A stretch of 59,766 nucleotides of DNA, counting the filler, from Sphacelaria rigidula (lineage: Eukaryota): NCBI GenBank assembly GCA_964200075.2. It is 3 parts of 3 records of this genome, joined end to end, with 100 filler letters (N's around TTAATTAATTAA, not from the genome) between each part and the next. Parts side by side here need not be neighbours in the genome. Positions count along the whole stretch, not along the records: positions 1 to 19,874 come from CAXNAA020000598.1; 2 more parts are not named here. The stretch is one strand, 5' to 3'. The notes beneath the pieces were generated by a model. The model saw nothing but the letters and a program-made list of their open reading frames with translations. It had not been told where the DNA came from and did not search any database. A program made the translations under genes and the position numbers. How positions within the stretch are numbered: position 1 is the stretch's first letter; each line of letters opens with the position of its first letter. Of this stretch, positions 1-59,766 are shown one piece after another.

Positions 1-1121
1 CCTTGGACCAGCGGTCAACTTTCTTCTCCCTTTTGGGCAATCAGGCCGAAGAAATCATGGATTTGGTGATTCGTGACGATTCGTCCTTACCGTAAAATTT
101 TGGGATGTTAGTCCTGGTCGGTTGAGTTCGAAAGTCTCAAGAACATGACCTGGATTATCGCGGGTGTGCCCTTGGGTAACTTGGGTTTGTGGGATTTTCA
201 AGATTAACCGCACCAATCTTACGGGGTTTCGGTTATGTGATCGTGAAAAGCTCGGCCCTTGAAACAGTTCATCTGCGCATTAAAATATATACAGCAGAGA
301 AGAAGGGCGACTGTTGGAGAGTTTACTTGCCGTGAATCATGTGTGTGTATGGCCACAGTGAGTGCGGTTCGGATGATGGATACTCACGGCAAACGCTAGG
401 GCTAACGTCAAAGTCAAGATGACCGCAACGGCCTTCTCCCTATTCACACATGGATACCAAAAGCTCTGTTCAATCCCCGGTGTGACATGAGGTATGCCCG
501 GAACGATAGTAGGGTCAAGGCTTTTATCTGGGGGGTACACGCCCGTAATCCAAATGTAGGTGCGGCCATTCACAGGGGTGACGAACGTTCGACTCCAATA
601 TGATCATTTCGTGGTCAAAGTGTGTCCAATGAAAAAAGGTGTTTGGGACTCGAATTTCAACGGATCCATGCTTTTTCCAGGGAAATTCCTGAACTCATTG
701 GAGACAAGATGAGTATGGGGGGTATGGGCGAATTTGAAATCCAAATCCTCACTTTTGGCCTGCAATCAATTGTCTGTGTCTTATACCGCTACTTCCTGCT
801 CCCTTGGCGTCACTTCGCAGGAGAAGTTAATGAGTTTTGAGCGTACTTCAGAAAATGTTGGCAAATCCATCGATTTAAGAATACTTTCAGCCAGGCACAA
901 AACCTTCTCTCCATACCTACGATATCGTCTGCTGGACCTGTGCTTCATCAGGGGAGAAGGAGACGGGCGCTGCAGCTCCAGTGTTTTTAGTCCACGACAG
1001 TATATCGGTAACTGTTTCCAGTTTCCATGTTGCTTAGTAAAACTCGGTTCCTGCTCTTCTGTAAAACTACTGTATACTCGTGAGAACGAATAACAAAAAT
1101 TTTGAAGGCAGCTAGCTCCTC

Positions 1122-1669
1122 ATGGCAGACAAGCATAAAAATATGGAAGAACACCTTTTAGGAGCTTCTACGTCGTTTTACGCCCTAAATGAGAGCTAGG
1201 CGCATTTACTATACTCGCTGAGACTGTTCCGGCACACCTGTGCATTTTTCCAGTGGTCGCATTTTTTTTATTTAGGCAACGTTACATTCTTCTCGGAGAT
1301 CGCTCATTTTCTCAGAGACCGGTCAAGTCCAGACAAATCTCGGAAATCTTGCTGGACTTGACCGGTCTCCAATAAAAATGCTTGTTTGGGCGAGGAAAAA
1401 AACTGTAGCTACCGGATGACACACAGGTGTGCTGGAACCGTCTCTCAACGAGCATCGCAAGGTATTTCCAGGTGTCAAAATCCGTCTAGCTCGTATATAG
1501 GGCATTGACCCTTTGACCGCGAGGGTAGGTCACCTACTGAATCGGCATTACCATTCACTTGAAAGAAGTACGCTTGATCCAGATGAATTACCCGCACCGC
1601 GGTCCAAGGGTCAAATGACGTGGGAGATCCAAAAAAGCACTTTGCCAGATTTTCCCTCTTGTCTGCCAT
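1122..1669. repeat. Diverged inverted-repeat pair (MITE-like)
   Basis: ATGGCAGACAAG at 1122-1133 and its reverse complement CTTGTCTGCCAT at 1658-1669; degenerate similarity extends ~60 bp inward. Confidence 0.5.
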
Positions 1670-1910
1670 AAACAGCGGCCTAAGGATTTCGAGATGGGAG
1701 CTGCACAGCGAATTGACACTTTTTAATCAGACGTGCACACGTAAGATTCTCGCACAAACTGGATTTTTTTCTCTGTGACTTTACCAACCCCCCAATACCC
1801 CCTGCCCCCCTCCCGCCCATCCCCAACTTAAGAGACTGTAATTTGAAAACAGGCGTGTTTCACTACTCTCGTGCTTGAAACCCTATCCCGTAAAGCGACG
1901 AATTTGATAT

Positions 1911-2100
1911 ATACGTGCCCTTGGCGGTACGCGTTAAAAATGGTTGATGTGGACAGCAGTTGGTGATGGCGTACCTCGTCACGCAGGGTTTTCGTGTCAA
2001 GAGGTGAATTCGACGTACTTACGTGCCCGTTGCGGTACGCACAAAAGCCGGTTAATGTAGACAGTAGGGAGGGGTGGCATACCCCCATCGTGCAGGGCTT
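1911..2100. repeat. Diverged tandem duplication, period ~108 bp
   Basis: TACGTGCCC(T/G)T(G/T)GCGGTACGC...GGTT(G/A)ATGT(G/A)GACAG...GCAGGG occurs near 1912 and again near 2020. Confidence 0.6.
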
Positions 2101-4628
2101 CATCCATCTTTCAACGTGTGCAAATGCGCTACATCCATCGCTGCAGCACCATCGTGCAGGGTTTCAGTCTTTTTTTTTTTAGTATGCAATGTGCTACGTT
2201 ACATGTTCGTATTGCATCCTTGCTGGTTTACAGCCCTGATGAAGTAGCTTTCGGAGAATCAACGACAGGGAGCACGGAATTCAGTAAATAACATCATGCC
2301 GGGAAGGGCTTGAGTGATCGGATAGCTACATAATTTTTCAACATGTCCCCTTTTAGGCCGGGGAGCAGCGGCGGCGGGGAGGGGGGGTGCTCCCCAACGA
2401 GACAGTAATTGGAGCCCTACCTACCCTATTGTTTTCGTAGTGAAGACTGTCGGGATGAAAAAATAAGGAAACTTCAAACTAGCGTCTGTGCCGTCTGTCG
2501 GCAGGCGCAATTTGCAATCTTCAATCTCCTGTCACTGCGGCCAGCTGCGGCGTGGGAATCGTTAACCCTTTCGATCGCCGGGGCAGGTCATCTGGGCCAC
2601 GCAGTAAATTTTCGGGTGACAGTGATGCCGTTTCAACATTTGACTTGCTCGGGTGGGGTCAGTTCAAAAATAGTGATCGAACGGGAGCAATTACACGCTC
2701 ACACCCGAGCGCTGCTTCCTATATGAAGAGTCCTGGAACTCACCGATAAAATCCGATACACGCACACATCATGTACTGAACCGTAATATTATCGAGTTGA
2801 CCGTCAACAGCCACGCGTACTCCCTCAACCCCCCCCCCCCCCCCCGCAACACCGTAAAGGCAGACAGACACCCATGTATCTTAAAGCTGGAGCGAAAGAG
2901 AGGGCGATAGAAACTTGTCCTCAACCACTGACACCACTACAACACTAAGGCCGCAGTCCAGTATGAAGCGTTCGCTGTGCAGGGCGTACGACAGTGGATG
3001 TACCGTAAACAAGAGTAAGGCGGGGTACATACAGCAGCACTACCAGCAAATTCTTGCCTTCTTGTCGGGCTGTGCGGAGAGTTACAGTACAGCAGTATTT
3101 TAGTACGACGCTGCAAATTCTTCATCGGTTGGAATCGTTTCAGAACAATTTTGTTTGTCCGTACTACTACTTGTACGATCGATGTTGTGTGATAATATGA
3201 TACGTAAAGTCACTTGTGTATCAATCGGTAACGGCGATGGGGTGTCGCAAGCGTGAAGGGGTAAACATAATAACGTTTGAAAGCTTTGTCTACACCACAA
3301 AACCCGAACATGCCTTCGTTCAGAGACACTCTAAAATTGAACTCTCGATGTTGTTTCAGGTTGGAGGGTGTCCCAATTTTTTTTCGTCCTTTATTTCTCA
3401 ATGTTTCGGGGTTCCTGTGCGGGGTGCCGGCATTTCTTATTTTGTCGAGTCCTGGAGACATGCTGGGTGGGTCGAAGTCTACTGGGACACACAAGGAACA
3501 GGGCGTGCCTGTAGCCAACCAAATCAGCCTACGATTTTTTGCCTGAGCGAGGCCAGGACGGTAAGTACTTGCTTCCTCGTTCCTCGTTACTCGAAAGGCC
3601 CAAAGCGGCAATGGCGAGGGCAGGTGTACCGTCAGTACATCGTAAACAGTCTCTGCGACACTGCTGTATTTGACTGAATTTAGTATAAGGGCGGAACAAT
3701 GGCTGGCAATTGTTGAAAAAACATAACCGAAAAAGAGAAGAGCAAATTGCAACGAAAGAAAAAATAGCAAGCGCACCTGTTGTCGTCTCGGAAGAAGCCC
3801 TTACAGCAGCAGATGAAAAGCTTATGGGACATGGCTGATAACCTATGCCCACCCCCTGCCTTTGCCTTCACAAAGCCTTTGTGCTTTCTGCCCTCCTGCC
3901 ACTGCGTCAATACGCTCGCACCCGCTTATTACTTCCTTATTTTTTCTCTGCAGTATTTGGCCTCGTACCATCAGACCCGCGGTCAGTCTTCCTGAATGCC
4001 AAGTAACCACAATACCACAATGATTAGAACAGAAACAGGGGATGGGCAGTAGATCAAGCACACAGTACAGCATTCTTCGAATGACAAGGACCTCCAGAAG
4101 TCGAGATGGCGTCTACTTGATATATTATCGTGACCTTTGTAGTAATGGAAAATGATCAGAAATGAATGTCTATGATATCCGTAGGCGTTTCAATATCCCT
4201 CACGATCCAAGAGGCGTTCGAGCTGTAGATTCGTTTTTGCTTCTACTCACAGGGCGTTACTTTGCGCGGTCTACTTGGTGCCGTCCTTCCCCGTACAACG
4301 TGACACGTAGCGTTGTTTTCGGTTGGCGTGTGATGACTTTCAAGTTGCACCGGGGTGTGTGTGCGTTGTAGCCACCTCATCTCAAGGTTGCAGTGGTGCA
4401 GAGTAAATAGTATTGACGTTGTAGTGCGACTGCTAGGCCTCGCCAGTCGACGAAGTAGGTAATCGCCCAATAAAAGTAATAGCCGTACTTAGCAACCTCT
4501 AGGCTCCACATCGGACCTACCACAGATTTTATAGGATTCAGATACTGCTCATTTTGGGGTACTAACAGAACTCTGTTATTGTTGTACAGGACCAACGCCG
4601 TAAGCACGTGTGTGTCGAATTCATCACG

Positions 4629-7600
4629 ATGGTCATGGCCAATGTCCGACGACAAACCTCGTCGGTATTCCATCGCTCACGGTTGTGGGTTGCTCTAGTG
4701 TGCATCCTCCTGCTGCAGACGTGGTCCGGCGAGAAGACGTTAGTCGAGGCGGCGTGTCCTAACCACTGCAGCGGACACGGTACGTGTGGGTCTGGCGCCA
4801 CTTGTACCTGCAACGACGGCTGGGATTTTGCGCCGGACTGTTCCTTGCGTGAGTGCCACTGTTGACGGTAGTTGAGTGCCGCACGGTAGAGCTTTGAAGC
4901 ACCATGACACATTTTTGGGCGTTGTACCGTGGCGACCTAGAGATAGATATGGAACATCAACTATTTGGGTTGAGGCTCGAACTCTTATTTCAGGAGAAAA
5001 CACCAGCGCAAGTCATCATCATTTTTCTCGTCATGATTTTCTGTTTTTCTGGGCTGCCGGATCCGGGTTGTTCACGAGTATCAATTATCTTCTTCTCATC
5101 TCTGGTTTTTCGTTGGTTTGGCCAATTCATTCAATAACCGCGGGAACAAGGTGCCAGAAAGTGGCATTGAACGCGCTAACACGTCGCAGGGGGGAGGGGG
5201 GGGGGGCACGACTCCCCCCCCAGCACACCACCCACCTCTCGACAAATATTTGAAACGGATATTGCATGTATTGTAGCAGAGTTGTTGAGGCAGGTCACTG
5301 GCTTTTTTGGTGACGAATGCAGACTGGTTCACGCTTGTCAACCTATAAACACTCATCCGCAAAACTGCACGCCGTTTTTAGGAGTTAGGCCGTTTCTTCC
5401 GGTTCGTATTGTGTTTGGCTCGCATTTCCCACTTGTAGGATATTTGACAAGGTTTTTGGCCCCCAAACAGGGAAAACCGCCACCACACGTCTTGGACACT
5501 TTGTATCACCCCACCGAGAGGAGCCTAGCCCACTTTTCCGATTCGGTTGGGTCAGAGATTTCGAGAGCGGCCTCTGGACAAAAATACGAGGAAAACATAT
5601 ATTGCACAGTCTGTAGGCATTTTCTATTAATCCTCTGAAATTGTTGCAAAATAAAATTTCAAACGCTCCCATAAGAGTTGGCCTTAGACCCTGGATTTCT
5701 TCACAATTCTGCTTCTCGGGGGTCCCAGGGTATTGGGGAAAATTCGGATCCCGTCGGACCTCCGAAAAATGGTACAAAAGCCAAAAAACTTGGAAAAAAA
5801 ACTCGCGCATCGAAAGATGCGTAGTGACCCATCGCACATTTTTGAAAAGTTTCAGGGTCTAGCTCCTTAAAACGGCGTGAAGTTTTGTGCGTTTGTGCGA
5901 TGACGTGAGCTTTAAACGTTCAAAGTCCGAACTAGTTGGTTTTAGTATGAAAACGTCTATTTATTATGTGGTTTTCGAATTTCCCGACGAAACTTTGTAC
6001 ATATGTTCCTTCGACTACCCCAGGGTGAATCAGTTCATTTTCATTATTTTGAGGTATTCTGTATCGCTTTCCGAGGGTGACCCCCAGAAGCCGCTAGAGA
6101 ACGGCTAAACTTCGTAACATTGGCAAGAATACAGCTTTTCTCTTTGGAACATCAATAACAGTTAAACTACGGAACTGCCAAGTTTGAGTGCGATCTGAGC
6201 TTTTCTGCGACCAACTGAAGGTAAACCGTCACGAGGCTCCCTGGATCTTTCGTGCGCATCAACAGTGGAAATGAGACGACACCAAAACCCCAAATCACCG
6301 AAACTCCACGGTTTTGAGTCTGATTCGACTCCGTAGTAACCGCTTTCATTTTTTTTCCCCCGTTGGATTCCCGAGCTGATGGCGGTTACTAAGATTTGAA
6401 GCATGTGGAGGCTGGGTGAAAATTGGGCTTCGAATTATCATTTTCGATTTCAGAACAATTTGAAGGGCGCTATTTGATGGAGGCACCTTTTCGCCCTTAG
6501 CGCTACCACTACGGCCTTAGACACAAATCCCGCCATGTCACGCTCTTCAGCTGTCTATGGCGGTCAGTGTGACATCATGTGTGCGACTATTGGGTAGGTA
6601 TTGCAAAAGGCATTCGCTAGTGACATAATTTTGGGTGGTAACCGTGAACCAACCTGTAATTATGCCGCAAAGCTCTCGTACTTGACTTCCCGGTATGTTT
6701 ATTCGTCTTGGTACTGGACAGTAGATATTGCTGGGCGGTAGTTCTCAGTTTTTACATAGTATCAAGCAGCGAACAACAGTAGTAGCTGTCACTCGAAGCA
6801 ATTGGTCGCAACGAAGTGTTGAATGCTATCCTCCCATGCTGACCGCATCTATTAGTAGAAGGACGGCATACCGATCCCATGTCTCGAGGGGGGCGGCGGG
6901 GGGGGCGGGGGGGTGTACTCATGATCTATTGCATGCCATAGTCATAAGACCATTGACCTCGGAACCCTACGAAGCGGGGACGGAGCACGCCGGGTTTTCG
7001 CCGGGCCAGGCTCGCACCCAATCGCCATGCGCGAAGCGCCGTAATGTGTTCCGCGAGTCGCATGAAGGGTGAGCTGCATCCTGGTAAGATTGTTCGGCCC
7101 GAAGCCTACGGATTTTCTTGCATTATTATTACAGTGTACAATGAGTTGCTTCATTTCCTGGAATCGCCACCTCCAGAGACAGCCACGGCTTAGACACTGC
7201 CTCATGGGTGTCCCACCATTTAAACACTACGTAGTATGATCATTCGATAATTCCCTTTGTGCGGAGTTGAGGTTCTCCCACGCCGCACAACATGATCTAG
7301 CTCGACCACCATCATGATTACTGCAAACAAAACGCAAGGGCGTAAAAAAACCCCGATAACCTGGTTGCCTTGCTAACGCAGTAAGTGCGTGTTTTACAGC
7401 GTCATTGCCAACCGACGATAACCGCATAGGGGATCCGTCCCTACAAACCTGGGACGGAGACGGAGCACGTCGGGGTTTCGCCGGACCAAGCTAAATATCT
7501 CGGGGGGGGGGCTGCTCATCTGTTGCTTGCCTTAGTCATTTGACCGTTGGGTACGCATTCCTCTCGAGGCGGAGTACTATTTCTACTTCTATCAGAGACA

Positions 7601-10600
7601 AGAGACACCTCCACAATCTGTGTGGCCATCACGTTTTTCTCCCGGGGGGGCGGGGGGGGGTCGGTCTCTTCAGGAACATGCTCGAAAGGATTGGCGTGGG
7701 CAGACAAGGCGTACTCCACGGACACTGCGCACAGCGAGGTCGAATGCTCGAATGCAGGGAATTGCAATCGACAAACCGGAATATGCGCCTGCTTCACACC
7801 ATTCACCGGAGCAGCTTGCCAGCGAGGTACGAAAATTGAAGAGTAAGGCGAACGTAGTGCATGTGCAATACCCAGCACCGAGGCCATAAAAGTATTATCG
7901 TGAAATCCTGCCCATTTTGTGGCTTCCTATACTGTAGCATCGTGGTGTTCGGCCCCGCTCTTACCGTAGCCTTTCTCGCACCCGTCGGCCGACTGCTTTT
8001 TCTTCCAGCCGAGGGTTCGGAATCATTGTTATCGGTGAAGGGACAGCGACTGGGTAAAAAGACCACGGTCACGCACATATCGCGTATCACAGCTGTACAG
8101 TACAATTATTCGTACACCAGCCGGAGCCAGTAGTATGAGGTGATATCTCACAATTTTGTGCTGTGCAGTGTAGTAGCCCCGGATCCCGCCAACAGTATTA
8201 GTACACGCACGCGGTCAGTACACAATAATGTCTGAACAGCTGAAGAGCGTAGCGTATTTGGTGGGAGGTGTGGGTGTGGTAGGTAGCGCGTGCGGTTGTG
8301 GTTGGTTGGTGTTTCGATTGTGGGTCGGAGGTCTGGAGAACCCCCGCGTAACCCTCAAAGCCAGACGGGCAGGACGAAAACACGTCGACACACACACACA
8401 AGCAAAACGCATGGAACCGCAGCAGTGAGCTTTTCCTTCCCACGAAACCCTGCATTCATCGACGGCTGTTTGCAGCTGAACCTTAGGCAGACACGGCTAC
8501 AAAAAAGAGGAACCCGCCGCGTCGACCACCTTGTAGTGAAATTCTACTGGTCGAAGTTGCAAAACGCTGAAGCTCGAAAGAAATTCTGTGAGGCGCCCGG
8601 ACGGCTACCTGGCGGCCATCTATGCCCACACGATCGCCATCCTTTAGGAACCGGCGGAATTGTCTGTGTTGACAATGATGGTACTTTCTCCACCCCGAAA
8701 AATAGATAAACGGCAAGTTCATGCTAAACAAAATTAGGCCTGTGTCGTACATTTCACATGCCACCACAAGGCGTCAAATCAGCAGCGCAAGCGCCAATAT
8801 GATCATGATACTCCCCGAGGATGGCAAAATCGTCTACATGCAGTGCAGCCGTGCTGTGTGCAGTATCGAGGCTGGGGCTGCGCATACCCCAGAGTGCATG
8901 AAACAATCCCGAGGAACTGTAGGAGGTATCCCGGGGAATTTGTAGGTATTATCCCGAGGAATCGTAGATATCAACAGGATGGCCTCAACATGTCACAACT
9001 AACTTTGCATAAAGAATATCCTTCGGTTCACACACGTTTGGTGCGGCATATAAGCCATCATACCCCGCCCCCCACTCCTCCCGGCCTCCTGTCTCGTCCC
9101 CGCTTCGGCCTTGCTCCCTGCTCCTTCTTCGGTGGGATAAAACCACCCCCCCCGCTTTTCAATTGCAGTGCGCTGCCCCGAAGACTGTTCGGGTCACGGT
9201 ACCTGTATGACGATAGGAGATCTTTCTCGATTTTACGGGCCGGATTACGTCCAGCCAGGCACGGGGGGGGACGGGATAGGGCCATCCTACGGGAACTGGG
9301 ATGTTTATTCCACGACGGCGTGTTTCTGTGATCAGGGTCACTTCGGCGCAGACTGTTCCAAACGTGAGACGGGGGATATTCCCATGGAAAAAGTAGCCTC
9401 GGTACCAGTAGTTTAGAGCTATGGTCTGATGACTTGAAGCAGTTCGTTCCACTGCATGCCATGTCATCCCACCCAGCTCACAGATTACATGACTCGCTTG
9501 CAACAATATTTTCTTCTTGTCGACAAAAGCGTTCTATTAACCGTGCCAGGGATGTGTCCGAAGGATGATGACCCGGTAACGGTGAACCAGGACGACCGAA
9601 CCATCGGTGTAAGCGTTGGGACAGACGGGGGCTCGTCCATCAGCGGGACACTCACTTTCACCTTCAACGGGTAAGTGAGCGCAGTGAGCTAGCTGCCTTA
9701 GCATTTTTTGGTGGACGTTATTTTGTTATTCAAGGTAAGACAAGGAGTAATTGTCGCCTCATGAGGCGTATTTTACACCGGGCAGTGTACGCTGGATAAC
9801 CTCGCGCACTTGGGGTGTCGCGTAAGCACGACGCAGATAAAGCGCTTTCTACGGGTGCATCTTGCGCGAAGCTCAAATGACTCGCACTCGGCAAGTCGAC
9901 GGCGTAAGTGGTTGCATGGCAGCGCAGGACGGCCCACTTGAGGACCTGGCTACATATCACTCCACAAGGCTGCATCCTTTTTGTTCTCCGCATCACCCAT
10001 CGTCAACTTTTACCGAGCAGTCATTCCACACGATTAAGCACGGACTTCTTTGGCAGCTCTAGCGCAGATACGCTGTGTGAGGAAGCATTTGAAAGTCTCG
10101 ACAACGTGGAGGACGCAGTGTGCTACACTGAACCGCTCCCGAACGGTGAGCAAGAAAAAGGATGGTCAATAAATAGATCGCCTGGGGTAGTACCGTATAA
10201 GTAGAAAAGGATTCGGTACCGCTATTTTTCTGTACCGGAAACAACAAACTTTGAACGATATGACTTCATTCTCGCGACGAACACAGAGGGCGAGATTGGG
10301 AAGTGAGGGGGGTGAGGAAGGCTGTGGAGAGGCGGAGAGGAGGGGATGGAGGAGGGGTGCCACTCGTGTTTCATTTCACGTCATGATGTAGGGAGGTGCT
10401 GTAGTTCAATGGTTCAGTGCACAACGAGTTGAAATTTCTACACACACATACACACACAAGCGCGCGCACAAATACGTACACACGTCACTTTCTTGCACAA
10501 ACTGTACTCGTATCGTGACTTTACCTATCCGTCCCCCGCGAGACCATGCTTTTAAACCCCATCGTAGCTTGTTCTACTGCTTTCACTATTCTCATACCGA

Positions 10601-12675
10601 ACCCTTGTACTGTAGTGGGAAAGTCTGCCACAGATATAGCCACATCTATACTTTGCGATAGTTTTTTCAGCCCATTAACGTACAGGCTGTGCTCAGCCGA
10701 GACGTGACGTGAATGTAGTTGACAGCGCGTCATGTTCAACATATTACGGGGGAACATTGTTAGTACGAGTGAACACATGAACGGACGTAACTCGAGCGTT
10801 CATGGATCGATTTCAACAAACTATAACTTTGGATGAACCGCAATGTGCCCGCGGTCAGCGGCCAGCAACAACAAGTTAAATAATGAAAATATGCACACAA
10901 GAGTTTAAGGCCCATTTCGTGGATTTTTCCTGTCGGCGTCCCTCCAATCCTGTCTATTACTTTTGTAATACGCCTACTGTTAATAACAATTTTTCCCCGT
11001 AATAGAAAGAGGCACAATTGCATCTCGTATGCCTTAAACCTCGGCCAACATATTCACGAGAGGATGGAGGAAAAGAGGAGAGGACGGAGAAAAAGAGGAG
11101 AGGATGGGCGAAAGAGCGATTCCGAGCGGTTGTTTCACATGTAGTTAATTGCGGTGTGTTCGGGAACTAATTAGTGTTTTCCTTTTTCATCTTTGGATGG
11201 TTAGCTCTGACAACTCGAGCATCTGCTTGAAATAACGGAAATTATAGTCTTACGTCAGTGGTTGAAGTGAAAAAATCATGGCGCAAATACCTTAACTCAA
11301 CGTAGTGAATGGGGAGGAGACTCATATCTTTCGTGCCTCGACTGGTTGAAGACTGATGGCTGAACACACGTCCTCCTAGGAATAGATCTTTCCTTGGGGA
11401 GGGGGTGGGTGGGGCGCACGGGTAATATATGGACTGTAGTAACCATCTCTGCACAGGGTTCAAGATAAGGATGAGTGAAAGCCAGATCGCGGTCGAATCC
11501 GCGATCGAGCTCACGGCCGGATATGCGTTGGGTTTTCGCTGGCGACACTTTCTACAGTAGCCCCCCCCCCCCAAAAGTGGCTGGTTTGGGGAGGCAAAAT
11601 TTTCACGTAAATCGCAATGCAAAAAGCCGAGCACAACGAGCAGCTGGGAATTCCCACGCTTGGGTTCATTCTCGCCGATGTCTCCCATATGAGGCGCTTC
11701 ATGCAGGCTGAACCCAACCATCAGGCGCTGTATGACCGTTTTTTTCGTGACACTTTTGGGCTGGTTTTGGGGGGGGCTGTCGTAGAAAGTGTCTGGCGAG
11801 GATTGTCTGACAAATACGATCAATACACACATATACCAGTACCTTTGCGGGAGCAAAGTCAAGGGATTGCGCAGGATTAAACGATGTCGACGACGTGGGC
11901 TCCCTCCTCTACGACGGCAGACGACAGAAGCACACCACCTGGAGTTCCGATATCAAAACACTAGCGTCTACCACCTCTGCGTGTTTGCAGTGTTGCACAA
12001 AAAAGCCATTTTTATCACCTCTCGATTTGACCCTGTAAAGTTCTTATTATAACGACACCGACTCATTCATGTGTAGTCCCTTTCTTGAAGTCGACATCAT
12101 TGTATCGTTCATTTGTCAGGCGAAAACCTCCGTCGAACATTCATTTCACGATCAAAAAAGGGTGAAGTTATCGTGTACCGGATATCAACCATTTCCCGCC
12201 GACGGACGCTTGTTTCGCAGGTGGCCTAGAAATGAACGTGTCCTTCGTCAGTTTTCCCATGGTGCCGGCGGAGAACAACTTGTTTCATCACACCGGAAAC
12301 CCGGACCTGTCCGCCTTCACGTGTGACGTCAGCGCGGTCGATCCTTCGGGATCCGTGGACTGCAACATCACAGACCTAGTGAACACCAACGTAAAAGGTG
12401 TGTGTCATACTCCAATGTGTGCGTGTGTGTGTGCGTGTGTGTGTGCGTGTGTGTGAGAGAGGGAGGGAGGGAGGGAGAGAGAACCGGCGGAATCACTGTT
12501 GAAATTAGTGGAACACTGATGAAAGATGTGAAGCATTTTTTTGGGAACAAAATGCGCGGTCGGACAGTACTAGCATGTTCAACTTGAAACGTTAGCCTGT
12601 CATCAATCCTACTAGAGTACACGATCTATCAAATGCTAGCTTAGAGGTGTTTTTATTGTTTTCATGATTGTCCAC

Positions 12676-12719
<44 letters not shown>

Positions 12720-14184
12720 ACTGCTACTGCGCGAACACAGCACAATAGAAGTAGCGCATCTGCTCTGGAAGCATCGAGCTATGCACGTTTTTGGCGTCGT
12801 CACGATCAACACCGAGAAAGTGGAATGCGACGTCAATGAGGATATCACCAAGCTCTATTATAGACATCCAGTTGAGAGCACTTTTCAAACGCAACAAAAG
12901 TGCTCTTGAAGTGTGATGCAGCGTTAATAACAGCGAGTGCCAAACCGCGTGTGATTAGTGCGGGGACTGGAGTGGTGTGGACCACTGCCGCGTTTGTTAC
13001 TCCACTACACTTTAGCGGTGGAGCTGGACTGTCTGTGAGCCTCTTGTGGGTTCGCTTCATCCGGAAAAAACATGGATCCACAATGTAGCACAGCGTATCC
13101 CGACGAGAATCGGCGACTGGCGTTTTCCCATTTCAACGCAAAACGAAAATATATACAGGACGGATGTTTCTTTTTATTTTGAGGAAATAGTAAATGGACA
13201 CACACGCGCGGACACGCAAACACGCACACCCTGCAGACTTCTACGGTGCAGCAGCAACAGCATATTATCAAGGGGAGGAACTTGATCGCATTGGGCGACA
13301 CAGCCATCCCTCGAGCCTCTACTTATGCCCTCAATGTTTTCATTTTCGTTTTTTCAGAGTACGAGTTTTGCGGGCGCCGAGGGCTGTGCGATTTCGCAAC
13401 GGGGCTGTGCGAGTGTCTAGATGGATGGACGGGAGGGGCATGCAGCGTCGAGAGCTATGTGTACAGCACGAGCAACGCCATCCCCGGCATCAGTCTCTCT
13501 GCTTCCGGCCTTGACTACACAGGAAACGTTTTGGAGGCATCCACAGAGAAGAGGGTGAGAAAAAAAGTGTGAATAATGAATTCAAATTCCCCTTTGGCCG
13601 CCGGGCTAAGAACACGAGATAAAAAGTGGTCCAGGTGACGCGATAGAAGGACAAAATAGGACGGGACGCCACATTTTGGTCAAAGGGAACAAAAAAGCCG
13701 AACGACTTGAAAATGAGATGTTTGGGTTTGGGTTGGTACGGTTATACAAGACGGATATTCGGCTGGTATCGGGAGAGAAGAAAGTGAGAGAACGCGTTAC
13801 AATATATCTGGGACTTGTACTGTACAAGCAATCTGCGTCTTACTCGTGCGGTATTGCAAAGTTACTGGGTGTGTGAGATCGTGTACCCGTTTTTATTTTA
13901 TCAAACTAGAAACATCCGGCGTGCTCTTCTGCTGCTGTTCGGAGGGACTGAAAAGTGGTCCGCCTCGTTTTGCGGTGTCTGACCCTCGACGCCTTGACAA
14001 ACGTTTTTCAAATGTACTGTTGTTGATCAGGTTCTCTGGCGTTCGAAAAAGATACGCGTATCTTGAAATCACCCGCCCTGCAGTATACCTTACGTCCCAT
14101 ACTTGCCTTCAAGCCGCGTTTACTGGTGATGTAGATGTCGTCGCTCTTCACTGAAACCCGCCCCCCCCCCCCCCCCCCCCCCCC

Positions 14185-14236
<52 letters not shown>

Positions 14237-14492
14237 CGCGTCTCCGCCCTTCCTTCTCCCCACCCAAAACCGTGAACTTTTTTGTCCACAGGCCGCTCCT
14301 GATTTCAACTTTTTGCAGTTTACGGCGGAGAACGTGGTGGTTTTCAAGGTGCGAGGAGATGGATTCATCGAGATCGAAGAGCTCGCGATTGGAGAGGGGT
14401 GAGTCGTCAGTTCAGAACACGCTCGAATTTTTCTGGTCGTCTAGATTTGTACAATCCGCGAGATTTTTTTCTCGTCGAAACGTGTCGAGGTC

Positions 14493-14526
<34 letters not shown>

Positions 14527-17500
14527 CTTCACATTACGCCTTCCGCGGTCACAGGCTAACTACCCCATGCTAGGGTAAAATAAAAATCATAAAGTAAATT
14601 GGACCCAGAAACAATTCACACAGACGCGACACAAAATAAACGAAAACAATATAAAAAATACTAGAAAAAAGAAGAAAAAAGAGGAAAAGAAAAAGGACTA
14701 CTGCTAGCCCTCTAAGTTCTCATGTCATATGCGACCATTCGGGCTACTGGAGGCAGGACCCATAGGCCCACTCAACACGCGAGGCCAAACAGGAAGGGAG
14801 CCAAACTCGAGAGCCACGATCAGCAGCCAAAGCGATAGGAGTCGTAAGGTTCTAACCTTGCACCTCTAGAGGGACAGCTATGCGTACCAATATACTAGGC
14901 ATAACCGGAAGAGCACCACATAACAACACACACCACCTCGGGGGGAGGGGTGCCTTGGAGTCAGCAGTTAGTAGAAAAAAAATACAAATACAAGGGGAGA
15001 TGATGGGGGTCCTGTTACTTCCGCCATCTGAACTGTATTACTTTCTTCACGCGTTTGCATACATACGCTACTTTATACCCGGAGGCGTCAAAATGTCCAG
15101 CGCATACGGTATTTCCGTTGTCTCGCAGGGGGGGGGGGGTGGAGTGGGAAAAATAGCTGCTTCATTCTCAGCAAACTGGCGGCTTCGCGGCAAATGCAAC
15201 TGGTGCTCATATGCTGTCAGATTTCAGCTCACGCATTCCAAGCGCACTGTGCGGTATTATGGTAGAAGTGGAAAATTGTGGAATCGGCGTCCTCGCAGAT
15301 TATTGGTGGTCTCAAAATTATGTGCACTAGGTCTATGAAACCCAAACACAACACATGGAATTGAGAAAAGATCGGATGCTCCAGACACTAGAGTTAAAGG
15401 GATCCATAGGTGCCTTGACACCCGTGAAAATGTACAAACGTAATGATCTACGACTGCTATGTACTACAGGGGCCTTTCAGTGGAGAACGGGGGCATTCAA
15501 GTCGACGACGGAGGGCTCATGGTATCCGACGGCGGCGCGACCATATCTAATTCTTCGGCGAGCGATGATATTTTGGCCCTCTCCGCGACGAGTGAGTGAA
15601 GGCGGGGTATAGTTGAAGAATATCGTTTCTTTCCGCGAAGCTTCCTGTTCGGGCACTTCAAAACCTGGTGCCATTGTTTGACAGTCGCCCGATAGAATGG
15701 CGCGCCCACGTGAACATCGATAGAATAGAGTAGTGCATCACATCATACACGGCACAAGGAATCGTGCCCCGAAATGATGTGGGTAATATCAGATCTATCA
15801 GCACACATCGGACGTATATCGATGAGCACGCACATGAGCCACTTCCTCGTGATTCATTAATGAGAATTGGGAACACCCAGTATCACACTGGATTGGCTAC
15901 GTTTTTGCGAGCAACGCTGCCAACCGTTCCTCGTTTCTGTTGTCGATTTGCATTGTGTGCATGTGATACCCTCCGGTGGATATTTGCGGCGGCTATGTCC
16001 CACCAAAAGGAATACACGTTGTGTGTGTCATACTCCAATGTGTGTGTGTGTGTGCGCGCGCGCGTGTGTGTGTATGTGTGAAAACATTCGTCGGATTTCC
16101 AGCGTGTGACCGTACTGTAGAACCGGCTTTGACCTATAAGAACAGAAATGTGGAGTCTCATCCGCATCTTTCCCGGCATATCTAATGCCAAAGAGGCTAC
16201 TACCGTCACGTCGCTGTAGCGCGTGGTGCATCCAGGCGCGTCACGTGTGCCGGACATGAAGCGATGCTTGGGTATCTCTCGGCATACAGCTTCCGGTGGG
16301 CGTGTGAGTTTGTCGAGATATTTATCCTTACATGTCACCCGTGCTCTCTAGCATTGGCATCAGTGCCGGCCCCGAACCTAAGGAAGACCGGGTTTCACCC
16401 GCGAAGCAAAAAACACAACTTCATGGTGTATGCTGAGGGTTGTTGTGAACAATCTTTTCGACAGATTGAGTGTCCAACATCTGATGGAGAGGGGGCTTTT
16501 CAGCCCATTTTTACTGTACCTGGAAAAGAAGCGCAGATGGTGCCGATTCCATAAACGGGCTCCATTTGTGGAATCGGCACCATTTTTACTTGAAAAATTC
16601 CTGCGTGACCCAGTTAACCGACTCTGGCGGTCAAAGCTAACGTTCCGAAGAGTAAGTCGTTGGAATTATAACCCGAAGTCAAACAAACACCCATATTCCA
16701 TCATTTGAAATCGTGACGGCTTCATACGTGACACTCGCATTCAATGCATTATTAATAGTCGGAACGACACTTTTTGGAATGTGCCAAGTTGTGCGAGGTA
16801 TAATCGGAACCTGCTGAAAGTACAACGGCGCGTTCATGAGGGGAATGTTGTGATGGGTGATGTCGCCATTCCTCTTCTTCTCAATTTTCGTTCAATGAAA
16901 CGTATCGTTCCGATTAATACTCGTATAGCTAGTGACTTCCACGTTTATAAGTGTTCCGCAGAGGTCACTCGTATAAACTCTTTGACCGCTGGGGTAGGTG
17001 ATCTGTTGAATCGGCACCATTTACACACCTGAAATTCAGACATTTTAGTGTTTCACCCGTGGACGGAACAGATGAACGCAACGTCTTTCTGTCGAAAGTC
17101 CACATTCAATCAAATGGTCGACACTCAATCTCGCGAAAAGGTTGTACAGTTCTACGAGGGGCGCCACGCCGGTGAACACGGGATCTTACAAATTGGGGAT
17201 GGATCTTTCATGGGGGATGAGAAACCCGGAGAAATAAAATCTTCGTATCCACACCAAATCGTCGAAATATGGTTCCATTTCTTCACCTACTGATAGTTAT
17301 TGACAACTACTACGTGCCGCAGAAGTTTGGATTTCGATCACCGAAATGTTGGGGTCCCAGGTGAAAAACCGATTTCGGAACCATTTTGGTGTCGGTTCGG
17401 ACACCCGAAATTCCCCGGAATTGTTTTTTCACCTAGGATCCCAACATTTCGGCGATCGGAATCCAAATTTCTATGGCATGTAGCAGTTGTCAATAGCTAT

Positions 17501-19874
17501 CAGTAGGTGAAGAAATGGAACCATATTTCGACGATTTGGTGTGGNNNNNNNNNNTCATCCCCAACAAAAGATCCATCCCCAATTTGTAAGATCCCGTGTT
17601 GGTGGCGGTGGGTCATCGCAAGTCGTTGCGAGTAGCTTGTCATATTTTGGGAACGTGCTTCGATGATCCCTAGCGAAGTAACAATCCTGTCGCACACAAT
17701 GCGTATAACTCCACAAAGATACTGCAAGCGTCAGAAACGGGAAGCGCCAAACGACGGAACTTCGAGAATGCGTGAGCTAACGCCCCAACCCGAGAACCCC
17801 AGACACTGCTGCGAACGCACTGCTACAATGGTGCAACGCTGTCTTTTGCTTAAATCAGGCACAGGATTTGTGGGCAACGTCATCTCGCTTGGGGCAGCGA
17901 CAACTTCGTCGACGTCATACAATCATATCGAGGCGCAGGATGATTCGTCCGTGGTGTTTTCAGTTCGGGGTGATGGCCAAGTAAGTACTGTTTGGGAAAC
18001 GCAGGGACGAAGATGTGCACCACCCATTCTTCAATTTTTCAAAAGTCGAAACACTACACGTTTCCGAAGCTGTATACATCTCGATGACGTGGCCGGTAGG
18101 TGCTTGCACATGCTTCGCAATCCCTACCTTCCGTCGCTATGTGTTTCAAGTTGAGGTGCTCGGACCATCCCACTGGAAGGGTTTTAGCCGAAACTTCATG
18201 CGGCAACGATCTTTCGCGTCGCCACCCGAAAATAGAGCAAAAGCGCGAACTTGCGTAGGATCAACGCCGCGATGGCTCCCCCCCAAATCGGCCCCAAAAC
18301 TGTGACGAAAAAAGTGGGCATACAGCGCATGGTAGCTGGTTTCAGACTGCAACAAGCGCCTCATTTGGGCATATCGGCGAGAACGATTCCAAGCGCGTAG
18401 GAGTTCCCATGCTCGGCTTTTGCCATTTTGATTCACGAGTAGATTTTGCCTCCTCAAACGAGCCAGGTTTCTGGGGGGGGGGGGGGATAGTCGGCGTTAC
18501 AGGTGCAACGGTTTCACGGTCGGGCAGGGGGGGTCTCCTCGTAACATGNNNNNNNNNNGTTGTGCCCTTGCTCGGTTTTTCCTATTTGGTTCCCGGAGGG
18601 GATTTTCCCCCCCCAAACGAGCGGGGTTGGGGGGGGGGGGGGGGGTATTGCGGCATCACTCGTAGCGTGATGGACGGTACAGGCAGCGTAGGTCACCATG
18701 TAACATGTATTGTTTCTCAGACGTTAACGGAATAGTGTTGTTTTATTTCAATTCCGCTCCCTCCACGCGACGACGTTGGTCTTCCGCTAACATGGTCGTG
18801 CCATGTACTCTACGGTCGCGTGCTGCACGCTGCCGTTTCGTGTGGCCTTCACTAAATATCCTAATTGGGTGCTATTTGATCGTCCTGCACATGTTACTGT
18901 TTCCAGACGACTATTGCGGACGGAGATCTCATCATCACTTTGGGGGACGAGACAATATCCGCGGGCGATCTATTTGTCTCAAATGGGTCGATCACAGCGA
19001 AAAACGGAACTTTAACCATAGCTGGTATCACTAGTTCCGCTGTGGTAACCGTGGAAGATGACATACATTGCACTGGAAATATCACGGCTGCAACGGGTCT
19101 GCTAACGATCGAAGGAATAACGAGCTCAGCAACAGTAGAGGTAACCTCTGGAGGCGCACAGATCGTCGGAACCCTGACCGTGGTATCAGGAGGTGCGATC
19201 ATATCTGCTGGGGGATTGAACATACAAGCGGGCGGAGAAACGATAGATAACGGTGACCTCGACATTCTTAACGGCAATCTTGGTGTGAGTGGGACCACTA
19301 CATCTACTGGCCTGATCACGGCCACCGCAGGAATCACCTCCGCCGGCGACATCACCACCACCAGCTCCGGCAACCTACTTGTGGACGGGACCACCACGTC
19401 GACTGGTCTGCTCACCGCCTCAAACAACCTGCAGGTCGACGGAACCACAACTTCCACTGGCTTGATCACGGCCACGGCAGGAATCACCTCCGCCGGCGAC
19501 ATCACCACCACCAGCTCCGGCAACCTACTCGTGGATGGCACCACCACCTCTACTGGCCTGCTCACAGCCTCAAACAACCTGCAGGTCGATGGGACCACAA
19601 CCTCCACTGGCTTGCTCACAGCCTCAGACAACCTGCAGGTCGACGGAACCACCACGTCTACTGGCCTGATCACGGCCACCGCAGGAATCACCTCCGCCGG
19701 CGACATCACCACTACCAGCTCCGGCAACCTACTGGTGGACGGAACCACCACGTCTACTGGCCTGCTCACAGCCTCCGACAACCTGCAGGTCGATGGAACC
19801 ACAACGTCGACTGGCCTGATCACGGCCACCGCAGGAATCACCTCCGCCGGCGACATCACCACCACCAGCTCCGG
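4629..19874 (+). CDS. Secreted mastigoneme-type (Sig1/Ocm-like) EGF protein fused to a Thr/Gly beta-repeat fibre; 3' end lost in assembly gap
   Basis: Manually spliced, all GT-AG and phase-consistent: 4629-4848, 7674-7826, 9169-9363, 9550-9670, 10021-10145, 12221-12397, 13358-13554, 14292-14398, 15470-15591, 17859-17980, 18907->19874. Hydrophobic leader ([11 protein letters not shown]), then [108 protein letters not shown]; then two VFxVRGDG modules and repeats. Family assignment is by motif recognition, not a search. Confidence 0.85.
5360..5887. mobile_element. MITE-like element with ~30-bp imperfect inverted repeats in intron 1
   Basis: CAAAACTGCACGCCGTTTTTAGGAGTTAGGCC (5360-5391) versus GGTCTAGCTCCTTAAAACGGCGTGAAGTTTTG (5856-5887). 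Confidence 0.55.
11561..11776 (+). repeat. Dispersed repeat, copy 1 (intron 5)
   Basis: Homologous to the reverse complement of 18278-18487 (GAGGCAAAAT..AAAAGCCGAGCA..TTCTCGCCGAT..ATGAGGCGCTT..GCGCTGTATG..TTTTTTCGT). Confidence 0.75.
12398..12454 (+). repeat. GTGTGTGTCATACTCCAAT-(GT/GC)n element, copy 1
   Basis: 24-mer GTGTGTGTCATACTCCAATGTGTG is identical at 16021; both copies are followed by GT-rich microsatellite. Confidence 0.8.
12677..12730. repeat. (CTG)n microsatellite, intronic
   Basis: Direct reading of the sequence. Confidence 0.95.
14161..14235. repeat. ~75-nt poly-C tract upstream of the exon 8 acceptor
   Basis: Direct reading; interrupted by one A. Confidence 0.9.
14493..14700 (-). 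mobile_element. 5'-truncated LINE 3' end with (CAA)n tail, antisense in intron 8
   Basis: Minus strand reads T-rich tract..GCCTGTGACCGCGG..AATGTGAAGA(CAA)n, mirroring the 3' end of the RTE at 24420-24665 (T-rich..TGTGACCACGG..AAGTGCGA(CAAT)n). 5' boundary approximate. Confidence 0.5.
16021..16080 (+). repeat. GTGTGTGTCATACTCCAAT-(GT/GC)n element, copy 2
   Basis: Identical 24-mer to the copy at 12398. Confidence 0.8.
17175..17600. repeat. ~425-bp imperfect palindrome (foldback element or hairpin RNA precursor) in intron 9
   Basis: Left arm 17175-17393 is the reverse complement of right arm 17400-17600, with a ~6-nt loop. The ORF track shows the same peptide on both strands. 10 Ns lie in the right arm. 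Confidence 0.9.
18278..18487 (-). repeat. Dispersed repeat, copy 2 (intron 10), inverted relative to copy 1
   Basis: Reverse complement aligns by eye with 11561-11776. Confidence 0.75.
19273..19874 (+). repeat. Coding tandem repeat of 18-aa and 32-aa units (54/96 bp) with a 6-residue period
   Basis: Units [18 protein letters not shown] and (N/D)[31 protein letters not shown]; order 32-18-32-18-18-32-18-32, running into the gap. Confidence 0.95.
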
Positions 19875-19974
19875 NNNNNNNNNNNNNNNNNNNNNNNNNN
19901 NNNNNNNNNNNNNNNNNNTTAATTAATTAANNNNNNNNNNNNNNNNNNNNNNNNNNNNNNNNNNNNNNNNNNNN
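19875..19974. other. Artificial contig spacer N44-TTAATTAATTAA-N44
   Basis: Exactly 100 nt; the central 12-mer has stop codons in all six frames. Confidence 0.95.
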
Positions 19975-20374
19975 ATAAAGGCAAGCGCCGCAGAAGGAAG
20001 GTGGGGAACTAAAAAAGAAAAAAAAAAAACTCCTGTGTGACCCCGGCTGATGCGCTCACATATCCCGAAAGGGGAAGACTAGCGCCCAGAATATATGGAA
20101 CGACAACACACACAGTTTACGTAGTGGGTCATACAGACAGTGCTGACGTCCAGTCTCAACCCTGCAGCTTCGGAGTTCTACCCTAGACGGTGAACCCAAT
20201 CGAATGCCGCAGCTGCATCGTTTTACCCGGCAGTGAGACACTGTCACGGGAAGCACGTTGATGGAGATGAGGCACGTGTGAGTAAGTACCAGATTCGGCG
20301 GACTGGAGATAGCGGTCGACGCGGGATGAGAAGGCTGTAACCTCCCCGCGAGATTAACAAGCGAGGTAAATACC

Positions 20375-23300
20375 GTGATAGACGTGCCAAAGAAAACTCG
20401 GAACAGAAACGAGCTCGTCCGTAAAATTAGAAGGCGGAACACTCCAAAAAGGAGAGCAGAGCAAAGAGAAAGACGCGTGAATATAGAGAAGGCTGAAGCT
20501 AGGACGCGTAGTGGGGAGCTCACAGTGGCTAACTATAACGTCCGTACACTGTCCCTCCCGGGAAAGAACGGAGTTGGCCATGCTGAGATGGTCCTGCAAA
20601 AATGTCAGGCAATCGGATGTGACGTCATCGGCCTACAAGAAACGAGCGGTCCAGGTCGAACGGAATTTTATGGGGCGGTATATTGTGTCTTCTGTTGCGG
20701 GGCGGAGGGGGGCAAGGGAAGGGCTGGCCAACATGGGGTTGAGTTGGCGATCAAGGAGCCGATCATCAGCAAGGCGACGTGAACTCAGGCACTCATCAGC
20801 GCACGCCATGTGTCGACGACTTTCAACTAGCGGGTAAATCAAATGCTGCAACGTTTGTAGTTGCATATGCCCCCACAAACACTCCACAGTCAAGCTAAGA
20901 GATATATGTGTTCTGGGCTGAGTTAGACAGCATTGCGAACCTGTTCATTTGATTAGACGCTAACGCAGGGACTCGGGTACGAACAGGCGAGGAGGACTGT
21001 GAAAGCTTGGGGGCATACGGCCAGGACTCCCGACCCAACGACAGTAACGGCATCTCTCTGACACAACTTGCAGCCAACAACAGGCTTGTCCTGGTCAACA
21101 CGTTCGTTTTCACCCCCAAGGGAATCACCTCGCGTACGTACAATGGTATTGGGGATCGCCCCGCGGACAAAAAACGCATTGATTACATCCTCAGACGGTA
21201 ACGCGGGCTTGTCCGCAATGCCACCGTCCACCTTCACATCCCCAACTCGCTGGACTTTGACCACAACATCGTGTGCGCCTCAGTGCGACTCCTTGGTCGC
21301 TTCGCACACAACAGACCTAGACGAATCCCCATTGGACGTACACCGATCGACAGATGACCATTAATATCTGACCCAGACAGACGTGAGCAGCTCACCCAGC
21401 TCATCATCAGCGAGCTCAAACAAAGTATACCTGGCGAAACAGTTAGTTCACTGGCTATGAACTTTGCCGACGTACTCTTGAGTGCCGCTGAAAAGGTGGT
21501 ACTCCGTCTGACGCGAAAGCCACGTATACCGGGGGGGTTTGAGGATGCTACCATCCGAACAGAGTTCGAACAGCCCTGGAATGAGAGGAAAAGGGCGGGC
21601 TCAACGGTGCGACAGGGACCATCACGAGATTAACCCGCATGGCGCACAATGCGAGCAGCGTGCAAAAAAACTCAAAGTGATCCAGGTTGTGGTGGACAAA
21701 TATATGGATGTGTATGCTAGAGAATTGGAGGAGTATACTCGAGCGGGGAACATGAAAGGATGGTACAGACATGTCAATGGAGGGTGGAGACTGTCTGGAC
21801 GACCAATCGAGAGTGAGCAGTACACTTGAGATGGGACAGCAATACACTGCGGGACAAGAAATTGATCAGTGGGAGATGCGAATGATACTTCTTCACATTG
21901 CTGAATGCCATATCGGCAACTATCGACCAAACCGTCATCGACCAGATTGCACAAAGACCGATAGCGCTACGACTAGGAGACCTGCCAAGCACAAGTGAAC
22001 CTGACGAGGATCTGAGAGCTATGTGGAACGGCAAAGCAACGGGTCCGCATAGTCTGCCTGCTGAACCCCTGGAGGTTGGACTCAACGGGGAGGCGCCGGA
22101 AATTATGTACCACTTCCACAGTATCGTCTCTGCGGTTTGGATATCTGGCGAGGTGCCGCAGGAATGGAAAGATGTCACTATCAAAGTGCTGCACAAAGAA
22201 ATAAAGGACCGAGTGTGGCACCTATACAGCAATGGTACGGTATGGGTTGCATTTTTCGTGTATGGGTCTCTTTTTCGTAGGAGCTCAAATATATGGGGCT
22301 TACTGTGCAACCCAAATCTCCGGGGGGCGGACCCCTAGAGACATGGCGTTTGCACGCAGGGGCCTCTCTTTCGTGAATTAGCATTATTTTCAGTCTTTTT
22401 CAATAAAAGTGATGCCGATTGTCAAAATGATCCATCCATCACCCCGAGCAGTCCCGAGAAACGTTTTCACTAAAAAAGTGCAACCCCTTCCGTAGGCATT
22501 TCACTTGTGGCACATGCTGCTAAAGCTCTCCTCAAAATCGTAGCCAACAGGCTCGGTAATTTCTGTGAGGAAACAGATGTCTTCCCGGAAGAGCAGTACG
22601 GATTTAGGCGCCAACGATCGACCACCGACATGATGTTCGTAGTACACCGACTTCAGGAGTTGGGATGGGCGAGCAGCGTCCCACTAAACACGTGCTTTAT
22701 CGATCCGCAGAACGCCTGCGATTCCATAGACAGCACGCTCCTGTGGGAAGTCCTTGCTGGGTTCGAAGTCCCGCCGCGAATGATCACGATCATCCGTATG
22801 TTTCACGACGGCATGCGAGCTCGGGTACAGCTAGATGGTGGCGAACTATCAGCGTGCTTCCACGTCTACCAGGGACTCAGGCAAAGTTGCGTTTCGTCCC
22901 CAGTGTTGTTCAACATCTTCGGAGCAGCCCTGGTGGACGTGATCGTACAGCGGTTCGCGGTGGACCCAGTCATCGTCTCAGACTTGGTTATAGTGTATGA
23001 TGCGCCAAAAGTTAACGGTGGTGAACCCGTTGAAGAGACGCCGCTGGAAAAGGCGCAACGCGCGGTGGGGGCAATGCTTGATACGGACGACGCCGGCATA
23101 GCCTCGAGGATCTCAGGGGGCCTTGCACGAATGATGGTCATGGTAGTGGTGAACTGCCCGGAATTCGGCCTGATGGTCTCCGAGAGCAAGACGAGGCAAT
23201 AGTCCATGCGCCTTTGGTCAGTACCCAGACTCACGGAGGCCGCCCTGCACATCGAAGCTGCCGGTCAAGGGTATAAGCAGCCGGGGAAGTTCATCTACCA

Positions 23301-24626
23301 TGGCGGTGCTATCAGCGCGGATGCGAAAATGTCCATCGAAACCAACCGCTGTATCAGCGCGGCGTGGGCGTGTATACGAAAATGTAGCTTCCAACACTAC
23401 GACCGACCCAACGCCCAGCTATCCTTGAAAGTCCGGCTGCTTAAAGCGGTGGTGGTGGAAGCTCTGTTGTGCGGATGTGCCACAAGGGCGTTACGTTCTG
23501 AGGACTTCGACAGTCTGGGGACTGCCCATCACAAGTTCTTGCTGCGACCAGTTGGATTCCACAAGAAAGGTCGAAACGGACACAATACCCTTTTGTGCAG
23601 AGCGGTGCTCGAGATGACCAACTGCTGGAACGTATCGAGACGGCTATCTGCAAACGTCAAGTCTGGCTCGCGGGAGCCCTTGTCGGGCAGAAGGAAGCAC
23701 GCCTTCCTAAGCGCATTATGAACGAACGGTGAACCGCACGAGGGCCCAACGAAGCCGGCCGCCCCCCCCCAAGCAACGGGAGGAAAACCTTCAGGAGAAC
23801 CTACGTACACTCGGAGCGGTTACGCACAAAGGAGCACGGCGGAAATAGTTCGTCTACGGTGTGGAGGTTGAAGATGCATACGATTGGGTCACTGCAACGA
23901 AGAACATGGGCAAATGACATATTGGAGTCGAAACAGGAGCGGAAGAGTTTGAGGACACGTAGCAAAGCGCGGAAAAACGAGGATCGGACCGCCGTCACAA
24001 ACTGGAGGCTGTTGCCACCAGGGCCGTCAATCGAGGGATCCTGTCTGCACCTATCGGTTGTTAATTGTGTCCTTAGTCAGTGGCTCTACGATGCCCCCTG
24101 GTGTGTGTCTGTGTCTACTCTGCTGCCCTGAATTCGTTGGGGTTCATTTCTGTAGTCTCCTTCCCTGGTCTCCCTTCTCCCCGTCTTTCTCTATATGTAT
24201 GTGTTCTTTCCTGCCAGTGTATGGTGTATGCTAGAGCAATGTGGTACCTCGCTTCATTTTTTGTCTTCGTGGATGAGAGGGCACATGCCTTAGATAGAGT
24301 CTTTGTAGTAGATGAGCTGCAGTCTTTTCTTTTCCACGACCTCTTGTTTTCTACCACTGGGTATGGGTATGGTTCTGCGCAAAACCTTGTGCGCCGAAGC
24401 CATGTGGCAGAGACCGGCCTTTTCTTCTCTTTTCTTTTCTTTTCATATCTTTTCTTTTCGTTCTCTTTTTTTCTTTTCTTTATTTTACGTATTAGTCTAT
24501 TATGTTGTTCTGTTCTACTTTATTTTATTTTTTCTCTTCAACGAGCGTTTCACTTTCGTTTTGTCTTGGGTACGTACGTCTGTCATGTGACCACGGCTTG
24601 ATCACTGGGGGGTCAGTCAAAGTGCG

Positions 24627-24663
<37 letters not shown>

Positions 24664-24665
24664 TC
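20375..24665 (+). mobile_element. Decayed, near full-length RTE-type LINE (AP endonuclease + reverse transcriptase) with (CAAT)n tail
   Basis: EN motifs: NYNVRTL, DVIGLQET, AYAP, DANA, IDYIL, DHN. RT motifs: GISLVAHAAK, PEEQYGFR, GLRQSC..SPVLFNI, YADD degraded to DTDD. Multiple stops and frameshifts; T-rich 3' UTR; (CAAT)n at 24628-24665. 5' boundary approximate. Confidence 0.9.
22236..22494. mobile_element. ~260-bp TIR element nested in the RTE reverse transcriptase region
   Basis: TACGGTATGGGTTGCATTTTT ... AAAAGTGCAACCCCTTCCGTA imperfect TIRs; it splits the conserved ECGxY|RGISL motif. Confidence 0.7.
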
Positions 24666-27299
24666 ATGTAAGATCGCTGTAACTGTGTCAGTACATTGAC
24701 ATAGAGGAGCCAGTCAGTTTCGTATGGTAGGGGTGCTTCATTCAAGTGCCATATGCTTGAGAGACAAGTATATCGCGTCGGTTGAAATATCATAACTCAA
24801 CAGTCATTGCGATGGACATAAAGTGATTGGATCCGACGGGAAGCTCGTCACTGAAGACCCAATTCCTTTTGCATGGCCTCACATGACCGATGAGGCCACT
24901 TTTTAGTTGGCGCGCCTTTCAGGAAATTCCCCATTTCTATGGTCGAGTCGCAGCGGTTCATGTGCCATTCTATAAACTGATGAACAACTTGGTACTTCAC
25001 GTGGTTGATGGGTATCACGGATTCGGCAGTCTGCGCCCTTGACCCTCATGTTGGACTATAGCGCTTAACGAGCACAGGCGACTGAAAGATCCAGACATAT
25101 CCAAACATGTTGCTAGCTACAGTGCAAAGGGGGGGCATCCTTTTGAAGTTGTACTAGCTAGTGGGTGGTGAATGACACCGAAAGCTTTTCGCCGGTTTGG
25201 ATCCATCACTCCCTCATGCATGCCCAAACCATGTTGCAGTGAGGAATTGCCTACATCATGCTACACAACGAACCAGCACAACGAGAGATCATATATAATC
25301 TACAGACAAGAAATGCTCAATTGAAAAAGGTCTGCCGGCGTATATGAACGTTGCCTATCAAAGGATAAGATTAGAATGAAAAAACACTCATTTTTTTCGG
25401 GTCGAAAAGTCGTGTTTGAGGTAGATAATGTACATCAGCGGCGTTGGCATCAAATATAGCAGTCCTTGTGACTCGCAGCAATCCTTTGTCCTTCGTAACA
25501 CCCCGTAGTCTGAACATAATGAACATTCCGCGTCAAAAGGTTTGACTGACTTACATGCATCCTATCAATGAGTCTACACTATGGAAGCTCGACAGCAATT
25601 GATGTTGTGCACACAACAGCGATGCCGACGTGACTTGAGACTCAATGTGCCTTGATCGTATCGACGGAATCCATCGCAGACTACAGCAGCGATGTCCACT
25701 CAACGCTACCAACAGGGCCACCTCGCACGGCGAAGCCGATGCACATGGCGGTAGAAGCTCAATTACGCTCGAAAACCGTATGTTACATGCCGTGATCCTG
25801 GCGTGAAGTTAACCATACACATTTTCGTAGACCGCAAAAAGAACGCCAATCCCAATGGGCATCTGCATATTTCGTGCGTGGCCAATAGTCATCAGCCATT
25901 ACCTCACATGGTGGCTCGTTGCATCGTCGCCATCAATGAAAAGCTCAGCTACAGACAACACGGGCATCTGCCAAGATGGCACCATCTGTTGAGGTGGGGG
26001 CATGATTTGGGTCGTCACGGACGCCTTCTGACAAGGGCTGACCAAGCGGTAATACAACACGAGTTCTGTGCGATCACGTTTGAGAAGAACGTCACCGTCA
26101 GGATTTCGCATAAAGTACATCTGCGCCAACTTGGAGAAAGTATTCAGCGCCAGTTTGGCAGCGTCTATGGAAAATGCGCCATTGCGAAATACGGCCACAT
26201 CGATCCATGGATAAAACCACTTTCCGCAACCGAGCACCTGCGTCTTCGGGATTATTTGTGCTGTCGATTGTTTGGAATCTGCCACGCTTCTTCCCTTCCC
26301 TGGTGATCAATGTGACACTCAACCGGCGCGAAACTGTGTCTTCGTGAGTGTGAGCTTCAGTCGACAGTCGAAACTCGAGATACCTCATGTTACGCGTTAG
26401 ATCACACGGGTGATGAATTTCCCACGTAGGTGCAGGCAATTTGTTCAACCGCACTCCCGGAGGGAAGAAATCGCGTGTGCAGCGGCTTCGCCTGTCGAAT
26501 CACCTAGGCAACCAGAGCGGCGGAGATAGGATGCTGAGGTTTGGGATCACACCAAGTTACCCTGGCAGGCAACAGGGCAGTGATTGCGAGGGGGGGGAAT
26601 GAAGTTCGAAGCGGTTTTGACTGAAATCAAGTTCATCAGGTAGACAATGGTACTCTGTCAAGCCTGTGTTGCTCTCCATACCTCTAGACTTCAGCGATGA
26701 TCGTAGTAGACAGAACACCGAGATCTGCCACACCAGCGAGACGTGACTTCACCCAGCCATTGTTGAGTCTTGTTTGGAATTACTGCCAAAGGAGAGGTTG
26801 CCCGCGTGTTTGTCATTTAACTAGAACAGTTGTTTTCAGCACAGGGAAAATTTAGGGGTGAAATGACCTGCATCGGGGAATCGCAGGTTTCGGCGGCGTA
26901 CGCGTGCAAATTCTTGCGTAAATTCGCCGAATCCGAGAGAGCAGACGTATGTCATGGTACAGTGTATTGGCTGCAATGGAGACCGCGATGTTATGCATGC
27001 ACACCATGGCAGAAGACGTGGAACCGCAAAGCATCGACCACCACACTAGTTACAAACGATGTGATTTCGTACGGTACATATATTCAGTACCAGGTCTGAC
27101 TACCAAAAGGCGAAATCGTGGACGAACAAGAGGATAGCAGCAAAGGTTGCCACAATATCCTATGGAACACCTAGTCAAGTTCAGCCTTGTACACGCCGTA
27201 CGCCAGGAATATTCACACCGTTCACTGAAGAAACAAACCAATCGTTGCGGTCCCCTACATGTCGTTTGTATCGAACAGGCGAAGTACGTCAAGTAATAG

Positions 27300-30230
27300 T
27301 TCAAATATGGCATCTTGGGGGCGATGCACTGGTTCGTGGTGAGATCGGCCGAAAGCAATAGGACGATAACCGTCGGTATGTGCCAAATACGCGGTGATAC
27401 CCAATAACTCGCAGACGGAGTCGGTGGTATGTCGTTCTCCACAATCGGTAGTGCTCGCGGCGCGGGGCCAACGTCATGCATCCGTACAGAAGAGCCTCCA
27501 TCGCCTCCGCTTTCAGCACTCAGAGTTTGAGTGTCCACGGTGCTTTCGAATGGTCAAAGAGCTCTGCTCGGGTTGTTGATCTGTCGTTTGAGATCGTCAT
27601 ATTTCTTGATAAGGCCACCCAAGTATCGAAACTGGTATGTTCGTACTTCTGACCCGCTCGTTCGATGACCACTGGCGAACGAGGTGGTGTTCGTGACTTC
27701 CCTTTTTTGGGTGGTTTCTCCGGTACTCGCTTCAAGAGAGTCTCCGTCTTGTTCTCCGTCATCATCACTTCAAAGGCCCGGAACACGTCCACTATAGCGA
27801 CCATCATCCTGTTCAGGCCGCCGGGGATCTCTAGACAACACCGGTGTCGTCGGCATATAGCATTCCCCACACCGCTCTCCGTACGCATGTCCGTAGTGTC
27901 TCCGCCCGCCTCCCCGTTTCCCCGTTGAGATTCATCATGTCCTTGAGGATGATGTCATCCTCGCTGAATCGCACGAGGACGAGGTTGAGCGCCGCTGCGA
28001 ATGTTGAACGGCAGCAGAGGTAGCACACATCCTTGCCGCATTTCCTGTGTGACCTCGAACCTCTCCGAGAGCTCCCCGTTATCCGTGCCTACGCGGGCCT
28101 GCATGCCGTGGTGGAATTTTCTGGTAGCTGCGATCATATCATCCAGAGCACCAGCTCGGGCCAGTACCTGGCACGGAACCACTCGATCGACCGAGACATG
28201 GGCCTTTTGGAGGTTGACAAAGCACATGTACAGCGGTGTTCTCCGCCGCCTCCCCAGCTTCTGGACTCGGCGCACTACAAACAACATGACGGTGGATCGA
28301 TGCAGTCGGAAACCGCACTGTTCCTCCGATAGCATCCCATGGGCTTCGCAGTAGACGCTGAGGCGGCCGGCCACTATCTTCATAAGAGCCACTTGTAGTT
28401 ATTGCGGTTGAATGAGTCTGGTTTCTTATATAGCATTTTGGTTGCGTCCTTCCTCTCCTGCGGGACCTCCCCTCCATTACACATCTTAACGAGGATGGCA
28501 TAGTAGCGTTTTACAACGATGGGTTCGGCGCGGCCGTCGATCTTCAGTAGCTCTGCAAGGAGGGAGTCGTGTCCCGGCGCTTTCCAGGTGTGCATCCCCT
28601 GGAAAACTCGCCTGGTCTTCTCCGGCGTTGATGCTGACCCAAGCGGTACGGAATCTCCCATGATTGATGCTATCGGTCGCTGTTTCGAATCTTCGATGGT
28701 GGCTGGGTTCACCGTGGGTGATTCGAAGTTGAGCAGGGTACGGAAACATCTCGCCCACTGTTTCGGATCTGCAGCTTGTTTCTCTGTAGAACGTCGTTCT
28801 CATCCTTGAGGAACCACTGTTGCCCTGACTACCTCCCGCCAGGACCCACATGTCTCTTGAGGTGTTTGTACAGGCTCCTCATGTCGTGATCCTTGCAGAT
28901 CGATTCGAGCCTCGCTACATATCTCTCCAAATTTGCATGGACACCGTCATCTATTACTGTACGTATCCCCTTACACGCGGCTTTGAGTGTTTTCCACGTT
29001 GCCGGGGTCTGGTTGCCCTTCATCCGTCGGCGTCCCTCCCGCCGTTTGGCATTCGCTGCCTGTAGTGTTGCTCTGTTTCCGGGTTTTCACACCATTCTAG
29101 CATGCGCGGTATCCGTGTCTCCTCCGGAATTACTGTCTGCACTACTTCGAGGATGGCTTCGGTAAAGTCCTTCGCGGCCGCCGCTGCGGTGGTGGTTGGC
29201 TGGCATGTTCGCTCGCCGAGGTCGACTAGGAAACCTCTCGATCACGTGCCATGGTGCCATTTCGACCTGCAACTGTTGTCTGTTGAATTGCCGCTACTTC
29301 GATTTTCCCCGTACGATACCGTTGTGGGCGAAGCGGCCACCAAGGTCGACAGTGGCCACCACCACGTTGTAGTCCTAGTCAGCTTTGGCCGAAAGGGCAG
29401 GCTGGGGGTGTACGACTACGTTGCGCACTCTACCTAGGTGTGCCCGCCGTGTGAGCATGTAGTCTATGCGCTTGAGGTCACTCGCGCGGTTCCCTGTGAC
29501 ACCGCTGCATGTGTGCGAAACTCCGTCTTTGCGCGGACTAAAGACGGTGTTCATGATGGCGAGTTTGTTCTCAATTGCGAAAGCTAGCAGTAGTTTACCG
29601 TTATCGTTCAGCTCATGACATCCATTGACTCCTATGACCCTTTAATTCCGTAGAAGCTGTCCTATTTTTCTCCCATCGCCTAGTATCCCTTCACCCTCTA
29701 TACAAGATCATCAAACCCATCCCGGAACACTTCTTTGGCTTCGTCCTTGGCGACTTCAGTTGGTGCATTCGCAGCTACGAATCGACCGCCTCGTTATCGG
29801 ACGATATTTTAAACCGCATCGCCATGAGGCGCTCGTCAACGTACTTGGTGATATTGGTGGAGTAATTGTAAATGGACGCTTTGACGGCTATCTCCACACC
29901 GTGTTGCTCCCTCAATTTGCTCCCACAGCAGAAGGCTCTGCGGTTGTACAGTCTGTTCATTCTACCCTCCTTGTCTTCTGTAGTCCTACCACCGAAAAGT
30001 CTAATAGCCCTGCCTCGTACAAGACGCTGTAGACTTGTTCCCACCTGTGTACTCCTCTTACAGCGAGAGTGCTGACATTGCAAGTGCCTACCTTAAAAAG
30101 TTGACTCCGCTGTTTCGCCCGGGCTACTCGTGCTGTTTTCCTAGCAACCTCACGCCTGGCCTGGCCCCCCTTCCACTTTGCTGCTCTGTTTTATTCCTTG
30201 TTGTTTTTATAGCATTGTGGACTTTCTAGC
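27300..30230 (-). mobile_element. Decayed RTE-type LINE (EN + RT)
   Basis: Minus-strand fragments: HGVEIAVK (EN), WKAPGHDSL, NGGEVPQERKDA, SEEQCGFR, QEMRQGCVL, MLYADDTG, LLYGCMT; many frameshifts. Boundaries approximate. Confidence 0.88.
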
Positions 30231-30769
30231 TGTTCATGTCAGCACGATTGTTATCTTTTTTGGCAGGCCGGCGGAACTTTCCTGCTCTGTCCGACTCCGC
30301 TCCTTCCTCGCCCCTGGTGTGCGTACCCACGCAGTGTGCAGCACCTCCATTCCTGTTTGGGCTGTGCCCACAGTGCTCTCCGCTGCTGCTTAGCCCCGGG
30401 GTCCAAACTGGGGCATAAGGGTTCAGTCCCATGCTGCCGCCGAGGTTTCTCCGAAAGTAGGCACACAGACTGATCTCGTCATCACTATGCCTCCCATCTC
30501 CGAAATCAATCTCCCCGTCGATCTGAGGCTCGGGTTCCTGTCTCCGCCATGGTTGGGTGGTCTTTGTGTGGTCTAAGGTCACTGCCGAACTTTTGCCAAC
30601 CCAGAAGGGGCCGTGGGTAGGGGGGAGGGATGGGGGAGCGGACTTATTCGTTACTTGCCTTAGTCGTTTGACCATTGACCACGCATCCCGTTTGAGACGA
30701 AGCACCGTTCCTACTCCTAGTTGAGACGACTCCAACATTCCGGCGCTCATTAAGTTTCTTCCATACCTT

Positions 30770-31850
30770 ACACATAAAGCTTTGGCAGATCTTATCCCCG
30801 TTCTGCTTTGCCATCTGTGACCATTATCTATCTCCTAGTATAGCGGTCGTTTTCTCACTATTGTCCAATGCATCAAACGAATCCCTGTCACCTCCGTTTA
30901 CATCCCACACTTTCCCCTCTAACACGTCCCGTTCCTCCTTGTACAGTTCACATTCTGTCACTATGTAAGTTCTACTGTCAATTGCTCTGCCACAGGGGCA
31001 ATTCTGGGCATCTACTTTTTTCTTCACTCATCCGTACACCACTACTACTATACCTCTTTCTTGTTTCTGGCAGGTCCAGGTCCCCCACCCGGGGGCGGAG
31101 TTTTACTTTTTTCGCGGAGTTTTTGGGCCATACCGATATGCAGTTATTCCTATCCCTTCTCTCAATCCGCCGTGTATCTTCAGCTGCTCTTCCTCGCATA
31201 CTTTTCGCACTAGCGCTTGTTCTGCCATAACTTCCATCATATCTCTTAATTTTGTCTTGTACCCCCCTCACCGAAGACATTATCTCGTCTTGATGTCCTC
31301 CTATGCCCTTCCAAACTTTATCGATCACGCCATCCCGCCTTATTCCAGCCTGCCCTTTCGCCATCTTCATCCATGCAGCCCTATCAGCCATGGCTGGCAA
31401 TCCCGTCCTTGGCATGTTCTTTATGCCATATTGCTATTTCAATATTCTCAAGTCTTTGTGTTCTAAGTGGGCATATTCCCAATTCGGCTCATAAAATGCT
31501 GTATTACGTGTAGTTTCTGAGCATCCAAGCATTTTCTTATCTGCTGTCATCTGTACCGTTTCCAACGTCTCTACCAACCTCGCGTTCCCCTCCCATACCT
31601 CTCCTGTATGCTTCAGCTTTGGTTAAACCACATCCATCAGGATAAATGTCTTGATCCTACTGCAGTATCTAGGCGCGAGTGTCTCAGGATCACGTCCATC
31701 TTGCCTTCCTGTGCCTCACCCTTCTGTACTACTTTGTTTTCATGTGTATATCTCAACAACTCTACGCCAAGGTATGTGTACTGGTCTACCATCGGTAGTT
31801 CCTCTTCTCCCCACTTCAATTTGAACTCTACCGGGTAAGAGAGGGGAAGG
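30770..31850 (-). mobile_element. 5'-truncated LINE fragment of a different family (RT C-terminus + Cys/His knuckle)
   Basis: LKWGEEELPMVDQYTYLGVEL (RT end motif) and CPCGRAIDSRTYIVTECELY (degenerate CCHC); frameshifted. Confidence 0.7.
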
Positions 31851-32880
31851 TCTGAAGTTTGTTCGACGCGTGCTGTACTGATCTCGCGAAGGCTGTATTT
31901 CTTATCTCTCAAAATCAGAGTCCTCGTCGAAACGAAGTTCGAGCTCGTGTTTCCTGTCTCCCTCTCTGCCGTCGTTGGGTGGTTGGCCATTCTGTGATCC
32001 CGGACCGCTGGCGTTTCGCGGCCCACCCCGGTAGGCTAGGGGACACATGTGGGTCTCAATGGCGCTCTCAGAGAAGCTGTCGAGATGGTCGGTGTGAATT
32101 TCCGTCGCGTTTGTGGGAACTTGGCCAAGGCACCACGTTCGGCGTGGGCACGCGCGAGTGCTACAAGTGCTATCGAAATCTACTGCTCGTAGAAGGGCTC
32201 ACCTGAAACCTGAGGTCTTGGGCGTTGATAAGTCCTACGCTCACTTTTAATGTTGGGAGTAAAGGAAGTGTTGACTCGAAGTTGGTGGGTCTTGTGTTTT
32301 TTCTGCGCTTGTTATGTGCAACATTGGAAAAAAGAATGAAAAACGCCCAAAAATATGGGCTTTTCTCCAGTCGACATTCATTGTTTCGGGCCACGCACCC
32401 ATCTGGTGGGTGGTAGACTGTGCAGGATCACCCCATATTTCGGGATCCAGCCCAAAAGCACGCAAGACTCTGACGATCAAAAATTGCGAGGGGACAAAAT
32501 GAAGTGCCTCTGATTATGTGGCGTACTTCACTCACCGGACGAAGGGCACTGTACTGCTGTGCAAATACACCGAGACTCGTGCAGCTGACGACGCGTGACG
32601 CAGTACATGACGGTACCGATTGGTAATACAGTGATTCGTGTTTGCAGTCAGAACTGCGTGACCCCCTCTTTCCCGCAGGGCGAGTCCGTAGCCTCAAGGA
32701 ATCAGCATATACCACTGCGTTCCAGATGTTGGTTCTTTCGTTTCACTGTTTCACTCAAATATTCCTAGTTATTTTGGTTTCTTTCATTCATTGTCCTGGT
32801 TGGTTCTGGTTTCGATTATCTTTTTCTCTGTTTTGTGTGTTTTGGTTAGGGTTTTGCAGTTTACTCATTGCGTTTGTTTT

Positions 32881-33709
32881 AGACCACTTTGTATGGCAGC
32901 CAATCCCGAACCTGGCGGGACCCGAATCTGTGCCAAACCGGCGGAACCCAGATTCGTGAAACTCAGATTCGTGTGTACCCCTGTATGGCTTCACAGATTT
33001 GTCCAAATTGTTCTATACACGAACGGTCATTTTCTGGGCGGGTGTGGTATCACAGTGAAGCTGAAGAATAGGCAGGCAGGGAATCATCCTTCAAAAGCAG
33101 CACCGTACCGTGGTACCCTAGGGTATGATGCAGTGCAGTACACTGCACAATCACAGTACACGATACTACCGTGGGGTAATACATGATGGTACAGTCGGTA
33201 CTGCGAGAACACTGCACAGTGTGCGACAAGAGTTCATGAGTGCAGTGTCATTCATCATCCTGCAACAACCGCGACAGCAGAGTGTAGGATGGTACAGTAC
33301 CGTTCGTTATTATGACACACACAGCAGCACAGTGCATCACTCAATTTTACCATCACCGCAGAGTACAGCGTCAACACTTCTTATCCGCTTGTCAAACACC
33401 GTGCGGAGCTGCTCCAGCAGCCGGCGCTATCAGGCACTGACTGTCCATAGTGTTGTTGCAAAAATATCAAACGCCTGTTGCCCCATCACTGTACGTCAAC
33501 ATACGTACGTCAGTTGCTACAGATTCGGGGGATCTCGATTTTCCACGGATCTGCGCTCAGATTCGTGTAAAACCGTTCTCAAATCGTGACAAACGGATCT
33601 AAGTTCCCCCGATTTGGGCCAACTTGGGGTCCATACAATGCGTTTCCGAATCTGAGGTCCCCTAATCTGCGTACAGATCCGTTTTTTCGACTGCCATACA
33701 AAGTGGACT
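32881..33709. mobile_element. ~830-bp non-autonomous TIR element
   Basis: AGACCACTTTGTATGGCAG (32881-32899) and CTGCCATACAAAGTGGACT (33691-33709) are reverse complementary at 18 of 19 positions; subterminal AGATTCG/AATCTG repeats at both ends. Confidence 0.8.
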
Positions 33710-35374
33710 TATACCTTCATTTCCCCCCCCCCCTTTTCTTGTTCTCCAGCAAGGATTTTTGTTTTGTTCACCTTGAGTACATCCATATTTGAAGCTGACC
33801 ACGTCCGGGTCCCTCGGGGATCAGTTAAGATATGCAAATCAAGACAATCAGTGTACGGTATCGCATCGACTCGTATTGTTATTGTCCCACGTACCGTACT
33901 GCAATACGACTACAGCAACTGGAATGGACGAAGTGCCTCATCTGTAATTCTGTGTGCACAACACTACTCGCTCGTGCTGTTGATTTCGCCTGCACGAACT
34001 GCTCTACAGAGTGCTTTACAGTGTTCTACCGTGCAGGCCATTTGGACAAGCGGAATTCTCTTGATTTCTTGTTCCGAGTTTTCTCGACCTCGCTCTGAAG
34101 AGCATACTTCGCGATACATTTCCGGAAACAGTATCAGCGTGCCCAGTGCACTTATTCTCGCACATTGTAGAGGGCGTAAATGTAGGCCATATAGACAACA
34201 GTGACGAGCTGCTGTAGAAGAACCCATTGGTGAGTCCTATCTAGCACCATGAGGACTCACCAATGAGCCTGAGAGAATGAGGCTGTCAGCAGCAAAGAAG
34301 AAGAAATAAAGACGTCGCAAAGGGAGCTTCTAGCGGCGCAGGCCTCCGGGAACCCCCCGATGAGGCCCTTATTGTTGCGCTTCTCTCGTGCCGCTACAGG
34401 CGCTGTGGAGGATACACTCACACCACTGTGCTTCATGCAACTGGTGCCCGTACACGCTTCCCACATAAATAAACCATCATCGTTTATGTCGAGGGTCTTC
34501 CGGGGAAGCGGGGCCTACCTTTTGCACCTACATGTTCATTTGCTGGTGGTGCTGTGCCGTACATTCAATATCTGCTATGGTCCTCATCGTTTCAGACCCG
34601 TCGCCGCGCAGGCGGGCGACATATGTCTGTCCAAAGCAGTGTGAGTATTTCGGAGCACATTCATCACAAAGTTCATGTCAATCAAACGGTTGGTCTTCCG
34701 AAAACTTGGACACAGCGCTAGACTACTCGCACACAGCCCCCCATCCTCGCCTTATTAAGCTTGTTATTGACCTCCTCGGTGTTGGGCCTCGTCCTTGCTG
34801 AGACTGTCGGCGGGGCTTCGAGGCAGCAGAATTCTCACCCCTTGGTAAATAAAACAGAGTTGATGCGCAGCCAACGAAACGAGAAGCTTTGAAAGCATGG
34901 GTAGTTGCCATCAAACCCCAGGAGAGCTTTTGCCTGTAGTCATCACAGGGACACATTTGACCTTCAGAACTCCTTTACGCCGTGTCAATTCAGACAAGAC
35001 TGAACTCACCATACCTGTGCCCTTCCGATCAAATTCTGGGAGCCGTTAATGGCGGATTTCAAGAAGAGGCGACAACAGTGAATTGAGTACAACACGAGAC
35101 TGTTGTGGCCGAAATGCACCCCCAACACCCGCTGCAAAAACGATTGATAACAGCGCCCCAGGGTTGCTCACATACCACCACACTTTTGGTGCACTTGTTT
35201 CGAGAGCGTGCTAGTCGCGGTCGTCGCAGGCGCAGGAGCGACGCACCTTGTGTCTCACGATAGCATTTACGCAAAATGACGCAATCGATCGCCGAAAAAC
35301 CCCTGAAATTGGAACATGGCCGCTGGCGGACGTGTGAAACGTTTCGGCAGTTTTGGCTCTTTCTATCCGCTTTC

Positions 35375-35556
35375 GTTCCGTTTGCCAGTGTTGTCACCAA
35401 AAGGACACTCCAGTAACATGGCCCCAACACTGATGCAAGAGCATCGACATGCAAAAAGTATGCCGCACCCACAATTGCCTGGACAACGTTCGCCACCGCA
35501 AAGCAAACCGTCAGTCCCAGCTTATGGTACAGGAGCGCGAGTGGGGACAAGACCTA
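35375..35556 (-). other. Exon-like fragment encoding hydrophobic, membrane-protein-like segments
   Basis: After TACATAG acceptor: VLSPLALLYHKLGLTVCFAVANVVQAIVGAAYFLHVDALASVLGPCYWSVLLVTTLANG; no clean donor found. Confidence 0.35.
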
Positions 35557-37015
35557 TGTAGAGTGTGTGCTCCATGAATCATGTGTTTTGCTGTTAATTT
35601 GATCTGATTGCACGGAGTTTCTCAGAGTGGTACGTGCGTTGTGTTCGCCTGGGCTGGCTTGTAACGTATCAAATGGAAGGCGTCATATGCAGCAGTGTTA
35701 CAGATGAACACGTGTGGCCGTCAACCATTTCGAAGTAATAATTAATGTACGTTGGCTGTCGTCCTTACCTATTGACGGGCAGTTCCAGCATACGCCTGAG
35801 ACCGCGGCAATCTCCCTCCAGCAGCCTAGCGCCTGGAGCAATGTATCAGAAAAAGGCACAAGAATCAATCATCACACGTTTTTGTTTCATTCAACTCGTC
35901 ATCTTTCTGCTACCGGGAAACAAAATGCAGTGTAGCTTGAATATGGGAAAACAAACGAGGATATGAGAGAACTGCTTTGATAAGCAGCACCCATGTGCTC
36001 AGCCGTCAGACCACAGCTCTCTCGTCGAGGGCAAGCTTTAAGGCGCGATGAGGTGCATAAGAAGAATACCACAAGACCTGGGGACCTGGAGTCGGGGCAA
36101 GAAGGTTGTAGCACCACAAATCTGCAGTTTGGACTTGCCCGTATGCTGCTGGCGCTCCTTCGAGCAGTATGCCACGCATGCCGTGAGTACAAGAGGTCGT
36201 GAGTCGTGCCTATACATCGGGAACCTGACGAGAACCAAACGAAAGACAGTCACGATATCTACATGAATCCAGATGGTGCCACATCGCTACGAAAAGTACT
36301 GGCAGCAGTGGGTGTGAGGTCGCACACATGGATCCACCTGATGGTCGATTGCTGGCCTCGAGAAAAGCGTGGCGAGGAGCGATGTGCCTTTCCAAAGGAT
36401 GTCCGAAAAAGTGCGGGAACGATACCACCACTGCAGCCTCGTCGGCCAGCATGGTATGCCGCACAAACCGCTAAAGAGAGCAGATCCGCATGTGCAACAA
36501 AAAAGCGGATCGGAGGAAATGATGACGGATACACACACGGAAACATGCGCACACCTACGGCAACACACACTTCATGGATACGGACGAAAAAGGACAAGGG
36601 CCATAAGGCATGCCATGGGCCAAGCGGTTACCCGAAGGCGAAGGATCTCAACTAAATTTGTACATATACACTACACTGTGCAATGCTATATGTGATCGTA
36701 GAAGGTCGGCGAACGTACGCCCAGTTACTTCACTGTATAGTATCCATCCAATAGTCAAACGTTAGAGTAACTCATGGAACACGCAAGTGGCTCGCTGCGT
36801 TTGCCGTTGTATTCGCGCTACGTGCCATGAATACAAACATATAGGGTCGGAGTACTCGGATTCAGGACTGGAAATCTCCAAAAAATATTACTCTCAGGGC
36901 GCCTCAATGACTCTACCCGACCGAAATGTACCGCCACCAACTCAACAGCTCATGTCTGCACATCAGTTATAAATAGAGGCGTTGGGTTTGCGTAACGCTG
37001 TGCGTGAACCCTCAC

Positions 37016-37516
37016 CAGTTTGGCAGGTAGATCCAGCTTCTCCGGGTGCAGCTCTGCAAGCGCGGGGAAAGTCTCCACCATGGCATCCGTCTGATCTTCC
37101 GTCAACCCCAACACCGCACGCAAGTGCCCGAGTGCCGTATGCTGCTGTCTGTGTTTGGTTGGTAGACCTCGCTCGTCGTCGTCTTCATTATCAAGTATCG
37201 CAATCATCGTTTCATCCGTTTCACCGTTCCCGTCAGCAGGTGTCGACGTGTGTATCTTCCCGAATCCACAAAACCACAAGCACCAAACGAGAACATAACA
37301 CTCAGGGCGTGTCTTCGGGAAACTCGAAGAAAATGGAGTTGATGTGGCAGTTGGATCCGGGATCAGCAGCCAAAACAGTCCTAAGATGAGATTTAGACCA
37401 ACAACGACCAACAGCTGACACTGCGCAATCGAACCAAGCGCTTCGAACGATAATCGCGAGGCTTGCGCCGCATTCCCAAACAATGCTTGATAGCCCTCAC
37501 GATGGCTCCGGTTCAA
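37016..37516 (-). other. Exon-like open frame, possibly an mTERF-like helical repeat fragment
   Basis: Open frame ending at CTG|GTGAG donor; HLRAVLGLTEDQTDAMVETFPALAELHPEKLDLPAKL resembles an mTERF motif by eye only. Confidence 0.35.
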
Positions 37517-39822
37517 TCACATGTGATGCATTTGTTTTGGCTTCGGTTCCCCAAGACAAGCAGTGACATTGATGGTTTCGCACACTGCACAACACCGCTG
37601 GTGCCAAAAGTTGACAGTTTGGGACACGAAGACGACACACGAAGATGACACAGCGTCGCTATTTGCGCGCACCTTCGATGCTCGCCAAGTGTAAAAAAAG
37701 TCCCACTCGATTAATAAACTGTTCTCAAGCGGGCTTAGGGTACTGGTGGACGTTTGTACCCTATGCTGCTTGCCCTGCAATATTGAGCATACTTTTGCAT
37801 CTCCAAGCCCGCTTCTTACGCTTACTGAAGACATTCAAGCTTTCACTCAGCACTTCCGATATATTTGATCATCGGTTTGATTTCTGATCTCAGGCAAAGG
37901 TTGCGATTTCCCGACAGTTTGGACGTGGCTGAGGGCAGTCGGCCAAGCACAGCATCACATCTATTTTCTACTTCGAGTTTCGACCGGTTTCCTCTTAATT
38001 GGGACGAGCTCTTAATCAACATGCCCTTCTCGCGAAAATCTTTCAGAGCAAGGTTCCTTTTGCGACGAACCTGGACTGCGATCAATCCCAATGTGCAGCC
38101 ACTGTGGTATCATTTCACAGTGCTACTGCAGTCACTGAATCGAAACGCTTTTGGTCTATACTGGACCTCAAACGAGTCAGAAGGTCTTGGGCTCCAGTTT
38201 TGGCTCGCCGACTTTGTACAAAGCAAGTTATGATGATGACAGGTCGTTCAATACCCTGGGGTCACCGGATTATATCAGCAGCTTCGTACCAAAAATACGT
38301 GAAATGCTAACATGTCCTGGACAGTGTATTCACAGGCATTGGTTCCTACAGGATTAAGGTGCACAAGCCACAGCGTACTGCCATCTCAATGTAAAAAAGC
38401 AACATCAGTTATCGCACCAGCCATGAAAATATATAATAGTAAAATAGTCGTCCATGTACAAAGGTGCCAGCACCCGCAATAAAACGACGCACGAGCAGGC
38501 AAACAACGTGCACCCTCTCCTGAAACCATGGCAAACGGCTACTGCACATCAGCTCAATATTTCCGTCGTCAATTCCCCTTGCTACCCGCTAATGTCAATT
38601 TAGCGTCCATCTAGACTTGCAATGATAATTCTCCAAAAACTCGCGGAAATATCGTCGAATGAAGTCTCGGAATCGGAACCATGTGCGGCCAAAGCGCTAG
38701 CAGCTATACAAGGCTACCCCGTCCACAAGTACAGTGAGGTGAAAGCCTAATATACGGTGCGGAGGTGTTCAGGTACCGTGCAGATCAAAACTGCGACTGC
38801 GAAATGGACAGATATCTAGATGGCTTTCAAGTGTTGAAGCTCCCGAATTTCATTTGGTTGTCAACAGTCACATCAACGTCGCAAACCACAGGGAGGGAGA
38901 CAAAGCATGATATTATCAAAATCTTTTATTATCATCGTCCTTGCATCGATGTTTCAACCTACGCCCATACGGCCTAACGGACAATAGTTCCAGGTCACGG
39001 TAGAGCAACGGCACATAAGTCGCAGGGAAGAATCGGCAGTCAAGGCCTGATGGCACGTTTGAAGGATTAGCATTGTGGTTCACAAGGTGTGGTGCCCCGA
39101 TTTTGCGGTCGCGGCTCCTTCAAACGTTCCACAGGTAGGACGACTCGTGACTCGTACGGGTTGACCCATCACCAATGCACGTATCGACTGGGAACCATGT
39201 ACCAAAGAGTCATTACGTACGAGTCATAGAAGAGAACAATATACGTTTGAAGTAGTACCACATGGGTGACGAGCGGGGTTACAGCATATAAGTTCCAAGT
39301 AGTGCCGCACGATTAACGAATGCAAACATGTGCCCTCGATTCATGCTTCACGAATCACTCGTTGGCGAGGTGTACGCTCGATTCGTGCCGTCTGAATGAT
39401 AAGGGGGAAATCGTACCCCTGACTCATGCCAAATGAATCACATGTTGGAAATATTTATTCCAAATTCGTGTATGTGTCGCGTTTGAGAAGAATGTACGAC
39501 CGTACTGTATTCAAACCGTATGAATTACAAGCGCGAATACTGTACATTTGATGCATGCCGTATGAATCATAGGTCCAAAACGTGGACGTATGATACATTC
39601 CGTTTGAATCATGGGTGCAAAACGTGCACATCACTGTAATTTTCCATCTCTTTCACCTCTTCGTGGGGTGCAGATGGATGCGGTGAAGATGCTGGCTTCG
39701 GCGCAGCCGCTGATGCTGCCGCAACGCTGCCATCAGCTGTGCAGCCCGATGTTGGTGACATCGCATTGCGTTGTGCTGGTACCCATAGTGTTGAGTGATG
39801 TGGGGGGGGGGGGGGGGGGGGG

Positions 39823-39922
39823 NNNNNNNNNNNNNNNNNNNNNNNNNNNNNNNNNNNNNNNNNNNNTTAATTAATTAANNNNNNNNNNNNNNNNNNNNNN
39901 NNNNNNNNNNNNNNNNNNNNNN
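39823..39922. other. Artificial contig spacer N44-TTAATTAATTAA-N44
   Basis: Same 100-nt structure as 19875; flanked by a poly-G run and a C-rich run. Confidence 0.95.
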
Positions 39923-42109
39923 CCCCCCCCCTCCACCCCCCCTCCCCTCTCCCCCGGAAGAACCGATCACATTTTCGAACCTTCTGTTTGGCGTGCTGGA
40001 TTATTACCCAAACTATTATTCGGTTGTCTAAAAAAAGTTGGGTTGTTCGCAAAAAAAAACGCTTGAAGAACATGAAAGAGCGGCCTGGTGATGCTCGGTG
40101 TTGTGCACGCCTGTCACACATCATTCGGCGCAGACCTGAAGCACGTGCACACACCAATTTTTGATACCACTGTCTCAGGGTGAGCAAAGCGTAGCTCAAG
40201 TCTCAGCTGTTGATCACTTGCGCACGAGCTCTTCCCTTGGGTGGACTCAATTCGAAATTGAATTGCATACGATGATTTTTATCACGTGATGTAGTCATGG
40301 ACCTCTAGTCTTCCTTGAGATTTTTAGACCTGTGTGTTGCTACCTGCTCCAGTACGAGGAAACACCGCTTTTGAGGGGAAGAAAATATTTGCGTTTTCCC
40401 GTCAGGACTCAAACTGGCTGTTGCGGGCAAACAACCTTTGCCCATTTTTTATTACCTCCAAGATACGGCATTACGATACGGTAGAGCCAGAGTTCGAGTT
40501 TTTTCGGGGTAAATATCGAGTAATAGGCTGAGTGCTGCTAGTACCAGACTAGGCATTTCACTTGTGAGATAACGGGCGATTCGCATGATTTATTGGGCAT
40601 GAATCAAACGTTGTGGGAAGACATGCACTTTTGTAGTCAAAATTACCTGAGTCACTTGTACGTCAAGAATCACCGGCAAGGAAATGTACGAATGATTCGT
40701 TCCGTACGATTCATGGGCATGAGCATGTACCGTAGGTGGTGGTGTTCAATGCCGGTACATCATTTGCTCCCGGACTTCGGTTCAGACGAGGTATACCTTT
40801 GTGTCTTTCGCCTAAAACCAGTGCAATATTCACGTGATTGTGGGATATTGAAAGAATGCACCGCAATCACCGTTTTTTCACTCTGATTTTTTCAGGTGCG
40901 TCAATTGGAGATGCATGTTATACATCATGACGCATGTTCTAGCCTCGGGTCCGAGGTTAATCCTCTGACCGCCCATGCTGACCGTTCCGACTTTTTGTCC
41001 GCCGACAGTCATGCAAGACTTTGGAAGTCGGTTTTTGTAACTTGGAGGAACGTTCAACGGGCGGTTAGCAGGACTCACGGGAAACAAGGCGTTAGCCAAC
41101 GGCGTCCAGCAATCTTTGCTGTGTTCAAGGAAGGACTCCTCCGCGCTGTTTAGCTTAGTGCATCATTTCTAGACGGCGTTGTGCTGCTGGTTGTGGCTGA
41201 TGCACGAATAACTATGAGGCTGGAGACTTTGTTTCTCCACCAAAAAATCACTCTTGCGATCCTCCTCTCCCCTCCTCCGTAACCGGTGCACTTGGCTTCA
41301 AACTAGGGTTCCGGGGATATAAAGCTGTTACTAAAACATCATTGAACAGACTCCCCCTAGCACAACTTGCCTGTTTCATGAAACACCAGCCGTATACACG
41401 CGCGCATGACCTTGAGGCACTGGGAATTATTCCAGACTGCTGAAGACAGCGTTCTGTACTCCAAAGCACTCAGTACTCCGGGGCATTGGCGACTCGGATT
41501 TCATCGGAGTACCTGTAGTACCCTCTCGCAAAAATACTCGGTCGTGCAGTAGAGATACTCAGCGTAGTACTGTAGTACGTAGTATCCCCTAGCACACCAA
41601 GCATTGATCTTTGAAGGTACTGGGTACCCCGGAGCACCTGGAGCACTTGACCCTTGTAAATACCCCTGACATGAAACAAGAAAACGTGACACGTACTTTG
41701 CACCGATTAACCGTGCGACTCGTACAAGAATCTTACGGCATTACTCAAAAGCGAACCGTGATTGTTACTGTATGAATCATTCCCAGGATTCACACGTGAT
41801 GCGTACCGTCTTGGCTTTCAGAGCGTCTTGCGCAAGGTAGAATGATCACCGATAAAGGTCGTTGGACGACAACTTCTGACGTGAGATTCCCCCATTCCCA
41901 ATGACATCATTTGAGTTAGGGGGTAGATTGAATCACTCAAGTCGAGCAGAGCCTTGAGCTTGGTATCAGTGTTGTCGATAACTACCCGATTTTAGTATGA
42001 ACTGAAGTCAAATGGCTACTTGGTTCAGTACCCTACTTGCCAGCCCCTCCTTTGATGAAATTTTGGATCTAAGGAGGGGCGGGGCGGCTCTACTTCATGT
42101 TGCGGGGCG

Positions 42110-42400
42110 TCTCAATTTCTTCCGTGGTATCCGTGTTTTTCCCGTGTTCTTCTCGGGATCGGCACTTGAGTGGTGCTTCGATTGGCGTTTGTTTTTCTAA
42201 TGGGTTTCTCGAGTTTTTTTTTATTCCGTTTTCTACTTTTTTGTCTACCCTTTTCTGAAGTGACCTTTGGCAGGTGTTCCTGTTTATTCATCCGTGGGAC
42301 ATGTACCATGTGACCACGACTGGGTTCGCGACATATATGTTATTATAGTAGTGATGTTGATGTCAATGTCATCGTGCGATCACCAGTCAATTAATTCAAT
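42110..42400 (+). mobile_element. Possible LINE 3'-end remnant
   Basis: T-rich tract followed by CATGTGACCACG, shared with the RTE 3' end near 24584, and a degenerate TCAAT tail. Confidence 0.35.
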
Positions 42401-44303
42401 ACTTATCAAGTATGACTGCGTGGAATGTACGGTCAGGAAGGTTTGCGTTGTTTTTTCGGGAGGGTTCGGAGGTGACCAACTGTACACCCCGTCACTACGA
42501 GTCGATTTTGACGCTTTTGCGCAAAGCCTGGTTTTCTGCATATATGCACAGTGTTCCCTGCCTGTCGTGAAGAGTTGTGTGTTGATCTCCGCCGCCCGCC
42601 GCGGGTTGCAAAATTGAATTGCCTTTCAAAATGTCGTGAACGATAGACGCACGCCCCGCACAAGTACTGCCGGTGCCGCCGGACTGCACTTGTCCACGAA
42701 CGCCAACATATATGCTCGGCGACGATGCCGCATCCACAACCATGATAACCTGCTCCGCAAATTGTTGAGGGTAGTGAGACGTGGGAGTTGATGCGCAGGA
42801 GGAGCGTGCGTTGGAAGTGCGATGTTGACCGGATAGACACGTGTTTTTGTTGCTTGTAATGACTACACGGTGCTGTGCTTATACGAATTTCCTGTACTGC
42901 ACGTTTTCGCACACGTTGGTCAAGTCGTTGTATACCTGGATACGTGTTGCGTTGGAAACTGCTACGTCGGGGCGGCTCACGGAGCAGACCGTTTCTGTAG
43001 TATTGAGGTGTACATCACGCTCGCTCATTTCCCAATATGGGTCGACCTCGGATAGCTGTGGCCCACCACGAGCGCACCATCATGTTAGTTCGTTGGCAAC
43101 ATTTTTTTCACTCACTAGTGAGATGCGGAAATTGTTTTTTCGCACTTCAGGATACGGGAGCAAGGAAAAAAGCTGATAATGGCACACTTTCGATCCTGAA
43201 CACAAGAGTTGAGCACAAGAATGTTAGAAACAAAGCCCTAGTTGAGATCCTAATCCTGAAATATGAAGTGCCGCTTCAGACCTCAAGATAAAGAGTAGGA
43301 ACATGAACCGCACCCACCACTGCTATCACAGCCAGTTCACAGTCAACATACACAAAACAAGTAACGTCGGATACTCATCACAACTGTCATCCTCATCGCA
43401 ATGGACCAATCACGAAGTCGCATCGTTTGACATGGCAGACAGGCGACCTCCCTGCCCCCGCCATGGTGTTGGTATTCTCGCGGTTGTGTTGCATGGAATT
43501 GAAATGCTCGGTGCGCACAAGGCATAGCGTTGAGCACGGCTTCTTACTGATGACAGCCCCATTTATTTTCAGCTGGGAGAAGACGGTGCGGATGTATTTT
43601 GATCTACCGCGCACTACTAAAACATAACCGTGCTGCACCTGTCAGAGTGCATGACGTCTTCCACCATCATTGTGGGTGGCATGGTGCAAAATTATTGCCA
43701 TGTGACTTTCTTCTTCGGTTGGGGGTACTGTTGTGCTGTATGTACCCCCTGTACTGTACCGTACTGTAGTGGTCTGCATCGCACCGGATAGTAATGTAAG
43801 GTTCTGTGTCTGTAGTGCTCTGTACTGTAGAGTACGGTACGGTACAATATTGATGTATTGCCTGTACTAGCGACTGACTTGTATTTTCGAATCGGATGAT
43901 TGATGACACATTAGGTGGGGCAACCTGCGGCCGACCACTGCAAACGAAAAAGCAACGTCACGTCAACTTCCGTGCTAAAGCTTCCAGATTCCATGCTGAA
44001 GTTTTTGAAAGCTTCGACTCTGAAGTTTTTGCGTCCTGATCCTGAAACAATTTTTGAATAATTTCGAAACTCTACAATACCCGGAATTTTCCACGAGAGG
44101 TCTAAAGAGTGAGCTTGTTTCCATAAGGGTCGTAAGGGAAAGGGATTTCGGGGAAGCTGTCACCCTAAACGTTGTCAAGCGTATGGCGAAGTGGCTCATT
44201 TTTGTCGTGTCAACGGAGGCGCGCCACCCAGCCGTGAGATGATGTGCAATCGAGGTGAACGAAATGGCTGCAAAATAACGGTTGTTTCCTGTGGTTCACG
44301 CAG

Positions 44304-47300
44304 GACTGGAAAGTGCGGAAATCTGCATATCAGCAGATGAAATCAATGTTCGAACGGGCCCAGTCTGGAGACGACGAAGTATTCAGCCAACACGGTGAGC
44401 ACCAGTCGTCTGGTATACTGTGCATGAAACATATTTCCCTGTAGTGTAACTGCACAGGACCCCAATATACGTGTTGCTGGAGGGCTATAGGGAGATCCAA
44501 ACATGTTGCCTTCGTGATTGTTTCACAACTCGTTCCGCGATAAAAAAGAACGCAAAATGCAGGTGTGTCTGCGGCTTACAGTCGGTGCTATTTTTTCAGC
44601 GCGCAAGTATACTGACGTAGGATCTCAATGAATGGTCCTTCCCGTCATGTGTCCGGCACCGTAGATTCCATCCCTAAGCGTCTCAATATTTGTCGGCAAC
44701 TCTGAATCACACTGATCCTCGGTCTCGCTCCCTCGCACCACCACCTGCGGTTATCTACGTCACAACGTACGGCTCTCAGCACCGTTTCTTCAAGGTATGG
44801 TCCAAGACTCGAACGCATCGTGTCTAGATGTCGCACTAGAAGCTATATTAATATTTGCAGACACCTACAACCAAGCCAGTCAGCACTCGTCGGAGGTCGC
44901 CCCTGGAATCGTGGCTAAGGGCCTCAGCGGTCGTCCGGGTACCGTCACCCGCGCGGAAGAGGCTCTGCTGAAGTTTATGGAGGTGGGGTCCCATGCTGCA
45001 TGTATCACTGCATGTCGATTGCTGATTATGTGCCTTGTAGATTCCTACGTTTTGAAGGATTCGTCCCGATGTTAGCCCCAACGCACCCGCGAAGTCTCCT
45101 TTCCCGCGCATGCGAAATCGGTTCACCCCTATTCCTGAACAAGCCTCCGTTGGATACGGTTATGGCCGCCACGTGCGCAACCTCTGCAACAAACACTCAA
45201 ATTTTGCCGGTCTGATGACCACTGCAAAACGCTGAATCACCCGGTTCTTCCTTGCTATCGCCCGACAAACCCCAATGTGATGATACGGCTCCCAGGTCGA
45301 CACCCCTGAAGTGGTCGCTGGCGTTCTTCTGGAGGGTTTATCGGACAAAAAACCTAAGGTGCCACCTGCCTGTGTAGTCATCCTCACCAAGGCGTTACAA
45401 ATGTTTGGACCAAGGGCAATGCCTCTGAAGGATCTCAAGGCACAATTACCAGGTACGGCACCATAGACAGTCAGTGGGTAGCTACAACACTCATTCAGAG
45501 ATATAAAGTGACTGTCATGGGTGGGAATGGGGGCCTATTTTGGATACTATATTTCGGGGAAATGGATCATGAACGCTATATGTATAAGAACTGGACCGTA
45601 ATCGAGCGAATCATATCAGTCAAAAATACAAGCGTCACCTGAAAACAACGACCCGGCTCATATAGAATGTACTATATTTATAGTACATGTACTCAAGCCT
45701 GTAAGTGAGCGGTGTTGACATGATATTGTTCCTTCGTAAAAATCGCTCCAGATCACTGGGTGGAATCTCTTGTTGCAACAGTGTCCAGCTGCTGTGCTAT
45801 ACTTGGTAAGCACACGCCCCCGAGCTGTCACCCCACGTTTACCTCCATTGCGGAGATAATAAGACAAGAACACGAACAGCAACAGTTGTGGCCGTTACAC
45901 ACCAGCGCAACTGCAGTGAAAGGTGTGCCTGTCGTCGTGCGAAAAGGAGAATGTACGGAAATTGGGAGACCATGAGCGGCAGCGTCGCGCATGTGAAAAC
46001 TACTGAGAACGATGTTGATGTTGACCATCAAGAGGTTCATGCTGTGCGGATTGGCTGTGCGTTGCATGTCTTACACATCGCTGTGACCGCGGGATTGGAG
46101 AGTGAAGTTCTCATGGGCCCCATGGGGTCAGGGTCATGGCATGAGTCGGGGGAATCCCATCTTGTCAGTCGCTTGGGCACAGTCTGGTACACTCTGTCCA
46201 GATCAACATATTCAACGTCAACTTTCCCCTGATTTCAATATCTCGGAAGGGACGAAGTTGGACAAACGTGACGAATTTTTTTGTGAGACTCGCAGAGACG
46301 AGATGAATGGTGATATGGGAGGGGGTGAGGTGAATTGATTAGTCACCGACTGCGCTCCTTCCCACCTGTATGGTGTCCCGTTGAAACAGCAAGTTGGCTA
46401 CAGTCTCATAGCTTACATGTTCTTTGCAGTTTGTACAGGCAATCACTTGAAACATACATGGTCAGCTGGCGTAGTCTAAAGTAAAAATCTCTCTTCGCGC
46501 CTTGGTTTCTTCGCTGGAACCCTCAGACACAACAGCCGAAGTTCATGTGTGACCTCGCCCTCTGCAACCCAATACATGAAGGACAGTCGCTGTTGAAAGG
46601 CGAATCTGCCCTTTGTGCACAGCCATACCAGCCGTACCAACGAAGCAGCACCTGATCGGCACGTCACAAGGTAAAATGCCGTCACACATTTCCCGCCGCA
46701 AGAAGAAAAACACGCGGCCCAAAACGAAGCTTGTCGAACGTTGCATAGTTTGCATCTCATTCTTATATTAGTACAGACAGTTGCGAAATACATGATCAAA
46801 GTCGCCAGCAGATGTAAGGTAGTGCACGTACTAAAATCGCCCCTTGGCTTCTGCACTTGAGCCCTGACACGAAGTAGCCGCCAGCTTTGTCTTTCTTCTG
46901 TAAACTCTCCCTCTGCAATTCGACACTTGAAGGATACTCGCCGTTGAACGGCGGAATTACCTTTTGTGCACAGCCGCACAGAATAAAGCAGCAGCGCCTG
47001 GCGGCACGCATCCAAACTGCATGTCGTCACAACTAGCTTGCGGCAAGAAAAAAAACATACGCACCGATTTTTTTGGAACTTGCCATCTTCGACCTCAATC
47101 AGCGCTACTAATCCTCAACCCAAACGTGCCGATCGCGCAACGCTTAGAACTCGGCAACGAAGCAGAGGAAGGGACTGCGGTTTCTTGCGTGCGCTTCCCA
47201 CACAGCCAAGCTAAGTCAACCAGTTACATTTTTGCGTTTGAGCGTGATACGGAGCCGCAACAAACCCAACTGTACAAAAATGAGGTGTTTTGCGCTCTAG

Positions 47301-50300
47301 GGGGGGGATTCCGGGCCGCTGGCGCGACGCCAGCAAAATGTGAGACCACATTCCATAGATCTTGTGTGTATGCGGGGGGCTGTGAAGTGCTGTGGGCTGG
47401 CTTGCTTCCTGTGTCGAGAACCGCGGGATCTCCAGTGCTACAGCTGTTGCGTAGTACACCAAGTTTATAAGTGATGAAGCGTGCGTTCTTTTCGTGAGGA
47501 CCTCGCCACAGGTGCGACCACCTACTGACGTGTCCATTATTCCTCCAAGTTTTTGATCATACTTCATTTGTCGCTGATTTTTGGTCCTCAGGCCCTCCAT
47601 TCCCACTCTCACCTGTTGCAATCGACCAGTCCGTATCGGAAAGAAGCACGAGGTATTTGCTCTACATGACTCAAAGCGAGCACTTTCACGCTGAGAACAC
47701 CAATGAATCGCAGTTTTGTGGTTGCCTTGATTATTTACCACATCAGTGTGTAGTCGTGCTGAGGAATCGAACGTCCAGACTGGATACATCGAGAAATCGC
47801 ACTGCAGATCCGTCAGCCCTCGGTGGTGTCACGCGTACATCGTTCACATGTTACTCAGCTTTGTAAATCGATCGAAACAGCCCAGGAGACACCGTTGGAT
47901 GTCATCGCAAATTAGTGTCACCTGCAACGCCGTGTGGTGCTGAAATTGAAAGTGGACCTGTCTCTTTGCTTACATCATATGTTCTGTGCCCATTAAAAGG
48001 TATGCTTTCTCATAAGGTGGTGGCTGTGCGACCACAAGCGCTTGCGCTGGCAGCTGAGATCGTGAGCTGGTGCGGACAACCGATGTTGGCATCTGTCATT
48101 TCGGAACTGCGGCCGGCGCAGCAGTCCGAGTTGGACAACCTGGTGAAAGAGAAGGCAGAGCAGTCACCAGGCCCGCGTGTGCCAAGTGTTCATCTGAGGA
48201 AGGATAGGTAAGGCGTGGTTTTGAAGGCGAAGTAACCCTCTGGACGAAATGATTCGAGTGACACCGGTAAAAATCAGACAGCGAAGTTGAGCGTGTGCTT
48301 GAGTGAGTGCCTTCATGACGTGAACTGAATGCGGGATGCGGCATTGGAATGTACTCCAACTTTGATCGGTTGAGAGGTCTTGCTAGCCAAGAATCTCGAA
48401 CACGCTGTGCTTCCAGGTTTCTCACACTCGAACGGAACTCGTGCTTTTCGTTGTGATTATCAAGCTATGCCGTTCTCGAAATGATAGCCCTCATCTGTGT
48501 GGTTTTTTTCACATCAACGAAGGCGCTCCAGTGCAAGGACTCCAAATTGGCAACCGCTACTGTAGGGGTTGATTATAGCGCGCCCCCGTGCACTAAAATT
48601 ACTGGAAGGGCTTGAGGAATAACAAAACGTCATCCTAGCTTGTAACTATCGTTGTCTCGTTCCTCAGGGTATCGAAGGCGAACCAAGCTGAAGGGAAAGC
48701 AGAACCCGCAGCGGCGGCATTCGACCCAAGGGAGTTCATGGAGGCGGTGAGTGAGGGAGTCAAAACGAGGCATCGCTGGAAGTGATGAAAGTTGACGCAT
48801 TCCCCGTCGAAACCTCCTGGTGTTCCACCTAGATGAAGATGAGAGAAGAGTACGTGAAAGGAGCGTTGCCGTGTGACGGTGCGTCAGCGAAATTGAGCCA
48901 AAATGGTGATGGTGTAAGTGGAACGTGCGCTATCAGAGACTATGTTGTCAGGCGGGAAGAAAAAGGGCGACCTGAGTGCTGCTGTTCCATTTCATGAATC
49001 AATCGCTCACTTGGATCCTCGGACACGCATGGCAGCAGCGCGAATGTAGACTTCTTTTGTTAAATGATCCCTTGTCGTCCGTCGGCCGCCCAACTGCATA
49101 CGTGGTAGGTGGACATATTGTCAAAACTGCCCAAGACCGAGTTCAACAAGAAGCTGGCGGCGACAAAATGGAGCGAAATATTGGAAGGTCTCAACATTGC
49201 CGTAGATCTAATCGGTCCTGTGCCCAAGCTCGCTGCTGGCGACTACGGGGACCTTGTTCAAAAGGTTAAACGCCTCGGGGATCACTCACATGTTCAGGTG
49301 AGGATAGACTGTAATTGAGATGTTGATGTTGTGTTTCCAAGCGGCGGCAAACCGACCATACCTGCTCAACGTTCTGACGAGGCTGTCAAAATGGCTTGCC
49401 TTCAACTATGCCAGGTAGCGTCTACTGCTCATCGACTGCTTGCTCTTCTAGCGGAGGGGCTCGGGTCGGGATTCCAACCGTACTGCAAAAGTGTGGTCGC
49501 AGCAATGCTGGTGAAGCTCAAAGACAAGAAGTGTGTCGCTGTTCTTGGGTCCTGTCTGGACAAGGTCTACGGCAATCCACACTCTCTGGACCAGGTATGC
49601 CGAGCGCACGTAGTGCACCTCACAGTTGTAGCCAAAGCGACTTAACCGTGAATGGTGTACACGTCATGCATATGCATATAGTCTGTTTGTATAATGGTGT
49701 CGTTTTCACATGCAATTTTGTACCCCTCGCAGGTCCTAGATGAGACGGTAGCTTCACTAGACCCCAAGAAGGCGATACACTCACGTCTAGCAGCGTTGGA
49801 GTGGATTTCTCGCTGCGTGGCTAAGAGCAAACCGTCCGTGGACCCCGCAACACTTGTGGCGCTGGCCAGGTGACTCCCCTGGAAACTTGACTGCGTACGC
49901 ATGTGAAATGCCCCACCAGATGGGTAGCCCTATACAATGATACTTCGATGAGTGGCAAATTTATGCTGTCGTGTGTTTTCCGCGAATTAACCGCGTCATC
50001 TGTCTCTCTACCGTGACAACTTTCTTTGCTATACAAATCTGCAGAGGTACGGTTCGTCTGGTGGATGATTCTGACGCCAAGATCAGGGAAGCTAGTGGCG
50101 CGACCTTGGCGGCAATCGCAAATGCATCCAGGTGTGATCACGGGGTCAAATTCGTAGCTGGCAAGGAAGGCATTGCCATAGAATGCCCTCAGCATAGCTG
50201 GAAGCATGAGCTGTCAAAGGTACGCCGGATAAAAAATCTTAAGGCACTAATTGCTGCACAGTGCACTCAATTCCTTCCTCCGATATTTCCTGTTGCATGT

Positions 50301-53300
50301 GTCAGAGGCGCAACGGGCCCTTCGCCGCAGATATGGACTATTGTGCAGGAGCTGCAAAATACCAATGCAAGGTGAGTTGTGTTCGCCAGCATTTGCAGCA
50401 CGTGATGACTTGGCTTGCATGCCCTTTGTGACGGTGTACGATGTAAAAATGTCGATTTAGACTGTATGGCACAGCGACTTGCCGTGTCTTTTTCGGCCCA
50501 TCGGTAGTAGAATCAAAGGGCGTTCTGTCTATGTGCCATTTTTCACCGTTTGCCGGTTTGAGAAATACGCTATCATCGCTTGCGCTACTACCCAGCAGCG
50601 TTTTTTTCAAGCCACACAGGTTGCAAATTAGAGTACAGAAATACACACGAAGTTAGTAAGACTTCGATCAAGAGCAACGTGGGCAACCAGCGGTACTCCG
50701 TGTTATTTTGATCTTGGCTGCCTTTGATAAGATAGGCAGGCGCCAACATTTGCACATCCACCTTGCCCTTCCCGTATAAACCTTCAGAGCCTTCAAGAGG
50801 ATTCGTGACCTTGTAGGGAGCACCGGCGGTGAAGCGACACAACCAGTAGACGAGAGAAAAACTTCGGCGTCAGCTGGGACCGGCCGAGGGAAATCTTCGA
50901 CAGCAGCTGCCGCTTCAGATAAGCCTGGCCCCGGTACGTCACTTGAATTTTCAATTAGAGCCTAGCCCCACAAATTCCACCGCGCCTCGGTAGTCAAATG
51001 GTACTGGTCCAACTGACACAATTGGGGTGGAGAGAACGGATTCGACTTTCGTCAGATGCGTTTGGATTTTTCCTTCCAAGTATAGTGTTTGATTTCCGCA
51101 GTTGAGAGCGTGAAGACGTGAGTAAACGAAAGAGTTTGACTTTTTTTTTTGAGAGATGATGCGGTGCGAGAGTGCTGATCCGATTCGCGAGACCAAAATG
51201 CTAGGCGTGTACCAGAAAGACGTGGGTTCATCCCTTGAGACCACGGGCTCGTCCTGAGTAAAGGGGGGAGGAGAGGGGTTGGACGTGTGATGAAAAAAAA
51301 TAAAAGAATCGCTACAGATCGATACCGAAGTACGTGGGTGCAGTATAGTATTTCACTAGTACATCCCAGGTCACCGTGTCCCAGGCCGTTGACATGGAAC
51401 CGCATTGCGCATCACCCCGACGTTGGTCCAGGTTCTCGAGCGGGCAAGGGCAACGCCGGAAGTGCACCACCTTCTTCCGGAAGATCTCGCCCTGCTTCAC
51501 GGGCCAGCAGCAAAGCACCGCCGAAAGCCAAACCGGCCCCAAGCTCAACAGCTTGCCAACGGCGGGCGGCCGCTTCATCTTCCACAGGTACGAGCTACGT
51601 TGCGGTACGCGGTGTAAAGAGACCCCGACTTCTTTGGTAAACATCAGATTGCTTCGCCCGATACAAAGCGTGGCGCAGTCCTCCCGTGGTCTGTGTGTGC
51701 TCCTCGAATAGCAATGCGTGCTCTCTCGCAAAGGCCTTTCCACATCCGTTTCTCACGTCAGCCAACCCTTCGCTTCTCTGACACATCGTTTGCTTCGTTC
51801 AGACCGCGGCGGTCGTGCGGACGACGGCAATGATGACGCCATGTCCATGTCTCCGGAAGAAGCAATGGACAAGCTAGAGTCGCTGGGTATTGAGGTGAGC
51901 TCCGCCGTCACAGTATACTCTAATGGAACACAACGTGCGTGGCAAGCATTGTGTTTTTCATAGGGTTCACTGTGCTGTATTCCTGGTCGCTGTTGACATA
52001 GAACCCCTTGCTTTGCACCAGGGATGGGGAGAGAGCGTTGTACCGGGCCTGCGCGGCACGGCGTGGAAACAAAAGGTGGCCTCCATCGAATGCCTCGGCC
52101 AGGGAGCCACTTCTGGTGAGAATAGACCCCACCTCGAGACACTGAAGTACGCACATGCCGATCCTACAGGTGGTGGAGGAATGGTACACGTCGAGCCCAT
52201 CGGTGTCTGGGCAGACCTCCCTGTTGTCATGGCATAATTTTTCATGCCCTGTTGTTTCGACGCCTTTTTCGTTGAAACACTTGAATCCCTTGCTGTCGTA
52301 CAATGCAGATCCAAGCCAGTACCTGGGCCCAGTGATCCTGGTCTTGGCTGCTCACACCAAGCAATTTAAGGACTCAAATTTCAATGTTCTCAAGGCCGCG
52401 TTCAGTGCGGTCAAGACCCTGCTAGACACCGGCATTACGGGTGGTGATGTTAGAGCCAGTTGCGCAGCTGTGGCGGTGGTTCTTGGACCTGCGGTTGACA
52501 AGCTTGGCGATCGGAAACTTCAGGTGCGCAGAAGTTTATGTCAATAATGCTCGGTAATAGTGGAGGATACCGTCCAGTCCTCAACAATATATTTAATGTT
52601 TGCGGCTCTGCAGTTTTACAATCTGTAAGCCGCCGATCCTATCCTGTGCCGTCTCATCGTTTCGACTCTCACCATTCAGCCTCCAGGTACGTGGTACAAC
52701 TCAAATAGGTAGTGCTGTAAATGGGTAGGCCATCCCCGCATACCGAAATCTCGTTGACGTTTTACACTGTGTGAACCAGTCGTGGCAGCTTTTGTAATCC
52801 CGCACCATGTGGGTGCTGTTTAGGACTGTTACTGCTTCAAACCTCATCATTGCAATCTCTGATCACACCTGTATGCGGTCTGCGCCCATCATCGGAGCAG
52901 GAAACGACTTCATCATTGCTGACGTCAGCGGCGGAGTCGCTCGGACCTTCGTGGGTAGCCCGCAGGTATATTCATGTGCCGAACGCCAAGTACACTAGAG
53001 CGGCCAAGCACTTGGAGGTTGAGAGATGTGTTCTAATTCTGTTTCTCGTGGGGGCTACATATAGTACTCTGTTGCCCCGAGTCGGGCAGGATACACTGTT
53101 GCACTATTAATAGCGCCTTGCACAGTAGGGCGACATGTTTTCTATTGATGTGTCTTGCCTCCCTGGACATGCGGTGTAACTATCAGCTCCATCTCGCGTG
53201 CAAGCAGGGTGGCCAAGGTCGCGGGGCAGGCAAAGGCTCCCCTTGCACGCAGCGAGGCACTGGGTTGGCTGAACTCGTGCGTGGAAGACTTTGGGGCTGG

Positions 53301-56300
53301 AGTGCTACCCGTTCCACAGCTAGTGACGTTCGCCACGTCCGAGCTAGAGCACGTTAATCCCAAGGTATGGGTTGTATTGTGAACGTTCGCTATACGTGAA
53401 TACACAATTTTGCCCTCTTGCCGCTGCAGGATGTGTGAATGGATAACTCATTTTAGAATACAAAGCATGTCCTCCGCGAGTGCACCAGGTGGGGCCACTG
53501 ATTACCCTGTTGTCTTGAATCAGGTGCGATCATCTTCACTGGAGCTACTGGGCAGTCTTTATCATCGCCTCGGTCCCCCCCTCAAGGCCCTGCTTCCGTC
53601 TGAGCTTCGACCAGCACTGCAGTCTCAGGTGTGTACGAGACAACGGCACTTCACCACAAACGTCAAGTGGACTATTTGATCGGTTGTTATATGTCTTCCT
53701 TCCGAGACGCCCATCGATGCAGGTGTACTGTGCCGTGCATCGTATACTGCCCGTCGTTCCGCTCGCAATCGTTTTACGCTTGTGGTCATGGCCTACCCCC
53801 ATACAATGAGCCTCCAGGTGGACGATATTTTCAACAAGGTTGGATACGACCCAGCAGCAAATGCTCAAGTGAAGCGAAAGGCGCCAGGAGCAGATAGTCA
53901 AGACCAGAGTGCGGGTGCAGGTGGTGGCGGCCTACCGAGAATGGATCTCAGCACGCTCTTGGACAAGGTACACGCCACGATGGATAAGCAAGCTATACCG
54001 ATGCGCCCAACGAATGTACTGTCAACGCGCACATATCAGTGGATCTTCCATACGCTTGTCTACACTATATAGACTAGCCACATGCTCTGTGCTTTTCGAC
54101 AACTACTGCAGGAACTGGTAATGAACCGAGCTTGTTGGCGTTTGACGTGTGTCATCTGTTTCGGATCTCGTTTATAGGACTGCTTGACGCGCATGGGGTG
54201 CGTCAAGGGAAAAGATGCGTGGAAAGGTCGCAAGGCTGCAATGGAAGAAGTCATCCAAGCGTGTTCCAAGTAAGTATACATTTATGGTTAGGCCTCCCGT
54301 ATGGTGACATGGGCTCGAATGCCGAACTTTCTGTTGACGGCATTATGAGGCGAGGAGTTGGTGAGATGGAAAATGACATGTTCTCTGTGTAGGGGAGTGG
54401 TTGACGGTGATCAGTCCCCCTCGCTGCTGTCACTTGTTCGAGTTGTTGCTCTTCCGTACAACAATTAAAATGACCGAGCTTCGGTTGGATGGTAAGTGAA
54501 CCTTGCTCATCAGCAATATTCTGTGCCACACCGTAAAACTCTGCTCGATGGCAGGTCAGGAAACCACCTCGAGGCCAACAAGTTTACCGTGGAGGTTGTG
54601 AAGACTCTCACTCCGCGCCTGTCCGATTCACAATCCAATCTGAAGCCACTAGCTGCTAGCGCTCTGGCAGAGGTGGCGTCAAGCGTGACTCCAGACTCAG
54701 CTATAAAGGTACCGTCGTGAACAGCAGGAGAACGTTCGGTTTGTCTATTTCTCTTGATTCTCAGAATAGCGCACGGCATCATCAAACGTGATCAGCACTC
54801 AGTTGTTGGCCTTTAATCATATGTGTGTCTATCGTTGGCTCGCCAACACTCATGGCGGTTTAATCCCTCCCTCTAATGCTGCCCTCGCTTTATTTTACTC
54901 TGCATCCGCGGTTTTTGGTTGCATTACGGGCTTTTGTGCCAGCTGACCCGAATCTACGCAGAGCCGCTCCTGGGGTGTGTTGCAGACAATCGCAAGATGA
55001 TGCGCGATGCAGCCATCAGTGCTCTCGGGAAGGTCACGACCACCGATGGTGAGGCAGCTCGATGATCGTAGCTTGAATTGGTTCTCGTCTGCTCATCACC
55101 CGTCTTCTAGTGTCTTATGAATCTTTTAGTGCCGCTGCTCTTCGAGGCTTACCTCGCAGCACATGCACAGGGACCCCGTAACGATTGCACGTGCTTGCCT
55201 GGTTATTCATCAGGTGAGCTGCATGTTCCATCAGTCGAAGCGATCATGGGTCCGGTGGTGGTGGCCATGGCTAACAAGGTGGGGCGGATTGAACTGCTTA
55301 CATGGCTGAAGGCGGTGGTACCACGCATCCCAGGTGGAGAGGTGGGTTGTACACTTACCCGGAAGTTCCGGCGAAATAATTATCTGCAGATGTCGTATTT
55401 CAGCCCTAGCCTCTTTGCTTTATTTAACTTCTAGCTGGTCATTCAAGTACTGGCGCAGTCGTAATCGGGCTGTTGCGGACTTCGTGCAACTACCTCTAAT
55501 CTGTACAAAGTGCCCACCATCGCCGGATTCGTGCGACAGAGCATATTTCCTGCCCTTCTACAAGTACGTGGTGTGGCCTGAACGTGTTGCTGGACATGGT
55601 CGTTGTCTCACGGTGCGACTACCCAGATAGACCTACATGCTTTTTTTTGCGTACCCAGCGAGTCATCTTAATGGATAAACAGAGTTGTGTTCGTATGCCT
55701 TCACGTCTGAGTGGCAAGTTCACGGAGCCCCAGGAATGCCGTGTGGTCAAGTGAGGGCTTTGAAGGCATCGCTTATTTTATGTTTCCCCTTTGTGCTTAT
55801 TGCCGCCGTTAGGGTGCCACGAGCCTGGTATCTCCATTGCTTGCGTGCATGCAAGACAAGAGTGCGGAGGTTCGACAGCGAGCGCAGGAGTGTCTGTCTG
55901 GCCTGGTGGTTGCTGGTACGGTTCAGCCTTCCCGTGTACGTGCCTCGACGCGTGATTTCCAGCCGGCCGTCATGCGTCAGCTCAAGCCAGCCCTGGAGAA
56001 AATACTGGAGTCCTCAGGTCAGGGGTTGATGCTTTCATGAAAAAATCTTGGAGGAAAATGATCCAAATATCGTCCGTATTCTTTGCACATGTGACTCGCT
56101 GCAACTGGTGACTCGTGACGTCTACGTTTCCCTGATTGTTTGATCAGGTCCTGGTACGGCTGATGTGGAAGCTTCAGACGCCGTGGGCAACTCTGCACCA
56201 GCCCAAGCCCCTGCGGTCGTATCAAAGCTGGTCCGCGGAGCTCCTGGAGCATCCGCTCCTCCTGGATCCCAGAACAGGCGCTCTGCACGGACTGCCACGT

Positions 56301-59261
56301 AAGCCTTTTCACGTGTCACCAACTTCGCACAATACGGTCTATATTCTGGTACCACACAACGCACACAAACAACAGTCCCTGCACAGAAGTGCCCTGGGGT
56401 GGCGTTCGAGCCCTGATTTCAAATACCGCACGCGGGCTCGGACAGGTGATGAAAACTTCAAATCAAGCAGGTGGCCATCCGGGCTCTAGTGTCGAATCCT
56501 TGAGCGCTCTGATGACTGGTGTCAACGCCGAATAACTCAGTGTGCGAGGGTCATTCAAATGCCTGCTCCAAAGTTATCCCTTCATTTCTCCGAACATGTA
56601 CGCAAAATTTCAAGTTAGACGTTCAACACTGAGCCGGGGCAAAAGTGCGAAAGTGTCAAACTTCATTCCAGGACAACTTTCATGCACGGCTGGGGAATAT
56701 CAAAATCTAGTAAGCAGCATATAAGTCAACTCGAAACGGGGTACTGGTTGCCAAACCCACCAAGTGCATTTCCTAGTCCGTCCTGAAAATCCATCGCGAT
56801 CAAGTAATCATGTCGTAATTCAACGCCAGCCCCGTAGTAGACGGATTTTGTCATGTCAGATTTGGGGAGTACTTTGCAGAAAATATCGCCACGCGATTCG
56901 GACCACAATGTTGTGCTTCTCTCCTAGTGTGAACTTTCTCATATGGTATGCTTCACCTTCTGCTTCAACATCACGAGAGGTATAATGGCGGAGGATTGCA
57001 GCATTTCTTGGTTGGCCCAGTTGGTAAAGGGAAACCCTCTGTCGATATTCATGCCCGGTCGTGCACGTGGGCCCCATTTGCCGCTCGCTCTCATCCCGTG
57101 TTTTCGATCTCGGCAGGTCTCTCAAGGTGGAAAGTACTGTTGAAGAGACAGATGCGAAGTCAGCAACACCGGGGGGGGCTCTTGTTGCGACCAACACGAA
57201 AGCCAGGCGACTTGAGTCGGAAAAGCGAACACGCTGGATCGTGTCGTCTGATGAACCCCGTGACCATCAGACGGCGGCACTCAAAATGTTATGGAGCCCG
57301 CTCCTCAGACCGGATGCGATAGACGATCTGTTTCCAGCAAGAGTTGGGAGCATGGTGAGTATCCAATACCGCCACAGAATTTCTGGGTAGTACCTTTGCA
57401 TGTAGGCGCTCAGAGCACCTTCAAGATGAGCGGCCCTGTCTCCCCTTTTTGCTGCGATGCACTGAATTGTCTCGGGTACAAATTCGAGGAGAGCTTACGT
57501 GTCTAGCTTGTGTTCATGTCGCCACGCTGCTACTTGTCGCTCGGGCAGGAGTGTGGTGCTGCGGGAGTAGAGTTGTTGTCGCGTGCTCTTCGCGACCAGC
57601 AAGATGCGTTTCTAGACAGTCTGGACCTGGTGTTCAAGTGGATATCGTTGCGTTTGTGCGAGAAAGAAAACGTCAAGGCGATGGGGCAGGTGAGCCATGA
57701 AGTACCTCTTCGTGAACCGAGTCAGCTGGCTCAGCATCAGGGCGCCATATTGTCGCCTCCCACATGATGGTGTTCGCTCATTCAACAGGATAACAATTCG
57801 ATCACGGCAGGTGTAGTTGTTGTCGCTTCGGTGATCGTTTCACTGGTGCACGCCGAGGAATATATTGAAATCAGGAAGCAAGTTGGGGCCAACGTTGGTC
57901 TCTCTCTTTTGTCGTGGATCACATCACAGCTCCTGCAGTTCCTGGGAGAAATCTTCGACGCGCTGGTTGCAATGCAGTACCGTTTCGAGGATATGGAGGT
58001 CGATGCCCTACTACCCACGTTATTGGAGAAAAGTGGACAGGCGAAAGAGAGGTTTCGCGTCGCTGTTCGAGGGCTGTTGACCAGCATCCCTCTCCTCTGC
58101 TCGTACGCCAAATTCTCTCCACTCCTTCTTCAGGTCAGTCTGACTTCGTGTGATCCGTTTTGCGTCTGGCATATGTTTGTGGAGATCGCGTAAAGTTTCC
58201 CGGTGAGACGCTGCACCATCTTGTTGTGTAGCCCAACACGGGCGTGTGTATTATTACGGTGACTGTCTTTACCTATGGAGGAAAGAGATGAGGTGTCATG
58301 AGTTGCATTGCTGGCCAAGGATGAGATGGTCTCATAAAATATTCAAGTTGTGCAGACGACATGTCGTAACTCCTTGACATGATACATGCGCTTGGACTGC
58401 GTATTCCCTGTCCTTCCCCGATTCGTGTTGCGATGAAATAGGCTACAAGTTCGAAGAACAGCCGAACCCGCATCGCTTGCCTCTCGGAGCTTTCACGATG
58501 CATCGAGCAAGACGGTCCCGCCAGTGTCCTTGGCAAGAAGGGTCTCAAGGAGTTGGCGAAGTAAGTGAGCTCACGGGAGATTTCGAAGGCTTGGTCAGCT
58601 ACTAAACACCATCTCACCAGTGCCAACATCTGTATTAAACGAGGGAAAAGCTCATTATCCATGTTTGCAACGCACACTTCATTTTTTAGTGAAATAAGTT
58701 TTGCCAACATGTGTGTGGCTGAGTTCGGGTGCCTTCTTAGTATGTGCACCGGTTTATGTGCACGCCAAAAAACTTTTGCTGTACGTACGTAATCCTCGCC
58801 GAGTTTTTTTTTTTTCCATCATCAACCGCAATAACCATCAGTTCACGAAGTCACTTGCCAAGTACACGCGTGTGTAACTCAGGCATGTGGATGCGGATCA
58901 GGCGGAAGTACGCTCCGCCGCGCTTGACGCGGTTGAGTCATGCTACGTTCGGTTGGATATGGATTCTGCGCGCATTCATCGGCTCATGGGACCGGTCAAT
59001 GATAAAACGAAGACGCTGATAGAAGAGGTGAGATGTCGTCTTAGTGTTTTCCCGTTTTACTGTATCCAATCGTCGGTCTACGTTATCCATTTATCGAGCT
59101 TATGCAGGCATTTTTCTAACGCTTCTCCCGTCTTCTATTCAGAGGATGAAAGCTGCAGACCGCAAGAATGGCGGTAAAACGTCTGCTACTACAAGCCAGA
59201 TCGGCGCTCGTGCTTCAGGAGAAGCTACTGACATGGCATCGGATCTTCACCAGCACAGTGG
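44304..59261 (+). CDS. MOR1: XMAP215/CKAP5/MOR1-family TOG-domain microtubule polymerase (partial: start exon not identified, no stop reached in window)
   Basis: 31 GT-AG, phase-consistent exons: 44304-44394, 44780-44982, 45296-45452, 48000-48207, 48668-48746, 49109-49297, 49415-49594, 49733-49869, 50045-50131, 50306-50371, 50788-50933, 51432-51587, 51803-51894, 52022-52115, 52309-52523, 52901-52965, 53208-53364, 53524-53628, 53818-53967, 54178-54269, 54555-54708, 54943-55048, 55214-55341, 55813-56017, 56148-56298, 57117-57354, 57549-57689, 57930-58133, 58442-58560, 58883-59027, 59143-59261. Motifs: WKVR/DSNA/KKPKV/ELRPAQ (TOG1), VDILSKLP/KLKDKK (TOG2), FKDSNFNV/DKLGDRK (TOG3), LPRMDLS/WKGR/RLSDSQ/QDKSAEVR (TOG4), DLVFKWISLRL/LPTLLEKSG/KNSRTR (TOG5). 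Confidence 0.93.
46483..47070. repeat. Diverged tandem duplication (period ~340 bp) in the largest traced MOR1 intron
   Basis: CCTTGG(T/C)TTCT..CCCTCTGCAA..TGAAGGA..GTTGAA..TTTGTGCACAGCC..GCAGC..GCAAGAA recurs at ~46500 and ~46840. Confidence 0.65.
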
Positions 59262-59766
59262 GTGAGCACTTTGGATACCGAGGATACATGACATAACAGA
59301 GATAGGAATTTATTGCCGGATGGTCTCTCTCGCCCCTGGTTCGAGAGCTATCTGTACGAAAATGGCGTCGTCCTACTCTCGTTACTGACGATGCAGGGTG
59401 GATCAAGCGCCCGTGTCTCCACGTTACGTGGGTCCCGACGAAGAGGCCGGGGATGCGGTGTCCGTCTCTTCGCACACTTCACTTCCCCATGGAGAAGCGC
59501 AAATCGACCGTGGTCAACGGGCCAGCCTTGGGGGCCTAGAGGGTGATGCCAGCTTTGGCGACTTCCTTCCCGGAAGCGCGAACTACTCAAGGTGTGTGTG
59601 TTGTATTGTCGTCTCATTTATTCTGGGCACCATTCTACAACTTTCGGTATATGTGGGCGCATCAGCCGGGGTCACGCAGGAGGAAGGTCAACCCAGAAGC
59701 TTTTTCTTTTTTATTTGTTTTGAATACACCGCCTTCCTTCTGCGATGCTTGCCTTTCTTTGTGATC

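Follow-up and report, generated by a model that had tools for sequence, protein, structure and literature searches.

A Sphacelaria rigidula member of a tailed branch of the stramenopile mastigoneme family, with a predicted trimeric fibre

What might a protein that joins a mastigoneme-type head to a long repeat fibre be doing in a stramenopile? The question is raised by a locus of Sphacelaria rigidula (assembly GCA_964200075.2, contig CAXNAA020000598.1) in the first part of the 59,766-nucleotide stretch of DNA analysed here (the window), for which a preliminary description had proposed a filament or adhesin subunit of flagellar hairs. We searched for exon chains with GT or GC donors and AG acceptors lying at most 15 bases from each exon block, and exactly one chain, of 11 exons, matched a deposited 797-aa partial S. 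rigidula protein (P0001) letter for letter. Its exons 2-10 have the coordinates given in Table 1, exon 1 of the chain spans 4740-4848 and exon 11 spans 18907-19871, and all ten introns are of the GT..AG type. The deposited model begins only at 4740, while the first in-frame ATG of the open frame lies at 4629; this start adds a leader with a basic beginning and a hydrophobic core (a 14-residue stretch). At the other end, the reading frame remains open at 19874, the last base ahead of a run of N. A complete orthologue from Ascophyllum (P0008, 1218 aa) was collinear with all 11 exon blocks in tblastn, and its residues past about 954 had no match in the window. From 19875 on, the Sphacelaria gene is lost in an assembly gap.

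Table 1. Features of the tailed mastigoneme-family locus, in window positions.
Feature	Position	Strand	Evidence
Exon 1: start codon, hydrophobic leader, first EGF-like unit (CPNHCSGHG...)	4629..4848	+	first ATG; donor 4848 of unique chain; Pfam EGF_Teneurin 25.1 bits
Exon 2: second EGF-like unit (AWADK...AH..ECSNAG)	7674..7826	+	Pfam, tblastn, unique chain
Exon 3: third EGF-like unit with insert (CSGHG...NWD...DCSKR)	9169..9363	+	Pfam, tblastn, unique chain
Exon 4: CPKDDDP and start of spacer	9550..9670	+	tblastn, unique chain
Exon 5: spacer	10021..10145	+	tblastn, unique chain
Exon 6: spacer	12221..12397	+	tblastn, unique chain
Exon 7: fourth EGF-like unit (14-residue motif), end of head, start of neck	13358..13554	+	Pfam, tblastn, unique chain
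Exon 8: neck, first F.VRGDG hairpin module	14292..14398	+	tblastn, unique chain, monomer model
Exon 9: neck, GG-rich short strands	15470..15591	+	tblastn, unique chain
Exon 10: neck, second F.VRGDG hairpin module	17859..17980	+	tblastn, unique chain, monomer model
Exon 11: Thr/Gly/Ser-rich beta-repeat fibre, frame open at contig end	18907..19874	+	unique chain, monomer model
Young tandem repeats within exon 11: units of 54, 150 and 204 bp (18, 50 and 68 aa), 83-90% matches	19294..19874	+	
Two runs of 44 N	19875..19974	.	read as an assembly gap removing the fibre remainder and the expected C-terminal domain

The head motifs quoted in the preliminary description were all found, in the order given there and in one spliced frame: CPNHCSGHG in exon 1, a 23-residue motif in exon 2, CPEDCSGHG...NWD... 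with a further 13-residue motif across exons 3-4, the spacer in exons 4-6, and the 14-residue motif of the fourth EGF unit in exon 7. Pfam likewise assigned EGF-type units to the translations of exons 1, 2, 3 and 7, confirming four Cys-rich EGF-like units with a spacer before the fourth, and across an alignment of 32 sequences the Cys columns varied hardly or not at all. A head HMM covered residues 2-328 of P0001. OCM5, a 368-aa subunit of the Ochromonas tubular mastigoneme whose structure is solved (PDB 9ufe), aligned through its residues 17-364 with residues 4-325 of P0001 (E 7.7e-43), which bears out the assignment to the mastigoneme type across the whole four-unit module; the five remaining 9ufe chains matched at E 1e-38 to 3e-26, so that all six proteins of that structure match the head. 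Judged by this full-length homology to shaft subunits, the head belongs to the stramenopile mastigoneme protein family. Several relatives are named 'tenascin' in databases, as would suit a generic tenascin- or teneurin-like EGF protein, but in P0008 the teneurin model EGF_TEN reached only 40.8 bits against a Pfam cut-off of 65, no fibronectin or fibrinogen domains were found by Pfam, and the OCM5 match speaks against that reading.

Compared with its relatives, the Sphacelaria protein differs in what follows the head. The Ochromonas single-module proteins (OCM5, and a 'Tubular mastigoneme protein' of 366 aa matching at E 1.2e-38) have the same four-EGF module and spacer and align end to end, and a 359-aa 'tubular mastigoneme protein' (P0250) is likewise similar, at 32% identity. 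In OCM5 the solved chain stops at the fourth EGF unit. The statement that Ocm proteins end soon after the last EGF unit therefore holds for the two 9ufe chains of 366 and 368 aa, whose alignments stop 4-5 residues short of the chain ends, but not for the family at large, in which many members carry double heads and reach 650-780 aa. These double-head members, such as Ectocarpus P0174 (CBJ28087.1), share the module and the lineage range with the tailed protein, yet they consist of two tandem heads, had no fibre or S74 domain among those scanned, and fall into separate clades. Sig1-like and PnMas1-like proteins are probably among them; PnMas1-3 (PPTG_02441, PPTG_03648, PPTG_07238), Esi0033_0091 and Esi0116_0079 could not be tied to any retrieved protein, and the PnMas1 antibody peptide occurred in none of the 178 retrieved proteins. 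Unlike the Ochromonas proteins, P0001 adds at least 469 residues after the fourth unit and branches separately in the tree. Its build, one module plus a tail, is a structural variant inside a family whose usual build is one module or tandem modules alone.

The tail amounts to 469 residues in P0001, a lower bound as the contig ends inside the repeats, and the earlier figure of more than 450 aa after the head is thus correct. Its first part, a neck over exons 7-10, was conserved throughout the tailed clade in the 32-sequence alignment, including the VRGDG motifs of its two hairpin modules. The repeat units in the exon 11 protein are 18 and 50 aa long. In a monomer AlphaFold model of the window product, regular strands of 3-4 residues recurred every ~6 residues, with pLDDT 70-84 over residues 620-797 and a mean of 67.8 over all 797 residues; these short strands, with the trimer model of the orthologue given below, agree with the tail having been described as a fibre. 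Foldseek with the whole 797-aa model returned no match at E 0.001 or better, and 9ufe, absent from its results, may postdate the library. Atlas look-alikes of the tail were phage S74 clusters (0.92), which gave nothing beyond Pfam.

The chain of the Ascophyllum orthologue goes further and includes an intramolecular-chaperone domain, Peptidase_S74, which scored 63.5 bits (Pfam cut-off 22). This domain matches 6f45, a long tail fibre of a phage (E 1e-7), as well as the myelin regulatory factor MYRF (PDB 7dc3, E 4.9e-5). A coiled coil follows the domain in the orthologues. The motif SDRRLK, examined in the orthologues, was kept in 20 of 20 sequences, as it was in each of the 18 rows of alignment A1. 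The lysine five residues past the serine of this motif was counted together with the cleavage serine, on what we take to be its role. As described in the available part of a study of T5 pb1, the conserved serine is the self-cleavage residue and the pb1 chaperone domain is trimeric (PMC4690869). No S74 domain was found in the window itself, because the contig ends inside the repeats; from the orthologues, we infer that the Sphacelaria copy would end in an S74 domain and a coiled coil. Pfam gave no S74 domain for seven clade members of more than 760 aa, which may be either truncated gene models or true variants. When the 156-aa S74 fragment P0189 was used as a phmmer query, 29,722 proteins were retrieved at E up to 0.001; the mastigoneme head was present in none of the 149 newly retrieved proteins among the best 150 of these matches, and the ten that were scanned had S74 only, one with a Bacteroidota-type secretion tail. 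The S74 domain is so short and so widely spread that no donor can be named.

The distribution of this architecture was followed by scanning 193 proteins. The S74 domain occurred in 24 of them, 23 with exactly one head and one being the 156-aa fragment, and in no double-head protein of this set. All 19 S74 rows fell inside one clade comprising 39 of 177 head domains (FastTree support 100), and when single-head proteins were added, the tailed clade comprised 35 of 80 rows (SH-aLRT 99). Its named members are brown algae, Parmales, a pelagophyte, chrysophytes and oomycetes; among the matches listed (120 + 120), all organism names shown were stramenopile, most matches being nameless. On these trees and domain scans, the form with head, tail and S74 makes up a clade of its own, well supported, within the mastigoneme family, and the tailed form is no one-off fusion but an old clade common to ochrophytes and oomycetes. 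The locus is the Sphacelaria copy of this conserved tailed branch of the stramenopile mastigoneme family. In almost all brown-alga assemblies, and in many of oomycetes, the predicted gene breaks off at the repeats, so that present annotations hide its true build. In the literature, we found no paper describing the tailed clade and none joining mastigonemes to endosialidase; for beta-helix, only a reference-list citation of mastigonemes was found.

The homotrimer modelling proposed in the preliminary description was run on the C-terminus of the Ascophyllum orthologue. Three copies of P0008 residues 940-1218 gave a score of 0.87, against 0.07 for the best of three controls, with a partner pLDDT of 89; the calibrating mark for this score had been reached by 21 of 30 proteins solved as same-chain pairs and by none of 23 whose solved form is a single chain, with two copies rather than three, and the protein modelled is that of Ascophyllum, not the window product. 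The trimer runs shared at least 98% of contacts, and the predicted contacts covered nearly all of residues 948-1060 with a +6/7 register between chains, as in a triple beta-helix. Solved S74 trimers that the model remembers may account for part of this result. The 18-aa repeat corresponds to three sides of six residues, an arithmetic that fits the solved triple helix of TLP-12, a protist extracellular fibril. According to the accessible portion of the preprint, that fibril is a glycosylated triple beta-helix with six residues per side, and its candidate proteins likewise finish with an S74 domain (bioRxiv 10.1101/2025.09.30.679562).

Similar assemblies exist in other systems. The orthologues share with phage fibres and tailspikes (T5 pb1, K1F endosialidase, the S16 long tail fibre 6f45) the C-terminal S74 domain with its serine, the later coiled coil and, as predicted by the model, the preceding trimeric beta fibre. 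The tailed protein is, in contrast, eukaryotic, predicted to be secreted and encoded with introns; the mastigoneme module takes the place of the virion-attachment domain, and no receptor-binding tip domain was recognised in it. MYRF is another eukaryotic use of the same self-cleaving trimerisation domain, but it is a membrane-bound transcription factor, whereas in the tailed orthologues the domain follows a long extracellular fibre. The TLP-12 glycofibril and the Amoebophrya-type candidates, so far as the preprint's available text describes them, share a Ser/Thr-rich triple beta-helix and the same predicted C-terminal domain; they differ in being alveolate, in their 12-residue GSxxS repeats, in protein lengths of ~20,000 aa and in having no mastigoneme head.

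Given the S74 domain of the orthologues, the kept SDRRLK and the orthologue trimer model, the tail is very probably a trimeric fibre bearing three mastigoneme heads, and it is probably glycosylated. Could the tail instead be a single-chain right-handed beta-helix, like filamentous haemagglutinin, with no intertwined trimer? The repeats do fold alone in the monomer model, Fil_haemagg scored 15.2 bits on the window's exon 11 (cut-off 21.5) and a summed 35.1 bits on P0008 with no single stretch above the cut-off, and Foldseek gave weak rows to the secretion domains of FHA, HxuA and EtpA (E 0.2-0.5, probability ~0.1). Against this, the complete clade members end in S74, which is trimeric in the characterised cases covered by the available text of the sources, the trimer model passes with its 6/7-residue inter-chain register throughout the repeats, and the 18-aa period matches the solved triple helix, so that we consider a single-chain helix improbable. 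The architecture, together with its reading as a trimeric fibre, we hold with considerable confidence.

Whether head and tail form one gene was also examined in transcripts. Among runs recorded as RNA, none was found to contain the stretch, and contigs from four runs, one of DNA and three guessed to be RNA, were compared with the locus, giving a depth of 0-35 over the exons. From the runs guessed to be RNA, one contig matched only 9550-9669 (exon 4), with unplaced letters at both ends; one fitted from 9167 (exon 3 acceptor) on, after 53 unplaced letters; and one started in an intron at 15314, its fit ending at the exon 9 donor, 15591. Contigs also extended into introns (12267-12412, 15314-15591 and 15572-15722), and all that the runs guessed to be RNA yielded were scraps, in part unspliced. 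The deposited model is itself a prediction, and no joint spanning exons 7-11 was seen among the joints listed, beyond which there are 154 more; both would be compatible with two adjacent genes misjoined by prediction. Yet a transcriptome-derived ORF marked complete (P0030, 1171 aa) holds the head at 19-341 and S74 at 974-1064 in one frame, head, tail and S74 recur together in many independent assemblies, and the neck that bridges them is conserved across the clade. A misjoined pair of genes, or the generic tenascin-like head considered above, is accordingly the least credible of the alternatives, and we give it very little weight.

We propose that in the ER the C-terminal domain would bring three chains together and template the triple beta-helix, then cut itself off at the SDRRLK serine, by analogy with phage tail fibres and MYRF. 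The mature fibre would be thin, trimeric and probably O-glycosylated, would carry its three mastigoneme heads together at one end and, at the 0.65 A per residue per chain of TLP-12, would be some tens of nm long: an estimated ~20 nm for the 800-aa forms and ~36 nm for Ascophyllum. The heads might dock on or in the shaft lattice, itself made of such modules, and so leave the fibre standing out from the hair as a filament, be it terminal, lateral or basal. Whole hairs measure 0.3-1.5 um in the available text of a preprint (bioRxiv 10.64898/2026.09.11.750887), and the fibre is short in comparison, so that to make a long terminal filament the repeats would have to be far more numerous or the fibres joined end to end. 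Taken as a whole, a tailed mastigoneme-family protein forming a trimeric fibre docked on the hair is the explanation towards which we lean; its attachment to mastigonemes, considered separately, has in our estimate somewhat less than an even chance.

The same trimeric fibre might instead work off the hair, as a secreted or cell-surface adhesion fibre of gametes, spores or zoids, or as a component of matrix or wall, the module being an end-piece that binds something else. We found no localisation or usable expression data linking the tailed protein to flagella, all six proteins in the Ochromonas hair structure are tailless, and the neck holds conserved VRGDG motifs. In the accessible text of the sources, a part for Sig-family proteins in gamete recognition has long been under discussion, and two of three Sig-like genes of Ectocarpus, which may or may not include the tailed gene, were reported silent in gametes (PMC4700764). 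On the other side, the head is closest to shaft subunits over its full length, the VRGDG motif, which the model places in a beta-hairpin, may have a structural role alone, and all organisms named for the clade fall into stramenopile groups. The stramenopile groups holding the tailed clade have hair-bearing swimmers. We therefore regard an off-hair fibre as unlikely, although it is the most serious of the alternatives to a fibre docked on the hair.

A protein with a mastigoneme head and a long thin fibre is a candidate for the unassigned fine filaments of the hairs. We tentatively suggest that the tailed clade supplies a subunit of the fine filaments of the tripartite hair (terminal, and lateral in some groups), and that it might have arisen by an early-stramenopile fusion of a shaft-type head with a phage or viral tail-fibre module carrying a self-cleaving chaperone, with three heads plugging the filament into the shaft lattice and repeat number setting filament length. 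On that reading of filament length, the tandem duplication in exon 11 would be an example of fast repeat-number evolution.

Tripartite hairs reverse flagellar thrust and define a whole eukaryotic supergroup, the stramenopiles. The proteins of the hair shaft are known and solved; we found no paper naming a thin-filament protein, and the tailed clade is a concrete candidate for the thin filaments. According to the available part of an editorial, a knock-out of a mastigoneme gene already exists in Ectocarpus (PMC13109109), which makes the candidate genetically testable. If true, the proposal would add a further eukaryotic use of the phage tail-fibre folding and self-cleavage domain, beside MYRF and the alveolate glycofibril, and here the S74 domain would build an extracellular appendage.

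We reconstructed the gene within the window, whose DNA is eukaryotic in character with long introns. A 61-aa single-exon translation matched, at 100% identity, the deposited 797-aa protein P0001 ('unnamed protein product, partial [Sphacelaria rigidula]'). When GT/GC donors and AG acceptors were allowed up to 15 bases from each exon block, a single 11-exon chain, and no other, reproduced P0001 without a mismatch, each of its ten introns being GT..AG. A leader with a hydrophobic core, absent from the deposited model, is gained when translation begins at the in-frame ATG at 4629. Moreover, the complete Ascophyllum orthologue P0008 (1218 aa) aligned with all 11 exon blocks in order in tblastn against the window. 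The motifs, exon numbering and coordinates of the preliminary description were all correct, and the tail after the head, put there at more than 450 aa, measures 469 aa. The record's last base, 19,874, is the end coordinate of that description and is directly followed by 44 N from 19875.

Several features of the introns were observed alongside (see the table). The simple repeats were skipped as repeats in read placement. Three stretches in introns 1, 5 and 9 had a summed contig depth thousands-fold that of the exons, in the DNA run as well as in those guessed to be RNA, with many joints linking one stretch to another; they look like high-copy dispersed repeats. No sequencing run on record as RNA was found to contain the gene's stretch, and the three runs guessed to be RNA gave only contig scraps on the gene, some stopping at exon borders and others unspliced.

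Positions of motifs, intron features and the retroelement past the assembly gap
Feature	Position	Strand	Remark
(GT)n run	12398-12460		starts at exon 6 donor
CTG/CAG run	12640-12720		intron simple repeat
Long C-rich run	14150-14250		intron simple repeat; poly-proline in one frame
High-depth stretch, intron 1	6552-7577
High-depth stretch, intron 5	11169-12194
High-depth stretch, intron 9	16812-17837
10-N run, intron 9	17545-17554		intron length uncertain
10-N run, intron 10	18549-18558		intron length uncertain
RGD triplet in F.VRGDG motif, first copy	about 14352-14360		neck; P0001 residues 380-382
RGD triplet in F.VRGDG motif, second copy	about 17966-17974		neck; P0001 residues 472-474
LINE-like retroelement	20330-23721	+	directly past assembly gap
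Endonuclease/exonuclease/phosphatase match of the element	20330-20782	+	domain match
Reverse transcriptase of the element	22474-23202	+	domain match

Only generic EGF models matched the head in Pfam, and a teneurin array model stayed below its threshold (40.8 bits, cut-off 65). When compared with the six proteins of the solved Ochromonas tubular mastigoneme (PDB 9ufe), P0001 residues 4-325 aligned with residues 17-364 of the 368-residue OCM5 (E 7.7e-43). The 366-aa 'Tubular mastigoneme protein' followed at E 1.2e-38 and the other four at E 1.6e-28 to 3.3e-26; P0008 gave the same picture. This specific match to solved chains shows the head to be a true mastigoneme module, as the preliminary description had proposed. 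Its statement that Ocm proteins end soon after the last EGF unit holds for the two best-matching chains, OCM5 and the 366-aa protein, which stop right after the fourth unit.

The tail is rich in Thr (19%), Gly (14%) and Ser (12%), and its units of 18 and 50 aa derive from tandem repeats of 54 and 150 bp whose copies match at 83-90%; the assembly breaks within the tail because of these young-looking repeats. The LINE-like element past the gap does not continue the gene, which leaves the scaffold join uninformative on the gene's 3' end. In addition, tblastn with P0008 found no counterpart of the C-terminal end of P0008 in the window. P0008 itself begins with a leader and a single head (28-354), continues through some 700 residues of beta-repeats into a Peptidase_S74 'chaperone of endosialidase' domain (1058-1120; 63.5 bits, over a cut-off of 22) and finishes in a coiled coil. 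Its C-terminus matched the long tail fibre of a phage (6f45, E 1e-7) as well as MYRF (7dc3, E 4.9e-5). The SDRRLK motif at the start of S74 was invariant in 20 of 20 sequences after four near-identical rows were dropped, and in all 18 rows of a further alignment, A1. We take the lysine five residues after its serine to be a partner in self-cleavage. In phage T5 pb1, the conserved serine at the equivalent place is described as performing self-cleavage, and the chaperone domain as a trimer around a coiled coil (PMC4690869).

In the AlphaFold monomer of the window's product (mean pLDDT 67.8; 70-84 over residues 620-797), strands of 3-4 residues recur about every 6 residues, and two hairpin modules lie one at each F.VRGDG motif of the neck. 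Both copies of this motif are conserved in brown algae, and at least one occurs in oomycete, chrysophyte-like and Parmales members; its RGD may have a structural role or be a candidate binding site. The homotrimer modelling suggested in the preliminary description was run on the orthologue: three copies of P0008 940-1218 scored 0.87, whereas the highest of three controls scored 0.07; partner pLDDT was 89, and at least 98% of contacts were common to the runs. Of 30 proteins solved as same-chain pairs, 21 attained that mark, and of 23 solved as single chains none did, a calibration based on two copies, not three. Part of this pass may be model memory, since S74 trimers are already solved. Over residues 948-1060 of the trimer model, nearly every residue contacts another chain in a +6/7 register, the pattern of a triple beta-helix. 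Taken together, we consider it highly probable that the protein has this architecture and forms a trimeric fibre.

We further examined how widely this architecture occurs. Among the best 120 of 672 head-search matches, 17 carried PF13884. Our head HMM and an S74 profile, run over 193 fetched proteins, found S74 in 24, of which 23 had exactly one head and the remaining one was a 156-aa fragment; many family proteins of 650-780 aa were tandem double heads, none with S74 among those scanned. The S74-bearing P0030 (1171 aa), an ORF labelled complete, comes from a transcriptome assembly, and therefore at least one species carries head, fibre and chaperone on a single mRNA. When 177 head domains were analysed with FastTree, all 19 S74 rows grouped inside one 39-row clade (support 100), whose other 20 rows were mostly partial models. 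In an IQ-TREE analysis (quick search, LG+G4) of 80 hand-picked rows, which included added single-head proteins such as P0250 ('tubular mastigoneme protein') and excluded four chosen proteins without a full head, the single-head, double-head and tailed groups separated, the last with 35 rows (SH-aLRT 99). The tailed clade is separate and old. Its named members include brown algae (Sphacelaria, Ascophyllum, several Ectocarpus, Pylaiella, Scytosiphon, Hapterophycus, Discosporangium and Choristocarpus), other ochrophytes (Phaeothamnion, Chrysoparadoxa, Tribonema, Parmales, Chrysophaeum and chrysophytes) and oomycetes (Phytophthora, Saprolegnia, Thraustotheca and Lagenidium).

Most gene models of the clade are truncated, such as the 462-aa P0180 (Ectocarpus siliculosus CBN78882.1). 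Model lengths vary wildly within a genus: P0135 of P. infestans (KAF4037632.1, 'Chaperone of endosialidase') has 3445 aa, with its head at 94-423 and S74 at 3322-3406, and P0129 of P. nicotianae has 734 aa. Repeat collapse or model merging is likely in such models, so true fibre lengths are uncertain. Separately, P0081, P0112, P0128 and others (about 1020-1050 aa) carry additional, incomplete heads between their full modules and represent expanded multi-module forms that resemble Ocm4, a multi-repeat protein.

A known counterpart of the fibre is TLP-12, a pond-water glycofibril described as a triple beta-helix that is heavily O-glycosylated. Each side of the helix takes 6 residues, a chain of 216 residues covers 14 nm, and the alveolate candidate proteins end C-terminally in the same S74 domain (bioRxiv 10.1101/2025.09.30.679562). 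The tailed clade would resemble it in the predicted triple beta-helix with its 6/7-residue register, and its complete members end in the chaperone domain. By analogy, the Sphacelaria fibre would be at least about 21 nm long over the 321 aa of repeats that are visible, that of Ascophyllum about 36 nm, that of the 800-aa chrysophyte-like forms about 20 nm, and that of the long P. infestans model, if real, about 190 nm.

In the published description of the Ochromonas hair (PMC2108286), the shaft has a basal region, between one and three terminal filaments, and two size classes of lateral filament. Against reading the tailed protein simply as a terminal filament, hairs measure 0.3-1.5 um (bioRxiv 10.64898/2026.09.11.750887), which makes the estimated fibres short by comparison, and 9ufe has no tailed member among its six proteins. 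Of the three Sig-like genes in Ectocarpus, two, of which the tailed gene may be one, are reported silent in gametes (PMC4700764), which also counts against it. Attachment of the tailed protein to the flagellar hair is put forward tentatively, at a little under an even chance.

Work on Phytophthora and brown algae takes three mastigoneme proteins, MAS1-3, as established, of which MAS3/PnMas3 may be a member of the tailed clade. In a literature search that covered few subscription journals, no paper joined mastigonemes with endosialidase, and the sole match for mastigonemes with beta-helix had the former in its reference list only. What appears new here is a mastigoneme-family protein with a predicted phage-type, self-cleaving trimeric fibre, conserved across stramenopiles, an architecture hidden by truncated gene models.
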